A DNA stretch of 64,000 bases from a virus. Taxonomy: Duplodnaviria > Caudoviricetes. This document shows positions 1 to 64,000 of this stretch, piece after piece. Under the pieces are notes generated by a model. That model did not search any database, was not told the origin of the DNA, and saw only the letters and a list, made by a program, of their open reading frames with translations. The stretch's first letter is position 1, and each line of letters begins with the position of its first letter. A program made the translations under genes and the position numbers. Location: IMG/VR virus record IMGVR_UViG_3300019742_000001; one strand, written 5' to 3'.

Positions 1-1
1 A

Positions 2-271
2 TTACATCATCTGGTTTAGTTCTTGTAAACCAGAATGATTTCTTTTTGATAGATAAAAATCAAAGGCAACCTTCAATTCTCTCTTGTGTTTCTCGTTCAT
101 ACTACCATAGATCTCATCTACGGTGATACCTTTATCAAGTTCACTAATAACACTTGATGCGGCTTTCATATAAAATCTCTCACCTACAGAATCAATTCGT
201 CCCATAATACTTTCTATGATATTAACCTTTTGTCCTGTATGAAGACCTACTATTTCATCAATTCTTCCCAT
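2..271 (-). CDS. hypothetical protein
   Basis: 89 aa ORF in line with the upstream operon; no motif recognised. Confidence 0.6.
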   Translation of the reverse strand: MGRIDEIVGLHTGQKVNIIESIMGRIDSVGERFYMKAASSVISELDKGITVDEIYGSMNEKHKRELKVAFDFYLSKRNHSGLQELNQMM

Positions 272-281
272 ATATCCCCCA

Positions 282-1031
282 CTAACTCAAATTTAAAGTA
301 AATTCTATTTTGTTACCACGTTTCTTTTGACTAAATTTTAGATCTAATGAATCAGCAATCTCAACTAAAGCAAAAATGACCTCATCGTGATCTGGACATG
401 ATACTACAACTTTATCATCATTAATATCCACATTTACTGTCTCACCAACACTTGATAATTTTACCTTACCACTTTTACCACTTAAAATAGTTTTGCTCAG
501 TGATCTACGATCAGATGATGACACTTTATCTGATATAGATTCAATAAGAACCTCTGATTGTTCAATAATTGTCTCTATAGAGTCATCATCTTTCAAAAAA
601 GTCTTTATTTTATCTGTAATATCCACATTTTCCTCCACTTTCTTTGTTTCTTCATCGTCATCGTGTAGTCTTGCAGTTTGATCTATGTCATTATCAGCAC
701 GTGCATCCATCTTCTGTTTGTCAAGTTGTAGTCTTCTGGCATCAGTATGTTTCCATAATCTGTCACCTAACATACCTTTTAAACTGGCTAATGTTTTGGA
801 GTAACTTTTAGACGAACCCATACCTTGACTATTATCAAATTCATCATAGTTCCAATCTTGTCCCAGTTCATCCGCAGTTACATATTTGATGGTAGCACCA
901 GTTAATCTATTAGGAACTTTAACAGGAACCATTTTTTCACCAAATATAGTTGTTCCCGTTACCAAGTCATCATCAGAACAAATACTCGCACCAGTTTTGG
1001 TTGTTTCTAAAAGAATATTTTTGAGTTTCAT
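282..1031 (-). CDS. hypothetical protein, possibly head-packaged
   Basis: 249 aa; N-terminus MKLKNILLE resembles a T4-type capsid-targeting leader. Confidence 0.6.
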   Translation of the reverse strand: MKLKNILLETTKTGASICSDDDLVTGTTIFGEKMVPVKVPNRLTGATIKYVTADELGQDWNYDEFDNSQGMGSSKSYSKTLASLKGMLGDRLWKHTDARRLQLDKQKMDARADNDIDQTARLHDDDEETKKVEENVDITDKIKTFLKDDDSIETIIEQSEVLIESISDKVSSSDRRSLSKTILSGKSGKVKLSSVGETVNVDINDDKVVVSCPDHDEVIFALVEIADSLDLKFSQKKRGNKIEFTLNLS

Positions 1032-1750
1032 TAGTAACTATACCATCCTTTGATTTTTTGTTTAATCATTCCCATATCAACCTCTTCACTGTCAACAAGA
1101 TATTTGCCACCATTGGTAATCAATTCATCCCGATAAAACTTACCTAACTCGTTTTGTAATGGTTGATTGTAGAAGTTATTTGTTTCTTTGTATAATGATG
1201 TTAAGACGTTATCAGTCAATTCACCTTCGTTATTACTAACCTCAACAAAGAAATTGAACTTTGATTTGTAATATGGTTTTAGTTTATTTATTGTCTCATA
1301 TGATTGGACGATAAAATCAGGATCAACATGTCTACCAATTCGTTCTTCTCGTTTTCTGGCTCGTTCAATGGCTACATCAAGGTCGGTATTAACCCATAAC
1401 ATACCAGTATCATACCCAAAACCTTCCAACATTCCTTTCCTACTGATAACATTTCCGGGTTTTGATGAAGTTCCGTCAATCCATAATGGTAACATACTAT
1501 TCACATATCCTGATAATTGACCAGAACTAATACGTTTAATATCTTCTTTGAAAAAAGACCATCCACCCTTTTGTTCAACCTTAAAAAACTCTGTCCATGT
1601 ATCAGTGTTAACTACACGTGGCTCTACTCCACCACCAAGTTTACTCCTGACAAATGACTTACCAGATCCCGGAGTTCCTGCCAAAAATATTGACTTCCAA
1701 ATACCTTTGTCATTAATACCTTCATTTAATATATAATCATTCAATCTCAT
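1031..1750 (-). CDS. zeta-toxin/AAA_33-like P-loop kinase
   Basis: Walker A GTPGSGKS, VNTD, IDGT and the late ERARKRE..GR.V segment typical of zeta-toxin-like kinases. Confidence 0.7.
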   Translation of the reverse strand: MRLNDYILNEGINDKGIWKSIFLAGTPGSGKSFVRSKLGGGVEPRVVNTDTWTEFFKVEQKGGWSFFKEDIKRISSGQLSGYVNSMLPLWIDGTSSKPGNVISRKGMLEGFGYDTGMLWVNTDLDVAIERARKREERIGRHVDPDFIVQSYETINKLKPYYKSKFNFFVEVSNNEGELTDNVLTSLYKETNNFYNQPLQNELGKFYRDELITNGGKYLVDSEEVDMGMIKQKIKGWYSY

Positions 1751-2085
1751 TTCGTACCATCCTTAATTGGATCTAATGTATTTGGGTATCTTATATCACC
1801 CATGTACCATCTACTTAATGGTACAAATTTTGTTACACCATCAACATTCCTAATAAAAATACCAATTATTGATATCTCTTCTATAATCCCTTCAAACCCA
1901 TCATATATTATAACAGTTCGTTTGGAAAATAGGTCAGAAAATCTTAGTCTAACATATATAGCAATGTTCTTAATGATATTTGTCAACATTAATGTAATAA
2001 AAAGAACAAGTAATGCCTTCCATAGAACAAAGTACAACTCTAATGGTACACCGTTAACTATATCTATGATGACATCTTTTTCCAT
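1747..2085 (-). CDS. minimal MscS-like membrane protein
   Basis: Hydrophobic helix followed by I.YDGFEGIIEEISIIGIFIRNVDG.TKFVP, resembling the MscS beta domain. Confidence 0.55.
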   Translation of the reverse strand: MEKDVIIDIVNGVPLELYFVLWKALLVLFITLMLTNIIKNIAIYVRLRFSDLFSKRTVIIYDGFEGIIEEISIIGIFIRNVDGVTKFVPLSRWYMGDIRYPNTLDPIKDGTK

Positions 2086-2087
2086 AA

Positions 2088-2480
2088 CTACTCCAATATA
2101 ATCGTTCTGGTCTGTTTCCCTTCTAATACAACATGTTCTGTACCATCTTTTGGTTGGTGTTTCCCTCTTGGCAAGAAAGTAATCAGGTCAATGTTACCTT
2201 GATTATCTATTGCACTAACAAAACCTTGTTTCAGACTTTTAGACCAGAAAAGGATCTCTTCCCCTGCACGAACACCTAATTCAATAGACTTTTCAATAGC
2301 TTCCTTAAATAATCGTTTTAATTCAGTTGTGGTAAGTTTATTGCGTTGTCCTATACGGTCAAGACCATGTTTGGTGTTAATAATCCATTTGTTCTTCCAG
2401 AAATACATAAATTTTGATCCTAAATTAAGGACATCATCCAAAATTCCCTCAGATACTAAGTAATTTTGTAGTTTACTCAT
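2088..2480 (-). CDS. hypothetical protein
   Basis: Start moved to MSKLQNYLVSE; HGLDRIGQR segment. Confidence 0.6.
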   Translation of the reverse strand: MSKLQNYLVSEGILDDVLNLGSKFMYFWKNKWIINTKHGLDRIGQRNKLTTTELKRLFKEAIEKSIELGVRAGEEILFWSKSLKQGFVSAIDNQGNIDLITFLPRGKHQPKDGTEHVVLEGKQTRTIILE

Positions 2481-2775
2481 TAGTATTCTCCGTTTGATCT
2501 TCATAACATTCTAATGAATATATAAGACCATCATTATATGATTTCATTTTCTTTATATTATCCACAAGAGTATTTATATTATATGCACTACCCAAATGAC
2601 TCGTATCTACAAGTTCTTTGTAGATTGGTGTTTCAGGTCTTGGACATTCATTATATACATATACGGTTTTAACTATAATCTGTTCTGGTGGAGTAGGTAT
2701 TGTCGGTTTAGGGCACCCACTAATCAGCAAACAGATCATTAATGTGAGTAACAGCGTCAGCACTCGTTTCATCAT
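2473..2775 (-). CDS. o-spanin (Rz1-like lipoprotein)
   Basis: Lipobox LLISGC, Pro-rich linker, several Cys; overlaps the end of the i-spanin gene. Confidence 0.75.
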   Translation of the reverse strand: MMKRVLTLLLTLMICLLISGCPKPTIPTPPEQIIVKTVYVYNECPRPETPIYKELVDTSHLGSAYNINTLVDNIKKMKSYNDGLIYSLECYEDQTENTNE

Positions 2776-3145
2776 TTACCACCTTACCCTGTGTTGGTAT
2801 AACAGGGGTTTCGTCATTATTAGTATAACAAACTTTGTTGTCATACTGGTTTTGCCAATACACGACCAATTGTTGTGTTTTTATCAGTTGTGATTTGATT
2901 GCGTTATTACTTGATACAAACCCATCCACAACTGAATTACTCTCTTCTATAATACCTTTTAATGTAGTTTCGTTATCAACACATGTATTATAATTAGATT
3001 CAATTACGACTACCTGTGACTCAAGTTTTAATATCTTCGCATCTTGTAATGTGTTGTTAACATACAGTGTACCACACGCCATAGTTAATAACATTATTGC
3101 TATGACTGTGGGTTTTTGTAATAAAGTTAAAGCCATTGTCCACAT
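2720..3145 (-). CDS. i-spanin (Rz-like)
   Basis: N-terminal TM helix then coiled coil; start MWTMAL after an AGGAGA RBS. Confidence 0.7.
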   Translation of the reverse strand: MWTMALTLLQKPTVIAIMLLTMACGTLYVNNTLQDAKILKLESQVVVIESNYNTCVDNETTLKGIIEESNSVVDGFVSSNNAIKSQLIKTQQLVVYWQNQYDNKVCYTNNDETPVIPTQGKVVNDETSADAVTHINDLFAD

Positions 3146-3155
3146 ATTTATCTCC

Positions 3156-3422
3156 TTATATTCTTGGTGGGGTTTCGTCATCGGTTGATTTAGTCGTAGT
3201 AGTGGGCGAACCAAACCAAGTAGACTTTTTCATCAGGTTGTATGTAGTTGCCGCAAGTAACATTTGCATATGTGATGGTTGTATATCACCTGTTCCCATT
3301 GTCCATGTCCAAATTGCCAAACCTAAGACTATTATAAAAGTTATACGACCTATTGACGCATATCTATATTTACCTTCGGTGTCACGCTCTGATACCAAAG
3401 ATATTAAAAAATCCCGTTTCAT
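3156..3422 (-). CDS. holin-like membrane protein
   Basis: 88 aa with TM segments and a polar tail, directly upstream of the spanins and behind a late promoter. Confidence 0.55.
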   Translation of the reverse strand: MKRDFLISLVSERDTEGKYRYASIGRITFIIVLGLAIWTWTMGTGDIQPSHMQMLLAATTYNLMKKSTWFGSPTTTTKSTDDETPPRI

Positions 3423-3448
3423 AAAACCTCCTTATATAATACTATTAA

Positions 3449-3456
3449 TATTTATA
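3449..3456 (-). promoter_or_regulatory. T4-type late promoter TATAAATA (lysis cassette)
   Basis: Exact TATAAATA on the minus strand 27 nt upstream of the holin-like start. Confidence 0.65.
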
Positions 3457-3462
3457 TAAAAA

Positions 3463-3496
3463 AATAGGGCAATACCCTTTCGGATATCACCCTATT
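3463..3496 (-). terminator. hairpin terminator after the JAB gene
   Basis: AATAGGG...CCCTATT inverted repeat. Confidence 0.55.
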
Positions 3497-3513
3497 ATCT
3501 TTGGAGGTTTTAT

Positions 3514-4605
3514 TTAATGTAATGTTGGTGGTTCAACTGGTGGATCTTCTTCCACATTACCATCTTGGTCAACCCAAACAACATCATCATCTTCTTCGGT
3601 TACTTCAAAAACTTCAAAAACTTGAATATCTTCTTTTAATAACTGGTTGATGATCAATAATTCATTTTCACCTTCACCTGTTCTCATAAAATCAGAAACT
3701 TCTTCTGCGGAATAATATTTCAACAGTTCATTACTGATTTCTACATCAGTCATCCCACTTGATTCTTGAATTGGAGGATCTTCATCTTCAAAAACAAATC
3801 CATCATAAGGATCATTTGGGTCATAATAACCAGTTTCAGGGTTTTGGTTACCGATCAAAGAGTTTACCATATTGGAACCCATAGAACGGATACCACGACC
3901 TATACCAAATGAAAATTGTTGATATGTAAAGGTATGAATCTTTGATGAAAACTCTTGTTCAAATTCTTCCATCACTTTTTCCAATGAATCTTCAACCTTA
4001 ACTGGATAGTTAAAGATGACATTTGGTCCCTCACATAGAACATAGTCATCACAAGGTGCTTTTAGTCGAACTTGACCTAAAATTGGTGACCGTGGTGAGG
4101 TTGAAACAACAATTGACACATCGTGGTTCTGGTTAATATATGCATCATCAGTTCCAGAGAAGAATGCTCCCATACTATGGTGAGAGTGGATTACTCCAAT
4201 GATATCACGACCTTCTGCCCATGTATACTCAACACTATTAACATTGACACCAGTTACATATTGTTTGTCAGGGATAACAAGATCCTCAACAACAATTGAC
4301 TGACTCTCATGGTCAACACTACCTTCCAAATACATCAACCATTCCAGTGATGGGTAATATCCTTGAAGTCGTTTGATTTTTTCGTCGGCAATATTTGTAA
4401 AATGGATCTGGTAAGTCGGTTTGTTCATATGAGAACAACCTTTTCGTACAACAATACCAGCATCCCAACAAGATTGTGATTCATTGATTTGTTTTGCGAA
4501 CGCACCACCTTTATTATGTTGTTCGATTAGATTTGTTACTTCCTCATCGCTCAATGGTTCTACAGGTGATACAAGTGGTGTTACAGGTTTAATAGGTTCG
4601 GTCAT
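3514..4605 (-). CDS. JAB/MPN+ metalloprotease (deubiquitinase-like) with acidic C-terminal extension
   Basis: JAMM motif: EWLMYL ... IHSHHSMGAFFSGTDD. Confidence 0.9.
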   Translation of the reverse strand: MTEPIKPVTPLVSPVEPLSDEEVTNLIEQHNKGGAFAKQINESQSCWDAGIVVRKGCSHMNKPTYQIHFTNIADEKIKRLQGYYPSLEWLMYLEGSVDHESQSIVVEDLVIPDKQYVTGVNVNSVEYTWAEGRDIIGVIHSHHSMGAFFSGTDDAYINQNHDVSIVVSTSPRSPILGQVRLKAPCDDYVLCEGPNVIFNYPVKVEDSLEKVMEEFEQEFSSKIHTFTYQQFSFGIGRGIRSMGSNMVNSLIGNQNPETGYYDPNDPYDGFVFEDEDPPIQESSGMTDVEISNELLKYYSAEEVSDFMRTGEGENELLIINQLLKEDIQVFEVFEVTEEDDDVVWVDQDGNVEEDPPVEPPTLH

Positions 4606-4645
4606 ATCTCATTCCTTTTGTTTATTGTTAACTGACTATGGGGGT

Positions 4646-4674
4646 AATATATATTACCCCCACTTTTATGTCAA
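4646..4674 (-). promoter_or_regulatory. sigma70-type promoter for JAB gene
   Basis: TTGACA-N17-TATATT; overlaps a GGGGGTAAT/ATTACCCCC hairpin. Confidence 0.6.
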
Positions 4675-4679
4675 GTTTT

Positions 4680-5273
4680 TTATACCGTGTAGAAATCTTT
4701 CAAGTGACAACCCATCTCACCACCACTATATTTCATAACCTTACCAACAGTAAGACACGCAATCATAATAGCAGGAACAGCCCACGATGGTGTTACACGA
4801 TATCCATCTTGTGTGTCACCAGAATCCCAAGTAGCAACACGATCATTCAAAGACATTCTTTCTCCATCGTAACCAGCTTTCACATACTTAGCACCGTATG
4901 CATCAGCCATTCGTTGGTTCTCAATTTGTGCGTCGTGGTTGTCAGTACAGTCAATAACCCAATCAACACCCTTTGGATAAGTATGGTCTTTCATTGGGAA
5001 AGGAAAGACTTTAACATTCATTTCAGGTCGAAGAGATTTTGTAACCTCCTTGACGATATCTGCTTTATTGCGACCAACAAAGTCAGTGGTCAAATCCAGA
5101 CGGTTAAGATTTGATTCTTCCAGTGTATCAGGATCAAATGCATATAGTTCTGTGACACCAGACATTGCGAGTAGTTTTGCTACATGGAATCCGATTCCAC
5201 CACAACCAACCACAACAACTTTCATTTCACGGTTAATTCCTTGGATCAGTTCTTGACGGTCATAAAAAGACAT
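4680..5273 (-). CDS. E1-like ThiF/MoeB adenylyltransferase
   Basis: RQ, VVVVGCGGIG, DPDTLEESNLNR, K and IDCTD motifs. Confidence 0.92.
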   Translation of the reverse strand: MSFYDRQELIQGINREMKVVVVGCGGIGFHVAKLLAMSGVTELYAFDPDTLEESNLNRLDLTTDFVGRNKADIVKEVTKSLRPEMNVKVFPFPMKDHTYPKGVDWVIDCTDNHDAQIENQRMADAYGAKYVKAGYDGERMSLNDRVATWDSGDTQDGYRVTPSWAVPAIMIACLTVGKVMKYSGGEMGCHLKDFYTV

Positions 5274-5317
5274 TTTGTTACCTTTCGATAGGGTTAATTT
5301 GTTTAGTAGGTAGAGAT

Positions 5318-5346
5318 AATATAAATGAAATCAGTTGTGGTGTCAA
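5318..5346 (-). promoter_or_regulatory. sigma70-type promoter for E1 gene
   Basis: TTGACA-N17-TATATT. Confidence 0.6.
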
Positions 5347-5349
5347 TAC

Positions 5350-5718
5350 CTAAACAACAACATCTAATCCTGTTTCCCACTTTTCTTCTGTGGCATCCCA
5401 TCCTTCGTTTTCGTTTTCAACCAGTGGTGATATATCTGGAAACTCTGAGAACACAAATGGATCTGTTTTACCTTCAAGATCAACTTGTTCTAACTCATCA
5501 TCCAAAATTTCCCAAGGTTCAGGTAGTCGGGTATCTTCAACATCTTTAATTGCCAATAAACGATAGACAGCAGTCCAAGTTGAACCACAATTAATGTCAT
5601 CAGAGCAACGATACGACTCCTCTAAGGTGCCATTTTTCAACAGACCTGTCGCTGTTATGTCACCCATAAAATCACCACATACGGGACAAATAGCTGGATT
5701 TACTCTCTCTTTTGTCAT
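5350..5718 (-). CDS. zinc-ribbon protein with acidic tail
   Basis: CPVC ... CSDDINC; D/E-rich C-terminal half. Confidence 0.65.
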   Translation of the reverse strand: MTKERVNPAICPVCGDFMGDITATGLLKNGTLEESYRCSDDINCGSTWTAVYRLLAIKDVEDTRLPEPWEILDDELEQVDLEGKTDPFVFSEFPDISPLVENENEGWDATEEKWETGLDVVV

Positions 5719-5734
5719 ACATCACCTATTGAGT

Positions 5735-5764
5735 AAAAAGGGGATGACTATTAATCATCCCCTT
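5735..5764 (-). terminator. intrinsic terminator after the E2-like gene
   Basis: AAGGGGATGA/TCATCCCCTT stem followed by a U-run on the minus strand. Confidence 0.7.
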
Positions 5765-5768
5765 GTTT

Positions 5769-6650
5769 TTATGTTGACCAGACAGAACCAACTTCACCAC
5801 GATCAGTAATACCAGACCGTTCGTCAGCTCTTGATACCTCATAAACAACCTCTCGGGCTTGTGCCCCCGTTAATACGTGTTGTTCCAGAGTTGACAGTCG
5901 TGGAAGACCACTTGGAGAACGATTACCGGGAGAGTCAGGATTGACATTCTCCAAAACAGCTAATGATTCTCGTGCGATAGATAGAATATCATCTGGTGTT
6001 TTCCATACATTGGTGAAACTCCAATCACCCCAACAATCAGTGTGACTATCCATTGAATGGTAATGTTCAAATTTGGATAGACCAATTGTTTTACGAACAA
6101 CTACCCGCTGAATACGGTCAGATTTTGTGATGATCTCAATTGTTACTGGTGAAATCATTCGTTTGGAGTATTTTGGTTCAATTGGTTGACCTGCAACTCG
6201 TTTTGGCCAGTAAACACCTTGATACAACCAAGTTAATACATCAGCACCATCTTGATGAGGGTTATGTTTAACCAGTGATAACCCTTGTTTTGCGTGGTCA
6301 AAAGTGATGTCTGGCATAATGTTTGCGGATGCCAGACGAGAGTTAAGATCCCGTTCTTTTTGTTCGTAATCTTGACGATTTTGTTCAACCATATAGGTCA
6401 TTTCAGACATTTTTTCATTCAAAACATCTTTAATTCGTTGAAGTTTCTCAGTCAACTTAGCGGAATATTCAGCACGAATATCATCTTCGGGTATAGATGA
6501 TTCTTCACTGACCTCAAATTTAACAACCTTACCACCAATACGGAGAGTCATACCTTCCGATTTGACCTCATCGATATCAAATGATGTGGCATCTAACACT
6601 TGTTCCATTGATTCTTTAATATCTTCGACTTCTGCTGTATCCCAAGCCAT
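5769..6650 (-). CDS. prokaryotic E2-like (UBC-fold) protein with N-terminal coiled coil
   Basis: FEHYHSMDSHTDCWG matches the E2 H-x-H/N...C active-site pattern, followed by a helix and LENVNPDSP; lies between Ubl and E1. Confidence 0.65.
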   Translation of the reverse strand: MAWDTAEVEDIKESMEQVLDATSFDIDEVKSEGMTLRIGGKVVKFEVSEESSIPEDDIRAEYSAKLTEKLQRIKDVLNEKMSEMTYMVEQNRQDYEQKERDLNSRLASANIMPDITFDHAKQGLSLVKHNPHQDGADVLTWLYQGVYWPKRVAGQPIEPKYSKRMISPVTIEIITKSDRIQRVVVRKTIGLSKFEHYHSMDSHTDCWGDWSFTNVWKTPDDILSIARESLAVLENVNPDSPGNRSPSGLPRLSTLEQHVLTGAQAREVVYEVSRADERSGITDRGEVGSVWST

Positions 6651-6681
6651 ATTTAGTTCCTTTCGTTTAGGGTGTAACTAC

Positions 6682-6710
6682 ATACTACATTTAACTCACA
6701 TCATTGTCAA
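6682..6710 (-). promoter_or_regulatory. sigma70-type promoter for E2-like gene
   Basis: TTGACA-N17-TAGTAT. Confidence 0.6.
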
Positions 6711-6713
6711 TTT

Positions 6714-6742
6714 AAAAGGGGTTGAATCGTCAACCCCTTTTT
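6714..6742 (-). terminator. intrinsic terminator after Ubl
   Basis: AAAAGGGGTTGA atcg TCAACCCCTTTT. Confidence 0.75.
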
Positions 6743-6761
6743 CATCAATCATTACAGTGAC

Positions 6762-6983
6762 TTATACTCCAGCAACCTCATAAGGTCGGATTTCAAGAGA
6801 CATACCAGCGTCAAGAGTAGCAGGTGCTTGTGCTGGATCAATTTCAGTTCCATCCAAGATCACTCGGAATTTACCAAGACCAGCATCCTTTGCGGCTCCA
6901 ACCACGGTGTCACGGAAAGAAGAACCAGAAGCGATAGTAGAAGTAGAACCATTGATAGTAAGAGTAGTGTTTGTTTCAGCCAT
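6762..6983 (-). CDS. ubiquitin-like (beta-grasp) protein, 73 aa, C-terminus AG-V
   Basis: Start MAETN with AGGAGA RBS; beta-beta-alpha-beta-beta pattern, KFRVILDG and LEIRPYEVAGV*. Confidence 0.85.
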   Translation of the reverse strand: MAETNTTLTINGSTSTIASGSSFRDTVVGAAKDAGLGKFRVILDGTEIDPAQAPATLDAGMSLEIRPYEVAGV

Positions 6984-7047
6984 TTTTAAATCTCCTAGAT
7001 TTGTGATTGTGAGGGAAATTCCTCGGTTAGTGTAACTCGTAATTTGT

Positions 7048-7076
7048 ATTAAACAGTATTTTCGGTTTGTTGTCAA
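7048..7076 (-). promoter_or_regulatory. sigma70-type promoter for Ubl
   Basis: TTGACA-N17-TTTAAT. Confidence 0.55.
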
Positions 7077-7234
7077 TAACTATTTTCTGAAAAAAATATC
7101 TGGTTTGTCGGGTTCTCACCATTCCGCTCCGACTAAGTTTCCGTGGTAATCAACGGGTGGAAACCAGAACCATCAAACAATCTTTCGTCATCAGGTAGAA
7201 ACAATTTACCATTTGTTGATGGGATAGTCAACCG

Positions 7235-7738
7235 TTATTCTTTAGTGTCCCACATTTCTTTATCAGTGACTTCCCAAGAACTTTGTTGACTTTTCCAAGG
7301 ATTATTTTTCAAGTCACCAGTTGGTAATGAACAGTTCATTCGTAAGAAATCCCATCCCTTTTCAGTTGCCTCAGAATTATATACATCCTCTTCCAACAAG
7401 TCAATCTTTTTTGTTAACCAACAATTGGTTTCTTCCTGAAACGTTCCTATATTACGAACATAGTTCTTATGGTATTCGTAATAACGATCAATGTCTGATT
7501 GTGTTGGTGGTTGAGAGTGATCTTCTGATGCACACAGTGTAGCCTCTTTCTCCACCATCCTCAGTGTCTCAAGAATCTCAAGAGCTTGTCGTTTGGTAAC
7601 AACTTGACCATTAGGTAGTTTGATTTCCTCGTTTAATGCTTCGGTTTGAGTTTCAATCTCTTCACTAAACATCCAACTCATTACCCTGTCATTAACCTTT
7701 GACTTGATACTTGATAGTTTTGATTTAATTCCTGCCAT
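7235..7738 (-). CDS. hypothetical protein
   Basis: 167 aa ORF with RBS. Confidence 0.6.
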   Translation of the reverse strand: MAGIKSKLSSIKSKVNDRVMSWMFSEEIETQTEALNEEIKLPNGQVVTKRQALEILETLRMVEKEATLCASEDHSQPPTQSDIDRYYEYHKNYVRNIGTFQEETNCWLTKKIDLLEEDVYNSEATEKGWDFLRMNCSLPTGDLKNNPWKSQQSSWEVTDKEMWDTKE

Positions 7739-7759
7739 TGTTATCCCTTTCAGTATAAT

Positions 7760-8497
7760 TTATTCTTCTAAACGAGAAAGTAAGTAATACTTCTCACTGC
7801 CATCATTCTTTTCAAATAGTACCATACCCGCTTGTTGTTCCTCAACCCAAGTGAATTTTGCCGTAAAGTTCACAATATCGTCACCTAAAGTCTGTAACAC
7901 GGCATTAAAGTTCTTGAATTCAAAGCAAATATCAAGATTTTTTTGTTCAATTGTGTCTAATTCAAAACTGATTCCATTAGCAAATCGGTTTGTTCGGTCT
8001 GTTGTTTCTACAATAAACTTATTATCACGAACTGTAAAGTAAACTTTTTCAAATTTACCAGCAACCTTCTTAATCTTATCAAAATACTCACTTGTGTCAG
8101 CATTTATATCAAGATCATAGAAACTTGGTGTGTTCGGTTCGGCACCTGTAAACGTTGTGACGAACGTAGACATACAGAAATGTAGATTGGTCTTATGTCT
8201 ACCATCTTTCAAGGTTAATTTATCATCTGTCAGTATACCAGTGATAATTTCACTGTCAATCAAATTCAAATATGGTTTAACCTTAACATTTGGTTCGTCA
8301 AAGTTAAATTCAATATCATCTGGTATATCTGTGATGACATCATTTGGGACATTTAAGCAGATAACAACCGTGTTGTTCTGACTTCTCATCTTAGATACAA
8401 TATGTCCATTATCAACCTTTAATTGTACAGACGGTATTACATAATTCAGTGTTGCCTTTTTAATTACTTCTTGCAAGTTATTAACATTAATATTCAT
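7760..8497 (-). CDS. DNA polymerase sliding clamp (gp45-like)
   Basis: Size, alternating beta/alpha pattern and position near the clamp loader genes. Confidence 0.7.
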   Translation of the reverse strand: MNINVNNLQEVIKKATLNYVIPSVQLKVDNGHIVSKMRSQNNTVVICLNVPNDVITDIPDDIEFNFDEPNVKVKPYLNLIDSEIITGILTDDKLTLKDGRHKTNLHFCMSTFVTTFTGAEPNTPSFYDLDINADTSEYFDKIKKVAGKFEKVYFTVRDNKFIVETTDRTNRFANGISFELDTIEQKNLDICFEFKNFNAVLQTLGDDIVNFTAKFTWVEEQQAGMVLFEKNDGSEKYYLLSRLEE

Positions 8498-8565
8498 TAA
8501 TTGGGGTGTGTTTCTCCTTTAGTTGGTATATCTGGTATATTATCATTATATACCAGATATGTAAA

Positions 8566-8871
8566 TCAGTCTTCTGGTGTCCATACTTTTTCAGACATAG
8601 AAGATTTAAGTTCAATAATTTGTTGGGATAGGATAAATTGTTTCTTTACTGTACCTTTGAATTTCCTACCAAAGTACACAATTGCAACAACTGCCGCCAA
8701 GGTGAACAATGAGAATGGTTCAACCAAAACATACGCCAACCCCACACTAAATCCTACAGCAGACAAAGCACTTTTACCTTTTTCTGCCATCATAATCCGT
8801 TTGGCGTTACGTAGTTCAATTTTGACTTTCTCTTGAAACTCAGTTGATTTCTTTTTCTTGGAATTAAACAT
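8566..8871 (-). CDS. small membrane protein
   Basis: Hydrophobic hairpin flanked by basic residues. Confidence 0.55.
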   Translation of the reverse strand: MFNSKKKKSTEFQEKVKIELRNAKRIMMAEKGKSALSAVGFSVGLAYVLVEPFSLFTLAAVVAIVYFGRKFKGTVKKQFILSQQIIELKSSMSEKVWTPED

Positions 8872-9263
8872 TAGTTCTTCCTTTCAGTGAGTGATAAAGA
8901 TGCTTCTCGTTTAGAAACATCATACTTTTCCATCAGTTCTTTTATCTCAATATCACGTTGTTTTGATTCCACACTTTTCTTGGTAAACTTCAAATACCTT
9001 CTACCCTTTGGAATCATTTTTACATAATACTTGTATATCAACTCATCTGTCAAGTTAAATTGTAAATTATTGATATCATTGACGATATGTCGTAATTCAG
9101 GATCTTCACTGAGAAATAATGACAAAACAAACGCTGAAAACTCCTTGGGTTTGTATTCACAGGGAGTCTTTAATGTCACCGCATTAAGAACTTCGGTTAA
9201 ATGATTAGATTTTTTCTTTGCTGGTGACTTCTTTGCCTTTGTTTTTGTTTTTGTTTTTGTCAT
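8871..9263 (-). CDS. clamp loader small subunit (gp62-like)
   Basis: IPKGRRYLKFTKK and YDVSKREA motifs; start moved to MTKTK after an RBS. Confidence 0.65.
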   Translation of the reverse strand: MTKTKTKTKAKKSPAKKKSNHLTEVLNAVTLKTPCEYKPKEFSAFVLSLFLSEDPELRHIVNDINNLQFNLTDELIYKYYVKMIPKGRRYLKFTKKSVESKQRDIEIKELMEKYDVSKREASLSLTERKN

Positions 9264-9405
9264 ACTTTTTCTCCTTACGTTCAGGTTTGATGTTGTCATT
9301 CATTTTTTGTTGCAGAAGTTCCAACATAGCCTCAGTAACGTTAGTCTTTTTGTTCTTCTTGTGACCTTTGTAATTTTTATTCTTCTTATTCTTATTCTTA
9401 TTCAT
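9205..9405 (-). CDS. small Lys/Asn-rich protein
   Basis: Low-complexity basic ORF with RBS. Confidence 0.4.
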   Translation of the reverse strand: MNKNKNKKNKNYKGHKKNKKTNVTEAMLELLQQKMNDNIKPERKEKKYDKNKNKNKGKEVTSKEKI

Positions 9406-9417
9406 CCTATCTCCTTA

Positions 9418-9741
9418 TTATACCTCAAATAATTTGTCATCAAACATTTCAATGACGTTTTCGAATATGTGCCAAACAAGAGCACCATTGTTTTGTTGGG
9501 TCGTACCAATATACTTCAATTTATGTTCATATTTCATAGGTTTACCAGTGCCAAAAACATAAAACCTACGAGGTTTCAAGGGTTTATCGGGATCAACCAT
9601 TGCCCATAGAGTCGGACCTGATACCCAATCATGACCATACGGAAGATCTGCTGTCTGAACACACAAAATCTCAGCACCTTCTGGCATTTCTATCTCTTGA
9701 AAATCTGTTATTTCCATTGGATATTTGTAAATAACACTCAT
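9418..9741 (-). CDS. conserved phage hypothetical protein
   Basis: IYKYP...EILCVQ...LWAMVDP...GTG pattern common in phages. Confidence 0.6.
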   Translation of the reverse strand: MSVIYKYPMEITDFQEIEMPEGAEILCVQTADLPYGHDWVSGPTLWAMVDPDKPLKPRRFYVFGTGKPMKYEHKLKYIGTTQQNNGALVWHIFENVIEMFDDKLFEV

Positions 9742-9962
9742 TAAAAATACTCCTCTTCATCAAAACCAAATCGTTTCTTGTATATTTTGTTCAAACTATT
9801 CCACCGAGTATTACATACGTTCATACCAACATATCCAACTACTGTTGGTATTAACCATAACGAATTACTTAAACCAATTGCAAAACAACATACAAATGAT
9901 ACTAAAGTTAATGTTGCTAATATTTGACCCTGTGTACGTAATCGATTTAGTTTGTTAATCAT
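9741..9962 (-). CDS. small membrane protein
   Basis: Two hydrophobic segments. Confidence 0.5.
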   Translation of the reverse strand: MINKLNRLRTQGQILATLTLVSFVCCFAIGLSNSLWLIPTVVGYVGMNVCNTRWNSLNKIYKKRFGFDEEEYF

Positions 9963-9965
9963 TGG

Positions 9966-10883
9966 TTATATAACTCCTGTGGATAACATTTCAAAATACA
10001 TCGCCATAAAATTGATCTCACGATTAGATACGATGTTGTCTCTGTAATCGTGGTTACCTACCAATAAAATAGCCTTACCATCATTCTTAAATACCGTATC
10101 TTCTACCATTAACGCAGTATAGATGTGTTTGTACAATCCAGTATAGTCAATTTGATGTGACTTCAATACTACACGAACTGCCTCTGGATCACCAGCAATC
10201 ATTTTCTCAAGAACTTCCTGATACACACCATCACTGGCAGACATCTTAATGTTACTTTGGAGTTCTCCATCAATGATGTTTTCTCTCAATACAACCATTA
10301 CTTTACGAATGTCTGGTCTACGCTTCCAAATAGTCTTCACAAGATCAACAACAACCTTCTTGTCATATTTGATACCTTCTGCATCAAGAACAGACCAAGC
10401 TCTCTTCACCACTTGTATTGCAGGTGGATTAGATAACTCAATAAATTGACACCGTGAATCAAGTTCATCCATCATCTTATGAACATAGTTACAACAGAAG
10501 ATGAATCTGGTACGTAATTGAACTTTTTCCATAAGGTCACGTAACATGGCTTGTGCGTTAAGTGATAGGTAATCTGCTTCGTTTAGGAAGACAATCTTCA
10601 TTGCTCCATCCATACTACCAGCTTGAGCGAATGATTTTACTCTGTCACGAACAACATCAATACCTGTTTCATCTGAACAGTTAATCTTTAATATATCAAG
10701 ACCTTTGGTTCGTTTCAGAACATCAACAAATGTTCCTTTACCAGTTCCGGGGGGTCCGTACAATACCATATTTGGCAATTCATCTAAAGCCTTTTTCAAT
10801 TTCGGTCGTACTTCATCAGTCAAAATCATTTCATCAAATGTTTTTGGCATATATTTAAATTCTAACAACTCGGTTTCTTGCAT
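9966..10883 (-). CDS. clamp loader large subunit (gp44/RFC-like AAA+)
   Basis: GPPGTGKG, Walker B variant LNEAD, sensor motif SRC. Confidence 0.9.
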   Translation of the reverse strand: MQETELLEFKYMPKTFDEMILTDEVRPKLKKALDELPNMVLYGPPGTGKGTFVDVLKRTKGLDILKINCSDETGIDVVRDRVKSFAQAGSMDGAMKIVFLNEADYLSLNAQAMLRDLMEKVQLRTRFIFCCNYVHKMMDELDSRCQFIELSNPPAIQVVKRAWSVLDAEGIKYDKKVVVDLVKTIWKRRPDIRKVMVVLRENIIDGELQSNIKMSASDGVYQEVLEKMIAGDPEAVRVVLKSHQIDYTGLYKHIYTALMVEDTVFKNDGKAILLVGNHDYRDNIVSNREINFMAMYFEMLSTGVI

Positions 10884-10899
10884 GTATATCCCCTTTTTA

Positions 10900-11172
10900 T
10901 TAATCTACTGCGTCTTTTAGAATATCGGATGGTTTAAATGTAGGCACTGATTTCGCTCTAATATGAACAGATTGACCAGTTTTAGGATTACGTCCTTTTC
11001 TTGGTGCTCGTTGTTTAACAATAAAATTACCGAATCCAGATATGGTTACTTTATCATCTTCAACCAATCCTTGGATAATACCATCAAATACGGCATCAAC
11101 TGTATGCTTTACATCTTTCTTATACGCACCTGTTTTTTCTGACACGTAATCAACTAATTCTGACTTATTCAT
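10900..11172 (-). CDS. hup: HU/IHF family DNA-binding protein
   Basis: MNKSELV...GFGNF..KQRAPRKGRNPKTG...PTFKPS. Confidence 0.92.
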   Translation of the reverse strand: MNKSELVDYVSEKTGAYKKDVKHTVDAVFDGIIQGLVEDDKVTISGFGNFIVKQRAPRKGRNPKTGQSVHIRAKSVPTFKPSDILKDAVD

Positions 11173-11237
11173 TTCCTTTCTCCTATGTGATCTTTATTTT
11201 AGTAATAATACCAACGATTAACAGATATGTAAACGTG

Positions 11238-11414
11238 TTAGTCAATATCATTTTTATTATGTTTTTGTTTACGATTATATTTCTTTTTATCTTTATGGGG
11301 TCTGGTTGGAGGTGCAGTAGGTAACCTTACGGAATCTATAGGCTTTTTTACTTTGTCTTTGTTCTTTATTTTCAGGAATTCTTGTATCTTTTCCTGAATA
11401 TTTTGATGACTCAT
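11238..11414 (-). CDS. small basic protein (58 aa, not in ORF track)
   Basis: Translated by hand: MSHQNIQEK...PTAPPTRPHKDKKKYNRKQKHNKNDID*. Confidence 0.55.
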   Translation of the reverse strand: MSHQNIQEKIQEFLKIKNKDKVKKPIDSVRLPTAPPTRPHKDKKKYNRKQKHNKNDID

Positions 11415-11964
11415 TATAACTCTCTTTCTTATACGAAAAGGGATGCAACCGTCATCGCATCCCTTCTCTCTTCTAATTTCTCTAGTATTAGTATACTCAC
11501 ACTTCTCTATTATAGTTATGTATATAAGTGTAGTATACTCTCTCTTCTAATATGATCTAAGTGTCTCTCTGACTGTATCTTAGATCGTAAGGGTAAGAAT
11601 TTTTTATATTAAAGTCCTTGTTATCTCCTGACCCAAAACTTTCGACCAAGGACTTTGATAGTCTATCTTTTGTTGATCAACGGTGATACCAAGTTTGTCA
11701 GCGCTAACTAACTTCGTATCCAATAGATCTCTATAGTAACAAACACTGTTCATATTGTAAACATAAAAAAATCCGATTTTTCTTTTGTTGGAGGAAAAAT
11801 CGGAAAAAAACTCTTATGTCAACAGCATCTATGCTGTTAAGGAGGTTTGGAGGTGATACCTTCACCTATTAGGTTGATCTAAGCCTTTATAGACTCAACT
11901 TAAAAGGGATTTTTAAGGAAAATCCCCGAACCAATCACAAGTATTTATATTAATTACATTATTT

Positions 11965-12147
11965 TCAAAATTCTTCTTCTAACCATAAAATATATTCCCC
12001 TCCTGTTTTAACAACAACACAATCTTTGTTCTTATATCTCACTGAATGGGTTTCTTTCTTGGCGTTAAATTTTGGGGTTCGTTTGATCGTATCAACAACA
12101 TCGTGACGATACGGACGAATACAAACAAATACATCTACTGATTTCAT
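11965..12147 (-). CDS. hypothetical protein
   Basis: 60 aa ORF. Confidence 0.5.
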   Translation of the reverse strand: MKSVDVFVCIRPYRHDVVDTIKRTPKFNAKKETHSVRYKNKDCVVVKTGGEYILWLEEEF

Positions 12148-12211
12148 AATTTTTCCTTTGGTTAAGAGTTAATAGATGAATATGATACCAAGGTTACACC
12201 CAATTGTAACC

Positions 12212-12568
12212 TCAATATACTACAGCATATCCTTCTTCTATCATCTTTTCGTTGATGTTTATTAAACCATCTTCACCATCAACATAAATGTTTCCTAATG
12301 TTCTTCCATACTTACCACCTTTATTATAGGTAGTTTCTAATGTTATGACATTACCGTGATCTTCTAATAATTGAGTTAACCACTCTGTTGACTCAATACC
12401 TTTTGCCTTTTCCACTAAATCTTTTGTTCTGGATTCTGGTGCGTCTAACCCCAACAATCGTACATGTTCATCCTTCATCCACAAATCGAATCCAAGATCA
12501 ATGTCACACACAATCGTATCGCCATCTATCACACGAACAATATTTGCTTTATACAGATAAAAATTCAT
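12212..12568 (-). CDS. thermonuclease (SNase-like)
   Basis: VRVIDGDT, VRLLGLDAPE, GKYGRTLG. Confidence 0.88.
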   Translation of the reverse strand: MNFYLYKANIVRVIDGDTIVCDIDLGFDLWMKDEHVRLLGLDAPESRTKDLVEKAKGIESTEWLTQLLEDHGNVITLETTYNKGGKYGRTLGNIYVDGEDGLININEKMIEEGYAVVY

Positions 12569-12840
12569 TAGTCTTCACCATACGGTTTTACATCTTCACC
12601 ACGACCCTTTGCCGCCTTAAAGTCCTTCCAATACTGTGAAGTTTCACCTGTCCAATCACACATATCAGTCTTATTGTCGTATTTCAATTCAAAGGAACCA
12701 AATGCTGGCTTCTTAACCATCAGTTTACCACACTCAGGACAAATATCTTCTGGATCTTCACCATAACGTAGAAAAACATCCTCCTTTAATATTCTACAAT
12801 CCCAACAAATGACATCACACAAAACTTTTCTAGCCATACC
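12568..12840 (-). CDS. FmdB-like zinc-ribbon protein
   Basis: CWDC ... CPECG ... F.LK; start moved to MARKV. Confidence 0.6.
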   Translation of the reverse strand, partial: GMARKVLCDVICWDCRILKEDVFLRYGEDPEDICPECGKLMVKKPAFGSFELKYDNKTDMCDWTGETSQYWKDFKAAKGRGEDVKPYGED

Positions 12841-13031
12841 TAATCTCCTTTTGAGTATCCACCAGCAAACCATCCACCACCTGTAAGCTCAAAACTTCCA
12901 ATGCTTGGTATCTTTACTGATAAACATCCACATTCTTCACATTCAATTTCTCTTATATCACTTTCACTTATTTTCATTCTATGTCCTTCTATGTGTCCAC
13001 AAGACGAACATTTATATTCATATACAGGCAT
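12840..13031 (-). CDS. FmdB family zinc-ribbon protein
   Basis: MPVYEYKCSSCG ... CEECG ... F.L.GGGW. Confidence 0.85.
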   Translation of the reverse strand: MPVYEYKCSSCGHIEGHRMKISESDIREIECEECGCLSVKIPSIGSFELTGGGWFAGGYSKGD

Positions 13032-13046
13032 AAACACCCTCCAACA

Positions 13047-13874
13047 TTAACAAATTTCATCCAAATAACTATCTATTTGTCTTATTACATTTTCTATACT
13101 TGATTCAGGATCATGATAAACTGACTTAGATTTGTCGTTATTAAAATGATATAATCCTTGTTCTTTATATTGACCCACTTGTTCACCCCATGATATCACA
13201 GGAACTTCTTGTAAATTAGCTATAGCCGCCCAGTGAGAACAAGGTGTAATGACAGCCTTTGCATTTGTTATAGCAGTTACTATCTTTTGATACCCATTAT
13301 GTAAATAATCAACCGTTTGTAGAACTTCATTCTGTTCTGCCAAGTGACACTTCATATCACCTATAACAGCAAACTTACAAGTTGTCTGTAAGTAATTATA
13401 TATGGTTATGGCATCCTCTTCACTCATAGTTTCATCAGGTATGAATACAACATATCCTTTTCTCTTAGAAATAGGAACCTGTATCTTCTCAAATATCTTG
13501 TGATAGATAGATACAGGCGGTATATATTTTACATATGGTAATGATTGTTGATTTATATCCTTTTTTATACATCCTACCTTGTCGGCAATATGATCTTTGT
13601 ACACACGAATCAATGACATAAAATCACGTTGGTCTACATCTTTATGACTGTAACCTGTTTGATGTATCTCTTGTCGTGTTAACTGTTTGTATACTGGAAC
13701 ATACTTTGATGGTGTTACTTGTGGATATAAAAATTTTCTATTAAAATGAGAGGAATAGTATACTAATTTAGTATCAGTATTCTGTTCAATCCACCTCATG
13801 TGTGGTCTAAATGTAAGTATTTCTTGTTTAAATGATCCTATGAATGGACCTAATGCTAATACATTTTTACTCAC
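13047..13874 (-). CDS. glycosyltransferase family 9-like protein
   Basis: C-terminal AKAVITPCSHWAAIANLQEVPVISWG resembles the GT9 D/S-G-x-x-H-x-A...P region. Confidence 0.5.
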   Translation of the reverse strand: MSKNVLALGPFIGSFKQEILTFRPHMRWIEQNTDTKLVYYSSHFNRKFLYPQVTPSKYVPVYKQLTRQEIHQTGYSHKDVDQRDFMSLIRVYKDHIADKVGCIKKDINQQSLPYVKYIPPVSIYHKIFEKIQVPISKRKGYVVFIPDETMSEEDAITIYNYLQTTCKFAVIGDMKCHLAEQNEVLQTVDYLHNGYQKIVTAITNAKAVITPCSHWAAIANLQEVPVISWGEQVGQYKEQGLYHFNNDKSKSVYHDPESSIENVIRQIDSYLDEIC

Positions 13875-13884
13875 GAATTATCCC

Positions 13885-14355
13885 TTATACTATAATTAGA
13901 TTTCCTGACCATTTTTCATAAGGTTCAGGATTCTCATTGTACATCTTTTCTGAAACTATAATAACTTCTAAGTTAGATAGCACATCTTCTAATGCAATAC
14001 TAAACACAAATACTTTCTCAAATGGGTTTAGTTTGGTGGTATCCAATAATACTTTATTATTTCTCTTAAAAAATGATATCAAACTATCCTTTTCAGTGTT
14101 TGATACATAATACTTCTTGTTTGTCTTTTTAAAAACATCATTATAAAATCTTATATTATCGTCAATTACAAACCTATTTACTGATTTGTATGTAGTCAAC
14201 ACATATTGTAACTTATCATAAGTAGGTTCTTTAAAATCCAGTTTTATAATATGAATACGAGGTATAGACAACAATTTTGCATCGGCAATGTTTGATTCGT
14301 TCATACGAACATAATCACTACCCATTTTTGTCATTTTCATTACATTTTCCTCCAA
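13885..14355 (-). CDS. hypothetical protein
   Basis: 156 aa; TATAAATA at 14375-14382 upstream. Confidence 0.6.
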   Translation of the reverse strand: MEENVMKMTKMGSDYVRMNESNIADAKLLSIPRIHIIKLDFKEPTYDKLQYVLTTYKSVNRFVIDDNIRFYNDVFKKTNKKYYVSNTEKDSLISFFKRNNKVLLDTTKLNPFEKVFVFSIALEDVLSNLEVIIVSEKMYNENPEPYEKWSGNLIIV

Positions 14356-14385
14356 ATTATACTCTATTTGGAAGTATTTATAATA

Positions 14386-15411
14386 TTATAACAGGTTTTT
14401 CATAATTATTGAGGATTTAAAGTGTGTCATTGAATTCTCTACAACAAAATCATACATATTAACATCTTTATGTTTGATCTTATAGTCATTCAAGTCTTTA
14501 AAATCATTGTCTGGCATAAAGAAATATCGTAATCTACCAGAATGTTTACAAGTTTCTATGATTTTCTTGTAGTTCTCAAACCCTGACTTGTCTGTATACG
14601 GATTATCAAGTGCTACTATAACACCTTTTCTTGTTAATGGTAACAGATGTTCTAAAAAAATATCAGATATGGATGCCCCTAAACACGATGTACCTTGATC
14701 ATACTCAATCATAAATGCATCAATCAATCCTTCGGTGATTATAATATACTTCTCAGGATCAAAATTCTCTTTGTTTAGTATGATATTTTCTTTGATGACA
14801 ACAGGGTTAAAATATTTAGGTTCAATACTGTCATTCATTGCACGACCCTGAAAATAGACCATTACTCCGTTCTCATATACTGGTACAATGTAACGATTTT
14901 TATACTTACCTGAATGTGCTACCATTATGTTTCTTCTGGTAGGTATCCATCTGTCAACATACAAACGCTTCAACAAGTTATGATATTGGATCTCTATCCT
15001 ACCCTCTGGTGTGTCTGTCAGTGACAACACATCCTTCAAGTCAAGGTCAAGTTCCCCTACATCATCTTGTTCGTCTACAAATACCTTCTTCTTGTCCAGA
15101 CGTTGTTTAATCCGTTCACTGTTATACTTCTTCTCTTGTAATTCGTTGTTGGCTTCTTTCCAATCACAACCCATAACGTGAGAATACAACGATTGAATAT
15201 TACCTGAACTCTCTGGACAATCCCCGTTGTAACACTTGTAGACCCATTCATCATACTTGTGATAATAGTCTACATGACATCTACGTTTGTTTGGGTTTCG
15301 TTTTGAATCTCCACATATAGGACAACGCAACACATAACCATCACCGTTACGTTTTACCTTGTTACAATTACTATAAAGAAATTCTTCCACACGGTATCGT
15401 TCAACTGCCAT
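14386..15411 (-). CDS. DNA primase (gp61-like)
   Basis: CPICGDS zinc finger and TOPRIM motifs TEGLIDA and ALDN. Confidence 0.9.
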   Translation of the reverse strand: MAVERYRVEEFLYSNCNKVKRNGDGYVLRCPICGDSKRNPNKRRCHVDYYHKYDEWVYKCYNGDCPESSGNIQSLYSHVMGCDWKEANNELQEKKYNSERIKQRLDKKKVFVDEQDDVGELDLDLKDVLSLTDTPEGRIEIQYHNLLKRLYVDRWIPTRRNIMVAHSGKYKNRYIVPVYENGVMVYFQGRAMNDSIEPKYFNPVVIKENIILNKENFDPEKYIIITEGLIDAFMIEYDQGTSCLGASISDIFLEHLLPLTRKGVIVALDNPYTDKSGFENYKKIIETCKHSGRLRYFFMPDNDFKDLNDYKIKHKDVNMYDFVVENSMTHFKSSIIMKNLL

Positions 15412-15637
15412 TTAATTCAATATATCCTCTTCGATAGTATTTTCTCTTAGTTTTAACTATAATACCACCGTCAAAGTCTAATGACAACATCAAATCTTTT
15501 CTTTCCATATTAACTTCATTCATAAGTATCTGAAATCTCTTTGCTTGTACTATGGCATCAGGCAAAGAAAAAGCCACGAAATAACGTGGCCAAATCTGTG
15601 TGTTTTTTATTGTGTTTTCGAATTTGTATACATTCAT
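15401..15637 (-). CDS. hypothetical protein
   Basis: 78 aa ORF. Confidence 0.5.
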   Translation of the reverse strand: MNVYKFENTIKNTQIWPRYFVAFSLPDAIVQAKRFQILMNEVNMERKDLMLSLDFDGGIIVKTKRKYYRRGYIELNGS

Positions 15638-15814
15638 TTATCTTTCCGTGAAATGTACACAATCAAATTCTACTGGTGTGTACAAAGATGATTTTTTTTC
15701 AGTAGTTGGTACAAACAACTCCCATTCACATTCTCTCAAAGATCCATTTTCTACATAATTTCCACAGTTTCTACATAATGAGGTTTTATTTATTTCACTG
15801 TTCGGTAATAACAT
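15638..15814 (-). CDS. small Cys-containing protein
   Basis: CRNC...C...C; start probably MLLPN. Confidence 0.45.
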   Translation of the reverse strand: MLLPNSEINKTSLCRNCGNYVENGSLRECEWELFVPTTEKKSSLYTPVEFDCVHFTER

Positions 15815-16088
15815 AATCTTTCGCATCTCTCCGAATTTTATCTTGTATCTCAACACTAAAAAGATCATAAAATTGTTGAATATCTTCTTCGTCTTCAATA
15901 CCAAACCAATCCATCATAAACATTGCTGTCTCTGTAGGGGTATCCGTCAAACCTTTTTCTAATATCCCATTATAAACCTTGCTAATAGAACGTTTTAATA
16001 ATTGTGATACTGCTTGTCTGGAAATCCCCAATTCACGGGCAATTTCGGAACCTGACATTGATTGAACGTAGTTGATATTATCTACCAT
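15795..16088 (-). CDS. helix-turn-helix protein (sigma region 4-like)
   Basis: MSGSEIARELGISRQAVSQLLKR. Confidence 0.75.
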   Translation of the reverse strand: MVDNINYVQSMSGSEIARELGISRQAVSQLLKRSISKVYNGILEKGLTDTPTETAMFMMDWFGIEDEEDIQQFYDLFSVEIQDKIRRDAKDYVITEQ

Positions 16089-16154
16089 ATTATACTCCTA
16101 TGTATTTATCAGAGTTACCACCACAAGTTAATAATGACTTGTGGTGGTAATTGA

Positions 16155-18065
16155 TTAAATGAACTCACATGCATTTGCTGTACAAGCAAACTCTCTTGTT
16201 CCTTCCGATGAATCAGTCATTTCATACAATGCCAACTCAGTCCAATCGATGTCTTTAGGCATATTTTCTACAAATTCATTGTAATATTCCTCCGTACACT
16301 CAGTGTATGGTGATTGTGGAATGGAATTACTCTCTTTCGGTAGAAATGATACACCTGATATGATATCAAAGTGTTCATATACCCAAGCACCTACTGTTAA
16401 CCATTCATGTTCTTTTACATACACTGTTATTGACGGTTTGTGTTCACAGTATTGTTCTTGGTAAATTTTCCATAGTTCCAACTGTTCAATTGCACCTCTG
16501 TCATCAGTAAATACAGATGTTTCTGGTGATTTAATTGGGAACGAGAATACATAACCTGTGTCTGGTTTCATATCATCATCTTCTACTGGAAAACCTTTAT
16601 CCACCATCATTTGAGCAATTGGGTCTTTCTTGTCTGCCCTAACAGTTCGGATATAGTATTGACTGAATCGTGGATGAATACCCGATGCAGAGTCAACTAA
16701 TTGAGATACCGTTCCTGACGGTTTTACACAAGTAATAGCTGTTGCTCTATTAACACCCAATCTGTCAGCCCAAATCTTGTTTGTCTCAATGGCGGTTTCT
16801 TTTAACTCAGACAACCATTCTTTTAGAGTATCGTGACCTTCTGAACCATTCAAGGTTACATTGTCCATGATACCTGTTAAAGAGACTCCCAATAACCGTT
16901 CTTCATCACAATTCTTCTTCCATATAGAGGAAAGGTATCGAAACTTTGTCAAGGTACTCTGTAACGTACCAAGGATTGTAGCTAGTTTGATCTTTTCTTT
17001 CAGTGTCTCAAGTGTATCTTCACTCCTAACAACAACTTCGGTTAAATTACAAAAAGATTTACTTCTCAGGACAATTTCTGAACACGGATTACAACCGAAA
17101 TCAGTATGACCTAACTCTTTTCGACGGTCTGGTTGTTGATTAATAGCAGCTTCACGATTAAAGATACCTCTTTCCCCACATTTAGATTCATACAGAGATT
17201 TCCATTCATCCATAAAAATACCAATGTCTGGTTTCTCGGTATAACAAACTGAATTGTTTGCCAAGGCTCGTTGTGGTTCACCTACCCACCATTGACCCTG
17301 TTTCGCATTTCTCATTCGTTGATCTGTTAAGTTTGACAATGAGATCAGAGCAGATCGTCTTACACCACCTACAACAACAATGTCAGCTATCTTACACATC
17401 AAGTCGTGACATTCAAGAGAATTCAATTTACGACCTCTTGCGTCAACAAACAATTTAATCGTAAAGTTGAACAAATCAACTAAAGGTTTTGGTCCTGAAG
17501 CACGTCCACCAAATGTCTTTAGTTTTGCCCCTGCTGGACGAACTTTAGATACATCCCATTTAGGTATCATACCTTGATATAACAAGGAAATCAACTGTCT
17601 AAGTGATGATGCCCAACCAATCTTCGAATCAGACACTACAAGTATGGTATCTGTTTGATGAAATTCTTCCGAAATTTCAGGTAGTTGGTTGATATATTGT
17701 CGTTCTACAGAAAACCCAAGACCTGTACCACACATCAAAATGTACATTGTCTCATCAAATACTCTTGGGCTGTCTACAGCAACATATGAACAGTTATAAC
17801 CAGCAACGTGATCACGGTCAAGAGCTTTACCTGCTGTCATCATTGACCTCATAGAAGGCATAATATCTGTATCAAAAACACCCTTTCTGAGTTCATCCCA
17901 AATACTATTACTAATATCTGGATGTCTTTCTTTCCAATAGGTAATCAATCTATCGACTGTTTCATCCCATTCTTCCCTTCGTTTTAACTCTTCATTCCAT
18001 TTAGCATATCTACTCTTATGTATAAACTTAGAGTATTCTGCTGTATTAAGTTTGTCCAATGACAT
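16155..18065 (-). CDS. nrdJ: class II (B12-dependent) ribonucleotide reductase
   Basis: NCSY, VVVGGVRRSALISLS, GCNPCSEI, CNLTEV, TCVKPSGTVSQL, C-terminal CTANACE. Confidence 0.95.
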   Translation of the reverse strand: MSLDKLNTAEYSKFIHKSRYAKWNEELKRREEWDETVDRLITYWKERHPDISNSIWDELRKGVFDTDIMPSMRSMMTAGKALDRDHVAGYNCSYVAVDSPRVFDETMYILMCGTGLGFSVERQYINQLPEISEEFHQTDTILVVSDSKIGWASSLRQLISLLYQGMIPKWDVSKVRPAGAKLKTFGGRASGPKPLVDLFNFTIKLFVDARGRKLNSLECHDLMCKIADIVVVGGVRRSALISLSNLTDQRMRNAKQGQWWVGEPQRALANNSVCYTEKPDIGIFMDEWKSLYESKCGERGIFNREAAINQQPDRRKELGHTDFGCNPCSEIVLRSKSFCNLTEVVVRSEDTLETLKEKIKLATILGTLQSTLTKFRYLSSIWKKNCDEERLLGVSLTGIMDNVTLNGSEGHDTLKEWLSELKETAIETNKIWADRLGVNRATAITCVKPSGTVSQLVDSASGIHPRFSQYYIRTVRADKKDPIAQMMVDKGFPVEDDDMKPDTGYVFSFPIKSPETSVFTDDRGAIEQLELWKIYQEQYCEHKPSITVYVKEHEWLTVGAWVYEHFDIISGVSFLPKESNSIPQSPYTECTEEYYNEFVENMPKDIDWTELALYEMTDSSEGTREFACTANACEFI

Positions 18066-18086
18066 ATAACATGTCCTCCAAAATTA

Positions 18087-18428
18087 CTATTTTTTTCGAT
18101 TCATTCTATTAGTTTTTCGATTCTTACGTGCGATCTTATTTGCCTTTCTACGCTTCATGGTTTTCTTTTCCACGGTTTCTTTTGTGTATCCTGCTCTCCA
18201 ACCATCACCTACAGTTAATTCCATTTTATGTAGCTTCTTCGGTCCAAGACTACGGATCTCATTAATCTTTTTTTCTGCGTCAAATAAGTGTTTATTTTTA
18301 ATTGCTTCAATATCATCCGCTTTTAATTCAACCCCATCGTCTTGAATTGAACTTCTGATCTCTCGGTCAGCCATTTGAGAATGATACTGTCTTACTAATT
18401 CCAATTTTTCTTCGTCAATCTTTATCAT
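18087..18428 (-). CDS. hypothetical basic protein
   Basis: 113 aa ORF. Confidence 0.55.
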   Translation of the reverse strand: MIKIDEEKLELVRQYHSQMADREIRSSIQDDGVELKADDIEAIKNKHLFDAEKKINEIRSLGPKKLHKMELTVGDGWRAGYTKETVEKKTMKRRKANKIARKNRKTNRMNRKK

Positions 18429-18451
18429 ATTAGTTACCTCACAGTTTATTT

Positions 18452-18988
18452 TTAGTTTGTACCAGTTGAGTTGTAAGCACCTTCACCACGATCTGTCTCA
18501 TCAAGTTCAGTAACTTCAATGAATTCTGCTTCTAATACTGGACAAATAACACCTTGTGCAATACGTTCACCACATTCAATTTCAAGAACTTCATCTGATA
18601 AGTTGTGACAGAGTACTCCAACAACACCGCGATATCCACTATCTACAGTTCCGGGAGAATTTGATACGAAAAAACCTCTTTTGACAGGGGAACCACCACG
18701 TGTTCGTACTTGTAGTTCTGTTCCTTTGGGAGTTGCTACTTTGATACCTACTGGAATAACCAGTGTTGATTGAGGGGCTACCTGATAACCACCAGATGCG
18801 TTTGTCTCTGCTCGTAAATCGAAACCAGAGTCACCATCTTTGGCGTATACTAATTTTGCGTTGTCTTCTCCACCATTATAGTTCTCTGTATAGACAACCT
18901 CTAATGGTGATTTTTGTGGTTGACATACCACATCAAAAATTTGTCCTGCTAAGTTACTAATCATATTCACATATTGTTGTTTATCCAC
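18452..18988 (-). CDS. dut: trimeric dUTPase
   Basis: SGFDL, NSPGTVDSGYRG, RIAQ, RGEGAYNSTG. Confidence 0.93.
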   Translation of the reverse strand: MDKQQYVNMISNLAGQIFDVVCQPQKSPLEVVYTENYNGGEDNAKLVYAKDGDSGFDLRAETNASGGYQVAPQSTLVIPVGIKVATPKGTELQVRTRGGSPVKRGFFVSNSPGTVDSGYRGVVGVLCHNLSDEVLEIECGERIAQGVICPVLEAEFIEVTELDETDRGEGAYNSTGTN

Positions 18989-19081
18989 TTGTATCTCCTT
19001 TTAATACCATATTTGGTATCTACATTTTATACGAATAGGGTGCAGAACACCCTATTCTTGATCATCGGTAAGACTATTTAT

Positions 19082-19288
19082 CTAACGAACACAAACGTTT
19101 GATAGAAATGTCTCATAATAAGGTTCCCAAACTACATCTACAGAATCACCATCAATTTGTGTAATGATTGCTCTTCGGTCCCACTTTTGTTGTGCGTCCA
19201 ATGCTTCTTGAAATGTTTCAAACAGTTCAGGTAATGATTGGTTCCACTCAGTGTTTAGTACTTTGTAACTTCCGTTGTAAGAGTTCAT
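19082..19288 (-). CDS. hypothetical protein
   Basis: 68 aa ORF with RBS. Confidence 0.5.
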   Translation of the reverse strand: MNSYNGSYKVLNTEWNQSLPELFETFQEALDAQQKWDRRAIITQIDGDSVDVVWEPYYETFLSNVCVR

Positions 19289-19363
19289 AAACTCTCCATT
19301 TGTTAGGGGTTAATGTTTTTTGATATTGATATACATATTACATCAATATCAAATCGTTGTAAA

Positions 19364-20251
19364 CTAATATAATTGCATTATTTTGTTTTCTACATTTGTA
19401 AAATTATCGATATACTCTGGCCACCCATATTTATTAATGAACTTGTAAATATTATCTGGATCTGGTTTTTTATACTCCGAATAGTCACGTTCAATTCTTC
19501 GTTTAATTTCTGGTGGTATACGACTCATATCCATCAAATTACGGTTGAACTCATATCTATTCCATAGGTCATTATCAGTTAACCATTTTTCCCACCCATA
19601 GGCAAGAGCTTTCTCAAAGGCTTTTTCTCCAAATCCGGGTTTTCTCTTTCCATCTGGATGATCAAGGGGTGTCTTTACATTATAGATATTATCCTTGGAT
19701 TGCCCAGTAAAACATTCTTGTACCAAAAATAATTCTGGATTAGGATGTTCTACATAAACTTTCTTTAATGGATTAAATATACTAACTCTTGGTTGACTCA
19801 ATTGAAGAAAATCCTTATCAGTTGAAATAATATGAAAATCCTGTGGATACATATGAACTAAACCACCAATAACATCATCGGCTTCTGCGTCTTTGATTTT
19901 TATTACTTTAAACGGGAAATGATCTTTAATCTCCTGCATGAATTCGTCATACATAACGAAATATTCATCCCAATCAAGATCAAGTTTTTCTCTGGCAGTT
20001 TTTCTGTTGGCTTTGTACTTTGTCCAGTAAAGTTTTCGCCACGAACGCCTATCGTCCATGGCGAGAACCACTTCTCTTACTCCATTTACCTTGTACAACG
20101 ACTTATATATAGCGTCAAAGACACGATATTTTAAAAGGTCATAGTTGGTATCTATTACGTGTTTCTTGTCTTTAGGATCAAGTGTTAACACATCAGGTCC
20201 AAAAAGATTTCTTACTGCTAAATTGTTTACATCAAAACATATTGTCTTCAA
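19364..20251 (-). CDS. rnh: T4-like RNase H / 5'-3' flap exonuclease
   Basis: YKANR, EADDVI, STDKDFLQL, GQSKDNI. Confidence 0.9.
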   Translation of the reverse strand: MKTICFDVNNLAVRNLFGPDVLTLDPKDKKHVIDTNYDLLKYRVFDAIYKSLYKVNGVREVVLAMDDRRSWRKLYWTKYKANRKTAREKLDLDWDEYFVMYDEFMQEIKDHFPFKVIKIKDAEADDVIGGLVHMYPQDFHIISTDKDFLQLSQPRVSIFNPLKKVYVEHPNPELFLVQECFTGQSKDNIYNVKTPLDHPDGKRKPGFGEKAFEKALAYGWEKWLTDNDLWNRYEFNRNLMDMSRIPPEIKRRIERDYSEYKKPDPDNIYKFINKYGWPEYIDNFTNVENKIMQLY

Positions 20252-20328
20252 AATAACTCTCCTGTTTTCTTTTATAGAAAGAGTATATTATTTTCGATGT
20301 CTTATGTAAACCTTTTTATTAATTAGAC

Positions 20329-20682
20329 CTACTTAATTTTACGAACAAACTTTTTACCGTTTTTATCTGTATGTCTTATGTAGAAAGAACGGTTATATTT
20401 AGTTTTGGACATATATTGCTGTGCATTAGATCCTGTTTTAAAACGAAGTCGTCTCCGTCCGTCTTGCATATTCTGATAAAACTCTGTATCTTCTACATCA
20501 AAACACGGAAACTCATCTTTTCCTTGTCTTACAACATCATCTGATCTTAAATCAGGAACATCTGTTGCATATCCTACTGGTGCATCAACACCATCAACAC
20601 CATCAACTGTTTGTGTATCTCCACCCATTGTTACATTATCGGGGTTGTGTGTATCTCCTGACCCTGACGTAAATTCACCCAT
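20329..20682 (-). CDS. hypothetical protein
   Basis: 117 aa ORF. Confidence 0.55.
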   Translation of the reverse strand: MGEFTSGSGDTHNPDNVTMGGDTQTVDGVDGVDAPVGYATDVPDLRSDDVVRQGKDEFPCFDVEDTEFYQNMQDGRRRLRFKTGSNAQQYMSKTKYNRSFYIRHTDKNGKKFVRKIK

Positions 20683-21157
20683 TTTGTTGTTCCTCCTGTT
20701 CGTTTATACAATAGTCGATTATTTTATCCAATCGTTCTTCTGTTATAGGCTTAGAAGTCTTGAATCTCACTTCCTTAACCTTTCTAAAAACCCTTTTACA
20801 TAATTCTCTATCAAATTCTTCGTTCTTTACACCAATTGACTTCTTGGCATAATCAATCACTTTATCAACAACCGTAGTATCTTTACCAGATAACGATTTA
20901 TCTTGTAGTATATTTATCTTTACAGAACTACCGCCTTCAAAAACTGGCTTTAATTTTCTGTACCGTAATCGTTGTTCTCCATTCATACTAAGATATTGTT
21001 TCATTAACTCATTTTTTAGACCTCTTTGGTCAATTTTATGGACAAACTCTCTGAACTGTTCGTTACCACCCAATAAGTTATCATCACGTATAGATTCAAG
21101 CAAAAACAACATTACCAGATCAGCAAATTCATCTGGTTTAACATGTACCTGACTCAT
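20675..21157 (-). CDS. hypothetical protein
   Basis: 160 aa ORF, translationally coupled. Confidence 0.55.
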   Translation of the reverse strand: MSQVHVKPDEFADLVMLFLLESIRDDNLLGGNEQFREFVHKIDQRGLKNELMKQYLSMNGEQRLRYRKLKPVFEGGSSVKINILQDKSLSGKDTTVVDKVIDYAKKSIGVKNEEFDRELCKRVFRKVKEVRFKTSKPITEERLDKIIDYCINEQEEQQNG

Positions 21158-21411
21158 ATTATCAACCTCACATTGTCACCTTTTTCTATTTTATTCATCA
21201 TCCTCTTATGTGACAACTTCACTTTTGAATCTTCTCGGAAATACGATGTCTTTAGTTTACCTAATGGTCTTGATGCAACGTGTTTCAAGAAAAGATCAAA
21301 CTCAGAACTATCCTCATCAATCCCTGTCAGATCTGTAGTATTAACGAGATTTACTAAATACAACATTATTACTTCGTTAAATTCTTCTTTTGTTAAATTT
21401 AAATTCATAAG
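21154..21411 (-). CDS. hypothetical protein
   Basis: Start probably MNLNL. Confidence 0.5.
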   Translation of the reverse strand, partial: LMNLNLTKEEFNEVIMLYLVNLVNTTDLTGIDEDSSEFDLFLKHVASRPLGKLKTSYFREDSKVKLSHKRMMNKIEKGDNVRLII

Positions 21412-21938
21412 GCTTTTATATCCTCTGGTGTGATTGTATTTAGAAATTTTTGCATGTCGTATAAATGACATACTGGTAGGTCACAAGTATCACCCCAATT
21501 CATTGTAATACAAGGTAGATGTTCTAATTTATTATTGAAACCAACTTCAACATCAGAAATTCCAACTAATGCATTGTACTGTTTCTTTTTATATATCAAA
21601 AAGGGGAGTTTATCAGCACGTATAGCATCACCAACACATTGTTCCCAAAATGCCTTTATTTCGTCGTTCTTTACCCCTTTAAGGTGTTTATGTAGATTAC
21701 TTGAGGGGTAACCATTTTTTGCCTCAATACTGAATTTATCGGTAAGAAATGCACCTTCTGGTCTTAACGGCATTATATCACCTGACAACTCTTTATTCTC
21801 TTCTGATATGGTAGCAATAGCACCAGATCCGGGCATTCTCCACCAGACGTAAGGCTTTTCACTACCTGTTAACCATTTTGTTAATATCTTTGCTATCTCA
21901 CGTTCCCATGATGATCCTTTTCCACTCTTTCCAGCCAT
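21405..21938 (-). CDS. Holliday junction resolvase (PD-(D/E)xK)
   Basis: KGSSWEREIA, PGSGA, GDI, SIEAKNG. Confidence 0.85.
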   Translation of the reverse strand: MAGKSGKGSSWEREIAKILTKWLTGSEKPYVWWRMPGSGAIATISEENKELSGDIMPLRPEGAFLTDKFSIEAKNGYPSSNLHKHLKGVKNDEIKAFWEQCVGDAIRADKLPFLIYKKKQYNALVGISDVEVGFNNKLEHLPCITMNWGDTCDLPVCHLYDMQKFLNTITPEDIKAL

Positions 21939-21958
21939 TTATCGTGTCCGTTAACATT

Positions 21959-22168
21959 TTATTTTATTTCAAACAAATCCTCTTCATCGGTGAAATGTTC
22001 TACTTTCTTCTTTTTTAATTTGATCGTGTCTCCACTATACTCACCATAAAGAGATTTCAACATTTCAAGATTGAAATTTATACCTGAATGACTGTCACCT
22101 TCTGACTCATCCAAACCCGTTATAAATTTTATTAGATCATCGTAATGGTTACCATACTCAGGATTCAT
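21959..22168 (-). CDS. hypothetical protein
   Basis: 69 aa ORF. Confidence 0.5.
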   Translation of the reverse strand: MNPEYGNHYDDLIKFITGLDESEGDSHSGINFNLEMLKSLYGEYSGDTIKLKKKKVEHFTDEEDLFEIK

Positions 22169-22175
22169 TTAAACC

Positions 22176-22706
22176 TCACTCTCTAAATTCTGATGCAGAT
22201 TCTAAAATTATTATTGAGTTTTCCTCATCAAATGTTTCTCCACTCTCAAACAATACATCATTTGCTATGTCTTGTATAGTCAAACTTTTATTCTCACCAG
22301 AACCAAAAGCCTGTATGTTTACAGGTATATACTTATCAGTTTCCTTTACACCTTTGATACCACTACTTATTAATTTAGATGCCCAATCAAATAACACATC
22401 TTTAATTTTCTTAGAAAACTTATTAATATTTACAGAATATCCTTGGTTACGGTATTTACGTACTCTTATCCATCCGTGTTTAATCAAATCAACTATGATT
22501 TCTTCACGGGCTTGTCCTTCAACACCTAACACTTCACCATATTTATCATATATATCTCGAATCTTCTTACCAGTATAACCGAATTTAGTTGGATTACTTA
22601 TAACAACGTCAATATGACTTGTACCAACCTCTACTAATTCACCAGAACGTGATATCCAATATGCTACATTTCCAGAGACTTCATTAAGATGTCTTTTAAA
22701 TTTCAT
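22176..22706 (-). CDS. hypothetical protein, possibly head-packaged
   Basis: MKFKRHLNE leader; TATAAATA at 22806-22813. Confidence 0.6.
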   Translation of the reverse strand: MKFKRHLNEVSGNVAYWISRSGELVEVGTSHIDVVISNPTKFGYTGKKIRDIYDKYGEVLGVEGQAREEIIVDLIKHGWIRVRKYRNQGYSVNINKFSKKIKDVLFDWASKLISSGIKGVKETDKYIPVNIQAFGSGENKSLTIQDIANDVLFESGETFDEENSIIILESASEFRE

Positions 22707-22855
22707 TGTATTGTAACCTCATGTTAAAATTTAGATTATTAATTATCCTAACATTCCTATCATCTTATGTCAGTCACACCCACATAAAAAAATAAGACTC
22801 AATAGTATTTATACCATTGAGTCTTATTAATTACATTATATTATATTAAACTTGA

Positions 22856-23836
22856 TTACATATCTTGCAGTTCAGCAAGTAATGCATCTGTGTCATCACC
22901 ACCTGAATCAGTTGTTGACTCTGCTACCTCTGGTGTAGCTGTTGGTGTTGGTGTTGACGGTGTTTCTGGTGTTGATTGGTGATCTGGTAATTCATCCATT
23001 TCTGCCATCGGATCAAGTGGTGCTGGTTCTTCACCTTTCCACACTTTGTTAAATAAATGACCTACATCATCCCATAACATTTCTGATTTAAGAAGTTCCT
23101 CATGTTCTTTGACACTGATCTTTAATGAATCAATGTACTCATCAAGATTTACACGATCACCCATCAATCGTTCAACTTCATCTTCGGTATCAGCAATAGG
23201 TGATGCTCTTCGTGCGAACATTGAGTCACCATAATCTGGCCATTCTTTACCATTCTTATCTTTTGGTTTTGCTTTTACTTTGATAATGAAGTCAAATCCT
23301 GTCTCTGGATCAAAGATTGACATCCCATAACCTTGTTCGGTATCTGTGATTTCATTCTTAATCTTTGACTCGACTGTGGCGGGAAATTCATATAAACGTA
23401 TCTGACCACCAACTTTGTAGTTTTCATCTTTAACATCAGCATCTCTTGGGTCCTCTGTGATATAAATGTTTGATACAAAACGAGTTTTTCGTTTATAGTC
23501 ACTAGCTTTACGCTTATCTGACTCATTACCTTGGTACAAAATCTTTGTCGCTTCACACCAAGGACAGAATTTGTCCATTCCGTGTGTTTTCTCACAAAGT
23601 AAATATTTGAATGTTTCGCCTGACATGAATCCGTGATACATGTAGTCTTTATAGAATCCTGACTCTACATCAGGCAAAAGACGAACTTTATACTCTTTTG
23701 CTCGTTCTGTTGTTCCCATCTGTGGATTCTTCCATTTCTTGTAGAATCCTGTTGTTGCTTGGGTATCATTGTCAGATTCCTTTTGTTTCTGATCTGCAAA
23801 CATATCATACGAATCTTTCTTTAGCCATTTACTCAT
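22856..23836 (-). CDS. ssDNA-binding protein (gp32-like)
   Basis: VRLLP, C..CP.CE, FVSNIYI..DP, GFDFIIK and an acidic C-terminal tail. Confidence 0.88.
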   Translation of the reverse strand: MSKWLKKDSYDMFADQKQKESDNDTQATTGFYKKWKNPQMGTTERAKEYKVRLLPDVESGFYKDYMYHGFMSGETFKYLLCEKTHGMDKFCPWCEATKILYQGNESDKRKASDYKRKTRFVSNIYITEDPRDADVKDENYKVGGQIRLYEFPATVESKIKNEITDTEQGYGMSIFDPETGFDFIIKVKAKPKDKNGKEWPDYGDSMFARRASPIADTEDEVERLMGDRVNLDEYIDSLKISVKEHEELLKSEMLWDDVGHLFNKVWKGEEPAPLDPMAEMDELPDHQSTPETPSTPTPTATPEVAESTTDSGGDDTDALLAELQDM

Positions 23837-23954
23837 TTTTAGTTCTCCTGTGTAACTTCACTGTAGTTACTGTTAAATTTGTGTCTTGGACACATACTGT
23901 TATTACTGAATTATACTGTTGTCTTACCCTTTTGTAAACTTACCACAGACCTTT

Positions 23955-24098
23955 TTATGATCTACCTCTACCTCTTCCTTGTCCGTTTCTTTGTCTTCGA
24001 CCCTGACCCTGACCTTGTTCCTGACTTTGACAATCACCTTGTCCTCGTCCTGTCTTTGATCCTTGACCATCTGGACCTGTTCCATCTTTTCTCGGCAT
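23955..24098 (-). CDS. DUF5320-like Gly/Arg-rich peptide (47 aa, not in ORF track)
   Basis: MPRKDGTGPDGQGSKTGRGQGDC...GRGRGRS*, GGAGGTG RBS. Confidence 0.75.
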   Translation of the reverse strand: MPRKDGTGPDGQGSKTGRGQGDCQSQEQGQGQGRRQRNGQGRGRGRS

Positions 24099-24115
24099 TA
24101 TATCACCTCCCTGAT

Positions 24116-24436
24116 TTATTCATTATCACAATCAATCATCAACATACGATACAAATCTTGGATTGTTGTAAATGGAATTAAATTGCCATCTGTGTCATAA
24201 ACTTCCATGTCACGGACACCAAAATCACACTCCCATAACCAATAATCAATCCATTCAGCACCATCATTCGTCAACTTTGATAGTAATCTTGATACAGCAC
24301 CAATCAACTCTGTATTGTATGTAATGAATCCCTCTGTCCGTAAAATATCACTAAGTTGTTGATCTGACTCATGATATGACTTTATCAACAAAATATACTT
24401 TTCGAATTCTGTATAAGTGATCATCATTTTATTCAT
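24116..24436 (-). CDS. hypothetical protein
   Basis: WIDYWLWECDFG motif seen in phage proteins. Confidence 0.55.
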   Translation of the reverse strand: MNKMMITYTEFEKYILLIKSYHESDQQLSDILRTEGFITYNTELIGAVSRLLSKLTNDGAEWIDYWLWECDFGVRDMEVYDTDGNLIPFTTIQDLYRMLMIDCDNE

Positions 24437-24552
24437 TGAGTTGTTGTTTCCCTTTATTTTTGGTGTCTTTCTCTTGTAATGTTTCACCACCACCATAAAT
24501 CAATTGTTCTTTGGTGGTCACCACACCCTCTTTGGGTTTTTCCATATACGGT

Positions 24553-25185
24553 TTATCCTCTTGCTCTTTCATCTAATTCTATCTCCTTTTGATTAATATA
24601 ACCTTTTACCAAAAGCAAACTCTCTTGTAGTTCACGATACCTTTGGGATATATAAGGCATTAACAACCGTTCATCATCTGACATAATCAAATATCGTTTG
24701 TTCAAACAGTATGTCAGTGTCATTGTATCAACCAATCCTCGGTTATATAATCCTATGACACATCGGATCTCCCCTTCACGAAACTTACACAAATTCTGTA
24801 ATTGTGTATAACCACTTCTAAGTGGTTGATCTTTAAGCCAATTTTCAATATTAACAAATGACTTATCAATCTCTTCGTGTGTTATTTGCATCTTCCGTTT
24901 CTTGATCTTATCTTTCTCAATGTAAAGATTTATTACACGACTATCACAGAAATGTTTGTACGTAAACCCTTTCCACAACTCAAATCCACATAACATGTAT
25001 TCATCTATGTCAATGTTTACATATTTTGTATTGAACCATACAGTAGCCTTGTACAACCATTCATCATTTTGTTTAGACATTTTAAGTTTAAATGACTCCC
25101 AATTCTTGGGTAAACGATACGGTTTGTCCTTTGCAATTGCTTGTGCTCTTCGAAATGAAGTATATACATCCCATTCTGTTATCAT
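24553..25185 (-). CDS. hypothetical protein (gp59-like position upstream of gp32)
   Basis: 210 aa; identity inferred from synteny only. Confidence 0.4.
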   Translation of the reverse strand: MITEWDVYTSFRRAQAIAKDKPYRLPKNWESFKLKMSKQNDEWLYKATVWFNTKYVNIDIDEYMLCGFELWKGFTYKHFCDSRVINLYIEKDKIKKRKMQITHEEIDKSFVNIENWLKDQPLRSGYTQLQNLCKFREGEIRCVIGLYNRGLVDTMTLTYCLNKRYLIMSDDERLLMPYISQRYRELQESLLLVKGYINQKEIELDERARG

Positions 25186-25188
25186 ATT

Positions 25189-25389
25189 CTATTCCTCATT
25201 TACATCGAAACCTAATCGATGTAGTTGTATATCATCCCAACCTTCATAGTCATCTTCCCATGAATCATACCCATAGTACATTTGTTTTATGGATCTCGTT
25301 GTCCATGAAAATGTGTTCTTAATAAAATCAAATACCAAATGATATCTAATCTTCGTTAACATTATTTTCTCAATCTTTAAGATAGTCAT
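25189..25389 (-). CDS. hypothetical protein
   Basis: 66 aa ORF. Confidence 0.45.
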   Translation of the reverse strand: MTILKIEKIMLTKIRYHLVFDFIKNTFSWTTRSIKQMYYGYDSWEDDYEGWDDIQLHRLGFDVNEE

Positions 25390-25434
25390 ACTAATATCCT
25401 ACATTGTTGGTGGTGATATGTAAACAGGAAGGGA

Positions 25435-25965
25435 TTACTCCCCTCCTGTTTCTTCAAATAGATTTTTCAACAGTTCTTCAATATCATACTTCTTCGTAAA
25501 GTATTGAATATGTTCATTTATTGTTGGTCGATATGGTTGATATCTCATAGACATTCCAGCTTGTTTGGGTGTTCTATCAGCTTTTTTATGGTTACATGTC
25601 TTACAAGATGTAACACAATTATTCCAAGTTGATTTACCCCCTTGTGCCTTTGGTATCACATGATCAACCGTACATTTCCCCATATCTTCAATGTATGTAC
25701 CACAAAATAGACATGTCTGATCGTCACGAACAAACACGTTTCTCTTAGAATAAGGAACACTTTTTTTAAAGACAGAACGAATGTACTTCACCACTCGGAT
25801 AACCGTTGGAATAGTGACAACCGTTGTTCTATCTTGATTACGTACTAATTTCTCAGTTTCCTTGATAGATTCTGCCTTACCTTCAATTAAAAGGCAAACT
25901 GCATTCTTCCACGAAGTGACACTTAAAAACGTATAATCTGCATTTAACACAACAACACTTGACAT
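25435..25965 (-). CDS. HNH endonuclease (McrA-like)
   Basis: VLNADY, RNVFVRD..C..C, TVDHVIP..GG..W.N.V.SC..CN..K. Confidence 0.9.
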   Translation of the reverse strand: MSSVVVLNADYTFLSVTSWKNAVCLLIEGKAESIKETEKLVRNQDRTTVVTIPTVIRVVKYIRSVFKKSVPYSKRNVFVRDDQTCLFCGTYIEDMGKCTVDHVIPKAQGGKSTWNNCVTSCKTCNHKKADRTPKQAGMSMRYQPYRPTINEHIQYFTKKYDIEELLKNLFEETGGE

Positions 25966-25983
25966 CTTATTACCTTCCTATAG

Positions 25984-26247
25984 TTACATTGCAAACGGGT
26001 TCTCTTGACCCTTCATCATAACCTTTTGTATTTTTTCATCGTCTTTTAAATCTTTGATATATCTTTTGTAATTCTCAATAGCTTTTTCTTTAGTTAAAAC
26101 ATACTCAGGTCTACCATTCTCATCCATTACTGTCAATTCTGATTTACCTGTATAACAGAACGTACACTTACACGCCCCATTTGATTCATCTACAATAACA
26201 CTCCAATCTGGATGTAGATATTTTCCACAAGTCACACATTTAGGCAT
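25984..26247 (-). CDS. zinc-finger protein
   Basis: CVTC ... CTFC; TATAAATA at 26291-26298. Confidence 0.55.
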   Translation of the reverse strand: MPKCVTCGKYLHPDWSVIVDESNGACKCTFCYTGKSELTVMDENGRPEYVLTKEKAIENYKRYIKDLKDDEKIQKVMMKGQENPFAM

Positions 26248-26298
26248 TTTATCTCCGTTTAAATTAAATTTTATTTTGTATCTGGTACAGTATTTATA

Positions 26299-26598
26299 TC
26301 AAAAAGTAGCAAGTTTGTCTAATGATTTATCAAGATCATTTCCAATACCTTCTGCATTAGCAGTGGTTCGTCTACAATACCCATTAAGATCACCATCAAC
26401 TAACCTTACTTCACTTGTACAATTTACTATCTCAAACTTCATTAAACCTGTCACCACATCATCAAGTGCTTGATACACATCACCAATATCTTCTGCATCA
26501 ATATCCTTTGCTGTGATGTTTACTGTTGGTTTAATACTCTCATAGTTTCCTGTACTAATAGTCAAACTACGAGATACTGTTACATCAAATTTACTCAT
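26299..26598 (-). CDS. hypothetical protein
   Basis: SRSLTISTGNYESIK motif. Confidence 0.55.
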   Translation of the reverse strand: MSKFDVTVSRSLTISTGNYESIKPTVNITAKDIDAEDIGDVYQALDDVVTGLMKFEIVNCTSEVRLVDGDLNGYCRRTTANAEGIGNDLDKSLDKLATF

Positions 26599-26613
26599 AT
26601 TTACCTCACATAT

Positions 26614-27192
26614 TTAATTTTCTACTCTTAATTTTCCATTCTTATAGTTAATAAATGGATCGTCAATGGATATCCCTTCACCATTAATAATCTCATCCTC
26701 TGTTAAATTAAGAGTGACTTTCTTTGGCTTGTATCCAACTACATCAACACCAAAATTGTAAAATGGGTCACCGTAATCATATTTGTGGGAATGCCCGTGT
26801 AAGTTATATCGTATATTGTTTTCTGTCAAAAAGTCTGATGTCTGAGGTCTGTGTGAAAAACAATACATCCCTAGACACCACCTATGTTTGAACACTCGGT
26901 TAAATCCTACACGGGCAAACCAATCCTTACTCTTCCTATCGTGATTCCCTGTAATTAAAATCTTATATCCATTTAATTGATCTGTAATTTCTTTAACCCC
27001 TTCAAATGAACCACCACATATATAATCCCCCAAATGAATTACTATTTCATCTGGTTTCACTACTTTATTCCAAGAAGTAATTATATGTTGATGCATTTCA
27101 TCCAAACTCGTAAACGGACGATCACAATACTTAATTATATTTTTATGGTACAAGTGAGAATCACTTGTAATATTTACTACTGTTTTTTTCAT
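26614..27192 (-). CDS. calcineurin-like metallophosphoesterase
   Basis: SDSH, HLGD, GNHD, SH, LHGHSH. Confidence 0.9.
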   Translation of the reverse strand: MKKTVVNITSDSHLYHKNIIKYCDRPFTSLDEMHQHIITSWNKVVKPDEIVIHLGDYICGGSFEGVKEITDQLNGYKILITGNHDRKSKDWFARVGFNRVFKHRWCLGMYCFSHRPQTSDFLTENNIRYNLHGHSHKYDYGDPFYNFGVDVVGYKPKKVTLNLTEDEIINGEGISIDDPFINYKNGKLRVEN

Positions 27193-27332
27193 ATTTCCTC
27201 TTATTATTATTTCTAACAATGATACCAAATAAATTATATTTTGTCACCTTTTTATTGACATTGACCCTCATTTATACGAGAATATATTAACGAAAATGAT
27301 AAATAAAAACGAAACAATTGGAGGGTGTAAAA

Positions 27333-27485
27333 ATGACGGATGTTGATGTTTGTGAGAATTGTGTTTATTGGAAAAAAACTGATTGGTCAGTTGGTGTATG
27401 TGAAGAAAACATTGAAACAAAAGAAACTCAATGGAATGATACATGTGATAATATATGTAAAAATAGTTTCCAAAAACACGAATAA
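27333..27485 (+). CDS. small Cys-rich protein (50 aa, plus strand, not in ORF track)
   Basis: MTDVDVCENCVYWKK...GVCEE...TCDNIC; GGAGGG RBS; TTGAC boxes at 27255-27266 with TATATT at 27283. Confidence 0.6.
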   Translation: MTDVDVCENCVYWKKTDWSVGVCEENIETKETQWNDTCDNICKNSFQKHE

Positions 27486-27537
27486 CCCTTTAAAGAGAAC
27501 AGGTCAATATCCCAATTGACCTGTTTCTTTTTATCTA

Positions 27538-29337
27538 CTATCCCAACATTTCCATCAAGTCAACATATGAAATGATTGGAACTCCGTAATCCATAGCCTT
27601 CTTTGTCTTACCACTCATATTAGTAGGATCATTGGTTACAAGATAATCAATCTTCTTACTCATACCATTGACACTCCCACCATTGGAATCAATCATTTTC
27701 TTTAGTACATCCCGTTTGATATCACTACTTCCTGTTAAACAAAATGACTTTCCACTAAGGTTATTCGTTGATGATGACCATTCCAAACCATTCTCAACCA
27801 AAATCTCATAAATTACTTTAAACTCACCAATCTGTTCAACAAAATTCTTAGCAAGAATCTGTCCGATACCATCAATTTTTACCAAATCTTCCTCTGTTAA
27901 TGTCCAGATATCAACAAAATCATAACCTTTTAGAATGCTCTTTGATGCTCGGTCACCAATACCTGTCATCCCAAATGAAGATAATAATTTGTCTGGTGTT
28001 GTTTTAAGGGTTTTGTTTATCTCAAAAATGATCTGTTGTGCCCGACGAATACCAAACCCTGACAACTGTGAAATTTCAATTTCATCAAGATCATAAACCT
28101 CTTTGAGTGTCGTAACACCTAGTTTTTTAAGGGTTACTGCAGTGACATTTTCACATCCAAGTTTGGTAAGAAAGTGTTCTACAACTTGTGTGTCACGGTC
28201 TTCACATACTGGAGCAACACATACAAGATCAACACCTTTCCATTGTAACAATGAACCACAAGACGGACATGATTTGTTTTTGTCAGTGATTTCAACGGAT
28301 TCCAACACAAAATCAATGTATGGAATTACATCACCTGAACGATAGATCCCTACTCTAGCACCAATATCAATACCATTATCTATAACAAATTTTGCATTAA
28401 ATCCTGTTGAGTTTGATACCGTTACCCCACCAATTTCTGTTGGGTCAATATTTACAACAGGAATAACACGACCTGTACGACCAACTTGCCATGTTACCCC
28501 AACAACATTACAGATGGTAGCATCTTCGTTTACTTTGAAGGCAACCTTGTCATCAGGATAATATGTGTCTTCACGTTGACTGTCATTACGGACAATTACA
28601 ACACCATCAATGTCATAGTTGTTTTCTTCTTTCCATTTCCTAAGAAGTGTTACCAGTTGTTCGTCTGTCTTTTCATCATCAACAACACTAGGTGCAAGTG
28701 GTAATCCAAGTTCTTCCATTTGCCAAATTCTGGTCATTTCATCATTGAATTCTGGATTAAATCCAATCTGTTCTACTAATTCATAGAACAATACAACCAA
28801 ATGTTCACACTGTTCTTCACCGTCACGATTCAGTATCCCAGCAACTCCATTTCGTCGTGTCTTATATCCAAGATCCTTGTATACATCACCAACCAACATT
28901 ACTTCTGCACGATATGACCCTGTTACTGGTTTGTTTAATTTTTGCGGTACTGCCTGTACCAACTTAGTAGTAATATCAGTACCATATGTTCCGTCACCCC
29001 TTGTTAATGCACGATTGTATTCACCATCTACATATTGAACCAAGGCAGACACACCGTCTAATTTTGCCCAATAAACCTTATCACCTGAGACTTCTGACAA
29101 AAAGTTCTGACAAGTTCCATCGGATTTAACTTTTGTTAATGAACCAAGAATGAATGGAAGTTCAACCTTCTGACCATCTACTGACGCACCTACAATATTA
29201 TTATAACTATTGTCTGGATACAATAACCGAAACCCTGTTTTAAATGCATCATATTCAAAGTCAGATATTGATGGTGTTCCTAGTTCATACTCCCTATCAA
29301 ATTTCCGTAACCCTTCAACCATTTGTGTTTCAGTCAT
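27538..29337 (-). CDS. ligA: NAD-dependent DNA ligase with BRCT domain
   Basis: AKLDGVS, TRGDG, YDIDGVV, VAFK, WQVGRTG, zinc finger, HhH repeats, BRCT. Confidence 0.93.
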   Translation of the reverse strand: MTETQMVEGLRKFDREYELGTPSISDFEYDAFKTGFRLLYPDNSYNNIVGASVDGQKVELPFILGSLTKVKSDGTCQNFLSEVSGDKVYWAKLDGVSALVQYVDGEYNRALTRGDGTYGTDITTKLVQAVPQKLNKPVTGSYRAEVMLVGDVYKDLGYKTRRNGVAGILNRDGEEQCEHLVVLFYELVEQIGFNPEFNDEMTRIWQMEELGLPLAPSVVDDEKTDEQLVTLLRKWKEENNYDIDGVVIVRNDSQREDTYYPDDKVAFKVNEDATICNVVGVTWQVGRTGRVIPVVNIDPTEIGGVTVSNSTGFNAKFVIDNGIDIGARVGIYRSGDVIPYIDFVLESVEITDKNKSCPSCGSLLQWKGVDLVCVAPVCEDRDTQVVEHFLTKLGCENVTAVTLKKLGVTTLKEVYDLDEIEISQLSGFGIRRAQQIIFEINKTLKTTPDKLLSSFGMTGIGDRASKSILKGYDFVDIWTLTEEDLVKIDGIGQILAKNFVEQIGEFKVIYEILVENGLEWSSSTNNLSGKSFCLTGSSDIKRDVLKKMIDSNGGSVNGMSKKIDYLVTNDPTNMSGKTKKAMDYGVPIISYVDLMEMLG

Positions 29338-29348
29338 ATAATAATCCT

Positions 29349-29873
29349 TTAATATTCGATGAATGGACCAAAATCAATCAGTCGATCAAGATGTTCCCAC
29401 ATTTTAATCTCAGTTTCGTGGAATTTATCACTTTCTTTCATTTCTGACATGAGAGTTTCCTTGAAATATGGATACTCTTTGGCATACATCATGAACTTTT
29501 CTTGACTATCATGTGTAGTCATTGTGATGTTGGCAATCCGATCACCTAACTTCACCATACGAGCAAAATGATCCTTTGCCAAGATAGGATATGTGTTTTC
29601 TTGACGTTCTTTTCTGTTTCGACCTCGTTTGTCAGTAACAAGATATGTCAACTCAGCAACACGATCACCAAATTCATCGTTAACATCTTCATATACTACC
29701 TGTGTATCTTCAATAGTATCATGTAACCAAGACACTACAAGAATCAACTCTTCAAAAACTCCAAAGGTCATCAAAATGTTATAGACATCGTTCAAATGTT
29801 TTGTGTAGGCATATCCACCGTATGTATCACCGTCATGTGCCTTAGTGGCAAACTTTTTAGCATCTAATAACAT
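29349..29873 (-). CDS. HD-domain hydrolase, RelA/SpoT (Mesh1-like) type
   Basis: AH.G..Y...Y..HL..V, WLHDTIEDT, VKLGDRIAN. Confidence 0.85.
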   Translation of the reverse strand: MLLDAKKFATKAHDGDTYGGYAYTKHLNDVYNILMTFGVFEELILVVSWLHDTIEDTQVVYEDVNDEFGDRVAELTYLVTDKRGRNRKERQENTYPILAKDHFARMVKLGDRIANITMTTHDSQEKFMMYAKEYPYFKETLMSEMKESDKFHETEIKMWEHLDRLIDFGPFIEY

Positions 29874-29894
29874 TTTGATTCCCTCTCAATGAAG

Positions 29895-30119
29895 TTACAG
29901 TATAAGTGATGATTCGTTTTCAGTCAAGGATTTTACTGCCTCAGTTTCTTCAATACTCTGTCCACAGTTCATACAAATATACGAACTTCCTACTGGTGCA
30001 ATTCCAGCTTTACCTGATGGACTCATTACAGCAGACACTTTCACAAAGGTCAAAATCTCTGTAAATGCCTGACTCTTACATTGGATACACTCTACAATTT
30101 CTTGTTCTTCAATACTCAT
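29895..30119 (-). CDS. small zinc-binding protein
   Basis: CIQC ... CMNC. Confidence 0.55.
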   Translation of the reverse strand: MSIEEQEIVECIQCKSQAFTEILTFVKVSAVMSPSGKAGIAPVGSSYICMNCGQSIEETEAVKSLTENESSLIL

Positions 30120-30826
30120 TCTTTTAAATCTCCTTCTGACTCATCATAATCTATTCTGGTATGGTAAATTCCATCCAGTTCCCTAATTAACCTACTTTGC
30201 ACCTGTCTTAATGTACCAACTTTCATTTCATCCAATTGCTCATCTTCTCTCAAACGATCAATTGTATCTTTTACTACTTTAATCTTTGACTCTGGTGTTG
30301 TCAATTTATCAGCCATAGATTTTGCTGTTGCCTCAACCGCATCAGCTATCATCAACAACGACGAATACTCAGATGATGGTTTTGGTGTGTTATACCGAAA
30401 ATGAGTCTCATCTTTACAATCGGTTTTGTTACAAATCGATTTTAAAACAGTATCTCCGTGATGTTCAATAATTACTTCCAACACTGACCTTGGAATATCT
30501 GTTTCTGCTGTCAATATCGCAATACTATCTGATATATGTCTTGTTATGATCTGATATGACATCTTTGGATCAAGTTGGTCATGTGGATTGTCTCCATTCT
30601 GATTCTCAGTAAAATAAGAAGGATTCCAAATCTTCCCTATGTCGTGATATTGAGCACAAACCTTTATGAAGGTTACATCAAGTCCGAGATCGGATGCCAC
30701 AGCCTCAACCAGACCTATTACTGCCTGTGTATGTCTGAATGTTCCGGGAGCCACAGCCTTAAACCTTTGAAGTAATGGATATTCTAAATCCAAATATTGT
30801 TTTAAATGTTCACTATCATCTGTCAT
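30116..30826 (-). CDS. stand-alone HD domain of the PgpH/7TM-HD phosphodiesterase family
   Basis: APGTFRH, YHDIGK..NP.YF.ENQ..NPHD, HHGDT, FRY..PKP, LMIADAVEA. Confidence 0.85.
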   Translation of the reverse strand: MTDDSEHLKQYLDLEYPLLQRFKAVAPGTFRHTQAVIGLVEAVASDLGLDVTFIKVCAQYHDIGKIWNPSYFTENQNGDNPHDQLDPKMSYQIITRHISDSIAILTAETDIPRSVLEVIIEHHGDTVLKSICNKTDCKDETHFRYNTPKPSSEYSSLLMIADAVEATAKSMADKLTTPESKIKVVKDTIDRLREDEQLDEMKVGTLRQVQSRLIRELDGIYHTRIDYDESEGDLKE

Positions 30827-30836
30827 ACTCCCTCCA

Positions 30837-31286
30837 TTAACTCCTTAGTTTATTCCTTAATTTCATCAACCGTGAACAGAACTCCGTTGTGGTCAATATG
30901 GTTTCATTTTTCTTCCTACGTCCCATCGAATGTGTCAATATCCCTGTCCCAGAAGCCAGTAGTGCCTTCCTAAAACCCTCACTATCGTCACATAATGCAT
31001 TGTATGCTCTATCTAAAAGATCTTGATATCTATCACTATCTCTTTTTAACTCAACACCCATCCAATACAGTTTTTGTTTCGTCTTCCAATTCTTCTTTGA
31101 ACCCTTTTTCTTTGCAGCGAAACCAACTAACTTACAAATTTCAATCTGCATATCAGGGTTAGAATACTTTAATGATTGAAGGAATCCTTCCATTGAGTTA
31201 CAAACAACTCCATCCAACTCAAATCGGTGTCCAGCAAAATTAGACAATTTATTTGATGGATAACTTCCATTACTTCTTATATCCAT
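30837..31286 (-). CDS. NADAR-like protein (T4 gp30.3-like)
   Basis: LSNF..H.F.LDG..C.SMEGFLQSLK, LYW.G, F..ALL. Confidence 0.75.
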   Translation of the reverse strand: MDIRSNGSYPSNKLSNFAGHRFELDGVVCNSMEGFLQSLKYSNPDMQIEICKLVGFAAKKKGSKKNWKTKQKLYWMGVELKRDSDRYQDLLDRAYNALCDDSEGFRKALLASGTGILTHSMGRRKKNETILTTTEFCSRLMKLRNKLRS

Positions 31287-31366
31287 TCATACCCCCCGTA
31301 ATTGAAAAAGTCTATGATAGACTAACACCACAGACTTTAACACTTTCCGTATAGATTGTAAACTAC

Positions 31367-31825
31367 TCAAATATCCTTTGAGTATGATGCCTTAATAACA
31401 AATGGTTGTCTCTCCAAACCATAATGTCGTGCCATTTTATTTGGTGTCACACGAAATTCATCCCATCCTAACAAGTAAGCACAAATCTCAGAACACCACC
31501 ACTTATCATTCTTCTGTTTCTTTATCGGAATAATATACCAAAATAATATACCAAAATAGTCATACTTCTTTCCAACTAAATCTGATGATTTATATCTAAG
31601 AAGTCTTTCTTGTTCCTCTGTAATATCAATATCTACATATTCCCATGTATTAGGATCATATGATATCTCCTTGAATCTAACTTCACCTTCTCTCGGTGAT
31701 GAAGACAAACTCATTCCGTCAGAGAAAACAAGTTCTATATGTGAATATCCATACATTCCTGTACCGATATCTATAATCTTATCAATTTTTGTTCCTTTTG
31801 ATGATTTATAAAATGCTAATTTCAT
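31367..31825 (-). CDS. permuted papain-like (YiiX/YebB-like) amidase
   Basis: YSHIEL ... KYDYFGI ... WWCSEI (His before Cys); TATAAATA at 31851-31858. Confidence 0.8.
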   Translation of the reverse strand: MKLAFYKSSKGTKIDKIIDIGTGMYGYSHIELVFSDGMSLSSSPREGEVRFKEISYDPNTWEYVDIDITEEQERLLRYKSSDLVGKKYDYFGILFWYIIPIKKQKNDKWWCSEICAYLLGWDEFRVTPNKMARHYGLERQPFVIKASYSKDI

Positions 31826-31897
31826 TAAATACCTCCATAATTATATAGAGTATTTATAAAAAAAAGAGGTGACCCTATAAAGAATCACCCCTCCAAA

Positions 31898-32086
31898 CTA
31901 CGTTACTGGTTTAGTTCTATAGAACACATGATAAAAATCTTGTTCTACTTGAATCGTAATAACATCATCTGCTGTTAATCCAAGTTGTCCCAGTTTAACG
32001 TTCATTTCCTGGACCATTGCTGGTGGTGTTTTTGACTTACCTTGCGGCGTAAAAACAGGAATTCCAAATGCTGACACTTTACTCAT
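31898..32086 (-). CDS. hypothetical protein
   Basis: 62 aa ORF with RBS. Confidence 0.5.
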   Translation of the reverse strand: MSKVSAFGIPVFTPQGKSKTPPAMVQEMNVKLGQLGLTADDVITIQVEQDFYHVFYRTKPVT

Positions 32087-32105
32087 ACAATATTACCTCA
32101 CAAAT

Positions 32106-32378
32106 TTATTTTACTTCTTCTACCTCTTCTTCCATTTCAAACATATCAAGGTCGCGACCTTCTTTGAACTCACTGATAAACTTGTTCTCTTGAATACTTG
32201 CATACTCATCGTTATCCATAATTACACACAAAAGTAATTGCTTTGGTAACTCAAATAATACTTGTAAGAACCTAACAACAACCATACATAATTGTAGGAT
32301 AGGTTGGAAGTAATCCATAGCCACACCAACAAAAAATGTCTTCTGAATGCTCATAAAATCTTTAATTGTTTGTTTCAT
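32106..32378 (-). CDS. hypothetical protein
   Basis: 90 aa with a hydrophobic middle segment. Confidence 0.5.
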   Translation of the reverse strand: MKQTIKDFMSIQKTFFVGVAMDYFQPILQLCMVVVRFLQVLFELPKQLLLCVIMDNDEYASIQENKFISEFKEGRDLDMFEMEEEVEEVK

Positions 32379-32612
32379 AATATTACCTTTCGTTGGGGGT
32401 TAATTTGATATGTTCTTATAATACACAATCTGATCTGAAACGTCAACCAATTACTTACTTCAACATTTCAAGATCTTCCATCCACGAATCATAACACCTT
32501 GGGCATAAATTGATTTTTGTTGGTAACTGTAATGACTTATCCCAACCCATAAAATCTACTTTCTTTGGGTCATTTGTTTTATTCTTGCATCCGTAACACC
32601 TGACTCGGTTCT

Positions 32613-33191
32613 TCATACTTTAGATATCTCCACCCGTTCAAACCACCCACGAGCATATCTCTCTTGATTAGGTGATTTCTTCATATAATTTATGTAATGG
32701 TTCCCCTGTAAAACATTCAACATCTTCAACAACAATTCAATACTATCATTCTCAAGATATAATTTCAAACATTTTTCTGTTGTCGGACCAAAATCACCAT
32801 CTTCAACCATATCAGAGTACAATTTACCATTACGATTCAATATATTAAGTGAGATCTGTAGAAATTTGACTGCCCTACCAACTCCCATATTAACCGATGT
32901 GTCAAACATTTCCATTGCCAACCCTAATGACATTGAGTCACCTTCATATGGATCGAAATACTTCTGTTTGTACAACTTTTTAACATCTATTTGAAGTAGT
33001 TCATCATCTTCAAGACATTCTGGAAAGTCAGTATCATCTCTAAGTGCGTCAATTACAAACCAACCACCCCACGATGGATTATACTTTCTGGAAATACCTT
33101 TGTATGTTTCTCCACCCGCATCAAGTGGATCATTACAGTAACCACCTTCATTCTTCATCGTTTTTGCATATGATTCTAAATAACAACTCAT
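32613..33191 (-). CDS. GH108 muramidase endolysin with peptidoglycan-binding domain
   Basis: EGGYCNDPLDAGGETYKGI, FDTSVNMG, DGDFGPTT, RGWF.R. Confidence 0.9.
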   Translation of the reverse strand: MSCYLESYAKTMKNEGGYCNDPLDAGGETYKGISRKYNPSWGGWFVIDALRDDTDFPECLEDDELLQIDVKKLYKQKYFDPYEGDSMSLGLAMEMFDTSVNMGVGRAVKFLQISLNILNRNGKLYSDMVEDGDFGPTTEKCLKLYLENDSIELLLKMLNVLQGNHYINYMKKSPNQERYARGWFERVEISKV

Positions 33192-33201
33192 CTGAACTCC
33201 T

Positions 33202-33489
33202 TTATTTAACCTTCACATGACACCCACCACATTTCGTTGGAGCCTCATTCTCTGGTAATTTATGACATCCTTTACATTCAGTATGTCCGTATTTCTTATC
33301 AACTTGCACTGGTGAACCATGAATATGACACACGGTACAATCCTCAATCACACTTGAATGTGTTGTATGATTGAATGTCACATCACCTTTACCTGTATAA
33401 TGTTTCGTGAAATCTGTTGATCCTTCCATAGCAAATGCAATACCACCTACCATTAATAACATAACCACTAACAATAAAATCTTCTTCAT
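33202..33489 (-). CDS. triheme cytochrome c7 (PpcA family) with signal peptide
   Basis: Signal peptide ending AFA; GDVTFNHTTH; CTVCH, CKGCH, CGGCH; distal His in YGH; PTKC. Confidence 0.9.
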   Translation of the reverse strand: MKKILLLVVMLLMVGGIAFAMEGSTDFTKHYTGKGDVTFNHTTHSSVIEDCTVCHIHGSPVQVDKKYGHTECKGCHKLPENEAPTKCGGCHVKVK

Positions 33490-33583
33490 AAAAAATCTCC
33501 TTTATTTGATTTATAATACACAAGTATTTAACCATAAAAAGGAGATTAATGTAAACGACATCTACCGTCATTTCTATAGATGT

Positions 33584-34312
33584 CTATGTATCTGATTGTT
33601 CTTTCCACAATATATTCATTGATTTATATAACATACCTGATGAATTTGTAGCATTTGGTACCGAAATACCCAAAAAGTTGATATTCTCTGTCAACTTATC
33701 AAAAATTATGTTATGTACATCACCTTTAATTCGCTTCTTCTTTAGTTCTGAATATCCCTGTAACCCAATAACTTTCTTGAAACTACTAGATATGGAATCA
33801 TTAGATACTTTACCAAAGTTCTCCCACTTAGAACCATCTTTCCCATACAATCCAAAGTCACCATCTATTCTAGCAACAAATGCATCTTGTTTATACTTCT
33901 TGGCAATCTGTTGCATCACACCGAAAAATAGATCTGTGGATGGTTGATTCAATATTAACCACGATTCCTCTAATGAATCCTCTATCCTACCACCATACGA
34001 ACTACATTGAGATATATTAATATCATCTGGTAACTCAACTGAACATTCTTTCCAATGACCTACCAATCGATAAGCACCATACCCTTTCCCCAACTTAGAT
34101 CTTACATCTTTTAATAATTGGTTATTTTTAGTTTGGTTTGTCTTTATTGATACTTTCTCACCATTTTCGTACTTTCTGAACGCAGTTATGATACAAAAAT
34201 CAACTGATTCATCTTTAAGTTTAGACATTACTCTACTTAATGATGCACCTGATTCAAGGATACATCTTTCCTCAACCTCCAAATCATCTGTTAAATAGGT
34301 GTCTAGTCTCAT
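33584..34312 (-). CDS. hypothetical protein, possibly head-packaged
   Basis: MRLDTYL leader; FCIITAFR...N..L...GHW.E motif seen in large phages. Confidence 0.6.
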   Translation of the reverse strand: MRLDTYLTDDLEVEERCILESGASLSRVMSKLKDESVDFCIITAFRKYENGEKVSIKTNQTKNNQLLKDVRSKLGKGYGAYRLVGHWKECSVELPDDINISQCSSYGGRIEDSLEESWLILNQPSTDLFFGVMQQIAKKYKQDAFVARIDGDFGLYGKDGSKWENFGKVSNDSISSSFKKVIGLQGYSELKKKRIKGDVHNIIFDKLTENINFLGISVPNATNSSGMLYKSMNILWKEQSDT

Positions 34313-34608
34313 ATCGTTATCTCAACCAATTCATTCTTCCATAACATACGCCAGTTCACATAAGATTTCTCATCTTCTGGATGGTTTTTACGGAAGAATC
34401 TAGTTAGATCTCCTGTTTCAATGATAACCTTTTTTGAATTACGGTACAGGTCATCAGTGTAATCGACTGCAGATTTCCAAGGTACACCAGTAACCTTTTC
34501 CATTTGAGAAAGTATCTCTGGCAGATCACTTGATGTTACCTTCTGTACAGTGATTTTAAATGATTTGTGATTCTTTATATCTTTTGTCATCTTCACATTA
34601 ATTGTCAT
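34309..34608 (-). CDS. hypothetical protein
   Basis: 99 aa ORF. Confidence 0.5.
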   Translation of the reverse strand: MTINVKMTKDIKNHKSFKITVQKVTSSDLPEILSQMEKVTGVPWKSAVDYTDDLYRNSKKVIIETGDLTRFFRKNHPEDEKSYVNWRMLWKNELVEITI

Positions 34609-34621
34609 TACTTGTCTCCAT

Positions 34622-34807
34622 TTACTTTAGGGATACACCCAAAACTTTTTTGATTATATTTTTAAACCCTTCCCAATCTTCTGCGTCAAGTATCTGTTCT
34701 AATTGACTGATTTGTGATTTTGTCGCCTCACCATAAAACCTAACAAGTTCTTCAAACCCAAGATTTCCTGCGTATGACGCTTCTTTTAAGTATTTTTCAA
34801 TTCTCAT
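34622..34807 (-). CDS. small hypothetical protein, possibly head-packaged
   Basis: MRIEKYLKE leader; CATAAATA late-like box at 34836-34843. Confidence 0.55.
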   Translation of the reverse strand: MRIEKYLKEASYAGNLGFEELVRFYGEATKSQISQLEQILDAEDWEGFKNIIKKVLGVSLK

Positions 34808-34849
34808 ATTACTTATCCTCCTAATTAGTCGGTAGTATTTATGAAAAAA

Positions 34850-34935
34850 TGGAGGAAGACAACGGACTTGAACCGTATCCTGTCACAGACGAATTGATTT
34901 CCAATCAAACCTAACACCTCGTTAGTTTATCTTCC
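34850..34935 (-). tRNA. tRNA-Ser(GGA)
   Basis: Cloverleaf, loop TT GGA AA, long variable arm, CCA end. Confidence 0.85.
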
Positions 34936-35089
34936 TTTTTGATTCCCTATATCCCATGAATAATATTTCACATATTCATCCCAAAAATCATATGGATTTG
35001 TTGACCTATATGGTGCATTCTTACCTTCAACATACTCATCTGATAGATCTAATCTACATGCCTTACCTTTCGGCATCAATGGATGTTCT

Positions 35090-35317
35090 TTACTCAATTT
35101 CTTCTAACCTTTCCTTATATTCCAAATCATCTAATAATAACAAAAATCTATTACTACACAAGGTATCCAATTGTGTCCATAATGATGAATATCTATACAT
35201 TTTACCGTAATTCGACACCATATTAAACGCATAGTTCAATTGTAAAATGTTTGTACAACTATGAATAACTTTTAAACATTTAGAGTAATCTCTGGATGAT
35301 TGTAAGATATCCTTCAT
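35090..35317 (-). CDS. hypothetical protein
   Basis: True start MKDIL; the longer ORF in the track runs through tRNA genes. Confidence 0.45.
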   Translation of the reverse strand: MKDILQSSRDYSKCLKVIHSCTNILQLNYAFNMVSNYGKMYRYSSLWTQLDTLCSNRFLLLLDDLEYKERLEEIE

Positions 35318-35336
35318 TTGATGTTCCTTTGAAAAG

Positions 35337-35408
35337 TGGTATCGGTAGAAGGAATTGAACCTTCCATCTGTCCGTATGAAGGACGGATTCGTAACCATAC
35401 ATACCGAT
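35337..35408 (-). tRNA. tRNA with probable CAT anticodon (ambiguous), reduced D arm
   Basis: Acceptor ATCGGTA/TACCGAT, T arm and CCA; anticodon arm can fold as TT CAT AC or as CC TTC AT. Confidence 0.55.
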
Positions 35409-35415
35409 ACAAAAG

Positions 35416-35486
35416 TGGAAGCGGAGGAAGGAATCGAACCTTCAAGTAAGTGGTTATGAGCCACCACGATACCCTGAATCCCCGCA
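35416..35486 (-). tRNA. tRNA-Met(CAT), initiator-like
   Basis: CT CAT AA loop, 1:72 mismatch, CCA end, short D arm. Confidence 0.75.
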
Positions 35487-35509
35487 ATAATTGTTTCTAT
35501 GAATATATC

Positions 35510-36163
35510 TTATTGAAGTATTTCTGTCAACGAACCAAAGTTATCTAATAGAACTTCTTTGATATCGTTTGCTATTACACGATGTTCTTTCTGTGTTGCA
35601 TCTTCACATCGTAATTGACAATAATGAATGAATGATCTTACATCACCTGTCAAATACATTGTGGTCATTGTTAATCCTTCTGGTAATACTTTACGTGCAA
35701 CTTCTTTAGCAATACCTTTGTCTAACGCTGCTTTATACAACTCAACAGATTGATCTCTCAGTCGTGCCTGATTGAGTGTCCACCAATCTTGTAATGCCTT
35801 GTCACTGGTTTCAAGTGAATTCTGCCGATTCTTTGTGTCTTGTAATCTAGCCTCTGACAGTTCAAATGAATCTTCGGTGACTTCTGCATATCTCTGTGAA
35901 AACTCTTGGAATTTACACGACTTATGTCTCAAAATTTGTCTACCAATGTCTCTTGTACATTTAATCTCAACTGTCATACTAGCTGTTTCGAATATTGACC
36001 AATGAGCATGATCTGCACAATATTTCAACAATTTAGCTGATGTATCATGGTTTGCCTGATTGGTAGGATTTGATACCCTAGCACAATAAGCAATTAATTC
36101 TTCTGCTGTTTCACATTCATCAATAACTGGTTTTGTTATTGCTACAAGTTTTACACTACTCAT
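35510..36163 (-). CDS. thyX: flavin-dependent thymidylate synthase
   Basis: HWSIFE, RQILRHKS..FQEFSQRY, AKEVARKVLP, R..IHYCQLR, QKEH. Confidence 0.95.
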   Translation of the reverse strand: MSSVKLVAITKPVIDECETAEELIAYCARVSNPTNQANHDTSAKLLKYCADHAHWSIFETASMTVEIKCTRDIGRQILRHKSCKFQEFSQRYAEVTEDSFELSEARLQDTKNRQNSLETSDKALQDWWTLNQARLRDQSVELYKAALDKGIAKEVARKVLPEGLTMTTMYLTGDVRSFIHYCQLRCEDATQKEHRVIANDIKEVLLDNFGSLTEILQ

Positions 36164-36190
36164 CTATCTCCTAGTTTGCGTTTAATTTAA

Positions 36191-36276
36191 TGGAGGAAGA
36201 CAGGGAATTCGAATCCCATCCTGTTACAGACGAACCGCTTAGCAGGCGGACCTAACACCTCGTTAGTTTATCTTCC
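36191..36276 (-). tRNA. tRNA-Ser(GCT)
   Basis: CT GCT AA; body nearly identical to Ser(GGA). Confidence 0.9.
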
Positions 36277-36281
36277 ATATA

Positions 36282-36596
36282 TTATTCTCGTTCAAAATCA
36301 ACTATCTTCATTGTAGCTGTCTCATGTCCTTCTAATTGTTCCTTGTATGAATTATATACACCAGAAGTCATCATATTAAATTCACGTGATGATTTACGAC
36401 AATGATACACACTACCACTATAATTGGTGAATATATACTCAGTATCAGTTTCCTCTGTTTCAGTTATACCTGAACTCAGTTTCCAAGAATCACCATCCAG
36501 ATACCCACCTGACCATCCAGATAATACCTTTTGGATTTTACCGTGTTCGGATTCAAACTCAAGAACTACCCACGTATCAGGTATGTATTCTGACAT
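36282..36596 (-). CDS. conserved phage hypothetical protein
   Basis: PDTWVVL...GWSGGYLDGDSWKLSSGI...SGSVY.C. Confidence 0.65.
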   Translation of the reverse strand: MSEYIPDTWVVLEFESEHGKIQKVLSGWSGGYLDGDSWKLSSGITETEETDTEYIFTNYSGSVYHCRKSSREFNMMTSGVYNSYKEQLEGHETATMKIVDFERE

Positions 36597-36612
36597 TGTT
36601 ATATCCTTTAAA

Positions 36613-36688
36613 TGGAGCCGACAACAGGAATCGAACCTGTAACACCCTCATTACAAGTGAGGTACTCTGCCAATTGAGCTATGTCGGC
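36613..36688 (-). tRNA. tRNA-Thr(TGT)
   Basis: Canonical cloverleaf, CCA end. Confidence 0.95.
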
Positions 36689-36691
36689 AAA

Positions 36692-36780
36692 TGGAGGAAG
36701 GTAAGGGATTCGAACCCTTAACGGGTATTACACCGCTACTTGTTTTCAAGACAAGCTCCTCGTCCAACCGGACACCTTCC
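36692..36780 (-). tRNA. tRNA-Ser(TGA)
   Basis: CT TGA AA, long variable arm. Confidence 0.92.
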
Positions 36781-36842
36781 ATTTTCTCTTTAATACTATA
36801 CAACAAAACCTTAATTTTACTTTATACTATGAAAGAAAGTAA

Positions 36843-37660
36843 GGGTGGGTCTGAGATTACGACCCACCTTTGTTAGAACTTTCGTTAGATTATCCGTAGG
36901 GGGCAACCCTTTGGTTCCTAACTTATCCACACATCATTCCAATGTGTATTCCAACGTGACTACCTTTTTTAAAGAGTGGTTTTTCTCTTGTCCTGTAAGT
37001 CTATTCAATACTTTGTCTACCCTAGTGAGTAATTAATTCCCTAAGTGCGACTCCCTATCAACACTCTCCAACTTGCGGTCTTTGAGTGCCCCAATTCACA
37101 ATACATGTTGGGGATTAAGCCACTTTCAACTTACAGCGGGGCCAACTTTGCGTTTACAATATTGGAATTGAACCAATAAATGTCAGATTAGAATTCTGAT
37201 TGACAACCTTTGTCAGATTGAACTATCCATGATGTGTGACCCCTGTGGATTCATAACCTTGCGATTACAAAATACCACACACCATATATCTTTCCCTTTT
37301 GTATCGGTACTCAATGGTTTTTCAAGATTTTGTCTGCCTCCTCACAAAGACACCCAATACCTATCAAACTACGAACCGCCCTTGACACTACTCTCAGACT
37401 ATGTTCATTATCCCTTATCTTTCATAAATGGAATGTTTGGTATGTAGTATTTCGGTACCACCCGAAACTCGTTTAGACCAGTGTTACCCACCTAAACTTT
37501 TTCCTACACATCCGTCATTACTTATGTCCACCTACTACAGTGAACACCCTTTACGGGAAGATGAGACTTGTTTGGTTATCCATTCGAAAATGGCGGGGAA
37601 GTGATAGAACTTACCCCTTTCGTTACGTTTCCGTAATTTATTTGTTGACACCAAACTGCC
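36843..37660 (-). ncRNA. GOLLD-like large noncoding RNA (boundaries approximate)
   Basis: ~800 nt with no credible ORF, dense hairpins, own promoter; 3' part GTGGATAAG..GGAA..ATAATC..AAAG..GTAATCTCAG resembles GOLLD as I recall it. Confidence 0.6.
37152..37223 (-). pseudogene. degenerate tRNA-like element nested in the large ncRNA (anticodon register TCT)
   Basis: D stem TGACAA/TTGTCA, anticodon stem TCAGA/TCTGA, T arm ATTGG-TTCAATT-CCAAT; weak acceptor stem, no CCA. Confidence 0.55.
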
Positions 37661-37664
37661 AATT

Positions 37665-37731
37665 TTATATTTTCAAAGATCGTTCTGTTTCAATGTTTGT
37701 CTACTATAACAACTTGTTCTGTCTTTGTAAA
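37665..37731 (-). promoter_or_regulatory. sigma70 promoter plus boxA-like site
   Basis: TTTACA-N17-TATAGT (37703-37731), then GATCTTTGAAAA (37665-37681). Confidence 0.6.
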
Positions 37732-37752
37732 CCACCTTTTTAATTTTAATTT

Positions 37753-37828
37753 TGGTGCGGGTAGTAGGGTTTGAACCTACGACGTACGATTTAAAAGACC
37801 GTTACTCTACCAACTGAGTTATACCCGC
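37753..37828 (-). tRNA. tRNA-Lys(TTT)
   Basis: Canonical cloverleaf, CCA end. Confidence 0.93.
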
Positions 37829-37839
37829 TCAGTTTTTAA

Positions 37840-37916
37840 TGGTAGGGATGACAGGAATCGAACCTGCATTGTACGAGTTAAAAGCCCGTTGTAAAACCAA
37901 TTTTTACTACATCCCC
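37840..37916 (-). tRNA. tRNA-Lys(TTT), second divergent copy
   Basis: CT TTT AA, CCA end. Confidence 0.88.
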
Positions 37917-38016
37917 ACAGACACATTTGTTTTACGTGTCCGTGGGAGTGTGTTAATCTCTTATCCCAAGAACACGATGAGTTTATCTTGTTTTCGTTTC
38001 ATCGTTAATCTCCTGT

Positions 38017-38304
38017 TTATTTTTTGTCAATAACTAAATTCATTTCTGTAACATATTTTCTTAAAATAACATAAGTTCCAAACTTATGTGTAATATTATA
38101 CTTTTCACTATCCCTTGTCAAGAACCAACTATAAATTTTATAAAGTTCTCTGTAATCGGTGTTTGTCAACTGTCTAACCGACAAATTACTTTCACGGTTG
38201 AATCTAATCGTCAAAACCCAAATATCTGGCAGTTTAGGTCTTGGTGTCTTTGGAAGTGTACCATTAATCGTAAAAAACTTGTATACCCATTCCTTCATAC
38301 TCAC
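38017..38304 (-). CDS. hypothetical protein
   Basis: 95 aa ORF. Confidence 0.5.
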   Translation of the reverse strand: MSMKEWVYKFFTINGTLPKTPRPKLPDIWVLTIRFNRESNLSVRQLTNTDYRELYKIYSWFLTRDSEKYNITHKFGTYVILRKYVTEMNLVIDKK

Positions 38305-38316
38305 ACCTTTCGTTTA

Positions 38317-38541
38317 TTAACACTGGAAATAAATGTCATCAACGATTTCAATATCCGTTAACGATTCCAACTCTTCAATTGCTGATGTCTGTGTAAGACT
38401 CTTTAAGTGTATTTGTGGATAACACCATCCAGTTTTTACATTCTGGAAAGATTTGGTCACATCCTTTAACATAAAATAGTAACCTTCATTGTCAATACTC
38501 TTTAATAATATACCTTTTCCAAGTAGTGTTTCATTATCCAT
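38317..38541 (-). CDS. hypothetical protein
   Basis: 74 aa ORF. Confidence 0.5.
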   Translation of the reverse strand: MDNETLLGKGILLKSIDNEGYYFMLKDVTKSFQNVKTGWCYPQIHLKSLTQTSAIEELESLTDIEIVDDIYFQC

Positions 38542-38683
38542 ACAAATTCCTTTATTGGATGCCGATCTCTCCCCAACTTCAAAATCCTAAGTGGTATCGA
38601 CTACGCTCCCACTAACTTAGACCTTCTACGTGGAAGAATCCCTCTTTTCGTTCTCCACACCTCAGCGTGAAGTTTTACGACTC

Positions 38684-38839
38684 TTACCTACCTTGACCAC
38701 GATATCGTTTGACACCACGTTTCTTATTCCGTTTTTTCTTTTCTGGTCGTGAACATTTACCACCGCCAATCGTGGTCACCATCTTTCTACCATTAATCGA
38801 TTTGTCGTTTGCTGTTGTTCCTCTGATTTTCTTAGCCAT
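38684..38839 (-). CDS. small basic phage protein ending KRYRGQGR (51 aa, not in ORF track)
   Basis: Translated by hand: MAKKIRGTT...KRNKKRGVKRYRGQGR*. Confidence 0.65.
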   Translation of the reverse strand: MAKKIRGTTANDKSINGRKMVTTIGGGKCSRPEKKKRNKKRGVKRYRGQGR

Positions 38840-38916
38840 TTCGTTTCCTTCTGTTAGTGGTTAATTTCAATAATAATAACACTCTGTTTCAATAATGTAA
38901 ACTATCTTTTTAAAAA

Positions 38917-38994
38917 TGGTAGGAGTAGAGGGATTCGAACCCATCACTTTATGCCGTTTAAAGACACTGACTCTGCCAATTGGTCTATACTCCC
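38917..38994 (-). tRNA. tRNA-Leu(TAA), short variable arm
   Basis: GTGTC TTTAAAC GGCAT arm, CCA end. Confidence 0.85.
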
Positions 38995-39003
38995 ATATAA
39001 ACT

Positions 39004-39209
39004 TAGTTGTTGATAGTGGTCGTTACCCCACTAATTCTTCCGATTTCCACGGTTACTCGCTGTGTATTGGAACAGGTTACACCTGCACTTCCCCGTTTAT
39101 AGGGTGTCTCCTAATTACCTATTACGAACCAATGATTTCAGGTAATACAGTCTCTTTAAAGTCCATGTTCGATTACAGACTACATGACTTACATGTTTAT
39201 CAACAACTA
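39004..39209 (-). ncRNA. unassigned structured RNA candidate (206 nt)
   Basis: Perfect 12-bp terminal inverted repeat TAGTTGTTGATA/TATCAACAACTA enclosing several hairpins. Confidence 0.45.
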
Positions 39210-39395
39210 TTTCTTTTCTTCTACTGTATCACTTAAATCATGGATTGTCCCACAATTATCACAATAAATATTTACTGATGGATCAAAGACAACTTCTTCA
39301 TCTGACATATCATGACCTTCTGGATCGATTGAGTATGTAAATGAATCATTACACCCACAGTTTCCACATATAACATGTAATCTCGCCCTTACCAT
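39207..39395 (-). CDS. small zinc-ribbon protein
   Basis: CGNCGC ... CDNCG. Confidence 0.6.
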   Translation of the reverse strand: MVRARLHVICGNCGCNDSFTYSIDPEGHDMSDEEVVFDPSVNIYCDNCGTIHDLSDTVEEKK

Positions 39396-39413
39396 ATCAA
39401 TCTCCGTCTAAAT

Positions 39414-39491
39414 TGGTGTTCCTAGTGGGATTCGAACCCGACAATAATCGCTTATAAGGCAACCGTTATAGACCATTTTAACTACAGGAAC
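39414..39491 (-). tRNA. tRNA-Ile(TAT)
   Basis: GTTGC CT TAT AA GCGAT arm, CCA end. Confidence 0.85.
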
Positions 39492-39498
39492 GTGTAAC

Positions 39499-39574
39499 TG
39501 GTGGATCTCCACGGACTTGAACCGTGATAATACGTCTTATGAGGACGCTGCTCTACCAATTGAGCTAAAGATCC
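39499..39574 (-). tRNA. tRNA-Ile2/Met(CAT)
   Basis: CT CAT AA; GGATCTT acceptor resembles lysidine-type Ile2. Confidence 0.85.
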
Positions 39575-39578
39575 AAAA

Positions 39579-39655
39579 TGGTGTCCCCGATAGGATTCGA
39601 ACCTATGACTAATAGCTTAGAAGGCTACTGCTCTATTCCGCTGAGCTACGGAGAC
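39579..39655 (-). tRNA. tRNA-Arg(TCT)
   Basis: Canonical cloverleaf, CCA end. Confidence 0.93.
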
Positions 39656-39663
39656 ATGTAACT

Positions 39664-39768
39664 TGTAATATCACTTTAACGAATGCTTCACCATATTTGC
39701 CCCACCGACAGTCAAGCCGAGGAGGGAATCGAACCCTCTTTCTTTCGTCTTGCAAAAGTGATATTACA
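39664..39768 (-). ncRNA. YrlA-like Y RNA (permuted tRNA mimic)
   Basis: 14-bp terminal stem, GACGAAAG (GNCGAANG) motif, then T arm, loop-closed acceptor-like stem and D-like loop. Confidence 0.7.
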
Positions 39769-39774
39769 TAAATT

Positions 39775-39850
39775 TGGTCAGGAGTATCGGGTACGATCCG
39801 ATATACACAGAGTCACAATCTATGCGATTAACCATTTATCTTAACTCCTG
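39775..39850 (-). tRNA. tRNA-His(GTG)
   Basis: TT GTG AC loop; A73 and genomic T at -1. Confidence 0.85.
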
Positions 39851-39860
39851 ATGATTTGTA

Positions 39861-39948
39861 ATACTCAGTGAGGGAATTGAACCCTCATCTCTCCGTCGAG
39901 GTAGTGATCTAATCCGTCTAGGGATATCCGTTTGATCTAACTGAGTAT
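39861..39948 (-). pseudogene. tRNA-like element with non-canonical anticodon region
   Basis: Acceptor ACTCAGT/ACTGAGT and intact T arm; no 7-nt anticodon loop, no CCA. Confidence 0.5.
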
Positions 39949-39955
39949 AATTTTT

Positions 39956-40029
39956 TGGTACTCCTAGATGGAATCGAACCACCGTTGTCTGGATGTAAGC
40001 CAGTCGTACTACCATTGTACTATAGGAGT
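39956..40029 (-). tRNA. tRNA-Val(TAC)
   Basis: CT TAC AT, CCA end. Confidence 0.9.
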
Positions 40030-40204
40030 ATGTTGTAACGTCGCCAATTTACCGTCTGGAAGTCTCTGAGTGGTTTATACTATACTATAGACATCTACCG
40101 AGGAATATAGTATTCGTGTGTTCCACATTACCTACCGCTAAATAGGTTTTCCTTCTCTACAGATTCATTATCCGATTGACACGAATAAATCAGCTATTAT
40201 CTTA

Positions 40205-40282
40205 TGGTAGCCCGTGAGGGTGTTGAACCCTCCCTTTACACCGTTTGAAGATGCTCCCTCTGCCAACGTGGGGTAACGAGCC
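40205..40282 (-). tRNA. tRNA-Leu(CAA), short variable arm
   Basis: TT CAA AC, CCA end. Confidence 0.85.
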
Positions 40283-40413
40283 ATAACTTTCTGTCTCAAT
40301 GTTTTTACATAGTAACCTATCATATAAACATTGTCAACTAATTACTTACTGAGGTTGGAGTCAAACCAACATTTGTCTAAAAGGTCTTGCTCAATCGCAT
40401 CCTACAGTAAAAA

Positions 40414-40552
40414 GGAGGGTAGGATGAGTATCGACCTCATCTTCCTTGGTCCCCACTCTCAACGGTACCGTCTCCAAGTGGTTTCTTTTGTTTACACGGT
40501 TCACATCTAAGGTTTCTGTGGTACCACTTTCACCGTTGATGTCCGACTACCC
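40414..40552 (-). ncRNA. tRNA-like RNA with long branched insert in place of the anticodon arm
   Basis: GGGTAG/CTACCC acceptor, GATGAG-GTCGATA-CTCATC T-like arm, TCAACGGT/ACCGTTGA and AAGTGGT/ACCACTT stems. Confidence 0.45.
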
Positions 40553-40560
40553 ATAATATT

Positions 40561-40636
40561 TGGTGGAAGAAAAGGGAATCGAACCCTAAAGACCCTCTGT
40601 ATGCAAAACAGAGTCGCAACCCCAATGCCTTCTCCC
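40561..40636 (-). tRNA. tRNA-Ala(TGC)
   Basis: TT TGC AT, G3:U70 pair, CCA end. Confidence 0.9.
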
Positions 40637-40673
40637 ATGATTTTTCATACATAATCGATTTAATTCCGATTAT

Positions 40674-41231
40674 CTATGTAATTTTTAACTTCTTTCGTAT
40701 CATAGTCTCAGATACACCAATTATCTCAGCAATTCTTGAGTTAGTCAAAGTTTTTTTCATTTCAACTAAGTCAAACTTTGACCAATCAACTTTACCTCTA
40801 AGTGATCCAGCACATTTCTTTGAACATGTTGTATATGTTTTTGGTTTTTCTTTACCACAAACAGGACAATACGTTACTTCTGTTTGTATGTAAATCACAA
40901 AATCTTCATCAAAAGTATTATGTGTCTCTGGTAATTCTGTTATACCACTATGAACTTCTTTGTGACAATTTGAACATAAAAGAATACATTTCCTTAGTTC
41001 TTTAACTATATTGTCCCACGATTTTGGATTAGCCATTACATTACCAAATGACAATTCCTTTTCTTCTGGATCAATGTGATGTAATTCTAATGCGTTGTTA
41101 CACTTATCATAACTACATATTTGACAACAACCACCCATTGATTCAACTATTCGTGATTTTGTAGAACTTCTCCACTTTTTTACTGCGTCTGATTGTTTAC
41201 TCACAACAAACCTCCAATTTGATATTAACAA
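40674..41231 (-). CDS. free-standing HNH homing endonuclease
   Basis: CQIC...LELHHIDP.EK...ELRKCILLCSNCHKEVH; TATAAATA at 41245-41252. Confidence 0.85.
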   Translation of the reverse strand: MLISNWRFVVSKQSDAVKKWRSSTKSRIVESMGGCCQICSYDKCNNALELHHIDPEEKELSFGNVMANPKSWDNIVKELRKCILLCSNCHKEVHSGITELPETHNTFDEDFVIYIQTEVTYCPVCGKEKPKTYTTCSKKCAGSLRGKVDWSKFDLVEMKKTLTNSRIAEIIGVSETMIRKKLKIT

Positions 41232-41268
41232 TACCTGTTAATAGTATTTATAAAAGTTTGTATTAATT

Positions 41269-41343
41269 TGGCTCCGAAGGTAGGGATCGAACCTACGACC
41301 TTGAAGTTAACAGCTTCCTGCTCTACCGCTGAGCTACTTCGGA
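41269..41343 (-). tRNA. tRNA-Asn(GTT)
   Basis: Canonical cloverleaf. Confidence 0.95.
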
Positions 41344-41351
41344 ATAAATAA

Positions 41352-41425
41352 TGGTGCCTCTTGGTGGAATCGAACCACCATCAAACGATTATCAGCCGTC
41401 TGCGCTACCGTTGTGCTAAAGAGGC
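41352..41425 (-). tRNA. tRNA-Ile(GAT)
   Basis: CT GAT AA. Confidence 0.92.
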
Positions 41426-41504
41426 ATATAACTAAAAAATGGTTGGTCCGACGAAGACCATAAAGAACCAGAGGAGTCACCTCAACCTGTTCAACCATTA
41501 AACT

Positions 41505-41583
41505 TGGAGCGGATATGGTGAATCGAACACCTTGCGATGGGTTGGAAACCCACTGTCACACCATGTAACTGAGCGATACCCGC
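41505..41583 (-). tRNA. tRNA-Gly(TCC)
   Basis: GTGGG TT TCC AA CCCAT arm, U73, CCA end. Confidence 0.85.
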
Positions 41584-41596
41584 ATTTCTTACTAAA

Positions 41597-41674
41597 TGGT
41601 AGCCCGTGAGGGTGTTGAACCCTCCCTTTACAGTTTCTAAAACTGCTCCCTCTGCCAACGTGGGGTAACGAGCC
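41597..41674 (-). tRNA. tRNA-Leu(TAG), short variable arm
   Basis: TT TAG AA; identical to Leu(CAA) outside the anticodon arm. Confidence 0.85.
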
Positions 41675-41867
41675 ATAAAATTAAACTTGATCTGACTACC
41701 CCAGATTGTAACCCCAGAACTTGTGATCCTTGGTTATCAAGTTTTATGATTGTACAAGGAATGACTAATTTCCTCTGGACGTTTCCAATATATTCGGTTC
41801 GAACCAAGTATATCGTATAGACGTGTCTTAAATCGCCTTAGATAGTCATACAATCATTTCGTAAATT

Positions 41868-41943
41868 TGGTGGAACCACAAGGTAACGATCCTTGACCTT
41901 CTGGACTTCAATCAGACGTGCAGACCATCTACACCATAGTTCC
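41868..41943 (-). tRNA. tRNA-Phe(GAA)
   Basis: TT GAA GT, CCA end. Confidence 0.85.
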
Positions 41944-41949
41944 GTAATT

Positions 41950-41980
41950 TGGCAGGGATAGTAGGGATCGAACCCACATC
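41950..41980 (-). pseudogene. 3' remnant of a tRNA-Trp-like gene
   Basis: T arm plus TATCCCTGCCA, the same 3' end as tRNA-Trp at 42460. Confidence 0.7.
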
Positions 41981-41985
41981 CAAAC

Positions 41986-42396
41986 CTATTTATTTTTTTC
42001 CATGTAGTGTATTTCTGAGTGACAATTCTTACACAAAACAACACACTTGTCAATTTCAATTATTATCTTTTCCTTGTTCATACCATCCGCCACCATTTTA
42101 CTAACACCCTTTACCTTTTTAGTAGGATCTAAATGATGAAAGTCTAAACAATAGTATCTATCTTCCCCACAATTAGAACATTTCAGGGTTTTCTTGTAAT
42201 CAGCAAACCATAAAGATAACTTTTTTTGTGATCTCCTACTACTTTCAACATACTTCTCTTTATTATCTTCGTAGTGTTTCTTAGTTGATATTGCTTGACA
42301 TACCTTACAATAATACTGATACCCATCATTCTTCGACTTATTCTTGTTGAACTCAGACAAAGATTTTTCTTGTTTACACCTACTACACACCTTCAT
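41986..42396 (-). CDS. free-standing HNH homing endonuclease
   Basis: CSRC...F.KNK..DG....CK.C; CSNCGE...LDFHHLDP..K...KCVVLCKNCH; TATAAATA at 42415-42422. Confidence 0.88.
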   Translation of the reverse strand: MKVCSRCKQEKSLSEFNKNKSKNDGYQYYCKVCQAISTKKHYEDNKEKYVESSRRSQKKLSLWFADYKKTLKCSNCGEDRYYCLDFHHLDPTKKVKGVSKMVADGMNKEKIIIEIDKCVVLCKNCHSEIHYMEKNK

Positions 42397-42459
42397 AATA
42401 ATCTCCTATGAAAGTATTTATAAAAGTTTCCAAACTATCAACTGTTGTTTGGAGTTAAT

Positions 42460-42533
42460 TGGCAGGGATACAACGAATCGAACGCTGATTAGAGGTGTTG
42501 GAAGCCCCTGTATTACCATTATACGATATCCCT
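42460..42533 (-). tRNA. tRNA-Trp(CCA)
   Basis: Positional register gives TT CCA AC; G73, CCA end. Confidence 0.8.
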
Positions 42534-42655
42534 ATAAAAAATCTGTTATTGCATATTATATTAGCTCTTTCCTTTCACATTGCAGGTGAATTAAGTGATA
42601 AGTGTACTCCACACTAATAAAGGTTTATGCTATACATCTATAACAGAAATTACTG

Positions 42656-42698
42656 ATCTCTCTGGTGGGATTTAAACCCACATTAGTTTCAGAGAGAT
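42656..42698 (-). ncRNA. tRNA minihelix-like element (acceptor-like stem plus T arm)
   Basis: TCTCTCTG/CAGAGAGA stem with GTGGG-TTTAAAT-CCCAC. Confidence 0.4.
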
Positions 42699-42702
42699 AA
42701 TT

Positions 42703-42778
42703 TGGTAGTGCTGGGGGGAATTGAACCCACCGTGATCAGATTGAAAATCTGAGATCCTAACCATTAGATGACAGCACC
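42703..42778 (-). tRNA. tRNA-Glu(TTC)
   Basis: TT TTC AA. Confidence 0.92.
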
Positions 42779-42898
42779 ATATTCTTTGTAAATTAAATTT
42801 TAAACGGTTACTTTACCGAGAGGATATTCCAATGTAAAGTCTTCCCATATCAACTTTACGAGGAAGGGGGGAACTCAAGATGTTTCACCGTTCAAACT

Positions 42899-42974
42899 TG
42901 GCGCCTCATACGGTATTCGAAACCGCAACAACTTGATCGACAATCAAGCTCCATTCCCAGATGGACCATAAGGC
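42899..42974 (-). tRNA. tRNA-Asp(GTC)
   Basis: TT GTC GA, G73. Confidence 0.85.
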
Positions 42975-43309
42975 ATTTTCTTTAATTTAGTGGAACAAGG
43001 AGTGTATGCCCTGATTTACTATCCACGTCCTGTGTGGATATCCACTAAAAGGTTTGGTAACCGCACCGTATCCCTTAGACTTGTCGAGGTAGTCGCCGTG
43101 ATTGGTTACCCGTAAATTCTGGTTAATCGGGATTCCATTTCCATCAGCGACCAAGCCAATTTACTACGGTATCCTTTTCACCACGGTCACATAACAATCA
43201 ACTGGTTAGGAATATGCCTCTGTGACCTAAACTTGTCACGGTTTTCGCCTCTCAGGACGGGTCTACATCAAATTAATGATCACCGTGAACCCTCTTTCTT
43301 TCGTATTAA

Positions 43310-43383
43310 TGGTCGGAAAGGTTGGAATCGAACCAACGTTACCTTCGTCCAAGGAAGGGTGAGTACCATTCTCTTACTCTCCG
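43310..43383 (-). tRNA. tRNA-Pro(TGG)
   Basis: CT TGG AC, CGG acceptor start. Confidence 0.9.
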
Positions 43384-43440
43384 TAATTCTTAAAACATCT
43401 TATCAGGAGTGTTCTCAACTGTCAAGATGTTTATAAATTT

Positions 43441-43523
43441 TGGTGGGAGGCGGAAGATTCGAACTTCTCCCCGAAGGAATGGTTTTACAGACCACTTGCT
43501 AGAGCCACTAGCTTTCACCTCCC
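43441..43523 (-). tRNA. tRNA-Tyr(GTA)
   Basis: CT GTA AA, variable arm. Confidence 0.92.
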
Positions 43524-43548
43524 ATATTTTTTACTTTTTCAAAAAACA

Positions 43549-43626
43549 TTCAATTGTCAAAGATCAGTGTTTCCGTTGTTTCGTTTAACGTGAGATCATC
43601 TTACCAAATCTCTTTCCTATCGTCAA
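43549..43626 (-). promoter_or_regulatory. sigma70 promoter plus boxA-like site
   Basis: TTGACG-N17-TAAGAT (43598-43626), then GATCTTTGACAATTGAA (43549-43565). Confidence 0.6.
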
Positions 43627-43829
43627 CCACTTTCTTTTAGTTTCAATAATTCTTCTTCAACCAATTTGGGATTTACTAGACCACGTGTTTTCTGCATCAC
43701 ACCCTTAAAAACTGTGTTATAAGGAACTTCATTCATTCCAGTTGTGTCTTCATCAAATATTTCATTGATTGCTTTGTATATCTCAAACATATAGGTAATT
43801 CTACTTCCTGTCAACTGTTTTCTTATCAT
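43623..43829 (-). CDS. small protein resembling the GatB/YqeY C-terminal helical domain
   Basis: FKGVMQKTRGLVNPKLVEEEL. Confidence 0.45.
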   Translation of the reverse strand: MIRKQLTGSRITYMFEIYKAINEIFDEDTTGMNEVPYNTVFKGVMQKTRGLVNPKLVEEELLKLKESG

Positions 43830-43842
43830 ACAAATCCTTTAA

Positions 43843-43914
43843 TGGAGGGTATGGAGGGAATTGAACCCTCGTTCATCGTTTTGCAGACGATACACCGAAC
43901 CATCGAACATACCC
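43843..43914 (-). tRNA. tRNA-Cys(GCA)
   Basis: CT GCA AA, U73, CCA end. Confidence 0.9.
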
Positions 43915-43915
43915 A

Positions 43916-44152
43916 TTAAATTTGAAATAAACTATTGTCTAATATTTCTTGTGTTTCTGGTAATTCTTTTCCTACTGAACCAGTATATCGGTCTTTTAAT
44001 ACCTGACCCGTTGTTATATTCTTAATATAAACAGCATCATACATTTTTCTAACTGGAATCGTTCTACTTGGGTTTGTATCAATGGTCTGATGAATATACT
44101 CAATCTTACCATCACCATAAATATACTTGTATACAAAAAATGAATTTTTCAT
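43916..44152 (-). CDS. hypothetical protein
   Basis: 78 aa ORF. Confidence 0.5.
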   Translation of the reverse strand: MKNSFFVYKYIYGDGKIEYIHQTIDTNPSRTIPVRKMYDAVYIKNITTGQVLKDRYTGSVGKELPETQEILDNSLFQI

Positions 44153-44433
44153 ATCTCAAATAAACCATCATCTTCTTTGAAGTGGTCATCAGTATACCCT
44201 GTAACTATAAATCCTGTCTCTAACAATCTTTCTATTGTCGGAACATCTAATCTATCAATTTGTATTGGATTTCCAGTATCCATCATTTCACTAATATAAT
44301 CAAGTGACGATCTTAAACCAAAACCTGTACTATTACGAAATGCTTTGATCAAATGAATCTTACCATTACCATTACCAGTTCTGGCTCTGGCTTTAAGTTG
44401 TTTACCAATATGCACATAATATGATTTTTTCAT
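44149..44433 (-). CDS. ribosomal protein L7/L12 C-terminal-like domain protein
   Basis: KIHLIKAFRNSTGFGLRSSLDYI vs the L12 pattern KI.VIK.VR..TGLGLKEAK..V. Confidence 0.55.
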   Translation of the reverse strand: MKKSYYVHIGKQLKARARTGNGNGKIHLIKAFRNSTGFGLRSSLDYISEMMDTGNPIQIDRLDVPTIERLLETGFIVTGYTDDHFKEDDGLFEI

Positions 44434-44449
44434 AATGTTACCTTTAAAT

Positions 44450-44523
44450 TGGCGGGGGATGAAGGTATCGATCCTTCGACGCTAGATTCAAAATCTAGTA
44501 TGATTCCATTTCACCAATCCCCT
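44450..44523 (-). tRNA. tRNA-Gln(TTG)
   Basis: TT TTG AA, G73. Confidence 0.9.
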
Positions 44524-44526
44524 ATA

Positions 44527-44835
44527 TTATGGGAAAAACTTATCCCAATCTGTTTTGTTTAAATACATCGTTCTTGATTTCAAGATCATATCAAGTGAAG
44601 GATAGGTTGTCAATATTTCTTTTACATTATCTTCACCTACAACAGCACTGAATCCTGTTGGGTACAATTCATCAATTATTTGAGGGTTTCCATTAGGTTC
44701 TGTTACAACTTCCACAACAAGAATCCCTTTGTCCCACCATCCTTGACAAGTATCACAAGGTTCATAGTCAAAAAATTCTGGTTTGTCATCCACAATATCA
44801 TCTTTTGACTTTCTACACCAAAAACATATTTTCAT
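44527..44835 (-). CDS. hypothetical Cys-containing protein
   Basis: True start MKICFWC; the longer ORF in the track overlaps tRNA-Arg. Confidence 0.6.
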   Translation of the reverse strand: MKICFWCRKSKDDIVDDKPEFFDYEPCDTCQGWWDKGILVVEVVTEPNGNPQIIDELYPTGFSAVVGEDNVKEILTTYPSLDMILKSRTMYLNKTDWDKFFP

Positions 44836-44857
44836 ATTAAATCTCCGTATTATATAT

Positions 44858-44930
44858 TGGCACCCTATGGAGGAGTCGAACCTCCGTAAGCTGGTTTCGT
44901 AAACCGACCACCGTTTCCCACGGATAGGGT
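44858..44930 (-). tRNA. tRNA-Arg(ACG)
   Basis: TT ACG AA, CCA end; first tRNA of the array in transcription order. Confidence 0.85.
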
Positions 44931-44970
44931 ACATACAATACTTTATCATTTGTTTTTCATTTAGTCAATA

Positions 44971-44987
44971 TTCAATTTTCAAAGAAC
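44971..44987 (-). promoter_or_regulatory. boxA-like antitermination site
   Basis: GTTCTTTGAAAATTGAA immediately after the terminator U-tract. Confidence 0.6.
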
Positions 44988-45025
44988 AAAAAAGGGTCAC
45001 ATTCTTATATAGAGTGTGACCCTTT
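44988..45025 (-). terminator. intrinsic terminator (attenuator) upstream of the tRNA array
   Basis: AAAGGGTCACACTCT-ATATA-AGAATGTGACCCTTTTTT. Confidence 0.85.
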
Positions 45026-45056
45026 CGGATAGGTTATGTAAAACTTTCTTACAAGG

Positions 45057-45188
45057 TCACATTCTGTCTCTCACTCTGCCCACACTATAATCAAACCACT
45101 GATTACAAATCGGACGTAACGCTATCATTTCGAAATTCTCTGATTTCGAATGAGTCATCGTTAGATTTGTTGTGAGTTGTGTAGTCAT
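45057..45188 (-). CDS. putative attenuator leader peptide (43 aa, contains all 20 amino acids; not in ORF track)
   Basis: MTTQLTTNLTMTHSKSENFEMIALRPICNQWFDYSVGRVRDRM*; AAGGA RBS; TGA lies inside a copy of the terminator 3' arm. Confidence 0.7.
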   Translation of the reverse strand: MTTQLTTNLTMTHSKSENFEMIALRPICNQWFDYSVGRVRDRM

Positions 45189-45219
45189 TTTTGTGATTCC
45201 TTGTTTAATTTTTTCTTCT

Positions 45220-45248
45220 ACTATAAGTTATTTATGCTTTTTTGTCAA
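45220..45248 (-). promoter_or_regulatory. sigma70 promoter of the leader/tRNA operon
   Basis: TTGACA-N17-TATAGT. Confidence 0.75.
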
Positions 45249-45269
45249 CTTTTTTGAAACTTTTTTTCA

Positions 45270-45743
45270 TTATTTAAATTTATCTCGTAACTTATTGTTT
45301 TTATTAATCTTTTCTGTTGCACATTCTTCTTCAATTTCAACATCATCATCAGATTCAGTGAAGATTGATGTAATCTTTAATTTAATTTTTTCTGTCACTG
45401 GTTCTTCTTTTATTTCCTCTTCTACTGGAGCAACTTCAATGTTCACAGACTGTTTAACTCTAACCTGTTCATTCCAAGGTTGCATAAAGAACCCTCTGTC
45501 ACCCTCAGTGATAGCCGATACTTCCAATTTAGCATTATATACACCGTCTTCAAGTCCTTCTATGACAGTTTCTAAAGGTGGAATAGCGAATTGTACATTA
45601 TCCCCACCAGTTTTAGCTTTAAATCCGTAATCAATACCATTAACTTCAACAACAAACTTAAAACGTAACATTTCTTGTTGTATACCCTCTACCAATACTG
45701 GCATAGATAATGATTTTGTCTTCCTCATTTCAAACGTTAACAT
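45270..45743 (-). CDS. hypothetical protein (late operon)
   Basis: 157 aa, beta-rich N-terminal part. Confidence 0.55.
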   Translation of the reverse strand: MLTFEMRKTKSLSMPVLVEGIQQEMLRFKFVVEVNGIDYGFKAKTGGDNVQFAIPPLETVIEGLEDGVYNAKLEVSAITEGDRGFFMQPWNEQVRVKQSVNIEVAPVEEEIKEEPVTEKIKLKITSIFTESDDDVEIEEECATEKINKNNKLRDKFK

Positions 45744-45973
45744 TACGTTCCTCCATTCAATGAAAGGTCAATGACCTGTAATACAGTTATATTTATATTT
45801 TCATAGTCATCAAGAACAACTACTTTTTTAATTTTTACAGTTGGTATCGGTTGTTGTACCCTAACTATTGATACTCCACCACCACTACCACCACCACTTG
45901 AATAATCTGGTACTGGTATTTCAACAGTTATCTGTCTATTACGTTTACCCATCCATTTAGGATATACACTCAT
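45743..45973 (-). CDS. hypothetical protein
   Basis: 76 aa with a GGGSGGG linker. Confidence 0.5.
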   Translation of the reverse strand: MSVYPKWMGKRNRQITVEIPVPDYSSGGGSGGGVSIVRVQQPIPTVKIKKVVVLDDYENINITVLQVIDLSLNGGT

Positions 45974-45983
45974 TTAATACTCC

Positions 45984-46718
45984 TTATGATGGATATGGTT
46001 TAATATATGTTACTTGTCGGTTGTCAGCATTCTCTCCTGTAACAACAATCGTATACAATAAAGTTACTCCATCATCATCAAATACTTGTATCGTATCAAG
46101 AGCACTTACACCTGTACCAACGGTTGATATTCCAACTTTGTTAGTTTGCATCGCCCTACCACGTCTCGCCTCTTCATAAGCAAGATTCAAGGTGGTTTCT
46201 TGTGATGATGTCAGACCTTGTGCTGGAACTTCTACTTCAACGTATACAGGAACTTCTACAACAACTTCTTTTGTCTGAACAACTGTACTAACCAACAATG
46301 AAGTTTGGGAACTTATAGACTTCAGTCCGTCTGGATCAAATCCATAAGGATCTTTTGGATTGTCATTAAGATCATATGCATACAGATTACCTATAATGTT
46401 TGTAGTAGTCGTAGCGTCTCGTTGTCGTATAATCCAGTCATTTAAAAGAAAATATGTATCACCTAATTTCTCTGTATCAGAAATTGGTCTTCCACCCTCA
46501 GTACCAAATGCTTGTAAATACTTAGAATTATCATATAATGATATCCATTCCTTCCAATCACTATACAATTGTTGTTTAACATCAACTTCTGACACATCAG
46601 AAAGAATCCAAATGGTTTTTGATGGTCCGTCAAACATTACAACATGATCAAGGGTAACAGGATCATTATTAAACTTATCCCAATATTCCCACTGTCCTGC
46701 CCATCCACCTTGCAACAT
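45984..46718 (-). CDS. putative virion structural protein
   Basis: In the tail cluster; LYSDWKEW...GG.P...YFLLNDW. Confidence 0.55.
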   Translation of the reverse strand: MLQGGWAGQWEYWDKFNNDPVTLDHVVMFDGPSKTIWILSDVSEVDVKQQLYSDWKEWISLYDNSKYLQAFGTEGGRPISDTEKLGDTYFLLNDWIIRQRDATTTTNIIGNLYAYDLNDNPKDPYGFDPDGLKSISSQTSLLVSTVVQTKEVVVEVPVYVEVEVPAQGLTSSQETTLNLAYEEARRGRAMQTNKVGISTVGTGVSALDTIQVFDDDGVTLLYTIVVTGENADNRQVTYIKPYPS

Positions 46719-48325
46719 TATCTAATCTCTTTCCAATTGAAGGCAACCACTACTTCAATTGGTACTGTATTGTAAAGTTTTGCCCTCAAAGTATAGTGGT
46801 CTGGTTCCAACTCAATATCAGATTTTCTTATAATAATTTCTGTCAACATACTAAAAAAATCGGACAAACTGATGTGTTCATCACCTGTTACTATCCATGA
46901 CATAACAACCTTACCGTCAATTGAACCAGATGCACTAGCAACTTCTAATGCTGATTGAGGATATGATACTCCATTGTCCCACATTGGTGTATCTAATGTA
47001 TCATTTTTAACTAATTCTAGTAACCAAGGATTACCTGTGCTTGTTAATTCAGAAAGAGTAACCATAGTTGGTATGACAACTGACCTATTATCGGTGAGTG
47101 GTGACCCATACTGTTTTCTGGACCTAAAAGATGCTATATGAACCCAATCAACATCATCATCCACAGTTACAGGTTCATCGATGGAACCACCGTAAAGTTT
47201 CTCTGGTGGAGCAAACTTTCCTTCACATGCAACTTTTGCAGCAATACCATACAGGAATGCTGGGTTACCCAACGCACCTACATTTTCCTGTTCCATTGTA
47301 AAAGGAAGTGTACCTGTTCTCATGTATGGATTTGCAAGGTATCCCGCATGATTAAATTCGTGACAAACAATAGGAATACCGTCAATAACAAAACTGAATC
47401 TAACACGACCAGCACCTAACCACTGAAAGTCAATAATCATTATCTGTGACATACCCGGAACTAGTGATTTACCACTAACATTATTAGCATCATCTGATCC
47501 ATCTAGTCTATCTATATTCCATTCGGACTGAGGAACACAAACCTCTTCTATTGATCCATTACATGACGAACGGACACACACACTAATGACACCATCTGTC
47601 ATTTTGTAGTATAATCCATCACTGTCATCAAAAATACCCATTCTTCGAACAACATTAATATAATCACCGCCAGAAAATGCAGAAAACATTACTGTGGTCG
47701 CAACACCTGTTTGGTATTTGTGATAAAGGTTAGTTCTTCTCATACTTCTAGCGCCATTTGTAGTAGGATTTTCCATTACTACAAGATGTCTTGTTTCATC
47801 CCACGAAACTGTAGCACCAAGTTCTTCTGTTTCTGTAAATTCGTCAGACATAGAATTGTGAACGGGTTGATACTCACGAATAGTTGTAGTTTCCGATGTT
47901 TGTAGTTTACCAAACGCATCAAAACTAGGATCACCAGATTCAAAGGTTGTTGTTAACGCACCTCTTACATCAACTGATGCCTTGTTTGTTGGATCATTAC
48001 CACCTGTTATAACAATATCTTGTGTGTATAGTTCGTTGGTGGTACCTGTTGAAGTGGCGAATGTAACACCACCAACTTTCAATGATGTTCCAGACTCCAC
48101 ACTGTTCAGTATAGATTCCATTGAAACAACGATATGAAGATGTCCGCTGAATTGATCACCAGCGACGATTAACACATCACCGTCAAATCCATCATCTGTT
48201 AAGACTTTATCTCCAACACTAAAACTATTACTTCCATTAGTGTAATAAATAGTCACAGTTACAGTCTGTTTGGATTTTTTTCCTGTTCCATCAGGTGGCA
48301 TTTGTATATAATTTAATTCACTCAT
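46718..48325 (-). CDS. putative virion/tail-associated beta-sandwich protein
   Basis: 535 aa; DAFGKLQTS, YQTG, IDFQWLGAGRVRF motifs seen in phage structural proteins; TATAAATA at 48363-48370. Confidence 0.6.
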   Translation of the reverse strand: MSELNYIQMPPDGTGKKSKQTVTVTIYYTNGSNSFSVGDKVLTDDGFDGDVLIVAGDQFSGHLHIVVSMESILNSVESGTSLKVGGVTFATSTGTTNELYTQDIVITGGNDPTNKASVDVRGALTTTFESGDPSFDAFGKLQTSETTTIREYQPVHNSMSDEFTETEELGATVSWDETRHLVVMENPTTNGARSMRRTNLYHKYQTGVATTVMFSAFSGGDYINVVRRMGIFDDSDGLYYKMTDGVISVCVRSSCNGSIEEVCVPQSEWNIDRLDGSDDANNVSGKSLVPGMSQIMIIDFQWLGAGRVRFSFVIDGIPIVCHEFNHAGYLANPYMRTGTLPFTMEQENVGALGNPAFLYGIAAKVACEGKFAPPEKLYGGSIDEPVTVDDDVDWVHIASFRSRKQYGSPLTDNRSVVIPTMVTLSELTSTGNPWLLELVKNDTLDTPMWDNGVSYPQSALEVASASGSIDGKVVMSWIVTGDEHISLSDFFSMLTEIIIRKSDIELEPDHYTLRAKLYNTVPIEVVVAFNWKEIR

Positions 48326-48417
48326 CTATATAAAGTTCTCCTTAACTTTCATAACGTACATGTATTTATAGGGGGTAGTTGACCTACCCCCTATAATACA
48401 ATAATTAAACCATTATG

Positions 48418-50598
48418 TTAAGCTGGGTTAGAGTAATTTCTTTCAAGTGGAGCAACCAAAGATACAGATGCTCCAGTGTTAGTAATTGTTCCTTCCGCTT
48501 GAACATATTGACCAGTGCTTAATCCGATAGCAACAACAACAATATCGGTTTCTGTTGAAGCTACACGACCACCTGTTTCATCACCATCATATGCATATGA
48601 GAACTGATATGATGAACCAGATGCACCATCAGGTACATTATTAGTAACATCAGATCCAACCTCACCAGAAGGTGATTTAATAACTTGAAATGCATTTGTT
48701 GTACCGAAGTCACCCGATGCAACTGATTTGTAATATGCGTAGAATACGGCATCTGAATCAGTAGACAAGTTATTGTTAAAGTTGATTGTAACTGTAACAA
48801 CCAATGGATATGTACGAGCAATACCAGAATAATCATTGAAAACAACATTGTTAGTATCAATTGGTTTCAAATCGTCAATGAAAACACCATCACTTGTCTC
48901 TAGTGTAGCACCAACAAACTCTGATAACAAGTCAGCAACATTACCATTACGACTTGTATCAACATCAATAGTTGTTTCTTGACGTAGTGACCACTGACAG
49001 AAGTCATAAACATTTTCTTTATCACCACCAGATGTGTGAGTATAAGGTGAATCAACTTTCTCATCACCAGAAGTAACAATATTATTAGCGTCAATAATAA
49101 CACTATAAGCATAGAAACCATCTTTTACAAAACGCTCTCCGCCACCTGATGATTTGTCCCAGATTGTCCATGTATTACCAGTATCAGTATTCATATCTGT
49201 GTTGTCTGAATCACCAGTTGTTGAACTAACGTAGTACCAACGAGCACCATCTACATTAGATAGTGAGTTTGTTGCATCATACGCTACATCACCTAATAGA
49301 TATGTTGTACCTGTTGCCCAATCACCTGTAATATTTACAACACCTGTACCTGACTGTGGATTAGGTAGATATGTGATATCAATAACATCATATGGTGATA
49401 CATCGGCAGTACCATCTGTATTTGAATCAATTTGTGTATCAGCAGTTGTTTCAAGGTTAAGGTCTGTTGCATTACTAACAGGGAAACGATACACGATATA
49501 TGTCATAGTAGTAACACCGATATCGGTTAGATTAGAATCAGCATAAACCTTACCACGCTCACGAACATACATTTTGAAATAAGCTGATAAATCAGTAACT
49601 AATGTTGCTGATTGTGATGCCTCAGATGCACCAGTTTCAACGATTGTTATCTCATAAGGACTAACAATACTTGCAACTGTATATGTATCTTCATTTAATG
49701 TTGTTCCTGTTACTGTAATTGAATCTCCAACTTGGAACACGTCTAATCTCGGTCCTGTTGATGTAATACCATTAACACCATCAAATGAAATATCACTTGA
49801 TCCTACAACTTGTGAGTAGATACGTACACCCTCATTAACAGGTCCAGTATACTCTGTATTAGATGTTCCAGCGGTAAATGAACTATCCTGTGCGAAATAT
49901 GGTTGGTCAGTATTATCAACCAAAGTACCCAATGATACAATACCTGATACCCTTTTGTTAACTGTATTATCAGCAAGAACTTCTGACCATCCAGCAGATC
50001 TGATCAATTTACTGGTTGTTGTCTCAAATATACCCTGTGTTACAACATTTGATGTCAATGTTGCAGTAACATCAGCAGTTCCTTCAGCTACTAATGTATC
50101 TGTTGCAACTAATGTGATTACAGTAGACGTTACACTATCAATAGTATAAATACCGTCATTTGATGACGAACCACTTACATTTAATGTATCACCTGATTTA
50201 TAATAATCCGTAAAATCAACTGCACCAGCAGTTGTAATTGTATCTGGGTTACCATCTGCAAAAGTCAAGTCTGTTACTGTAGCCGAAGCACCATCATCTG
50301 GAATCCAAGCATCAATGAATTCAAACTGCTCATTCGTGATTGATAGCATTGGAAAGTCAAATTTAGTGATTGATGCAGTATCTTGCCATCTGTCTTTAAA
50401 AAATGAATATAATGTCTGACCCGTAATACCATCACCAGACGTATCCATATTTCCTGTTCCTTTAAAGTGGAAAGTCTTGTCAACACAGTTAATGTGTATC
50501 TCATCCGTATAATAGTGACCATCCAAATTTCCTGTTCCTGCCGTCCATGATGTGTTAATATCATCTGGATCGACGATTGTGTTTACTATAAAAGCCAT
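48418..50598 (-). CDS. putative tail fiber/baseplate protein
   Basis: 726 aa, T/S/D/G-rich, with repeated GD.(L/I).V.G...N.G.YT(I/V).S modules. Confidence 0.6.
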   Translation of the reverse strand: MAFIVNTIVDPDDINTSWTAGTGNLDGHYYTDEIHINCVDKTFHFKGTGNMDTSGDGITGQTLYSFFKDRWQDTASITKFDFPMLSITNEQFEFIDAWIPDDGASATVTDLTFADGNPDTITTAGAVDFTDYYKSGDTLNVSGSSSNDGIYTIDSVTSTVITLVATDTLVAEGTADVTATLTSNVVTQGIFETTTSKLIRSAGWSEVLADNTVNKRVSGIVSLGTLVDNTDQPYFAQDSSFTAGTSNTEYTGPVNEGVRIYSQVVGSSDISFDGVNGITSTGPRLDVFQVGDSITVTGTTLNEDTYTVASIVSPYEITIVETGASEASQSATLVTDLSAYFKMYVRERGKVYADSNLTDIGVTTMTYIVYRFPVSNATDLNLETTADTQIDSNTDGTADVSPYDVIDITYLPNPQSGTGVVNITGDWATGTTYLLGDVAYDATNSLSNVDGARWYYVSSTTGDSDNTDMNTDTGNTWTIWDKSSGGGERFVKDGFYAYSVIIDANNIVTSGDEKVDSPYTHTSGGDKENVYDFCQWSLRQETTIDVDTSRNGNVADLLSEFVGATLETSDGVFIDDLKPIDTNNVVFNDYSGIARTYPLVVTVTINFNNNLSTDSDAVFYAYYKSVASGDFGTTNAFQVIKSPSGEVGSDVTNNVPDGASGSSYQFSYAYDGDETGGRVASTETDIVVVAIGLSTGQYVQAEGTITNTGASVSLVAPLERNYSNPA

Positions 50599-50609
50599 TT
50601 GTTATCCTC

Positions 50610-50810
50610 CTAAATGTTTAACTTTAATTTTAATATCTTTTCTCCGTCTAGTATTGTAAGGTCTTCACCACTTTCAATAAAATGTTCTATTGTCAATGTG
50701 TGTTCACGATTTATAAAAACCTTATCCCCTTGAATTAATTCGTCTTGAATTTGTATAACCGAAGTGTCAGGGAATTCCGCTTCAGAAAAATACACAATTT
50801 TGTAAATCAT
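50610..50810 (-). CDS. hypothetical protein
   Basis: 66 aa ORF. Confidence 0.5.
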   Translation of the reverse strand: MIYKIVYFSEAEFPDTSVIQIQDELIQGDKVFINREHTLTIEHFIESGEDLTILDGEKILKLKLNI

Positions 50811-50848
50811 AGTCTCACCTTTTATTTATGTTATTTTACCTTAACTTA

Positions 50849-52432
50849 TTACGGGTTAAGGTAATTTCTATCAATTCTTTGTTGAACCTCTACACGTGAA
50901 TCAGAACTTGTTAATGTGTAATCCTGTCTGATATTCACGTATCCAAGATTAAATACTTTTATTTGAACCTCAACACCTGATAATACTGCCGCATTATATG
51001 AATAAACTAATTTGTAGTACTGTACTCCATTAACCAGAACATCTAATGCGGAAATAGGATCAGCACTAGAAAGAAGAGTTTTGTCATCCTTTCTATAAAC
51101 ATACACATCAGATGCAGACAAAACCCTACCAATTGTTAATGTAGAGGATTGGATAACGTTTACTGTTGCACCAGCAGTTCTAATAGTAGGTGATGTTCCA
51201 CCTGTAAGATAAAGATTAACTATTCCTGTGGTTGCTGTGACATAAATTGCCTCATTACCTGTTGTTCCATTAGTTGCCGCATACCCATCAAAAGACCATT
51301 CCACTAAAGTATAATCACCAGCAACATCAAATCCTTGAACAGCATGTCCTGTACCAGAACTTGTGAAACTACAATATGAAACAACATCATTATTATCAAC
51401 AAGAAGAGCAATTGTTGACGTAGAACTATCAAAATTACAATCGGTAATTGTTGACCCACCCTGTGTTACCAGACCACACCTACGATATGTAGTACCACCA
51501 TCTATAGTGGCGTTATTTTGATAAATGAAAGTATCCATATCAGTAAATGTACATCCAGTTTTAGTGACTGTAGCATTGTCAATCATTTCAAATTGACCCT
51601 TTGATATTAATCCAACCTTTGTAATTAATACACTTGTCCATTCAATATTAGAAGAAGCGTTGTTAACTTCAATTCTATTAAATACACTTGAAACTGTTAA
51701 AGTATCATCAATTGTGATAGAAACGTTGGAATCTCGCATATCAACAGCGGTGGCAGTGGTACCTAAACTCATTAAACCTTTATAAAGATAACCACCAGCA
51801 ACAGCCTGAATTAATCCAAATCTTCCACCAGTTGAGTTATCATTAACAGTTGAATAACCTAAAAATGTAGCATAATCAGATGTTTCACCACCTGTAAATA
51901 TTGATTCACCTCTTCCATAACGAATAATATCAACACTGAATGGATTACCCTTTGATGGTGCCTGAGTAGGTAAATTCCAAGCCATACAAACTGCAGAATA
52001 TGTCCCAGTTGGAGTACCTTGTGTGTCATCAGGAGAACCTATTAACGGATCAACTGCGTAATTTTTCCAACCACCATACGCATAAGTGTCCGAACCACCA
52101 ACATACCAAAGATCAAAGTTTCCTGAACTACTACCGATACCAACTCTGATACCACCACTTGCAATAGTAGCCAGAGAGTTAGGTGCAAGGAATTTACTCC
52201 AAACAAAAAATGCACCGTTAGTAGGGAGGGTAACCGTTGTAGCAGTACTACCAATACTACTTAATCCAGTTTTTGCTCTGTCAGCAGTAATACTTGACGA
52301 ACCATAGATAGCGTAGTCAGTATCAACGTCTGGTGGCGCTGAAGCAGTATATCCAGTAAATTCTAACCAATTGGTAGCTGTTGAAGCGTCATCAAAAGTT
52401 AATAAGTCTGTCGTATATGAAGGTACTGCCAT
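50849..52432 (-). CDS. putative tail protein with beta-helix region
   Basis: 527 aa, T/S/G-rich, spaced C.F repeats; C-terminal DRNYLNP similar to ERNYSNP of the 726 aa protein. Confidence 0.6.
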   Translation of the reverse strand: MAVPSYTTDLLTFDDASTATNWLEFTGYTASAPPDVDTDYAIYGSSSITADRAKTGLSSIGSTATTVTLPTNGAFFVWSKFLAPNSLATIASGGIRVGIGSSSGNFDLWYVGGSDTYAYGGWKNYAVDPLIGSPDDTQGTPTGTYSAVCMAWNLPTQAPSKGNPFSVDIIRYGRGESIFTGGETSDYATFLGYSTVNDNSTGGRFGLIQAVAGGYLYKGLMSLGTTATAVDMRDSNVSITIDDTLTVSSVFNRIEVNNASSNIEWTSVLITKVGLISKGQFEMIDNATVTKTGCTFTDMDTFIYQNNATIDGGTTYRRCGLVTQGGSTITDCNFDSSTSTIALLVDNNDVVSYCSFTSSGTGHAVQGFDVAGDYTLVEWSFDGYAATNGTTGNEAIYVTATTGIVNLYLTGGTSPTIRTAGATVNVIQSSTLTIGRVLSASDVYVYRKDDKTLLSSADPISALDVLVNGVQYYKLVYSYNAAVLSGVEVQIKVFNLGYVNIRQDYTLTSSDSRVEVQQRIDRNYLNP

Positions 52433-52435
52433 ATA

Positions 52436-52831
52436 TTACTCCAATATTTCTAACATTCTTTCGTATGTTAGATGTCCCGTATTATATAAATATCCAATAC
52501 CATTTTGTGTATCAGGATCATTAAGATCTACATATTCACTAACAGCAAGATTATCAAGAAAAATGTCAATTACGATATCATCACCACGAGAATTATATAT
52601 AGATGTTAGTTCCGATAATGTGAATCTTTGTCGAAAACATAATTTAGTTACCTCATTTGAAACATATACAGGAACATCAGTAAATGTTCCTAGTTCTCTA
52701 TCATATAGTTTGCCTATCAAAGAATAATCAGCAACATCATACTGGATTCTTTCAGTATGAATCATTTGATACTCTGTCACCATTATATCGGTAACAATAT
52801 CATCAGGGTTCAAACACAAATATATATACAC
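52436..52831 (-). CDS. tail fiber assembly-like protein
   Basis: FRQRFT..E...VDL.DP....G...L.....LT..R..EIL; TATAAATA at 52871-52878. Confidence 0.6.
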   Translation of the reverse strand: MYIYLCLNPDDIVTDIMVTEYQMIHTERIQYDVADYSLIGKLYDRELGTFTDVPVYVSNEVTKLCFRQRFTLSELTSIYNSRGDDIVIDIFLDNLAVSEYVDLNDPDTQNGIGYLYNTGHLTYERMLEILE

Positions 52832-52893
52832 TATTTTCTCCTTATTATAAAAAAATCTATCCCATAAAAGTATTTATACAATTAACCACAACA

Positions 52894-52932
52894 AAAACCC
52901 CCTTAACCAAAAAAGTTAAGGGGGTTTTTTTT
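52894..52932 (-). terminator. intrinsic terminator
   Basis: AAAAACCCCCTTAAC...GTTAAGGGGGTTTTT. Confidence 0.75.
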
Positions 52933-52951
52933 CTTTTATATATTTAGTTGT

Positions 52952-53806
52952 TTAGATTGTAAATAGATCCTCTCCGTCAAACTCAAAGAAATTCTTAGAT
53001 AACCGTTCCATACGTTTGTATCCTTGAGTGAAGACATTTGAACTACCACCACGACCAGTAACATCATTAGCAGCGATTGAAGCAAGAACGTTATATGCAC
53101 CCCACCGTGTATTACCAACACCACAACGGATCAAGTGACCCTCATAAGAATCAATGATAGCATCTGCCTGTCGTTCAGACAAAAACCCTGTATTACCAAC
53201 AGCGTCGGTCTTGATGTTACTACGAATGAATGACTCAAAAGTTTGTTGGGTCATAACCTCACGACTCCACTGATCAAATAGTGCGGTCATATCCTGAAAT
53301 TTACGAAGTTGAGTAGTAAAATCATCACGAATACGATCAACTAATTCACAATGAACGTGAGAGTAGGTCTTACCGAACATTTTACTCAACAAAGTGGTGT
53401 TATTACGACGACGATAGGCGGAAACTGAGAAACCAACAGCAGATTTTCCATCATAACCATTCCAGATTGAAATCTTGGTTTGAACAACTTCACCACCAAC
53501 AACGATATTGAAATCATCACCGTCAAGAATATAATCTCGTTGCCACTTGTTCTGTTTCCAACTAAGATGGTCATCAATTTCTGTGATAGGTAAATCAGAA
53601 AATGCCTCGGAAAAAACATCCTCAACTTCTTGGTTAGTGATCAACTTATAAATACGACCTACCGTACCAAGTAACTGACCATTTTCACCGTTCAATAATA
53701 CATCACGTTCAACATCAACATCTTCTGTGACACCTTCATCAGTGATAAATTGGGTTGATAATTGGTTACGAAGTACAGGGTAAAATGGATTGATTTGAGT
53801 AGTCAT
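52952..53806 (-). CDS. DUF932 family protein
   Basis: LGTVGRIYKLITN.E, WNGYDG, C.N/C.E region, TRWGAYN; start MTTQI. Confidence 0.75.
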   Translation of the reverse strand: MTTQINPFYPVLRNQLSTQFITDEGVTEDVDVERDVLLNGENGQLLGTVGRIYKLITNQEVEDVFSEAFSDLPITEIDDHLSWKQNKWQRDYILDGDDFNIVVGGEVVQTKISIWNGYDGKSAVGFSVSAYRRRNNTTLLSKMFGKTYSHVHCELVDRIRDDFTTQLRKFQDMTALFDQWSREVMTQQTFESFIRSNIKTDAVGNTGFLSERQADAIIDSYEGHLIRCGVGNTRWGAYNVLASIAANDVTGRGGSSNVFTQGYKRMERLSKNFFEFDGEDLFTI

Positions 53807-53926
53807 ATATAATCTCCTGTTTAGAATGAATTGTTTCGTTCTCGACACAGAAAGATAATAACAAAACTACCCCGTTAAGTCTACTAAAAACTTAACAGGG
53901 TAATGTTTTTGGTATATGTAATGATT

Positions 53927-56149
53927 CTATACAGTTACAAACAAATCATTATCTTTTAGGTCTACCAGAATGGTTTGACCTTCTTCAACAGAACCTTTCA
54001 ACAACATTGTACCAATCTCTGTTTCCAAACGACCTGTTAAGTATCGTTTCAGAGGTCTAGCACCATATACAGGGTCATATGATACCGTTGCGACGTGTTC
54101 TGCAGCTTCATCTGTGATTTCCAGACCAATGTTCCGTTCTGCCAACCGTTTCTTAATGTCATTGAGACAAAGTTTAACGATTTCAGTTGTTTCATTACGA
54201 GTTAAAGGTTTAAAGGTAACAATATCATCAACACGATTCAAGAATTCTGGACGGAATCCCTTTTGTAGTTCTGACATCACCTTATCTTTTGCCGCATCTG
54301 TTACTTGACCATCTTGACCGATACCACTTAACAGGTATTGACTACCAATGTTAGAAGTCATAATGATTACAGTATTCTTGAAACTAACTGTCCGACCGTG
54401 ACCATCTGTGACACGACCATCATCAAGAATTTGAAGGAAAGTATTGAACACATCAGGGTGTGCCTTTTCAATCTCATCAAATAGGATAACTGAAAATGGT
54501 TTACGACGAACTGCCTCTGTTAACTGACCACCATCTTCATAACCAACATAACCGGGAGGTGCTCCTATCAGTCTGGAAACACTATGTTTTTCCCCATATT
54601 CTGACATATCAATACGGATAATGTTGTTCTCGTCATCAAACATTGACTCAGCAAGTGCTTTAGCCAACTCAGTTTTACCGACACCAGTTGGTCCCAAGAA
54701 AATGAATGATCCGATTGGACGGTTTGGATCTTTGATACCAGACCGACTACGAATAACTGCCTGTGATACCAGTGTGACCGCCTCTTCTTGACCAATCAAT
54801 CGTTTGTGAATCTCATCACCAATTTTAAGAATCTTTTCTGACTCACCTTCGGTTAAACGAGTCACTGGAATACCTGTCCAACGACTAACTACTGCAGCGA
54901 TCTCATCTTCATCAATAGCATCGTGTAACATACTACCACCATTGAATTCTAATAGAGTTTTTTCGTGGATATCAAGTTCTGTCTCCATTTTTGGAATGAT
55001 ACCGTATTTCAACTCTCCAGCACGTTCCAATACATTTTTTCGTTCACAAACTTCCAACTCATTCTTGGCGTTTTCAAGTAGTTCACGAAGATTTGCAACA
55101 CCTTTGATTGCGTTCTTTTCGGTGTTCCATTGAGTCATCAGGTCATCACATTCAACACGAAGTTCTACCAACTCACTTGTAATAACATCAACACGGATCT
55201 GTGAATTCTGATCAACCTCTTTTTTCAAAGCAGATTCTTCAATTTCAAGTTGTTGAATTCGTCGTGTAATTGAATCCAATGATGCTGGTAAACTATCAAG
55301 TTCTGTACGAACCATTGAACACGCCTCATCAACCAAATCAATCGCTTTGTCTGGTAAGAATCGGTCAGCAATATAACGATGTGATAACTTTGCCGCAGAT
55401 ACTAATGCTGAATCACGAACAGTAATTCCGTGATAAACCTCGTATGTTTCTTTCAAACCACGAAGAATTGAAATCGTATCCTCTACAGTTGGTTGTTCTA
55501 CCAAAATTGATTGGAAACGACGCTCTAATGCAGAATCTTTCTCAATGTTCTCACGATACTCATCAAGGGTGGTAGCACCAATACAACGAAGAACACCACG
55601 AGCTAATAATGGTTTTAGTTGATTTCCAACATCTACACCATTACTTGCACCCATACCAACCATATTATGGATCTCATCAATAAATAACATGATTTGACCA
55701 TCTTTTGATTGAACATAGTCAAGAATGAACTTCACTCGTTCCTCAAGTTCTCCCTGCATTTTGGTTCCTGCCATCAATGCACCAAGGTCAATTGAATAGA
55801 TAACCTTTTCTTTAAGTGAATCAGGAACGTCACCAGAGACGATTCGTTGTGATAAACCTTCAACAACCGCAGTTTTACCTACTCCCGGTTCTCCAATCAG
55901 AACAGGGTTATTCTTAGTTTTACGACATAAAATTTGAACCATACGTCGAATCTCAGAGTCACGACCAACTACAGGATCAAGTTCTCCTTGTCGTGCTTCT
56001 TCAACAAGATCACGACCATATTTTAATAAATCGTCATTAATCAAACGATCATCAATTTCTTCTTCTTCAACCTGTGGAGTATAATCAGGTCGTTCAACTC
56101 TCATACGAATCGCATCATCGATTGGTGGGGTTGTGTTCCATGCAGTCAT
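53927..56149 (-). CDS. clpB: ClpB-type AAA+ disaggregase lacking the N-terminal domain
   Basis: [24 protein letters not shown], coiled-coil M domain, [23 protein letters not shown]. Confidence 0.93.
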
Positions 56150-56223
56150 TTATTTTTCCTTTCAAAGTGTTTGTTGTCAGTGAAGTTATATAATAACAGG
56201 TGGGGTTACAGGAGTCAATGGCT

Positions 56224-56574
56224 TTATGTCATTTGACTTTGAATGTAACCACAAGGAAGGTCATATTTAAATTCCATATAACCATAATCGTAGAAATCAT
56301 CGTCTTCCGCATCAACCAACCACTGAACTGCCGTCTTACGATCTGTTGCACCCATAGAGATAGTTTTATCAACTAAACTCTCAAATAGGGTTACGGATTT
56401 GTTGCGTCGATCTTGAATCCGATTATTCTCAGATTCAAGATCTTCAATCAAACTTTCCCAAATTACTTGTTTACGATCTGGTGTGGCAGTATAGAATTCG
56501 TGACTCCGTGGACGAAAACCATTAACATCTTTGTAAAGATCAGAGAATGTTTGTTCGTCATATGTGTAAGTCAT
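56224..56574 (-). CDS. conserved phage hypothetical protein
   Basis: YDEQTFSDLYKDVNGFRPR. Confidence 0.65.
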   Translation of the reverse strand: MTYTYDEQTFSDLYKDVNGFRPRSHEFYTATPDRKQVIWESLIEDLESENNRIQDRRNKSVTLFESLVDKTISMGATDRKTAVQWLVDAEDDDFYDYGYMEFKYDLPCGYIQSQMT

Positions 56575-56657
56575 AATAATTACCTTTCAACAGTGTAATA
56601 AGTTTGTCACCAGAAGAGAATCCAGTATAGACCCATCACCAACCATAGTCAAGATTT

Positions 56658-56963
56658 TTATGTCATTTCAGAATTAATCTCGGTACCGATCTCAAGGAAA
56701 CTCTTTCGCGATAATTGATCTCCATCTAATCGTGATTGAATCATACCACGAAGTTTCCTCAACTCTTTTTTACCAATCCTTTTACTAAATTCGTTTTGTA
56801 CATGACCTAGTGTAACTGGCAACATTTCACCTCGTTTTACACCTGTAGCATCTACATATGACAAATGAATCCATTTTATCATATCACCGACACCAAAATT
56901 CAAATAGGTTTTACTATCAATAACCAACACATCGTTACCTGATATAGACTGTTGCCATTCCAT
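56658..56963 (-). CDS. hypothetical protein
   Basis: 101 aa ORF. Confidence 0.5.
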   Translation of the reverse strand: MEWQQSISGNDVLVIDSKTYLNFGVGDMIKWIHLSYVDATGVKRGEMLPVTLGHVQNEFSKRIGKKELRKLRGMIQSRLDGDQLSRKSFLEIGTEINSEMT

Positions 56964-56965
56964 TA

Positions 56966-57175
56966 TTACTCACCTTTCTCCCACTCTTTAAAGTTTTCCC
57001 AAAGTTCTTGGTCAGTCATTTCAACTGGTAACATTAATGTAACTGTTGGCTCCATTTTATGAGTTTTTGATTTACATCCCGTCTTTTTAACATATCCATA
57101 TTTCTCAAAAAACTCAAGATATCTTGGGTTCCTCTTAATCTTTTCTAATACATACCGTTTGTACATCATATTCAT
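56966..57175 (-). CDS. hypothetical protein
   Basis: 69 aa ORF. Confidence 0.45.
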   Translation of the reverse strand: MNMMYKRYVLEKIKRNPRYLEFFEKYGYVKKTGCKSKTHKMEPTVTLMLPVEMTDQELWENFKEWEKGE

Positions 57176-57187
57176 ATTTTACTCCGT

Positions 57188-57655
57188 TTAAATTATATTT
57201 TGCCACCAACGACCTCTTTGTGGTTGTGGTTGTGGTTGTGGTTGTGGTTGTGGTTGTGGTTCTTGAAAACTATTCACATCCCATACATTTTGTTCTGATC
57301 TATTTCTCCGTTGTGCTTCCCTACGACGAAGTTGTTGTTGTATCTGAACTTCCATAACACGACGAATACGTTCCCATTCCCTTCGTGTCATCATAGGTTC
57401 TTGCCGTCTTACTGGTCTTTGACCTGTATCCCAAGGATCAACAGTTGTACGAACTTGTAATGTAACATCACCTTGAATAACAACACCTTGATTGATAGTT
57501 CCTTGAACTACCCCCCATTGAACAGCTAAATTGTATAATGCCTTTTTATTACTTCTATTTCGTAAAACTATACTCATCTTTTCAGACGGATTTGTTATGT
57601 TAGGGTTTGTATCAGGATGGATTAACTTGACTAGATCTGTAAAACTGATTTCCAT
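57188..57655 (-). CDS. protein with truncated J-domain-like HPD motif and QP repeat
   Basis: LVKLIHPDTNP; EPQPQPQPQPQPQ. Confidence 0.55.
   Translation of the reverse strand: MEISFTDLVKLIHPDTNPNITNPSEKMSIVLRNRSNKKALYNLAVQWGVVQGTINQGVVIQGDVTLQVRTTVDPWDTGQRPVRRQEPMMTRREWERIRRVMEVQIQQQLRRREAQRRNRSEQNVWDVNSFQEPQPQPQPQPQPQPQRGRWWQNII
57221..57260. repeat. (TGGTTG)n hexamer repeat encoding Gln-Pro
   Basis: About six to seven tandem copies visible. Confidence 0.85.
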
Positions 57656-57760
57656 TTGATTTCCTTTCGTTTAAGTAACTCCATTATAGACACATTCAAT
57701 CATATGTCAATGGATAAAAAGATGGGGATTGTATTCTCACACAACCCCCATCTTTCTCTA

Positions 57761-58156
57761 CTAACCCACTTCTGGATCTACTGGTTCAGTTTCTTCTGCT
57801 TTCGGTGACTTCTGTGGCACCTTCTTTGATTTTACACCATGAGATTTAACAATATGCATCTTCAATGCATGATTTGTCTCATAATCAGTTGATTCACACC
57901 AAGGACAAAGTAGTTTTGGTGGTAACTCAACAACCTTTTCCTCTTGTTTCGGACCACGAATCCCATCTAACGCCTTTGATGTAATCGCATGAATTGACTC
58001 ACGTACATCAAAATTATTGATCTTAAATCCTTCGGCTTTATTACCAACCTCTTGCATCAAATATCCCATAGCATCCTCTCTTGATTCTGCCAATAGATAT
58101 AACTTCCATGTTGCATCTTTTGTCTCGTAGCTAATCACAAACACTTGTAATGTCAT
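57761..58156 (-). CDS. C2H2 zinc-finger protein
   Basis: CPWC...HALKMHIVKSH. Confidence 0.7.
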   Translation of the reverse strand: MTLQVFVISYETKDATWKLYLLAESREDAMGYLMQEVGNKAEGFKINNFDVRESIHAITSKALDGIRGPKQEEKVVELPPKLLCPWCESTDYETNHALKMHIVKSHGVKSKKVPQKSPKAEETEPVDPEVG

Positions 58157-58386
58157 TCTTTTCCTCCGTTTTCGTTGGTTAACCTACCATATCTGGTGAT
58201 ATATTCAAAATTTCCTTTATTATCTGTTTTAATAACTTCATACCATGACACCTCTTGACCCAAATTTTTTGTTTCTTTTTGGTCAATCATTCTACCACCA
58301 TAAAGGAACTTGGTGTGTAGTTCTGGATTTACCATGTCGGTGAGACAAGGTGTGCATTGTATTTCGTGAAAATCTCTAATATTCAT
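58153..58386 (-). CDS. hypothetical protein
   Basis: 77 aa ORF. Confidence 0.5.
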   Translation of the reverse strand: MNIRDFHEIQCTPCLTDMVNPELHTKFLYGGRMIDQKETKNLGQEVSWYEVIKTDNKGNFEYITRYGRLTNENGGKE

Positions 58387-58564
58387 CCTCGGTAAGTTTC
58401 TCCAATCTTAATACTATATCATCCAATCGTTTATCCATCGATACTACAAATGTATTATATTCATCAACAATGACATAAACTTCTTGTAATAGCTTTTTCT
58501 GTACCTTACTTTTCCTCTTTAATTCCAACGTTCTTGTTAACAGTTGTATCTGTTCGTGAGCCAT
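58376..58564 (-). CDS. hypothetical coiled-coil protein
   Basis: 62 aa ORF. Confidence 0.5.
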   Translation of the reverse strand: MAHEQIQLLTRTLELKRKSKVQKKLLQEVYVIVDEYNTFVVSMDKRLDDIVLRLEKLTEDEY

Positions 58565-58619
58565 TCATATCCCCCTGTGAAATCAATCACAATTCTTTTT
58601 ATTATGGGTTCCACCGACT

Positions 58620-59714
58620 CTAATTAGTTCCAATTGTATCCAAAGTTTCATCTTCATCTGTAATAAGTCCTGTTAGTTCGGCATTTACGGATGAATACCC
58701 ACTTTGTTGTAATACTTTTTCAATCTCTTTTAATAATGGTTCAATATCAATATCAATCAAGGCATCATAAAAATTCGACTCACCCTGTACTTTCATATCA
58801 AGTAACTCACAAGCATACCAAGCTCCTGATTGCTTAATGAATCCCATTTCAAGACCTAAATCAACTACACCAGCGGTCATATTAACCCCTCGTTTATAAT
58901 CAATCTCAAATACTGCCTCTTGGAAGGGTGGACTGAATCTATTCTTCAATGTTGCAGCATAGATTCTGGTACCCATTACCTTTCCTCGGTCAGCGGCTTT
59001 CTTTGCATTTGGGTTCTCGTAAATACTTGATTTCTTTAGAGTTAATAGATAATCAGCAGCGAGTTTTGGATATTTACCACCACCAATCTGATCAGCATCA
59101 CCATAACCTGTAGGGTTACCATAGTAGTGACCAGCAGAAAATGCTATACTGTCTTGAATCTTAACAATACCAACTAACATTTTCATTATTCGTTTGATTT
59201 TCTTTTGAAGTGTTCCTTGGTCTGCCTTAACATCACCTTTCTTACCATCATCTAACATCTTACGAGATTCTAATGCACCAATACTATCAAGTGCAATTGC
59301 CATCTTTGTGCAACCTGAGTCAATGATATTAGCAAGTTCTACCATAATATCCTCTACCCAAGGTGTGGTGATAATTATTGCCTTTGTTGGATCGATACCC
59401 CAACGAGTTACGAATTCTCCTGTCCATGCACCTTCCGCATCAATGATAACTGGTGTGTAACCTTCTTGTTGTGCGGCGGCTAGGTTCAAACACATGAATG
59501 AACTCTTACCTGATGCCTCTGGTCCAACCAACAATGTATGGGTCTTTTCAGCAACACCTCTATACAATGATCCACTTAGAATTCTATTCAAATCATAAGT
59601 TGGTGTAAATAACCAATTTTGGATATTGGATACCTCTGATTCACTCAACACCATCATCCGTGAACCTTTTGATGATGAACAAAGTTTCGCCTTTATATCG
59701 TCAAAGGCACTCAT
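58620..59714 (-). CDS. uvsX: RecA/UvsX recombinase
   Basis: LNRILSG, GPEASGKS, IDAEGA, LDSIGAL, GGG, KNR..PPF. Confidence 0.92.
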   Translation of the reverse strand: MSAFDDIKAKLCSSSKGSRMMVLSESEVSNIQNWLFTPTYDLNRILSGSLYRGVAEKTHTLLVGPEASGKSSFMCLNLAAAQQEGYTPVIIDAEGAWTGEFVTRWGIDPTKAIIITTPWVEDIMVELANIIDSGCTKMAIALDSIGALESRKMLDDGKKGDVKADQGTLQKKIKRIMKMLVGIVKIQDSIAFSAGHYYGNPTGYGDADQIGGGKYPKLAADYLLTLKKSSIYENPNAKKAADRGKVMGTRIYAATLKNRFSPPFQEAVFEIDYKRGVNMTAGVVDLGLEMGFIKQSGAWYACELLDMKVQGESNFYDALIDIDIEPLLKEIEKVLQQSGYSSVNAELTGLITDEDETLDTIGTN

Positions 59715-59998
59715 TAGATAAACCTCGACAAGTCATCGTTAATAGTATTCAGACGATACTCCAACTCATCCAGTTTTCTGACCAAATATTCCGAATAATT
59801 CTGTGGATCTGTTTGTTTTTCTTCCACGTCATTAGACACAAGAGCATAACCAGACAAACTAACGGTCTTTGAATTGATTTGATTAACAGTCGCATTAATC
59901 TGATCCAATTTACCACTAATAAGTTCTGAAAATACAGGCTGTTTTTCCGATAACACATGTTCCGTGTGTGGTGACCCACTATATACGTCATTTTTCAT
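59714..59998 (-). CDS. hypothetical protein
   Basis: 94 aa ORF. Confidence 0.5.
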   Translation of the reverse strand: MKNDVYSGSPHTEHVLSEKQPVFSELISGKLDQINATVNQINSKTVSLSGYALVSNDVEEKQTDPQNYSEYLVRKLDELEYRLNTINDDLSRFI

Positions 59999-60047
59999 AT
60001 TATTCCCTCACATTTTTAATATAACAAATTAAGGTAGTTATGTAAAC

Positions 60048-60809
60048 CTACCTATATTTATTATTTGTATTTTTCACACCTTCTAACATTTCTGACTTAC
60101 ATCCCTTCTCAGACAACCATTCAATCATCATTTCAAGGTTATCAGGGAAACATTTACCACCAAATCCTCTTTTTCCATCAGGACCCGGAACTTCTAAATG
60201 ACTATTACTTATCCTACTATCACCTGAAAATAGTTTGACAGTCTCGTTCCAATCCAAACCACCTACCTCTGTCATATCTCTCATTTCATTCATAAAAGAT
60301 ATTTTTGTTGTGAAATATAGATTTATCATAAGTTTGACAAATTCTGCGGTCTTTGATGTGGTGATTTGTATAGGAACATAGGGAAATCTACATCTATATA
60401 GTTCTTCTATACTATCTACAAACTCACCACCTAGTATAATCCTCTCTTGATTCATAAAATCATTTACGGCTGTCCTATCCGTCAAAAACTCTGGATTAAA
60501 ACAAAAATTATTACCATAAATAGTCTGAATGTGTTCGGTGAATCCGATAGGGACGGTTGTTTTAATTATAAAATTAATGTCATCCCTACCAGATTCATTT
60601 ACAACTAATGATATCACTTCTTCCAATACCGTTTGATTGGGTAAACACAAGAATATGAAATCTCTGTCATACATAACATCAAGAGTAGATGTTGGTATCT
60701 TTTCTGGATCATACATTACTAAGTCTGGTATAACAGAACTAAACGAATGATATACAGCATTACCTATAACACCCATTCCTATAATACCAACTTTGTAATT
60801 ACTTACCAC
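60048..60809 (-). CDS. UDP-glucose/GDP-mannose dehydrogenase family (no C-terminal domain)
   Basis: GIIGMGVIG, KTTVP.G, FNPEFL, AEFVK...N...K, GFGGKCFP. Confidence 0.9.
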   Translation of the reverse strand: MVSNYKVGIIGMGVIGNAVYHSFSSVIPDLVMYDPEKIPTSTLDVMYDRDFIFLCLPNQTVLEEVISLVVNESGRDDINFIIKTTVPIGFTEHIQTIYGNNFCFNPEFLTDRTAVNDFMNQERIILGGEFVDSIEELYRCRFPYVPIQITTSKTAEFVKLMINLYFTTKISFMNEMRDMTEVGGLDWNETVKLFSGDSRISNSHLEVPGPDGKRGFGGKCFPDNLEMMIEWLSEKGCKSEMLEGVKNTNNKYR

Positions 60810-61644
60810 GACCCATCACCTTTAGTAATTCTTTGACAAATAATTCAATTTCTTGTTCTGATACGGATGGTTCAGGTGTTGGTTCCACGTTAAGTTGACT
60901 AATCACATCGTTCAACATAGACTTAAACACATCTGGTGATGGCGTTTCAGAAGGTGTTTGTAATTCATTGAGTTGATCAAATACATCTTTCAACATAGAC
61001 TGAAACACATCTGTTAGTAGTGATTCACCTTGTTCTTCTGTTACTGGTTGTTCTCCAACAGATTCTTGGTTCTCTTCCATTACATCCTTGAACGCATTAA
61101 CTTCTGCCAGTCTATCATACCCAAGAATGGAATACGAAAGACCCTCTGTGTAATAATCCAACTGATCATGATATTCATCTTCAAAAGGTGACCAGTAAAT
61201 GACGGTTTCAAAACTAAAATCTTCATTGTATTCTGGTTCCTTACCTTCAATCCATGATGGAGTGATACGGTATGTCCTGAAACCAGCACCATAATTAACA
61301 GGATTTTCATCAACAACTACGAGTTCAACACCCTCTACAATACCTTCTGATAAGTATCTTTTATATTGATTCATCTGGTGGATATGCTGATGATTAATAC
61401 GGTTAGATGTTAATGCGAATGTTCCGTGGTCAATGAGTTTTTGTCCCAACTGAATGGCATTTTCACCCCGTAACCACATGGTAATATCATTAATATTAAG
61501 ATACACCTCACGATCTTCATACGATCTTTCACCTGTTTGACCCTGAATATTGAATGTTACGTTACCATTCTCAGGGGATAGTGACGAATATGGGTAAACT
61601 AAAGTTTCCCCTTCCATTTGTTTTTTCATAACTGTTTGTACCAT
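60799..61644 (-). CDS. hypothetical protein
   Basis: 281 aa; internal repeat DVF(Q/K)SML(K/N)DV. Confidence 0.55.
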   Translation of the reverse strand: MVQTVMKKQMEGETLVYPYSSLSPENGNVTFNIQGQTGERSYEDREVYLNINDITMWLRGENAIQLGQKLIDHGTFALTSNRINHQHIHQMNQYKRYLSEGIVEGVELVVVDENPVNYGAGFRTYRITPSWIEGKEPEYNEDFSFETVIYWSPFEDEYHDQLDYYTEGLSYSILGYDRLAEVNAFKDVMEENQESVGEQPVTEEQGESLLTDVFQSMLKDVFDQLNELQTPSETPSPDVFKSMLNDVISQLNVEPTPEPSVSEQEIELFVKELLKVMGRGK

Positions 61645-62087
61645 TATTGTTTCTCCTTCCAGAAGTGGAAATCATTTCCCATACCATCTGATAAAATACT
61701 ATCTAATTCCATACTACCCGACTTGACAATTTCAATATCCTCTTCACTGTCAACGACAACCATCCGACCAAGAATACCAATTTCAACGGCAACTGGTTGG
61801 TTCTTATACTTTTCCCATGCACATTGACTATAATGACCCATCTTCAAGAAATCTAATTCTTGTTGACCACTACGACTTTGTGTTCCATATCGTTTACTAT
61901 ACTTCTTGACTTGTTCAACACAGGTTTCTACACTATAATCAGTGATCTCATCTGACCCAACATCACCATACTGAGGAACTGTATAATCATTCAAATGATC
62001 TTCCACTGCATCAGCATATTCACGCCATTGTTTTACTCGTTCTGATATCACTTCTTTACCACCACACTCACAAGTTTTTCTAGCCAT
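61644..62087 (-). CDS. hypothetical protein
   Basis: 147 aa; YTVPQYGD motif. Confidence 0.55.
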   Translation of the reverse strand: MARKTCECGGKEVISERVKQWREYADAVEDHLNDYTVPQYGDVGSDEITDYSVETCVEQVKKYSKRYGTQSRSGQQELDFLKMGHYSQCAWEKYKNQPVAVEIGILGRMVVVDSEEDIEIVKSGSMELDSILSDGMGNDFHFWKEKQ

Positions 62088-62240
62088 TCTCTATCTCCTT
62101 TAAGTTTGATAACATTCCACACGTGTTCATATCACACAGAAAACCGTCAACATGAATACAACCAATACTCTTATACACAATACACTGTCTTACTGGATCA
62201 TCCTTTCCAGAAATCAAATCATAAATCCATCCAAAAATCT

Positions 62241-62819
62241 TCATATTCTAAACAATCCTTCGTCAAAATATTTTTCCACTATTGCAATCTTATTTTCCTC
62301 AATATAATCATCTGGTAACATAACAGATCTAAATAAACTTGGTGTGTTCTCAACATCAGAACTTGTGTTTGGTGTTGATACCATAGTTATAATACCATTT
62401 GGTGACACGGATGGTAAGATGTTATCCCACATTTCATTCAATGACCCCGAAAAAGAACTAATCTCATCAATAAAAATACGGTCAACACGTCTACCATCCA
62501 TTCTATACGATGTGTTACTTGAAAATATATCCCTCGAAAACCTTTGTGTATCACGTCCTACTATACGTTGGCACATTAGTTGTACTGTTAATGTCATCAT
62601 ACGATGAGGTGTTATATATACAGAATTTGGAGTCTCAATAAATTTATTAACCAGTGCATATGTTTTACCTGACATTCTTGGTGACCATATACACAGATTA
62701 TCAGTCTCTTCTAAATATCTATCCCACATTTCAGTATAAGGTCTAGTAGCAACATTTTCAAGACCATGTTCGTTATTACGGATTAAATTCTCTATACTTA
62801 ATTCTGTCTCCTGACTCAT
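62241..62819 (-). CDS. stand-alone terminase-large-subunit-like ATPase domain
   Basis: SPRMSGKT Walker A, FIDEI Walker B, VSTPN coupling motif; no nuclease domain. Confidence 0.65.
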   Translation of the reverse strand: MSQETELSIENLIRNNEHGLENVATRPYTEMWDRYLEETDNLCIWSPRMSGKTYALVNKFIETPNSVYITPHRMMTLTVQLMCQRIVGRDTQRFSRDIFSSNTSYRMDGRRVDRIFIDEISSFSGSLNEMWDNILPSVSPNGIITMVSTPNTSSDVENTPSLFRSVMLPDDYIEENKIAIVEKYFDEGLFRI

Positions 62820-62994
62820 TAGAAACCTCCCTCACCAAACCACACCTTTTACAATAAACCTGTATCAGTGTATATACTCCATCCCGATTGATGTTTGGTT
62901 TGTTACTATTGGGTATAAATTCAACCCATCTGTGTCTGTATGGCACAAAGTCGTGTCCAAAATACTTACATTTTAATGACATCTTTTTTACCAA
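62776..62994 (-). CDS. hypothetical zinc-binding protein
   Basis: CKYFGH ... CKRCG. Confidence 0.5.
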   Translation of the reverse strand: MVKKMSLKCKYFGHDFVPYRHRWVEFIPNSNKPNINRDGVYTLIQVYCKRCGLVREVSNESGDRIKYREFNP

Positions 62995-63463
62995 CCTTCT
63001 TCACCCAAGAAACAAAGAATGGACTATAAGGGCGAAGTTTTACATAATTATCCAAATTCATATCAATAGTTTCTATCAACTCTCGTATGATCCCTTGTTG
63101 TTTAAATCTATCGTCTTCACCCATAATACCACTACAATAATCAAGTGTCTGGTTACCATCAGTACAATGTTTCACAAGAACTTCTTTTATCAACATTAGT
63201 TCGTCTGGTTTGAAGTTAGTAATAATACTATCGGTATTATTAGGTAATTCATCACCCATACTATCATTCAAAACCATATGTCGTTCAATTTCTTCTTGTT
63301 TGGTTGTTAATAGATCAAAAGCTTCATCACTTAACATCCCATCGTCCAACTCACTATACATTTCTTCTTGTATCTTTTTGAAATCTGAGGGTGAAATTGG
63401 AGTAGATTCATGAACTACTTGTGGTACCTCTTCCTTATCCATTAGTAGACTCATCACGGTCAT
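62966..63463 (-). CDS. hypothetical protein
   Basis: 165 aa ORF. Confidence 0.5.
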   Translation of the reverse strand: MTVMSLLMDKEEVPQVVHESTPISPSDFKKIQEEMYSELDDGMLSDEAFDLLTTKQEEIERHMVLNDSMGDELPNNTDSIITNFKPDELMLIKEVLVKHCTDGNQTLDYCSGIMGEDDRFKQQGIIRELIETIDMNLDNYVKLRPYSPFFVSWVKKVGKKDVIKM

Positions 63464-63902
63464 AGATTGACTCTGCCATCAGATCTAACCGTTCAGACCA
63501 ACGGTCATCATCAGCATTTTCACTGATTTCTTCATAAAATGTTTGTACTGTCGGTTTTCTTACACCATAAGGCATTTCCTTTTCAAAGTCACAATCTGCA
63601 TGATGCAATCCATGTGAAATAATCCTTACTTTATCACGATCAATCATTTCATCATAAACAGTCTTATCCAAATACAGAATATAGTCCACACCTTCTGGAT
63701 TGGTATTGTCAGCAGAAATATGCCGTAGGATAGGTGACGCTTTATCAAGTTTTACCAATGTATAGGTTCCACCTGATTTTCGTTTCTTCAAATCCATTAC
63801 AACTTCAATGTTACATCCATTAAGTACAGGGAACTTGTCTCTGATTACCTCTTTAACCTTATTTACTACTTGTGATGGTGCTTCCTCAAATCTTGATGCC
63901 AT
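63435..63902 (-). CDS. putative phage metallopeptidase-like protein
   Basis: DYILYLD...W-like, then SHGLHH, a degenerate HExxH. Confidence 0.55.
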   Translation of the reverse strand: MASRFEEAPSQVVNKVKEVIRDKFPVLNGCNIEVVMDLKKRKSGGTYTLVKLDKASPILRHISADNTNPEGVDYILYLDKTVYDEMIDRDKVRIISHGLHHADCDFEKEMPYGVRKPTVQTFYEEISENADDDRWSERLDLMAESIYDRDESTNG

Positions 63903-64000
63903 ACCTATTCTCCTCCTTCTACATGATCTTTCAATAAATCTTTTAGAATTGTAACTTCAATAGTATCAGGTATAATAATTGCTTTTACTTGACCATCAAA

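Follow-up and report, generated by a model that had tools for sequence, protein, structure and literature searches.

A cytochrome c7 gene directly upstream of the endolysin gene in a T4-like phage from microbial mats, with homologues in uncultured relatives

The DNA considered here is a 64,000-nt stretch of viral DNA (IMG/VR record IMGVR_UViG_3300019742_000001), and in this manuscript we use the term window to refer to the whole of that stretch. The genes of the window all lie on one strand, the GC content is 32-40% throughout, and there are 24 tRNA genes. The phage genes include those for gp30.3, gp32, a UvsX-like recombinase, a primase, RNR, ThyX, an NAD-dependent ligase and virion proteins. 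Among these lies an ORF for a 95-aa cytochrome c7 precursor, which is followed directly by the gene for a GH108 endolysin (Table 1). Every other ORF in the window has at most one CxxCH motif.

Table 1. Features of the c7-endolysin locus, in window coordinates.
Feature	Position	Strand	Basis or remark
Conserved region upstream of c7	33490..33583	(-)	Conserved across seven aligned phage loci
Cytochrome c7 gene, 95-aa precursor ORF	33202..33489	(-)	PF02085, PDB c7 matches, AF2, Foldseek
Codons of predicted signal peptide, residues 1-20, MKKILLLVVMLLMVGGIAFA	33430..33489	(-)	Sequence, hydropathy, model helix
Codons H41 to H44 (NHTTH), putative distal ligands of two hemes	33358..33369	(-)	Align with FDHKAH of D. 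acetoxidans c7
Heme-binding motif 1, C51-T-V-C-H55	33325..33339	(-)	Sequence, PDB alignment, homologue alignment
Codon H69 (YGH), putative distal ligand of third heme	33283..33285	(-)	Aligns with the conserved His ahead of motif 2 in c7
Heme-binding motif 2, C72-K-G-C-H76	33262..33276	(-)	Sequence, PDB alignment, homologue alignment
Heme-binding motif 3, C87-G-G-C-H91	33217..33231	(-)	Sequence, PDB alignment, homologue alignment
GH108 + PG_binding_3 endolysin gene, no signal peptide	32613..33191	(-)	Pfam; start 10 nt after c7 stop
53-aa Cys-rich ORF (CxxC...CxxC)	32455..32616	(-)	Start overlaps endolysin stop by 4 nt

A preliminary description of this DNA, made from the letters alone, had read the 95-aa ORF as a signal peptide followed by three CxxCH motifs and three distal histidines, with all heme ligands intact and laid out as in PpcA. 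Both the sequence and the phmmer alignment agree with that reading, and all six cysteines and six histidines align with those of the solved c7 structures. The N-terminus runs from MKK through a 16-residue hydrophobic stretch to AFA|M, the hydropathy maximum (KD19) is 2.55 for residues 4-22, and residues 2-15 form a helix in the AF2 model. This segment is predicted to be a signal peptide of the typical Sec type, with the periplasmic export that is characteristic of the c7 family, and cleavage at the AXA-type site (AFA) would occur before Met21. The predicted mature protein has 75 residues and an apo mass of 8.2 kDa. H41, H44 and H69 are aligned by phmmer with the distal histidines of the c7 from Desulfuromonas acetoxidans and of a Geobacter c7, and all of the hemes would be bis-His coordinated.

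The assignment to the c7 family is based on profiles, pairwise similarity and modelled structure. The PF02085 (Cytochrom_CIII) profile scores 25.7 bits, against a gathering cut-off of 22.9, and a phmmer search of all PDB sequences gives D. acetoxidans c7 as the best match (E 2.4e-11), along with PpcA-E of Geobacter sulfurreducens. Matches extend over the whole mature length for 18 PDB c7 entries, with E-values of 2.4e-11 to 1e-7. The similarity is far beyond chance, because solved c7 structures are matched at an E-value as low as 2.4e-11 and PF02085 is above its gathering score. PF14522 (Cytochrome_C7) gives no match for the window c7 at E <= 0.01, although matches to this profile, graded weak, faint or left unmarked, are recorded for several of its phage relatives. 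The AF2 model, made from 21 homologues and heme-free, reaches a mean pLDDT of 85.4. In a Foldseek comparison with the PDB, ranks 1-19 are all c7 structures (target-normalised TM 0.63-0.73; rmsd 2.1-3.3 Å), and the tetraheme c3 proteins are placed far below them. The neighbours in the ESM Atlas are c7/c3 clusters, mostly from Thermodesulfobacteriota. Motifs, distal histidines, similarity, modelled fold and predicted export therefore all place the phage protein, as a predicted member, in the c7/PpcA family, and by its sequence it is a new and diverged member of that family.

The best match, D. acetoxidans c7 (c551.5; PDB 1ehj, 1hh5 and 1new), is aligned through its residues 4-68 with phage residues 28-93; in the fold comparison it matches at a TM of 0.73 and 46% identity, and the two proteins have the same motifs, the same distal histidines and a mature domain of the same length. 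The phage c7 differs from it in being virus-encoded and in having a longer mature N-terminus (MEGSTDFTKHY), and it bears the signature of the phage clade, [DN]F[TV]KxY, and has APTKC instead of GPTKC. PpcA-PpcE of G. sulfurreducens (PDB 1os6, 3bxu, 3h33, 3h4n and 3h34) have the same fold (TM 0.66-0.73; rmsd 2.1-3.0 Å) at 33-42% identity, and are like the phage protein in ligand layout, in the signal peptide and in the Phe that precedes the first distal His (F39 in the phage). PpcA is strongly basic; the predicted pI of the mature phage protein is ~7-8.3 (75-aa mature form; 69-residue core). The tetraheme c3 proteins of Desulfovibrio (class III, PF02085) are of the same superfamily, but have four hemes, whereas the phage c7, like other c7s, is without the heme II segment. 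Matches to c3 are weak (E 0.001-1; TM 0.35-0.43).

The ORF downstream of c7 matches Glyco_hydro_108 (77.4 bits) and PG_binding_3 (44.8 bits). Between the stop codon of c7 (TAA, 33202-33204) and the endolysin start codon (ATG, 33191-33189) there are exactly 10 nt, the spacing originally described, and a shared AAATAAAGGAG ribosome-binding context is found ahead of each of the two genes. Co-transcription with the endolysin, which had been deduced from this spacing, is very likely, given a gap of only 10 nt and the recurrence of the same gene pair in nine phage lineages. The 53-aa Cys-rich ORF that follows probably ends this transcription unit; its orthologues come after the endolysin in two relatives (L006 and L011), and a promoter-like site for the next gene is located at 32446-32418. 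No obvious holin gene adjoins the endolysin in the window.

Approximately 110 nt ahead of the c7 start are conserved across seven phage loci, essentially as three blocks, GATGT, GTTAAATA and AAAGGAG. In the window, the region also contains a TTTACA -35-like hexamer (33550-33555); the GTTAAATA block, which is invariant, is at 33525-33532, and AAAGGAG, the Shine-Dalgarno (SD) sequence, is at 33497-33503. This promoter-like arrangement suggests a promoter and leader that serve c7 specifically. Neither GTTAAATA nor GATGT is enriched elsewhere in the window; both are specific to this intergenic region and are not general phage motifs. With 15 sites in the window where 7.6 are expected, the T4 late-promoter motif TATAAATA is enriched; upstream of c7 it occurs only as a copy with one mismatch, which is not conserved in the relatives. 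Rfam matched nothing around the c7 gene. In the window, the c7 leader can fold so that an anti-SD segment pairs with the SD (z = -3.6); no such anti-SD was seen in the aligned upstream regions of the relatives, and no weight was placed on this fold.

The c7 gene is truly phage-encoded, and belongs to a giant T4-like phage of microbial mats with a genome of ~239 kb. The exact protein was found on 10 contigs, one of them 239,309 bp long, which were assembled from several microbial-mat samples by the ENA (MEGAHIT), Logan and JGI pipelines. Contigs from the three pipelines have the same c7 neighbours, their DNA is 100% identical to that of the window, and c7 copies from different samples are also 100% identical to one another. 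T4-like core genes flank c7 on both sides, and the GC and GC3 of the gene (36.1% and 26.0%) are close to the means for 55 phage genes (35.3% and 26.8%). It had been foreseen that the gene might prove to be a fragment of host DNA joined in error. Identity of contigs across pipelines, together with GC and GC3 at the phage mean, excludes both misassembly and recent capture, and the viral nature of the flanks is confirmed by the identical junctions, the T4-like genes on either side and the phage-like base composition.

A relative with 98% completeness has a genome of 235,765 bp and a T4-type portal. This portal is only ~31% identical to that of any cultured T4-like phage, and the c7 phages are a deep, uncultured lineage. 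The same genome contains no tyrosine integrase, no match to PF01578 (CcsA/CcmC/CcmF) or to PF13442, and no second in-frame CxxCH cluster. The term lytic, which was used in the preliminary description, is reasonable in view of the T4-type portal and the lack of a tyrosine integrase in this relative, although it is unproven for the window genome.

Among 1.84 billion representatives searched exhaustively with HMMER there were 257 hits, and the closest of these (41-60% identity) are in phage context wherever the context is readable. There are 13 distinct phage-context c7 genes in this range of identity (41-60%), and the gene is present in the window phage and in at least 11 uncultured relatives. 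The phage contexts are those of P0003 (L006-L008), P0002 (L009 and L010), P0005 (L097 and L098), P0011 (L137), P0004 (L096), P0007 (L099) and P0019, and of five IMG/VR records (L011-L015) that represent four distinct phages. In IMG/VR, a scan with the single c7 sequence gave none and an alignment-based scan found the relatives; scans with the endolysin behaved in the same way. A word-indexed protein search with c7 gave nothing beyond c7 itself. A c7 gene is as unusual in phages as had been supposed: among 50,697 deposited phage genomes, tblastn matched none.

In nine distinct lineages, including the window, c7 is directly upstream of an orthologous GH108 endolysin gene, with a gap of 3-20 nt, and the endolysins are 64-69% identical to that of the window where compared. 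Flanks that are long enough are syntenic among the relatives (ThyX, HD protein, gp30.3 and HNH). Three phage-like contigs (L096, L099 and P0019) deviate from this pattern, in that c7 is located away from any GH108 gene. Among the IMG/VR records found with an endolysin profile, c7 is present in all five whose endolysin identity is 64% or more; none of the 24 records with endolysins of 59% identity or less has a CxxCH ORF within 3 kb.

In a 21-sequence alignment with a mean column identity of 37%, the only invariant residues are the six cysteines, the six histidines, G35 and F39. Invariance that is confined to the heme ligands and these two residues is, at the level of the alignment, the signature of selection for heme binding. 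The gene has been retained by the phage clade with every heme ligand, and is neither a one-off nor a recent capture. Residing in a viral genome, with an apparent cellular origin and with functional residues that are retained among related phages, it would be classified as an auxiliary gene.

Additional cytochromes occur at the same place in some of the relatives. In L012/L013, a second triheme gene of 87 aa (Paired_CXXCH_1, 27.5 bits) lies ahead of the endolysin and overlaps the c7 end. Directly upstream of c7, L009 and L096 encode a monoheme class I cytochrome c of 105 aa, which has a signal peptide and a PF13442 match of 31.1 bits. Soluble cytochromes that are encoded side by side in this way argue for electron transfer as the selected function.

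Bacterial relatives were collected from 185,579 species genomes by means of the pattern [AG]PTKCxGCH, which gave 200 sequences, almost all from Desulfuromonadales, Geobacteraceae, Desulfobulbia and other Thermodesulfobacteriota MAGs. The nearest of these are 42-47% identical to the window c7, with Desulfuromonadales and Geobacteraceae among them. The bacterial loci have a GC content of 41-75%, and no phage genes adjoin c7 there. Trees were made for 44 and for 118 sequences from an alignment of 94 columns, in which the bacterial sampling is partly biased by the search pattern. The ten phage-context c7s that were included form one group without any bacterial member (UFboot 83/SH-aLRT 98; SH-aLRT 95 in the quick tree). 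A phylogeny with known c7 proteins had been proposed as a check on the initial reading, and in it the phage genes come out as this one group inside the Desulfuromonadales and Geobacteraceae c7s, the deeper branching being not resolved. The topology points to a single old acquisition from a Desulfuromonadia-like donor. Because the phage c7s form an old clade of their own, their bacterial relatives indicate the donor lineage rather than the present host.

A functional parallel is offered by the periplasmic cytochrome pool of G. sulfurreducens, in which the inner-membrane quinol oxidases ImcH, CbcL and CbcBA deliver electrons to diffusing triheme PpcA-E, and these in turn to outer-membrane conduits (PMC12307469). 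With a single Ppc paralogue, whichever it is, this organism can still reduce Fe(III) citrate, and the restoration of this activity by PpcA depends on dose (reviewed in PMC12307469). Since the Ppc pool is redundant, promiscuous and dose-dependent, a foreign c7 could plug into it. By analogy, we consider it probable that Sec exports the phage c7, that the host system attaches its hemes, and that the protein adds to the periplasmic carrier pool of the host or takes its place, sustaining electron flux and energy supply in the infected cell.

The steps of such a mechanism can be outlined as follows. The gene would be transcribed with the endolysin gene from its own conserved promoter-like region, and the precursor would be exported by Sec and cleaved after AFA. 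Three hemes would then be attached by the cytochrome c maturation system of the host, because the near-complete relative encodes no maturation system. Maturation had originally been assigned to the host Ccm system; the dependence on the host stands, but the system is better described as a host cytochrome c maturation system (I or II). The resulting bis-His holoprotein of ~10 kDa would enter the host's pool of diffusible periplasmic cytochromes, where, like PpcA-E in Geobacter, it would accept electrons from quinol oxidases of the inner membrane and hand them on to reductases of the outer membrane or periplasm. In this way it might keep up or raise respiratory flux, redox balance and energy while host expression is shut down and the ~239 kb genome replicates. 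Candidate terminal acceptors are Fe(III), Mn(IV), sulfur or another, and the respiration of Fe(III) or sulfur, which was proposed at the outset, may be what the phage c7 supports. Viruses that carry c7 probably alter the respiration of their hosts during infection.

Alternatively, c7 might itself be a protective or terminal reductase of the periplasm, which reduces or detoxifies soluble metals, polysulfide, oxygen or radicals and so shields the infected cell in a mat whose redox gradients are steep and fluctuating. The D. acetoxidans protein has reductase activity towards Fe(III), Mn(IV) and polysulfide in vitro, the window phage is from microbial mat metagenomes, and the combination of c7 with a monoheme class I cytochrome in some relatives would suit a short chain to a soluble acceptor. 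We nevertheless regard a reductase role as unlikely; no sequence feature separates it from that of a shuttle, and net charge and pI are no different between phage and bacterial c7s (Mann-Whitney p = 0.18).

The position of the gene raises the question of a link to lysis. As part of a lysis unit, c7 might report or buffer the respiratory status and the proton-motive force through its redox state; acting as an electron sink it would delay holin triggering and endolysin release, or it would permit them when oxidised or reduced. In nine phage lineages c7 directly precedes the endolysin, at a distance of 3-20 nt, which is consistent with this, as is the lack of an obvious holin beside the window endolysin, which has no signal peptide and so needs membrane permeabilisation. 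However, three of the contigs carry c7 away from GH108, the sole hydrophobic segment of c7 is a cleavable signal peptide and the mature part is soluble, and in L015 c7 is separated from the endolysin by a distinct 53-aa membrane ORF. Moreover, inherited synteny in a plastic region beside tRNA and tmRNA genes would explain the adjacency equally well, and we think a part in lysis quite improbable. A role as a holin, antiholin or spanin was rejected altogether, since the only hydrophobic stretch is the N-terminal signal peptide with its AXA site, and the remainder is a soluble domain. In a more elaborate form, the phage cytochrome module in its several versions (c7; c7 with a second triheme protein; monoheme c with c7) might be a redox-gated lysis clock, that is, a virus-specified electron path or capacitor in the endolysin operon that would couple redox and energy state to the timing of lysis; this proposal is a speculative one, to which we assign a low probability.

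Finally, that the gene is an artefact or a passenger (a misassembled host fragment, or a recent capture that drifts without benefit) is hardly credible: the c7 family is otherwise cellular and no deposited phage genome has the gene, but the junctions are 100% identical in ENA/MEGAHIT, Logan and JGI contigs from several samples, the base composition is phage-like, the closest relatives are all in phage context with the nearest bacterial genes at most 47% identical, the heme ligands are all kept across 40-60% divergence, and the upstream regulatory block is conserved.

With the electron shuttle as the preferred reading, the phage c7 gene belongs to a known class, that of auxiliary genes for electron carriers. 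Among such phage genes in general, those that serve photosynthesis or the metabolism of carbon, sulfur, nitrogen and phosphorus are well documented, and T4-like cyanophages carry auxiliary genes for plastocyanin or ferredoxin. The amoC-phages carry a NapC/NirT multiheme cytochrome c, and their genes are still highly similar to host genes (bioRxiv 10.64898/2026.06.18.733297). The cyanophage and amoC-phage carriers are like c7 in that the phage is large and T4-like or jumbo, the electron-transfer protein is of a host type, and cofactor and partner machinery of the host is needed; the presumed benefit, sustained energy metabolism during infection, is also shared. The main differences are in the proteins themselves and in their age. 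The phage c7 would be a soluble periplasmic protein, whereas NapC/NirT is a membrane quinol dehydrogenase and plastocyanin and ferredoxin are copper or iron-sulfur carriers; and c7 belongs to a phage-specific clade that is old and diverged, and its base composition is that of the phage, whereas the amoC-phage genes remain host-like.

Full-text literature searches found no publication on a phage c7, and almost nothing on phage genes for anaerobic respiration with multiheme cytochromes, the NapC/NirT gene of the 2026 preprint being the sole precedent found. The phage c7 is thus a conserved and testable case of viral involvement in respiration of this type. If the protein is active, viruses would be directly involved in electron transfer, both periplasmic and extracellular, in mats and sediments, with effects on the cycling of iron, manganese and sulfur and possibly on bioelectrochemical systems. 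Active phage c7s would also provide a natural set of diverged, compact variants for the study of redox tuning and of the evolution of partner recognition.

The identity of the host was approached from several sides. The preliminary description took the gene to point to a Desulfuromonadia host, and the nearest cellular c7s are indeed those of Desulfuromonadales and Geobacteraceae (42-47%); what stands of this is mainly the donor, and the spacer and tmRNA searches were negative. A BLAST comparison of window positions 16001-36000 with 301 genomes of the Desulfuromonadia class gave no spacer-like or prophage match, and when 401 Thermodesulfobacteriota genomes were searched with the tmRNA of L014, nothing but the universal 3' end was matched. 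UvsX, the endolysin and the T4 portal give no host hint, because each is at most 39% identical to its counterpart in any cultured phage. The GC content of the c7 phage clade is low (27-40%), which is compatible with a host of 50-60% GC, since T4 (~35% GC) infects Escherichia coli (~51% GC). The sole recurrent BLAST match in the 301 genomes is to a DUF5320 gene (23955-24098), a small gene of a type that is typical of anaerobes. At the DNA level, it is matched in at least a dozen Desulfuromonadia genomes, at 75-83% over 56-115 nt and at 93% over 29 nt, which may be taken as a weak hint of a host in this class.

The phage-encoded c7 gene, which lies next to the endolysin gene, has a second cytochrome gene beside it in several relatives (see table). 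In L012 and L013, IMG/VR records with the same tandem arrangement, the first c7 gene is followed by another triheme gene that overlaps its stop by 4 nt and has the endolysin on its other side, and this phage therefore carries a tandem pair of multiheme cytochromes. The second product has a signal peptide, an HxxH motif and three CxxCH motifs.

Contigs L009 and L096, both from one sample, instead have a gene for a monoheme cytochrome c with a signal peptide immediately upstream of c7. Because the two monoheme genes are 98% identical, whereas the adjoining c7 genes are only ~56% identical, and the contigs share a sample, sequence comparison suggests that the monoheme gene was recently exchanged or duplicated.

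Features near the c7 gene, in related loci and elsewhere in the window
Feature	Location	Strand	Details
Monoheme class I cytochrome c gene	L009:9674-9991	+	105 aa; CKICH; PF13442, 31.1 bits
Monoheme class I cytochrome c gene	L096:2674-2991	+	105 aa; CKICH; PF13442, 31.1 bits
Second triheme cytochrome gene	L012:8291-8554	+	87 aa; Paired_CXXCH_1, 27.5 bits; same sequence in L013
tmRNA gene, phage-encoded	L014:7525-7879		Tag peptide AEDNFALAA; shortly upstream of c7
tmRNA gene, phage-encoded	L015:2708-3033		Tag peptide ADNNISYALAA; shortly upstream of c7
Strongly hydrophobic ORF	L015:3984-4145	+	53 aa; between c7 and endolysin; holin candidate
c7 relative P0009	L100:156-449		97 aa; on 726-bp contig
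ORF MPRKDGTGPDGQG...	window 23955-24098	-	47 aa; DUF5320, 34.7 bits

On its upstream side the cytochrome slot adjoins a tRNA/tmRNA region, with a tRNA-Met ending ~90 nt upstream of c7 in L012 and tmRNA genes in two other related phages, L014 and L015. In the window, the c7 leader (33480-33600, minus strand) is predicted to form a hairpin, GACATCTAT...GTAGATGTC, together with an extra helix between AAUCUCCUUU and the Shine-Dalgarno region; this fold as a whole has an MFE of -28.4 kcal/mol (z = -3.6). An alignment of the sequences upstream of c7 in the relatives showed no similar anti-Shine-Dalgarno element.

The holin candidate of L015 has no counterpart between c7 and endolysin in the window, where, of the ORFs close by, just the one at 32106-32378 contains a hydrophobic segment. 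Right downstream of the endolysin, three independently assembled contigs (L003, L004 and L005) all terminate at window positions 32478-32485, which suggests strain-level variation or an assembly-breaking repeat.

The ORF of P0009, a further c7 relative, is open only when TAG is translated as Gln; the tree places this protein outside the phage clade, with a Bdellovibrionales c7 as its partner.

The DUF5320 ORF is a second small host-like gene in the phage; DNA matches to its 5' part occur in at least 12 Desulfuromonadia genomes (75-83% identity across stretches of 56-115 nt, or 93% across 29 nt).

Follow-up and report, generated by a model that had tools for sequence, protein, structure and literature searches.

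Evidence for a GOLLD RNA gene with a decayed linker tRNA among the tRNA genes of a large uncultured T4-like mat phage

We are highly confident that the minus-strand interval 37688-36844 of the window, by which we mean the entire 64,000-nt stretch of Caudoviricetes DNA analyzed here, encodes a GOLLD RNA of about 845 nt that carries a decayed tRNA in its linker and lies within the tRNA island of a large uncultured T4-like mat phage. The RNA is a member of the GOLLD family, its covarying 5′ and 3′ domains are joined by a variable linker, and this linker holds a tRNA-derived cloverleaf. GOLLD is a curated family with 806 reported non-redundant members, in which a 5′ and a 3′ domain form part of one chain (bioRxiv 10.1101/2024.12.08.627333), and its RNAs are found in phages near tRNA islands (bioRxiv 10.1101/2024.12.08.627333; PMC12990946).

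Results

Family assignment

The family had originally been named from motif similarity, with an Infernal comparison against the Rfam GOLLD and ROOL models proposed as the check. With the GOLLD model (RF02032), minus-strand positions 36847-37285 scored 183.7 bits (E = 4.4e-50; gathering score 150) in an untruncated alignment that covers model positions 1-416 of 416, so that the call now stands on a full-length match above the curated threshold. The 3′ motifs on which it had drawn, GUGGAUAAG, GGAA, AUAAUC, AAAG and GUAAUCUCA, align to invariant or consensus positions of the model (cmscan). ROOL, the other large cage-forming phage RNA near tRNA islands, shares the setting and the size class, but its model gave no match even at E ≤ 1 in the Rfam search of 36780-37760; only the GOLLD and tRNA families were reported at this cutoff, and ROOL is excluded because tRNA was the sole other family. 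The original prediction had also stated that the lack of both a significant covariance-model hit and covariation among homologs would speak against it; the hit is significant, and covariation is abundant in both halves of the RNA.

The window RNA resembles GOLLD at large in its overall length (about 850 nt), in its conserved, pseudoknot-bearing 3′ core, in having a variable 5′ domain of about 400 nt and in being located within a phage tRNA island. Differences were also apparent. The sub-clade to which the window RNA belongs has AAACGCAAAG after the linker, where the Rfam consensus has AAAGCAAAAG, and the carrier, a T4-like microbial-mat phage of about 239 kb, is neither a Lactobacillales prophage nor derived from a marine sample. 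The score of 183.7 bits is among the lowest GOLLD scores of the sub-clade.

Genomic context

The GOLLD gene is flanked by the 24 tRNA genes of the window, all of which are on the minus strand (ARAGORN). Its upstream neighbor is a tRNA-Lys(UUU) gene (37753-37828, minus strand; ARAGORN and Rfam, 70.8 bits), and 63 nt past its 3′ end lies a tRNA-Ser(UGA) gene (36692-36780, minus strand; ARAGORN and Rfam). The tRNA-Lys(UUU) gene is one of a tandem pair (37753-37828 and 37840-37916) located directly upstream of the GOLLD promoter-like site. Elsewhere, the window encodes a ribonucleotide reductase, an NAD-dependent ligase, virion proteins, a Lon-like protease and a UvsX-like recombinase, and its structural protein shows a distant relationship to the structural proteins of T4-like cyanophages. 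In public data, the sequence occurs in metagenome runs from microbial mats.

Consistent with the earlier statement that the region holds no credible open reading frame, the longest sense-strand ORF between tRNA-Lys and tRNA-Ser comprises 39 amino acids, and across 16 relatives no ORF on either strand keeps its place or its length; a protein-coding reading was therefore rejected. The description of the region as GC-rich helices in an AT-rich genome holds in direction, but the elevation is only modest, with a GC content of 0.39-0.41 compared to 0.30-0.36 in flanking and neighboring coding DNA. The whole RNA (852 nt) folds at -228.5 kcal/mol (z = -3.3), and none of 20 dinucleotide shuffles folds as well.

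Relatives define a widespread sub-clade

A nucleotide search of an 858-nt region against 50,697 phage records returned no match, and thus no close relative among isolate phages. A motif scan of viral contigs yielded 66 GOLLD loci that are too diverged for BLAST, and a BLAST comparison of the window RNA with these loci gave essentially nothing. Similarly, searching viral contigs through the flanking ORFs (36282-36596 and 38017-38304) and a nearby cytochrome c7 gene led to no confirmed relative. The thymidylate synthase gene located 700 nt downstream, by contrast with these routes, led to two contigs (L067 and L068) that encode a protein 84% identical to that of the window and carry a syntenic GOLLD scoring 177 bits. 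Their RNA is 76% identical to the window RNA over its whole length, with an alignment that runs from about 37690 to about 36844 and flanks on either side that cannot be aligned.

Further members were found with an iterated profile built from this pair, and with a scan for the sub-clade motif, AAACGCAAAG followed by GAAARTGGCTTAAT. In total, viral contigs contributed 18 distinct members of 845-917 nt, all of which pass RF02032 at 176-219 bits, and 15 more were present in genome or metagenome-assembled genome (MAG) contigs assigned to Verrucomicrobiota, Gammaproteobacteria and other Pseudomonadota, Lentisphaerales, Chitinophaga and Novimethylophilus. The latter 15 (on contigs within L146-L162) include several from Verrucomicrobiota MAGs and extend to the isolate assembly of Novimethylophilus kurashikiensis La2-4; possibly they are clues to the hosts, or else mis-binned phage contigs. 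Separately, we observed a group I intron match (64.9 bits) and phage-encoded tmRNA genes (113-127 bits) in the tRNA islands of relatives (L058:12532-12733, L058:5067-5412, L049:7532-7916 and L024:5489-5882).

Extent and domain structure of the RNA

The start of conservation with the relatives places the 5′ end near 37688-37695, upstream of the boundary at 37660 that had originally been proposed and that could not be upheld. The RNA thus spans about 845 nt (37688-36844, minus strand). Across RNAalifold analysis of 16 full-length sequences, 123 consensus pairs were obtained, 103 of which keep pairing through double changes. The 3′ domain (36844-37155, minus strand; RF02032) contains the conserved core and the pseudoknot and ends in the GUAAUCUCA terminal hairpin. 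The pseudoknot pairs (706-714/863-871 of alignment A3) are kept, with double changes in eight of the nine pairs, and the covariation present makes it unlikely that the pseudoknot and core helices fail to form. Just before the linker is the first hairpin of RF02032 (37225-37285, minus strand; model positions 1-61 by cmscan), whose pairs 536-551/557-570 of A3 covary.

The Rfam match spans only this last hairpin before the linker, the linker itself and the 3′ region, and because it leaves the upstream 400 nt uncovered, we tested that part separately. The 5′ domain (37286-37688, minus strand) is about 400 nt long, lies outside the Rfam model and shows homology over its full length in 17 other viral contigs (nhmmer). 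Its conservation extends to the 15 genome or MAG contigs. It was aligned within two subgroups, as the MAFFT alignment across the whole set was poor over the first 350 columns, and the pairs predicted by RNAalifold were compared with controls in which the 3′ partners were moved by 1-3 columns. In subgroup A, which comprises the window and has seven sequences, 69 pairs were predicted, with 91% of cells paired compared to 40-50% for shifted partners, and 40 pairs showed double changes compared to 6-15 in the shifted controls. The corresponding values for the 92 pairs of the other subgroup were 92% versus about 40% of cells paired, and 68 versus 14-28 pairs with double changes. Together, these data show covariation within both subgroups, and we conclude that the 5′ half belongs to the same RNA as a conserved and structured domain, in which short hairpins with tetraloop caps are frequent.

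One candidate helix was discarded. As a closing helix, RNAalifold had joined the 5′-terminal UUCUUU (the boxA-like motif) to an AGRGAA located where the 5′ domain ends; a search for the complementary 5′ strand in 16 members performed no better than shuffled controls, and for this reason we consider the helix unsupported. Within the 3′ domain, the window and L067 are without one hairpin that is present in the other 14 aligned members (A3 columns 815-833). The others have two adjacent hairpins at this place, which corresponds to window positions 36990-37050 and RF02032 positions ~248-264, where 17 model positions are reduced to 1 nt.

Transcription signals and expression

As originally proposed, the RNA appears to have a promoter of its own. 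A consensus scan predicts a promoter-like site at 37731-37703 (minus strand) consisting of TTTACA, a 17-nt spacer and an extended -10 element, TG-TATAGT (10 of 12 positions plus the TG), with a predicted start near 37695. In L067 (4328-4356), the hexamers and their spacing are kept within otherwise diverged flanks. There, about 500 nt of ORF-poor sequence separate the promoter-like site from the GOLLD; the whole interval between tRNA-Lys and GOLLD (L067:3900-4860) comprises about 960 ORF-poor nucleotides that have no Rfam match, and this extra sequence may hold another non-coding RNA.

In stable-RNA operons, an rrn-type boxA is located shortly downstream of the promoter and is bound by NusB/NusE. 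The window RNA carries a boxA-like motif, GATCTTTGAAAA, at its 5′ end (37670-37681, minus strand), approximately 15-25 nt past the predicted start, which we called by comparison with the boxA consensus. It is kept at the 5′ end in all seven members of subgroup A as GTTCTTTG or GUUCUUUG. Three of the four boxA-like matches with at most one mismatch in the window lie on the sense (transcribed) strand of the tRNA island, and the total count of such motifs is at chance (17 versus 16.9 expected). The motif reported in the original prediction is thus present, and its reading as a boxA with a role in antitermination is plausible from the sequence, at a motif frequency no higher than chance. Comparable arrangements occur elsewhere on the minus strand: at 43536-43565, the boxA-like GATCTTTGACAA and GTTTTTTGAAAA follow a promoter-like TTGACG/17/TAAGAT, the site at 43554-43565 heading a tRNA block, and at 44976-44987 an exact GTTCTTTGAAAA comes right after the hairpin that heads the tRNA island.

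No terminator-like site was found in 36400-38200, and read-through into tRNA-Ser and tRNA-Thr is likely because the RNA is not followed by a terminator. Transcription would start from the sigma-70-like promoter at 37731-37703 and probably include the downstream tRNA-Ser and tRNA-Thr, in which case the ends of the GOLLD would be generated when tRNA-processing enzymes cut the flanking tRNAs.

Among RNA runs, none contains this exact sequence. Two metatranscriptome studies of salt marshes yielded RNA-library contigs that align to 36917-37467 at 80-95% identity, with no cover on 37482-37733, and at this level of identity the contigs belong to relatives. They are at most a weak hint that the sub-clade is transcribed and cannot prove transcription, ends or processing of the window copy. 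One of them, from a relative about 84% identical, aligns to either side of the nested tRNA-like element while omitting exactly 37149-37217 (67 nt), with unknown letters in between; it could represent a relative with a different linker.

A degenerate tRNA-like element in the linker

The tRNA-like cloverleaf without CCA that had been drawn at 37152-37223 was recovered by the tRNA model (RF00005) at 37154-37222 on the minus strand, and its description as degenerate proved accurate. The match is marginal (31.3 bits, gathering score 29). Several parts are intact, namely a perfect 5-bp anticodon stem with a 7-nt loop (AUUCUAA, anticodon UCU) that contains U33, a perfect T arm with a consensus T loop, and a 4-bp D stem. 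The acceptor stem, in contrast, retains five of seven pairs, nucleotides 8-9 connecting the acceptor and D stems are deleted, and the sequence continues with AACGC in place of the encoded CCA that is present in all 24 genuine tRNAs of the window. With default settings, ARAGORN did not call the element among these 24 and drew it only at a relaxed threshold.

The element shares at most 60% identity with the phage's own tRNAs, which is the background level, compared to 65-75% with the nested elements of other GOLLDs. These values argue that it was inherited with the GOLLD and not recently copied from the array, and an origin by recent duplication within this phage was accordingly rejected. Pairing in its D stem and its anticodon stem is preserved by changes affecting both strands, and in the D stem the usual GCUC/GAGC is replaced by UGAC/GUCA, a fully compensated change.

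Graded decay of the linker tRNA across the sub-clade

The D arms and T arms of the linker elements of the sub-clade are clearly homologous, and their anticodon and T stems covary across the clade. The RF00005 scores form a graded series. At the upper end are L136 (64.8 bits, anticodon UAG), L129 (61.0 bits, UGU), L058 (10957-11028, 58.8 bits), which has a GCU anticodon on a body with a short variable arm as well as a perfect acceptor stem and CCA, and L144 (2645-2717, 57.7 bits) with the amber-reading anticodon CUA. These are followed by L137 (54.7 bits, UUG), L145 (53.6 bits, UGU), L015 (52.2 bits, UGU in a relaxed ARAGORN call), L039 (51.2 bits, GCA), L044 (2322-2394) and L021 (both 50.5 bits, with an oversized anticodon loop), L134 (43.8 bits), and L139 (35.9 bits), in which the acceptor stem is absent. 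The window element, at 31.3 bits, is next. In L067 and L068 the element is below threshold, a 15-nt deletion having removed the D arm and the anticodon stem being changed on both strands, and in L130, L131, L132, L142 and L006 the linker contains no tRNA element, only a short unrelated hairpin or nothing. At least eight different anticodons occur at the linker position among the relatives. Of the nested elements called by ARAGORN, eight out of nine are without CCA; for free-standing tRNAs, the fractions with CCA at the six best-sampled loci are 24/24, 20/21, 11/11, 18/18, 28/28 and 27/30.

The picture that emerges is of an ancestral linker tRNA with an unconstrained anticodon and an often-kept fold, which can be lost without loss of the GOLLD. 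The nested module descends from a tRNA in the linker of the sub-clade ancestor, and in this phage it has decayed to the point where it no longer resembles the gene of a chargeable tRNA while keeping its cloverleaf fold.

Alternative explanations

A different role for the nested cloverleaf, already raised in the original prediction, would be that of a processing signal, with RNase P and RNase Z cutting at its ends and splitting the GOLLD precursor into halves, with or without release of the tRNA-like piece. The T arm and the acceptor/T-arm stack are features recognized by these two enzymes; in the window element the T arm is perfect and the stack is largely kept, and the nested tRNAs of some relatives have perfect acceptor stems, together with a CCA in L058. 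In the cryo-EM structure, moreover, each of the two GOLLD domains folds on its own (bioRxiv 10.1101/2024.12.08.627333). However, the linker is free of any tRNA-like element in five clade members and the D arm is gone in L067, so that a split at the tRNA site is unnecessary for GOLLD function, and the window copy itself has two mismatches in the acceptor stem and is missing the 8-9 connector. Published models, furthermore, keep the linker tRNA covalently attached. Cleavage of this kind is compatible with GOLLD membership, and on balance we consider it unlikely.

That the element is instead a working tRNA-Arg(UCU) gene, released from the GOLLD transcript and charged, strikes us as highly improbable. 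The score above the gathering threshold, the canonical 7-nt anticodon loop with U33 and the consensus form of the T loop would fit such a gene, but the default ARAGORN settings pass it over, it has neither the CCA encoded by every other tRNA of the window nor nucleotides 8-9 nor a complete acceptor stem, and the anticodon at this position is not conserved among relatives. In addition, the phage already has a good tRNA-Arg(UCU) gene at 39579-39655 (69 bits). Equally hard to sustain is the view that the 845 nt consist of small, independent structured RNAs arranged in a row (a 5′ block, the tRNA-like element and a GOLLD-like 3′ block), for although the Rfam model covers just the 3′ 439 nt, the 5′ block is accompanied by the 3′ block, with order and spacing unchanged, in 16 of the 16 full-length relatives aligned and in most of the genome-contig members, there is neither a terminator nor a promoter of comparable quality between them, and in the literature both domains of GOLLD are part of one chain (bioRxiv 10.1101/2024.12.08.627333).

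Discussion

Our analysis supports a single GOLLD RNA with a tRNA-derived module in the linker between its two domains, and published structures suggest how this RNA might be organized. The GOLLDs solved to date assemble without protein into closed cages, with the linker in the interior and sometimes a tRNA there (bioRxiv 10.1101/2024.12.08.627333; PMC12990946). The env-38 GOLLD from a marine sample (PDB 9MEE) forms a 14-mer cage and the Streptococcus agalactiae GOLLD (PDB 9L0R) a 12-mer (PMC12990946). On the basis of these two structures, we would expect a cage with a tRNA-shaped remnant inside. By homology with the two GOLLDs solved by cryo-EM, the window RNA would self-assemble into a closed, RNA-only cage of approximately 12-14 copies, and the linker, hence the tRNA-shaped module, would point into its interior. 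Such assembly is known for the env-38 and S. agalactiae RNAs only, and the window copy, like that of L067, is without one of the 3′-domain hairpins. Hairpin differences in this part of the 3′ domain accompany different copy numbers in the solved cages (PMC12990946), and the missing hairpin could change or weaken assembly, or may alter the contacts or the copy number of the cage.

A tRNA in the GOLLD linker is itself a published feature (bioRxiv 10.1101/2024.12.08.627333; PMC12990946). According to Morgado et al. 2020, as cited in PMC12990946, a Mycolicibacterium GOLLD contains tRNA-Phe in its J13/15 linker. Judged by that citation, the two cases are alike in that a tRNA-shaped element is located in a single-stranded linker between two domains, but the window element is degenerate, with its 31 bits, no CCA and nucleotides 8-9 missing, and represents one point in an intact-to-lost series within one sub-clade. 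GOLLD and its linker tRNA being already known, the addition made here is a modest one, a graded series of decay in one widespread sub-clade.

What the module does could be framed in terms of shape. It may be kept for its tRNA shape and not for decoding, such that, tethered in the cage, 12-14 tRNA mimics per assembly would dock or titrate a factor that binds tRNA, for instance a host anticodon nuclease, RNase P, the CCA-adding enzyme or the ribosome. The eight or more anticodons, the shortage of CCA among nested elements (eight of nine) and the maintenance of the D, anticodon and T stems through compensatory changes are points that would fit; the module would have to be an optional accessory because five members are without it. 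We regard this idea as a long shot. GOLLD expression rises during phage-induced lysis (bioRxiv 10.1101/2024.12.08.627333; PMC12990946).

The series of linker tRNAs that ranges from intact-looking through degraded and D-armless to absent provides comparative material on the role of the tRNA in the cage, be it cargo, bait or relic, and does not by itself give the answer. For the phage, an 845-nt gene-free gap in its tRNA island can now be annotated as a GOLLD RNA. For the family, the known range is extended to a T4-like mat phage and to a sub-clade of more than 30 members in phages of Verrucomicrobiota, Proteobacteria and others.

What the first reader, a model, noticed from the sequence alone, without database searches (positions are those of the whole stretch)
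39664..39768. YrlA-like Y RNA (or circularly permuted tRNA-Cys) hidden among the tRNAs
Minus strand: TGTAATATCACTTT-TGCAAG-ACGAA-AGAAA-GAGGG TTCGATT CCCTC-CTCGGC TTGACT GTCGG-TGGGGC AAATATGGTGAA GC-A-TTCGT-T-AAAGTGATATTACA. The order is T arm, then loop-closed acceptor stem, then D loop, with the anticodon stem extended into a 14-bp terminal helix and a GACGAAAG motif. These are the defining features of bacterial YrlA Y RNAs, which bind Ro60/Rsr. No Ro60 gene is in this window, so it may act as a decoy or partner for host Ro60, or as bait for tRNA nucleases. Alternative reading: joining the halves at 32/33 would give a TT GCA AG Cys loop.
Basis: partly seen in the sequence, partly recalled or inferred. 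Interest (0 to 1): 0.75.

Follow-up and report, generated by a model that had tools for sequence, protein, structure and literature searches.

The report
Inside-out tRNA mimic in phage
A 105-base gene in the tRNA cluster of a T4-like phage encodes an RNA built like a tRNA turned inside out, with the acceptor end sealed and the anticodon end clamped by a 14-bp helix; it shares its design with bacterial YrlA Y RNAs and a large uncatalogued phage RNA family, but it fails the YrlA test, carries a mutated family tag and has no Ro60-like partner gene in sight, so it is a divergent or decaying variant of a known design.

Summary
Window 39664-39768 (minus strand) has a perfect 14-bp terminal helix, a 6-nt bulge (UGCAAG), a perfect 5-bp stem, a canonical T arm, a 5-bp hairpin and a D-like loop. 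It fills a tRNA slot, 6 nt after tRNA-His and 8 nt before tRNA-Arg.

It is not a YrlA family member:
- The Rfam model gives no hit on the element.
- The GACGAAAG string lies in the wrong place.
- No TROVE gene was found in 136 kb of the 239-kb phage contig.

Re-joining the halves makes ARAGORN call tRNA-Cys(GCA) at its default threshold, so a tRNA-Cys origin is plausible. U8, the D stem and a 7-bp acceptor stem are missing.

The best match in design is an uncatalogued phage family that this scan has met before on other DNA: clamp helix, ACAGCAA tag and permuted tRNA body. I confirmed its fold by covariation and its link to DUF2828 (Ro60-like) genes.

My element aligns in that frame (29.6 bits, E=0.003). 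However:
- Its tag is UUUGCAA.
- It scores below all 143 family hits.
- It has no DUF2828 gene in the 136 kb examined.
- It has no homolog, even in the closest relative.

Verdict: a genuine permuted tRNA mimic. Whether it functions is unresolved.

The parts
39664..39768 (-). Whole element (105 nt): circularly permuted, acceptor-closed tRNA-like RNA on a clamp helix
39755..39768 (-). 5' strand of the perfect 14-bp clamp helix (UGUAAUAUCACUUU)
   Evidence: pair probability 0.95-1.0, except 0.54 for the outermost pair
39664..39677 (-). 3' strand of the clamp helix (AAAGUGAUAUUACA)
39749..39754 (-). Bulge UGCAAG. Together with U39678 it reads as a 7-nt tRNA-Cys anticodon loop (UU-GCA-AG). It also occupies the position of the ACAGCAA tag of the phage handle family, and GCAA is shared
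39744..39748 (-). ACGAA, the 3' strand of the anticodon-like stem. It is part of the GACGAAAG string and of a 21-nt repeat also found at 43287-43307
39679..39683 (-). UUCGU, the 5' strand of the anticodon-like stem
39722..39738 (-). Canonical T arm GAGGG-UUCGAUU-CCCUC
39705..39720 (-). Acceptor-like hairpin UCGGC-UUGACU-GUCGG (5 bp, weak in the ensemble). It has the same stem sequence as the Felix O1 mimic (CUCGGC/GUCGAG)
39684..39704 (-). D-like region UGGGGCAAAUAUGGUGAAGCA (GG present; GC/GC stem plus A.A mismatches; G instead of U8). It resembles the Felix-type D arm GGUGUAAUGGUAGCA
39775..39850 (-). Upstream neighbour tRNA-His(GTG). Its CCA ends 6 nt before the element
39579..39655 (-). 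Downstream neighbour tRNA-Arg(TCT). It starts 8 nt after the element
43843..43914 (-). Resident tRNA-Cys(GCA). It is the best match of the re-joined element among 294 phage tRNAs, with the same UCGU/ACGA anticodon stem core and a T arm differing at 1 nt
43287..43307 (-). Second copy (20 of 21 nt) of AA-N-ACGAAAGAAAGAGGGUUC, at the start of the 335-nt tRNA-Pro to tRNA-Asp spacer

Best explanation
The element is a small non-coding RNA gene of the phage tRNA operon that folds as a circularly permuted tRNA mimic.

Shown:
- A perfect 14-bp clamp and a 5-bp stem enclose a canonical T arm, a short closed acceptor-like hairpin and a D-like loop.
- It sits in a tRNA slot.
- It has no free acceptor end and no anticodon loop, so it cannot be charged as it stands.

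Inferred:
- It is cut out of the polycistronic transcript by the enzymes that trim the flanking tRNAs (RNase P at tRNA-Arg, 3' trimming of tRNA-His).
- The clamp protects its ends.
- By design, and probably by descent, it belongs with the phage 'clamp + ACAGCAA tag + permuted tRNA body' RNAs that accompany DUF2828 (Ro60-like) genes. This is the same construction as bacterial YrlA.
- It is a deviant of that group: tag UUUGCAA, weakened D and acceptor parts, no partner gene found. Its anticodon-side sequence looks borrowed from tRNA-Cys.

If it is functional, it most likely acts as a tRNA-elbow-bearing protein-binding RNA. That could be a Y-RNA-like scaffold, or a decoy for a tRNA-recognising factor. 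It would not act in decoding.
For: Structure:
- The structure is beyond chance.
- Clamp, stem and T arm have pair probabilities above 0.9.
- It occupies a tRNA slot with 6- and 8-nt spacers, and there is no terminator between the neighbours.

The family:
- Its fold is verified here by covariation: 92.5% of cells paired and 18 of 21 pairs compensatory, and no shuffle of 500 reached the observed pairing or covariation score.
- DUF2828 is present in 4 of 5 family records and in Felix O1.
- The family is absent from Rfam at gathering thresholds.

Fit of the element to the family:
- MAFFT places the element in the family frame, with GCAA, the T loop and the D-loop GG in the invariant columns.
- The family CM, built without the element, aligns it full length at 29.6 bits, E=0.003.
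- My single-sequence CM hits the Felix O1 mimic core at 14.1 bits, E=0.064, with the identical acceptor-hairpin stem CUCGGC/GUCG.

tRNA-Cys link: ARAGORN calls the re-joined sequence tRNA-Cys at its default threshold, against 25 of 552 chimeric controls.
Against: - No homolog was found in about 1 Mb of related loci, in the closest relative's 164-kb record, in GenBank phages or by IMG/VR pattern scans. There is therefore no covariation for this element itself.
- Three metagenome runs carry it without a single variant.
- The tag differs at 3 of 7 positions, while 115 of 143 family hits have the exact ACAGCAA and most variants change only position 1 or 7.
- Its 29.6 bits lie below every one of the 143 family hits (33-100 bits) and below two tRNA-tRNA junctions in the same window (42 and 39 bits).
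- The acceptor hairpin and D stem are disfavoured thermodynamically.
- No DUF2828 or TROVE gene was found in 136 kb of the contig or in five related records.
- There are no expression data.
Confidence: 0.45

Rival explanations
1. Decaying relic. The element is the remnant of a handle-type Y-like RNA, or of a tandemly duplicated tRNA-Cys, that lost its partner gene and is drifting. It may still be transcribed with the tRNAs, but it does nothing.
For: - The tag is mutated at three otherwise nearly invariant positions.
- The D stem is reduced to 2 bp, U8 is lost and the acceptor hairpin is out of register.
- Its score lies below all family members.
- It is absent from the closest relative, whose array has the same flanks (GOLLD, ThyX).
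- No partner gene was found in 136 kb.
- The array is littered with tRNA debris: a 21-nt copy of its own 5' part at 43287-43307, and several sub-threshold tRNA-like genes.
Against: The 14-bp clamp, the 5-bp stem and the T arm are all perfect (24 base pairs without one mismatch or G.U), while only the other half looks worn. Drift should not spare them. The element also keeps exact tRNA-like spacing to both neighbours.
Confidence: 0.3
2. Independent origin. The element is a permuted tRNA-Cys derivative made within this phage by tandem duplication and deletion. It is unrelated to the ACAGCAA family, and its resemblance to that family and to YrlA is convergent.
For: - ARAGORN calls the re-joined sequence tRNA-Cys(GCA) at its default threshold.
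- The best match among 294 tRNAs is the window's own tRNA-Cys, with the identical UCGU/ACGA stem core, a T arm differing at 1 nt and U at the discriminator position.
- The bulge plus the opposite U makes exactly a 7-nt loop with U33, GCA and A37.
Against: - GCAA at this position is equally expected for the handle family.
- The acceptor hairpin stem matches Felix O1, not the resident tRNA-Cys.
- The 5' half has no clear tRNA parent.
- Duplication and deletion alone do not explain a flanking perfect 14-bp helix.
Confidence: 0.12
3. True YrlA-type Y RNA that binds a TROVE Ro60 (the host's, or one encoded in the unread part of the phage).
For: - The topology and module sizes are as in Salmonella YrlA.
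- The string GACGAAAG fits GNCGAAN0-1G.
- The phage encodes RtcB and RlaP, genes that accompany Ro/Y systems elsewhere.
Against: - The RF02553 model gives no hit on the element.
- The nearly invariant YrlA D arm GUAGCUCA..GGUAGAGC is absent.
- The motif lies at the wrong place.
- No TROVE gene was found in 136 kb or in five related records.
Confidence: 0.05
4. Working permuted tRNA-Cys gene. The clamp is cut off, the phage RtcB joins U(32) to U(33), and the acceptor loop is opened by RNase P and finished with CCA.
For: - ARAGORN calls the re-joined sequence.
- The phage has RtcB.
- M. smegmatis YrlA is opened by RNase P and receives CCA (PMC4201824).
Against: - The acceptor stem has 5 bp rather than 7. 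G replaces U8. The D stem has 2 bp.
- An intact tRNA-Cys is already present.
- No bacterial endonuclease is known to remove such a helix (own knowledge).
- RtcB lies about 59 kb away.
Confidence: 0.04
5. Chance junction of two unrelated tRNA remnants, or a small transposable element with 14-bp terminal inverted repeats.
For: - tRNA-tRNA junctions mimic the order T arm, acceptor, D arm and score high with the family models.
- The ends are inverted repeats.
Against: - The two halves pair with each other in two stems, whereas only 4.5% of chimeric halves pass ARAGORN.
- There is no second copy of the repeat arms in the window or in 72 kb of flanks.
- There is no target duplication.
Confidence: 0.04

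Closest known systems
YrlA (Y RNA-like A; Rfam RF02553; Chen et al. 2014, PMC4201824; Wang et al. 2018, 10.1101/312249)
   Same: It is a circularly permuted tRNA mimic: T arm, loop-closed acceptor stem, D region, and an anticodon stem continued into a stem formed by the 5' and 3' ends. The total size and module positions are similar. The GNCGAAN0-1G string is present.
   Different: - There is no CM hit.
- The invariant D arm and U8 are missing.
- The motif lies next to the T arm, not in the distal stem.
- It is not next to a TROVE gene; it lies inside a tRNA array.
Phage 'clamp + ACAGCAA tag + permuted tRNA' RNAs beside DUF2828 (Ro60-like) genes. Examples are Felix O1 downstream of ORF42, and Bas63 gp130, which the PhageMaP preprint (PMC11482910) reports to counter the ppl defence and speculates has Y RNA partners among the tRNAs. 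The family is not in Rfam.
   Same: - It lies inside a phage tRNA array.
- A clamp helix is followed directly by a short unpaired tag containing GCAA.
- It has the order T arm, closed acceptor hairpin, D region.
- Its acceptor-hairpin stem equals that of Felix O1.
- Its D region is of the Felix type (..UGGU..GCA).
- It is about as long as the compact members (86-115 nt).
   Different: - The tag is UUUGCAA(G), not ACAGCAA.
- The extra perfect 5-bp stem abuts the tag.
- The 14-bp clamp is at the long end of the family's 7-14 bp range.
- It is a single copy rather than an array of units.
- No DUF2828 gene was found in 136 kb.
- Its model score lies below all members.
Permuted tRNA genes of the red alga Cyanidioschyzon merolae (Soma et al. 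2007; from my own knowledge, not checked here)
   Same: The 3' half precedes the 5' half. The termini pair in a helix next to the anticodon loop. The acceptor strands are joined by a short linker.
   Different: Those genes form a bulge-helix-bulge cut by the eukaryal/archaeal splicing endonuclease and give working tRNAs. Here there is no such motif and no such enzyme, and the tRNA body is defective.
T4 rnaC and rnaD (species 1 and 2 RNAs) in the T4 tRNA cluster
   Same: They are small stable RNAs of unknown function, encoded among the tRNAs of a T4-type phage and processed with them. rnaC carries a T arm.
   Different: rnaC keeps normal tRNA polarity (acceptor ends free, T arm near the 3' end) and is not permuted. 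There is no sequence or model similarity.

Membership tests
YrlA (RF02553) | Reaches the Rfam covariance model's gathering score (69 bits) | tested here: not met
   No hit at E<=10 on the element alone. The model gives 14.2 bits only by pairing the element's T arm with the D arm of tRNA-Arg. Positive control: a mycobacteriophage YrlA scores 28.8 bits.
YrlA (RF02553) | Nearly invariant T and D stem-loops (D: GUAGCUCA..GGUAGAGC) | tested here: not met
   The T arm is canonical. The D region is GGGGCAAAUAUGGUGAAGCA, with a 2-bp stem and G in place of U8.
YrlA (RF02553) | Closed acceptor-like hairpin between T and D; 5' and 3' ends paired in a long stem | tested here: met
   A 5-bp hairpin at 39705-39720, which is weak in the ensemble, and a perfect 14-bp terminal helix.
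YrlA (RF02553) | GNCGAAN0-1G motif in the 5' strand of the Ro60-binding (distal) stem | tested here: not met
   The string GACGAAAG is present, but at positions 20-27, 3 nt before the T arm. In the control phage YrlA, GGUCGAAG lies about 40 nt upstream of the T arm. The distal 5' strand here is UGUAAUAUCACUUU.
YrlA (RF02553) | Encoded next to a Ro60/TROVE (PF05731) gene | tested here: not met
   None was found among the window's ORFs, in contig positions 99.4-235.1 kb or in five related records. The remaining 104 kb of the contig and the host genome were not seen.
Phage ACAGCAA-handle permuted tRNA mimics (uncatalogued) | Clamp helix of the two ends enclosing T arm, closed acceptor hairpin and D arm, in that order | tested here: met
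   The element aligns in the family frame. The family CM aligns it full length. The family fold was verified by covariation.
Phage ACAGCAA-handle permuted tRNA mimics (uncatalogued) | Tag ACAGCAA 0-3 nt after the 5' clamp strand | tested here: not met
   The element has UUUGCAA(G), so only GCAA is kept. Of 143 family hits, 115 have the exact tag and most variants differ only at position 1 or 7.
Phage ACAGCAA-handle permuted tRNA mimics (uncatalogued) | Model score within the range of members | tested here: inconclusive
   The element scores 29.6 bits, E=0.003 in the window. Members score 33-100 bits. tRNA-tRNA junctions reach 39-42 bits, so the model does not separate the family from junctions.
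Phage ACAGCAA-handle permuted tRNA mimics (uncatalogued) | DUF2828 (PF11443) gene nearby | tested here: not met
   DUF2828 is present in 4 of 5 family records and in Felix O1. It is absent from the window, from 136 kb of the contig and from five related records.
Functional tRNA-Cys (as a permuted gene) | Cloverleaf with GCA anticodon, U73, 7-bp acceptor stem, U8, 3-4-bp D stem | tested here: inconclusive
   ARAGORN calls the re-joined sequence tRNA-Cys at its default threshold, and U follows the acceptor strand. But the acceptor stem has 5 bp plus mismatches, G replaces U8, and the D stem is 2 bp.
Functional tRNA-Cys (as a permuted gene) | Processing to a re-ligated, CCA-ended molecule | not testable with these tools
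   No RNA run holds the stretch.

The most novel reading that the evidence does not exclude
The element is a working, Ro60-independent permuted tRNA mimic that cooperates with the phage's own RNA-repair genes (RtcB, RlaP, phosphoesterases, 59-72 kb away). Two versions are possible. It could be a decoy or sensor for host nucleases that cut tRNA. Or it could be a genuine permuted tRNA-Cys gene whose halves are re-joined by RtcB, which would be the first permuted tRNA gene in a virus of bacteria.
Probability: 0.07. Interest if true: 0.85.

Novelty: new variant of a known kind. Interest (0 to 1): 0.5.

Why it matters
Phage tRNA arrays are now seen as counter-defence islands against tRNA-cutting immunity. 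Ro60-like phage proteins have just been linked to defence evasion (PMC11482910). This element shows that the 'inside-out tRNA on a clamp' design also occurs without the usual tag and without a Ro60-like gene, in a T4-like mat phage that does carry RtcB and RlaP.

If it is functional, the tRNA-shaped body may have a job that does not need Ro60. If it is a relic, it records the loss of such a module and shows how these RNAs decay.

It is also a practical warning. tRNA finders and Rfam miss these genes, and covariance models of them are confounded by ordinary tRNA-tRNA junctions.

Tried and rejected
- Rfam at gathering and at E-value thresholds: only T-arm fragments, plus a chance-level RAGATH-28 match (14 bits, E about 1). 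No paper mentions RAGATH-28.
- Exact and degenerate DNA patterns of the element in IMG/VR:
  - The two patterns taken from the element's own T arm and acceptor hairpin found nothing.
  - The looser patterns brought only ordinary tRNAs, mostly tRNA-Leu, Felix O1-type mimics and one coding-sequence match.
- blastn against GenBank phages: only the neighbouring tRNAs hit.
- Single-sequence CM R1 over 43 + 28 related loci and two whole related records: no hit.
- ThyX-anchored relatives from IMG/VR and the metagenomes: the closest lineage (84% ThyX identity, same GOLLD and array flanks) lacks the element.
- Sequencing runs: no RNA holder was listed. The DNA contigs of three microbial-mat runs are identical, so there are no variants.
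- MITE idea: there is no second copy of the repeat arms.
- Sequence-only HMM of the family: it is dominated by tRNA junctions.
- An ACGA/UCGU stem as a family trait: only 1 of 136 units has it.
- CAGCAA-tagged RNAs in this array: the two minus-strand CAGCAA sites lie in small ORFs.
- The 527-aa and 478-aa orphan proteins as hidden Ro60-like genes: rejected. One is beta-helix-like and the other DHH-like, and the 478-aa protein has no similarity to Felix O1 ORF42.
- The whole contig could not be searched. The record is not held, and walking covered 136 of 239 kb.

Full report
THE PLACE. The window is part of a T4-like myovirus. It encodes gp32, RNase H, a clamp loader, a UvsX/RecA-like protein, ribonucleotide reductase, an NAD-dependent ligase and ThyX. 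The source is a microbial-mat metagenome. The same DNA lies in a 239,309-bp ENA contig, and the window covers about 122.2-186.2 kb of it. Between 35.3 and 45 kb the minus strand carries 24 tRNA genes found by ARAGORN, a GOLLD RNA, two HNH endonuclease genes and several tRNA-like stretches that the finders miss.

THE OBSERVATION. Positions 1-14 pair perfectly with 92-105. This is the only perfect inverted repeat of 14 bp or more with a long interior in the window, and its arms occur nowhere else beyond chance. Then come:
- a 6-nt bulge, UGCAAG;
- a perfect 5-bp stem, ACGAA/UUCGU;
- AGAAA;
- a canonical T arm, GAGGG-UUCGAUU-CCCUC;
- a 5-bp hairpin, UCGGC-UUGACU-GUCGG;
- a 21-nt D-like stretch with GG.

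The fold is more stable than shuffles (z = -3.6). In the ensemble the clamp, the 5-bp stem and the T arm are firm (above 0.9). The acceptor-like hairpin and the 2-bp D stem are not (about 0.02), and the MFE prefers one irregular hairpin there. By comparison, 20 of the 24 real tRNAs fold as cloverleaves. The element starts 6 nt after the CCA of tRNA-His and ends 8 nt before tRNA-Arg. No terminator-like site lies between them, and promoter-like sites lie upstream on the same strand. That it is made and trimmed with the tRNAs is an inference.

IS IT YrlA? The design is the same. Chen et al. (PMC4201824) and Wang et al. (10.1101/312249) describe YrlA as T arm, closed acceptor stem and D arm, with the anticodon stem running into the stem of the two ends. 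The module positions in Salmonella YrlA nearly coincide with those here. Membership fails, for these reasons:
- The Rfam model finds nothing on the element alone. It gives 14 bits only by borrowing the D arm of tRNA-Arg.
- As a control, a mycobacteriophage YrlA just upstream of its TROVE gene scores 28.8 bits, although that is itself below Rfam's 69-bit gathering score. It shows the invariant D arm GUAGCUCAA..GGUAGAGC and the motif GGUCGAAG about 40 nt upstream of the T arm.
- Here the D arm is not conserved and U8 is G.
- GACGAAAG is simply the anticodon-stem strand, 3 nt before the T arm.
- No TROVE gene is in the window, in the 136 kb of the contig that I could read, or in five related phage records.

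IS IT A PERMUTED tRNA-Cys? Joining G60..U91 to U15..U59 gives a sequence that ARAGORN calls tRNA-Cys(GCA) at its default threshold. Only 25 of 552 chimeras made from halves of different tRNAs of this array pass. The best match among 294 phage tRNAs is the window's own tRNA-Cys. The two share the same UCGU/ACGA stem core, differ at one T-arm position, and both have U after the acceptor strand. So a tRNA-Cys contribution is plausible. As a tRNA, however, the product would have a 5-bp acceptor stem, G8 and a 2-bp D stem. An intact tRNA-Cys is already present. I know of no bacterial enzyme that would remove the clamp. The phage does encode RtcB, but 59 kb away.

A LEAD FROM EARLIER NOTES OF THIS SCAN, TESTED HERE. 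Earlier reports describe phage RNAs made of a clamp helix, an invariant ACAGCAA tag and tRNA parts, beside DUF2828 (Ro60-like) genes. I checked this myself:
- Felix O1 ORF42 matches DUF2828. Downstream of it, in the tRNA array, lie units such as ..AGACCG-UUU-ACAGCAA..T arm-ACUCGGC-AGGU-GUCGAGU-UGGUGUAAUGGUAGCAC..CGGUCU.
These held 109 orphan T arms enclosed by a clamp next to the tag.
- On 16 diverse units, 92.5% of cells pair and 18 of 21 pairs show compensatory changes. No shuffle of 500 reached the observed pairing or covariation score, and slid controls reach at most 43%.
- Four of five records tested carry DUF2828.
- Rfam reports only tRNAs in these loci.
- The one paper I found is the PhageMaP preprint. 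It reports that the Ro60-like gp130 of Bas63 counters the ppl defence, and it guesses that some 'tRNAs' nearby are Y RNAs (PMC11482910).

WHERE MY ELEMENT STANDS. MAFFT puts it in the family frame. GCAA, the T loop and the D-loop GG fall in the invariant columns, and the clamp falls on the clamp. The acceptor hairpin has the same stem as in Felix O1, and the D region is of the Felix type. The family model, built without the element, aligns it full length at 29.6 bits, E = 0.003.

Against membership:
- The tag is UUUGCAA. 115 of 143 family hits have ACAGCAA, and most variants touch only the first or last letter.
- All 143 hits score 33-100 bits.
- Two tRNA-tRNA junctions of my window score 42 and 39 bits, so the model does not discriminate.
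- No DUF2828 gene and no second such RNA were found in 136 kb.
- The closest relative, with the same GOLLD, ThyX and array flanks, has no counterpart.

GCAA is explained equally by the family tag and by a Cys anticodon with A37. The match to the resident tRNA-Cys stem favours the tRNA-Cys origin. The Felix-like hairpin favours the family. I cannot separate these origins, and they may both hold.

FUNCTION. None is shown. I commit to a tRNA-elbow-bearing, end-protected small RNA that binds a protein, as a Y-RNA-like scaffold or decoy (0.45). A decaying relic is the main rival (0.30). For function: 24 flawless base pairs in the clamp, stem and T arm, and exact tRNA-slot spacing. For decay: the mutated tag, the worn D and acceptor parts, the missing partner, the absence from the relative, and a 21-nt copy of the element's own 5' part at 43287-43307 in an array full of tRNA debris.

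Outside the window the phage has an RNA-repair island with RtcB, RlaP, two metallophosphoesterases and DHH proteins. That keeps a repair-linked role open.

NOVELTY. The design is known (YrlA), and the phage family has been met repeatedly in this scan on other DNA. This copy is a variant without the tag and without the partner gene.

Noticed in passing
window 36847-37285 (-), extending to about 37679: GOLLD RNA (Rfam 183.7 bits) with an embedded tRNA-like T arm at 37161-37177. An 861-nt stretch (36848-37679) is 75% identical to the closest relative, so the full GOLLD is conserved beside the array.
   Followed up: partly
window 35337-35408 and 35416-35486 (-): Two tRNA-like genes just downstream of thyX, ending in CCA. 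ARAGORN calls them tRNA-Met(CAT) only at 85% of its threshold. One has a 9-bp acceptor stem. They overlap a probably spurious 125-aa ORF.
   Followed up: partly
window 39861-39948 (-): tRNA-like RNA with an 8-9-bp acceptor stem and a canonical T arm, but no normal anticodon arm. ARAGORN calls it 'tRNA-???' at a lowered threshold. It shares the 11-mer ACUACCUCGAC with the Pro-Asp spacer RNA.
   Followed up: partly
window 40414-40552 and 40347-40410 (-): In the 278-nt Ala to Leu(caa) spacer lies an RNA with tRNA-like ends (acceptor plus a T-like arm GAUGAG-GUCGAUA-CUCAUC) and a branched insert of about 90 nt. It recalls T4 rnaC, which also keeps an acceptor and a T arm. A second small hairpin RNA follows.
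   Followed up: partly
window 41505-41583 (-): Sub-threshold tRNA-like gene with a 4-bp T stem and loop UUUCCAA. ARAGORN calls it Gly(TCC) at 85% of its threshold. No tRNA-Trp was found in the array.
   Followed up: partly
window 42975-43309 (-): 335-nt non-coding spacer between tRNA-Pro and tRNA-Asp with no Rfam hit. It starts with a 21-nt copy (20 of 21 nt) of the element's ACGAAAGAAAGAGGGUUC segment. It contains a 43-nt island (43062-43104) that is 95% identical to the relative, just upstream of that phage's tRNA-Glu. It is a candidate new structured RNA.
   Followed up: partly
window 38690-38840 (-) and 38017-38540 (-): Small ORFs inside the array. One encodes a very basic peptide of about 50 aa (MAKKIRGTTANDKS..), and the two CAGCAA sites of the array lie in these ORFs.
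   Followed up: no
window 40205-40282 and 41597-41674 (-): tRNA-Leu(CAA) and tRNA-Leu(TAG) are 92% identical duplicates that differ mainly in the anticodon arm. This is recent duplication with an anticodon switch. Two HNH endonuclease genes (40674-41231, 41986-42396) lie in the same array.
   Followed up: no
L309 10449-11741; L311 11816-16474 (ENA contig about 205.8-221 kb, outside the window): The same phage encodes RtcB (430 aa). About 10 kb further on it encodes a metallophosphoesterase, an RlaP-type nucleotidyltransferase and DHH phosphoesterases. NAD-salvage genes (NAPRTase, NAD synthase, Nudix) lie next to RtcB. Together these form an RNA-repair and NAD island.
   Followed up: partly
Subtypes with UCAGCAA or GCAGCAA tags exist, as do units without a tRNA body. 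None is found by Rfam 15.
   Followed up: partly

Follow-up and report, generated by a model that had tools for sequence, protein, structure and literature searches.

We propose that the tRNA genes of a microbial-mat phage of ~240 kb are headed by a ribosome-mediated, leader-peptide transcription attenuator, a reading to which the anatomy of the sequence and its conservation lead us to give a probability of roughly two in three. More tentatively, at somewhat under even odds on the same kind of evidence, we suggest that the leader has been selected as a pan-tRNA sensor, in which a shortage of any single charged tRNA would let transcription read through into a full set of replacement tRNAs. The window analyzed here is the whole stretch of 64,000 nucleotides from this phage. 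The elements of the leader unit and the array that it precedes, in transcription order, are laid out as follows.

45220-45248, minus strand: promoter P1, TTGACA (45248-45243), N17, TATAGT (45225-45220)
45197-45202, minus strand: ribosome-binding site AAGGAA, 8 nt upstream of the ATG
45057-45188, minus strand: leader ORF, 43 codons plus TGA, using all 20 amino acids
45126-45152, minus strand: hairpin A, within codons 13-21, where RNA polymerase may pause
45087-45106, minus strand: hairpin B, the palindrome UAAUCAG-UGGU-UUGAUUA encoding NQWFDY
45053-45065, minus strand: antiterminator 5′ strand AGAAUGUGACCUU, which holds the stop codon UGA (45059-45057)
45011-45025, minus strand: terminator 5′ arm AAAGGGUCACACUCU, common to antiterminator and terminator
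44987-45005, minus strand: terminator 3′ arm and U-tract AGAAUGUGACCC, the 3′ arm at 45005-44991 being followed by six T
44976-44988, minus strand: boxA-like motif TGTTCTTTGAAAA, immediately 3′ of the U-tract
44940-44983, minus strand: tandem 7-nt repeats (ATTGAAn) leading into promoter-like P2
44968-44940, minus strand: P2, TTGACT-N17-TAAAGT, downstream of the terminator
44858-44930, minus strand: tRNA-Arg(ACG), the first gene of the array
36613-44930, minus strand: tRNA array, 24 ARAGORN calls plus a tRNA-Trp at 41508-41583, covering all 20 amino acids

A single leader that uses every amino acid thus stands before an array encoding tRNAs for every amino acid. The internal sub-operon promoters of the array, at 43626 and 37731, both lack a leader ORF. 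Small promoter-ORF units are common among the tRNAs of this array. P1 matches the sigma-70 consensus at 11 of 12 positions and ties for the best sigma-70-like match in the interval 36000-47000. The boxA-like motif agrees at 10 of 13 positions with the E. coli rrn boxA, and related motifs at 43566-43554 and 37682-37670 lie shortly 3′ of the two internal promoters; the whole window holds 11 such motifs where 6.2 ± 2.3 are expected by chance, an only marginal excess. An earlier note on this DNA had described P1, the ribosome-binding site, the 43-codon ORF with all 20 amino acids, the terminator, the boxA and the first tRNA, and all of these are found at the coordinates that it gave, on the minus strand; the internal hairpin that it placed at 45125-45153 lies at 45152-45126. 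The runs that hold leader-unit sequence are DNA runs from microbial mats only, with none among RNA runs.

The layout of the 3′ part of the unit is what suggests a switch. The terminator has a predicted fold of -18.5 kcal/mol; a simple terminator scan misses it because of one internal mismatch. The sequence AGAATGTGACC is present exactly twice, at 45065-45055, where it includes the stop codon of the leader, and again within the terminator 3′ arm, at 45005-44995, so that the exact 11-nt copy spanning the stop codon, as the earlier note had claimed, is real. By an estimate from the base composition of the window, a fixed 11-mer would recur less than 200 nt away with a chance of ~4e-5. The upstream copy is therefore able to take the place of the 3′ arm in pairing with the 5′ arm, and an antiterminator is predicted before the 3′ arm is transcribed.

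From this organization we infer the following sequence of events. RNA from P1, or from the structural genes upstream, would carry the 43-codon leader, which would be translated. A ribosome that reaches the stop codon would cover the antiterminator strand, allowing the terminator to form and transcription to end at ~44989. A ribosome stalled at about codons 1-37 would instead leave the strand free to pair with the terminator 5′ arm, and the resulting antitermination would let RNA polymerase pass the boxA-like site into the tRNA genes. Since all 20 amino acids are found upstream of the masking point, a shortage of any charged tRNA should raise tRNA transcription. The outcome would be a negative feedback on decoding capacity, added to basal expression from P2. 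Candidate sources of a shortage are a codon-usage mismatch, host shut-off and tRNA-cleaving host defences; any connection with host anticodon nucleases is conjectural.

Homologous units were identified as five sequence variants in three diverged phage lineages (the window, L001, L009, L012 and L021). They occupy two genome contexts: in the window and L001 the unit follows the structural genes, and in L009 and L012 a DUF932 gene directly precedes it. In every variant, the unit is placed directly before P2, tRNA-Arg(ACG), a gene for a 102-aa protein and the tRNA array. Searches for further relatives brought no new variants. When 50,697 phage records were searched with the region by BLAST, nothing near came up, with tRNA-Arg alone matching, at a distance. 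Scans of IMG/VR with the structural protein, the NQWFDY-coding block, a three-part antiterminator/terminator pattern, a profile of the 102-aa protein and the P2 repeat gave no true relatives, their exact-word matches being due to chance. A JGI metagenome scan added nothing beyond one more copy of the L012 type, and a GTDB genome scan gave 39 chance matches and no leaders. L007, L008 and L073, whose structural protein is 46-51% identical, have no tRNA array or leader at the corresponding position.

The ORF is open in all five variants, at 41-44 codons, with a Shine-Dalgarno site in each lineage; the site differs in sequence, being AAAGGAAA in L001 and GAGG in L009, L012 and L021. The other two frames contain two to six stops each, and the probability of an open frame is 0.03-0.07 per lineage. 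Indels within the ORF body all have lengths divisible by three. The peptide itself has a dN/dS of 0.5-1.0, with substitutions spread evenly across codon positions; such a near-unconstrained peptide fits a leader and not a folded protein. P1 has a counterpart in L001, TTTACA-N17-TATGAT; for L009 and L012, the sequence offers no more than a weaker one, TTGTAA-N16-TATAAA.

The predicted alternative folds are conserved as well. Across the five variants, the terminator has a predicted energy of -17.6 to -21.0 kcal/mol, with a tract of 5-7 U behind each stem, and the antiterminator is likewise predicted in all of them, at -15.6 to -21.8 kcal/mol, a stability similar to that of the terminator. All five stop codons fall within the antiterminator strand. 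The window, L001 and L021 have a UGA inside AAGUGACC; in L009 and L012, a 1-nt insertion shifts the stop to a UAA 8 nt downstream, which is still within the paired strand. The overlap of stop and antiterminator that the earlier note regarded as central is thus retained in the relatives, even where the stop has been displaced by an indel. Between diverged flanks, the upstream strand GUGACCUU does not vary, and it follows the terminator 5′ arm where the 3′ arm fails to do so. In L001, the upstream strand can pair with the 5′ arm over 13 bp without a mismatch, against two mismatches for the 3′ arm of the terminator. The antiterminator helix shows one compensatory change, U-A to A-U between the upstream strand and the 5′ arm, and the terminator helix one compensatory pair, U-A to C-G. 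Covariation is not significant for either helix, with 139 and 77 of 500 shuffles matching the score of the real sequences, since there are only four distinct sequences; most pairs of both helices are invariant across the variants.

The hairpins inside the leader are kept in different ways. Relatives have a hairpin at the position of hairpin A with a different stem, UCGGC/GCCGA in L001 and UCGG/CCGA in L009, and alifold finds changes on both sides at three pairs. Hairpin B is near-invariant in nucleotides across lineages, with eight pairs kept in all five variants; the sole change, CAG to CAA in L012, converts a G-U pair to A-U.

Whether the switch would report every tRNA depends on the composition of the leader. 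In the window, the amino-acid set is completed within residues 12-37, a segment of 26 residues that is the shortest stretch with all 20 in the six frames of the window; the next-shortest, of 29 residues, is in a real gene at 31492-31406. His13, Lys15, Ala23, Cys28 and Gly37 are each the only residue of their kind in the leader. The probability that 43 random residues of phage composition include all 20 is 0.0076, or 0.0098 with the initiator Met fixed, and that for a fixed segment of 26 residues is 7.5e-6. The all-20 property of this leader was spotted post hoc, whereas the test of its retention in relatives was fixed beforehand. The leaders have diverged to 40-51% identity, with Cys, His, Lys and Ala relocated, and the set is always complete by Gly37. 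The probability that both other lineages would retain all 20, given the window peptide, is 0.0013-0.0055. The expectation that leaders would diverge and yet keep the full set thus holds in four of the five variants and breaks down in L021, which has no His. If the start is the ATG with the Shine-Dalgarno site, the L009 and L012 leaders also have no internal (elongator) Met.

Phage tRNAs can decode 36 of the 42 leader codons versus 33.4 expected (P = 0.15), which is no match beyond composition, and 21 of the 23 phage tRNA species are represented (P = 0.30), with no excess over amino-acid composition. By inspection, the order of residues bears no relation to the order of tRNAs in the array. The ATA, CTA, TTA and AGA codons stressed in the earlier note show no special conservation. 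Rare codons are enriched in the leader (P = 0.0009 by synonymous recoding) and conserved, which speaks for the attenuator reading, namely GGC (1% of Gly), CTC (2% of Leu), TCG (5% of Ser) and ACG (6% of Thr); their presence could be a by-product of constraints on RNA structure. The interpretation offered in the earlier note therefore gains from the comparison as regards the attenuator architecture and the all-20 composition, and not as regards covariation or a match of codons to tRNAs.

The conserved rare codons bear on the strongest alternative, which we consider unlikely but one to be taken seriously: that the unit is indeed a ribosome-mediated attenuator, in which the all-20 composition is incidental and which does not report every tRNA. 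The architecture and its conservation apply equally to such a device. Its signal would be the overall efficiency of translation or coupling, the rare codons (GGC, CUC, UCG, ACG and CGC), or nascent-peptide arrest at an LRP-NQWFDY-G block. The absence of His in L021 and of internal Met in L009 and L012 counts in its favor, and upstream ORFs that sense general translation stress are known, toiL being an example (PMC12121999). What speaks against it is the retention of all 20 amino acids in both other lineages despite a near-neutral peptide (P = 0.001-0.006), with four of the residues moved.

Peptide arrest deserves separate consideration, as the LRP-NQWFDY-G block is invariant among the variants, and either the peptide or hairpin B could have a specific function of its own. 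However, the block is conserved as nucleotides too and forms hairpin B, so that it need not be an arrest peptide. In TnaC, a conserved W-x3-D...P lies directly before the stop at a fixed spacing. The phage leaders contain a WFD motif, but they do not end in Pro, and their Trp lies at unequal distances from the last residue (12, 12, 13 and 10 residues), so that an arrest peptide of the TnaC type was rejected.

We return to an attenuator with a pan-tRNA sensor as the preferred reading and ask how much of the array it could govern. The second promoter-like element that the earlier note had reported after the terminator, P2, is present, and no other promoter-like element of the unit is as well conserved across the lineages; L021 has one additional 7-nt repeat. 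Because P2 is conserved and lies 3′ of the terminator, the terminator would gate only transcription derived from upstream, and control of the array would be at most partial; the array may not depend on read-through.

P2 also lends itself to a simpler explanation, in which an ordinary small phage gene is followed by a plain constitutive terminator that insulates the array, P2 drives the array and the upstream copy of the arm does no switching. The strength of the terminator, the frequency of small promoter-ORF units between the tRNAs and the lack of significant covariation would all agree with this. Several observations make it decidedly improbable. The peptide is near-unconstrained and resembles no known protein: searches with it and its neighbours gave the peptide no PHROGs or Pfam family match, and a profile of it run against 1.8 billion representatives recovered only its own two clusters and spurious matches in long proteins, with no other protein cluster matched. 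An upstream strand without a role in switching would not be expected to stay invariant amid diverged flanks and to track the 5′ arm, nor would the overlap of stop and strand be expected to outlast a frameshifting indel. In addition, unit and array have changed genome context jointly, and the boxA-like site would be transcribed only upon read-through of the terminator.

Least probable, in our view, is a riboregulator or operator that is independent of the ribosome, with a protein or RNA acting in trans to set termination through the invariant palindrome of hairpin B or the three GUGACC/GGUCAC copies, or with the terminated 225-nt leader itself being a small RNA: the 20-nt palindrome ATAATCAGTGGTTTGATTAT is practically invariant in nucleotides, GTGACC occurs three times (direct, inverted, direct), the whole leader folds far below shuffled controls (z = -4.3), and attenuator-derived small RNAs are known, such as rnTrpL (PMC6614838), but this would leave the kept ORF with its Shine-Dalgarno site, length of 41-44 codons, in-frame indels and stop overlap unexplained, no candidate binding protein was found, and the transcribed strand of 44975-45215 matches no Rfam family, T-box riboswitches included, at E ≤ 1.

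The ribosome-mediated attenuator that we favor would be most like those of amino-acid biosynthetic operons, trpL, hisL, leuL, thrL and pheL, among which the ilvGMEDA and thr leaders are multivalent. As in the trpL type, a short ORF that has a Shine-Dalgarno site lies close to the promoter, and an intrinsic terminator has an alternative upstream partner for its 5′ arm. The end of the ORF is likewise placed so that a terminating ribosome would mask the partner and one stalled upstream would free it, and hairpins inside the leader could pause RNA polymerase. In contrast, the phage leader has no runs of any single regulatory codon; each of the 20 amino acids occurs once or a few times, many only once. 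The unit precedes tRNAs and not biosynthetic enzymes, with a second promoter after the terminator. The sole candidate for a 1:2 anti-antiterminator is a pairing of the Shine-Dalgarno region with the antiterminator strand, which is predicted in the window and conserved only in part. Leaders of the rrn type with boxA/Nus antitermination offer a second comparison. There too, a boxA-like motif comes early in the read-through RNA of a long operon that encodes structured RNAs, and in the phage it recurs after internal promoters; the phage motifs match only 10-11 of 13 positions, however, and a NusB/NusE site is putative.

General sensing by a short ORF has precedents. In E. coli, the toiL-topAI uORF senses translation stress and works by way of Rho and an occluded ribosome-binding site (PMC12121999), and the vmlR, msrD and hflXr leaders are reported as translation-stress uORFs or attenuators (PMC9226507, PMC10314930, PMC6310831). 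The proposed phage unit resembles these systems in having a short ORF as a general sensor, where stalls at various positions refold the RNA and activate downstream genes. Their signal is an antibiotic that targets the ribosome, and the genes under their control are resistance or toxin genes, whereas the phage unit differs in its intrinsic terminator, its cargo of a tRNA array and the proposed signal of tRNA shortage.

The reason why phages carry tRNA genes, and the control of these genes, have been under debate for decades. According to recent work, phage-encoded tRNAs can stand in for host tRNAs that defence nucleases have cleaved (PMC10264068, PMC11555353, PMC11464382), and our literature search found no publication that describes phage tRNA genes under feedback control. 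If the proposal is correct, phage tRNA arrays would be regulated on demand, and the logic of attenuation would widen from one or a few amino acids to the whole decoding capacity. The unit would be a compact, portable genetic sensor of tRNA supply and, for the phage, a virus-encoded supply-and-demand homeostat for decoding capacity.

The unit that precedes the tRNA array lies on the minus strand of the window, where all the features listed in the earlier note were found. Its elements, in the order of transcription, are as follows.

45248-45243 and 45225-45220, minus strand: P1, the sigma-70-like promoter ahead of the leader ORF, TTGACA and TATAGT with a 17-nt spacer
45202-45197, minus strand: ribosome-binding site AAGGAA
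45188-45057, minus strand: leader ORF, peptide MTTQLTTNLTMTHSKSENFEMIALRPICNQWFDYSVGRVRDRM, with all 20 amino acids present
45152-45126, minus strand: predicted hairpin within the leader ORF
45025-45011 (5′ arm) and 45005-44991 (3′ arm), minus strand: strong terminator with six U, fold −18.5 kcal/mol
44988-44976, minus strand: boxA-like TGTTCTTTGAAAA, after the U-tract
44968-44940, minus strand: second promoter-like site, P2, TTGACT-N17-TAAAGT
44930-44858, minus strand: tRNA-Arg(ACG), the first gene of the array

P1 is the joint best sigma-70-like match within 36000-47000. The 11-mer AGAATGTGACC has exactly two copies, of which one (45065-45055) surrounds the stop codon and the other (45005-44995) is part of the terminator 3′ arm; this bears out the claim that the stop codon is located inside an exact 11-nt copy of that arm.

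Public collections contain little that resembles this phage. Phage records searched with the region gave no match, and the window's structural protein has at most 30% identity to anything in phage records, among which cyanophages are nearest. The window's own sequence is present in four microbial-mat metagenome runs, in contigs of up to 239,651 bp. Relatives were recovered from Logan, ENA, and NCBI assemblies by using the 535-aa virion protein and the 102-aa gene after tRNA-Arg as queries. Together with the window, they represent three lineages and provide five distinct versions of the unit: that of the window, to which relative L002 is identical; that of L001; and those of the L009, L012, and L021 group. 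Upstream of the unit are structural genes in the window and L001, and directly a DUF932 gene in L009 and L012. Immediately downstream, in every case, are the same P2 element, tRNA-Arg(ACG), a homologue of the 102-aa gene, and the tRNA array. Therefore, the unit has moved along with the array rather than with the genes upstream. More distant relatives with no array at this position lack the unit too.

Folds of the antiterminator were computed on RNA that ends before the terminator 3′ arm is made. In all five sequences the minimum-energy fold is then the antiterminator, formed by the stop region and the terminator 5′ arm (−15.6 to −21.8 kcal/mol); the predicted terminators have −17.6 to −21.0 kcal/mol. 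The upstream strand, GUGACCUU, is invariant, and the codons preceding it and the loop following it diverge. In L001, pairing of this strand with the 5′ arm extends over 13 bp with perfect complementarity, and the terminator's own 3′ arm has a 2×2 mismatch; where the 5′ arm has U in place of the window's A, the upstream strand has changed to match (U to A) and the 3′ arm has not. In the L009 group, an inner base of the 5′ arm is changed from U to C, with G as its partner both in the terminator 3′ arm and in the upstream strand, the latter pairing in a shifted register (GGAA/UUCC). In the window, L001, and L021, the ORF ends at a UGA within AAGUGACC. The frame of L009 and L012 is shifted by a 1-nt insertion and ends at a UAA located 8 nt further on, which is also part of the paired strand, so that the expected overlap of stop and antiterminator is kept in all five variants. 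About 88% of the cells in either helix are paired, versus 35–55% when the partners are slid. These formal counts are modest: the four distinct sequences supply a single compensatory pair for each helix, which is not significant against shuffles; the predicted switch structures are conserved and consistent, and covariation does not prove them. The mechanism class is that of the textbook leader-peptide attenuator, and we consider a ribosome-mediated attenuator of some kind to be probable. Efficient translation to the stop would mask the antiterminator strand and lead to termination; a stall anywhere in codons 1–37 would free the strand and lead to read-through.

The peptide composition bears on what such a switch would sense. 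At the phage amino-acid frequencies, a 43-residue peptide contains all 20 amino acids with a probability of 0.0076, or 0.0098 with the initiator Met fixed, and 16.7 ± 1.3 distinct residues are expected. Leader residues 12–37 form the shortest stretch with all 20 amino acids, 26 residues, in the six frames of the 64-kb window; since the runner-up, of 29 residues, is within a real gene, this is extreme but not absurd. In the window alone, moreover, the pattern was noticed after the fact. Retention in relatives is a real test because the earlier note specified in advance that leaders should diverge in sequence and keep all 20 residues. The peptides of L001 (MTSQLTSKHTTICSSALRAEMLVLRPISNQWFDYINGESGDRK, 43 aa), L009 (MFQRLTSQLHTSCISVNEKAETLVLRPNNQWFDYSIGNRNIVTF, 44 aa), L012 (two substitutions from L009), and L021 (MFQRLTSQFYTLCISANEKAETLVLRPNNQWFDYSIGNRNK, 41 aa) agree with this in part: four of the five variants have all 20 amino acids, and L021 has lost His by two adjacent C-to-T changes. 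The positions of the rare residues are not fixed; in the window, L001, and L009, respectively, Cys is at 28, 13, and 13; His at 13, 9, and 10; Lys at 15, at 8 and 43, and at 19; and Ala at 23, at 16 and 19, and at 20. Under a null model that retains identical columns, redraws the others, and draws columns common to L001 and L009 once, both lineages have the full set with a probability of 0.0013 (proteome frequencies) or 0.0055 (leader base composition), that is, a significance of about 1e-3 to 1e-2. In every lineage, the full set has been reached at or before the conserved Gly37 (a GGC codon), which is 14–15 nt upstream of the core antiterminator strand. Given the size of the ribosome footprint, it follows that a ribosome stalled at any informative codon would leave the strand free. 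We propose, with a probability of roughly 0.4, that a stall frees the antiterminator and that, with all 20 amino acids sampled, the leader reports a shortage of any tRNA. That the same switch operates and its composition is incidental seems rather unlikely to us; the loss of His in L021 and the presence of Met solely as the initiator in L009 and L012 do count against a role for the full set.

Leader frame 0 has no stops in any variant (2–6 in each of the other two frames; chance of an open frame, 0.03–0.07 per lineage). A Shine–Dalgarno-like site, differing in sequence, precedes the ORF in each lineage, and indels in the ORF body are multiples of three in length. The leader dN/dS between lineages is 0.5–1.0, substitutions are even across the three codon positions, and no protein family or other cluster matching the peptide was found. 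A frame and end point that are kept, with a nearly free sequence, are the pattern predicted for a leader peptide, and the alternative of a plain small gene followed by an insulating terminator appears improbable. In the invariant block LRP..NQWFDY..G there are a few synonymous changes (TTA/CTG/TTG, CGT/CGC, CCG/CCA, CAG/CAA). The block may be conserved at the RNA level, since the nucleotides of its core are invariant too and form a predicted 8-bp hairpin/palindrome, UAAUCAG-UGGU-UUGAUUA; that a trans-acting factor works via this palindrome, or that the terminated leader serves as an sRNA, is quite improbable.

Leaders are rich in codons that are unusually rare for the phage. The mean log RSCU is −0.09 for the window leader versus 0.20 ± 0.05 for genes, a value lower than the 1% quantile for windows of 42 codons taken from real genes; synonymous recoding gives P = 0.0009, and the result is similar for L001 and L009. 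The conserved rare codons are GGC (1% of Gly codons), CUC (2%), UCG (5%), and ACG (6%). With such codons, translation of the leader would depend sensitively on tRNA supply; alternatively, the codons could be a consequence of constraints on RNA structure. No match of the leader codons to the phage's own anticodons was found beyond the effect of amino-acid composition.

The earlier note had the leader gating the tRNA array, with control perhaps partial. Of the promoter-like elements in the unit, P2, TTGAC(A/T)-N17-TAA(A/G)(G/A)T, is the most conserved, and it lies after the terminator. Basal expression of the array is very probably independent of the attenuator. With no terminator between the upstream 157-aa gene and P1, the conditional stop would be encountered by transcripts of the structural module too. 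Our reading is thus of a valve acting on transcription from P1 and from further upstream, supplementary to P2, and not of a sole switch of the array. Before P2 are tandem 7-nt repeats, ATTGAAa ATTGAAt ATTGACt (44963-44983, minus strand), which overlap the −35 hexamer, with one additional repeat in L021 (1079-1108); they could serve to bind a factor, or could make the promoter prone to slippage. A long inverted repeat (TTCTCCTTC...GAAGGAGA) has the P2 −10 region in its loop in L001 (13148-13200) and L009 (6780-6818), and not in the window; the repeat differs between these lineages in a compensatory way, and it could function as an operator or as an RNA hairpin immediately ahead of tRNA-Arg. The boxA-like motif, (T/C)G(A/T)TCTTTGA(A/C)AAT, is found directly after the U-tract (44976-44988), where it is transcribable only by terminator read-through, and again at 43554-43566 and 37670-37682, all on the minus strand. 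Its count across the window is only marginally above chance. Its recurrence 14–37 nt after the starts predicted for the internal promoters at 43626 and 37731 suggests that it acts in RNA, like boxA, which weighs on the side of read-through against the argument from P2.

The array contains 24 tRNAs identified by ARAGORN and, as a 25th, a tRNA-Trp with an unusual D region (41583-41508, minus strand), missed by ARAGORN, scoring 28.9 bits against an Rfam cut-off of 29, and with the anticodon CCA read off the sequence; all 20 amino acids are therefore covered. The L009 (6826-6900) and L012 (5918-6000) sequences after P2 that resemble tRNA-Arg(ACG) have extra bases and no ARAGORN call, and are overlapped by 120–122-aa ORFs that the gene caller has probably over-extended. 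The 102–107-aa protein (44527-44835, minus strand; homologues P0123-P0128), always after tRNA-Arg at the array head, has the motifs CxxC...CxxC, NKGILVIE, TEPNGNP, and SRTMYLN and no match to a Pfam or PHROG family. A match to the ribosomal L7/L12 C-terminal domain lies inside the tRNA island (window 44149-44433, minus strand; L001 13686-14201; L009 7483-7992), at 29.9 bits for the 171-aa L001 protein (Pfam cut-off 25.9) and only 13.9 bits for the 94-aa window protein; it would be a phage-encoded translation-factor-binding module beside tRNAs. Among the tRNA genes is a 185-aa HNH-endonuclease-like ORF (40674-41231, minus strand) with weak Pfam matches below the cut-offs, and arrays of relatives hold NUMOD3 or GIY-YIG-like genes. 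The distal end has a full-length GOLLD RNA (36847-37285, minus strand; Rfam RF02032, 183.7 bits, gathering score 150), with a weak tRNA-like match nested at 37154-37222.

General translation-stress uORFs are already known, e.g., toiL (PMC12121999). No paper was found on leader-peptide control of phage tRNA genes, nor on a leader designed with every amino acid. A link to host anticodon nucleases is conjectural but plausible in view of recent studies of phage tRNAs in counter-defence (PMC10264068, PMC11555353, PMC11464382). Under the proposed sensing of any tRNA shortage, the outcome for the phage would be feedback on decoding capacity.
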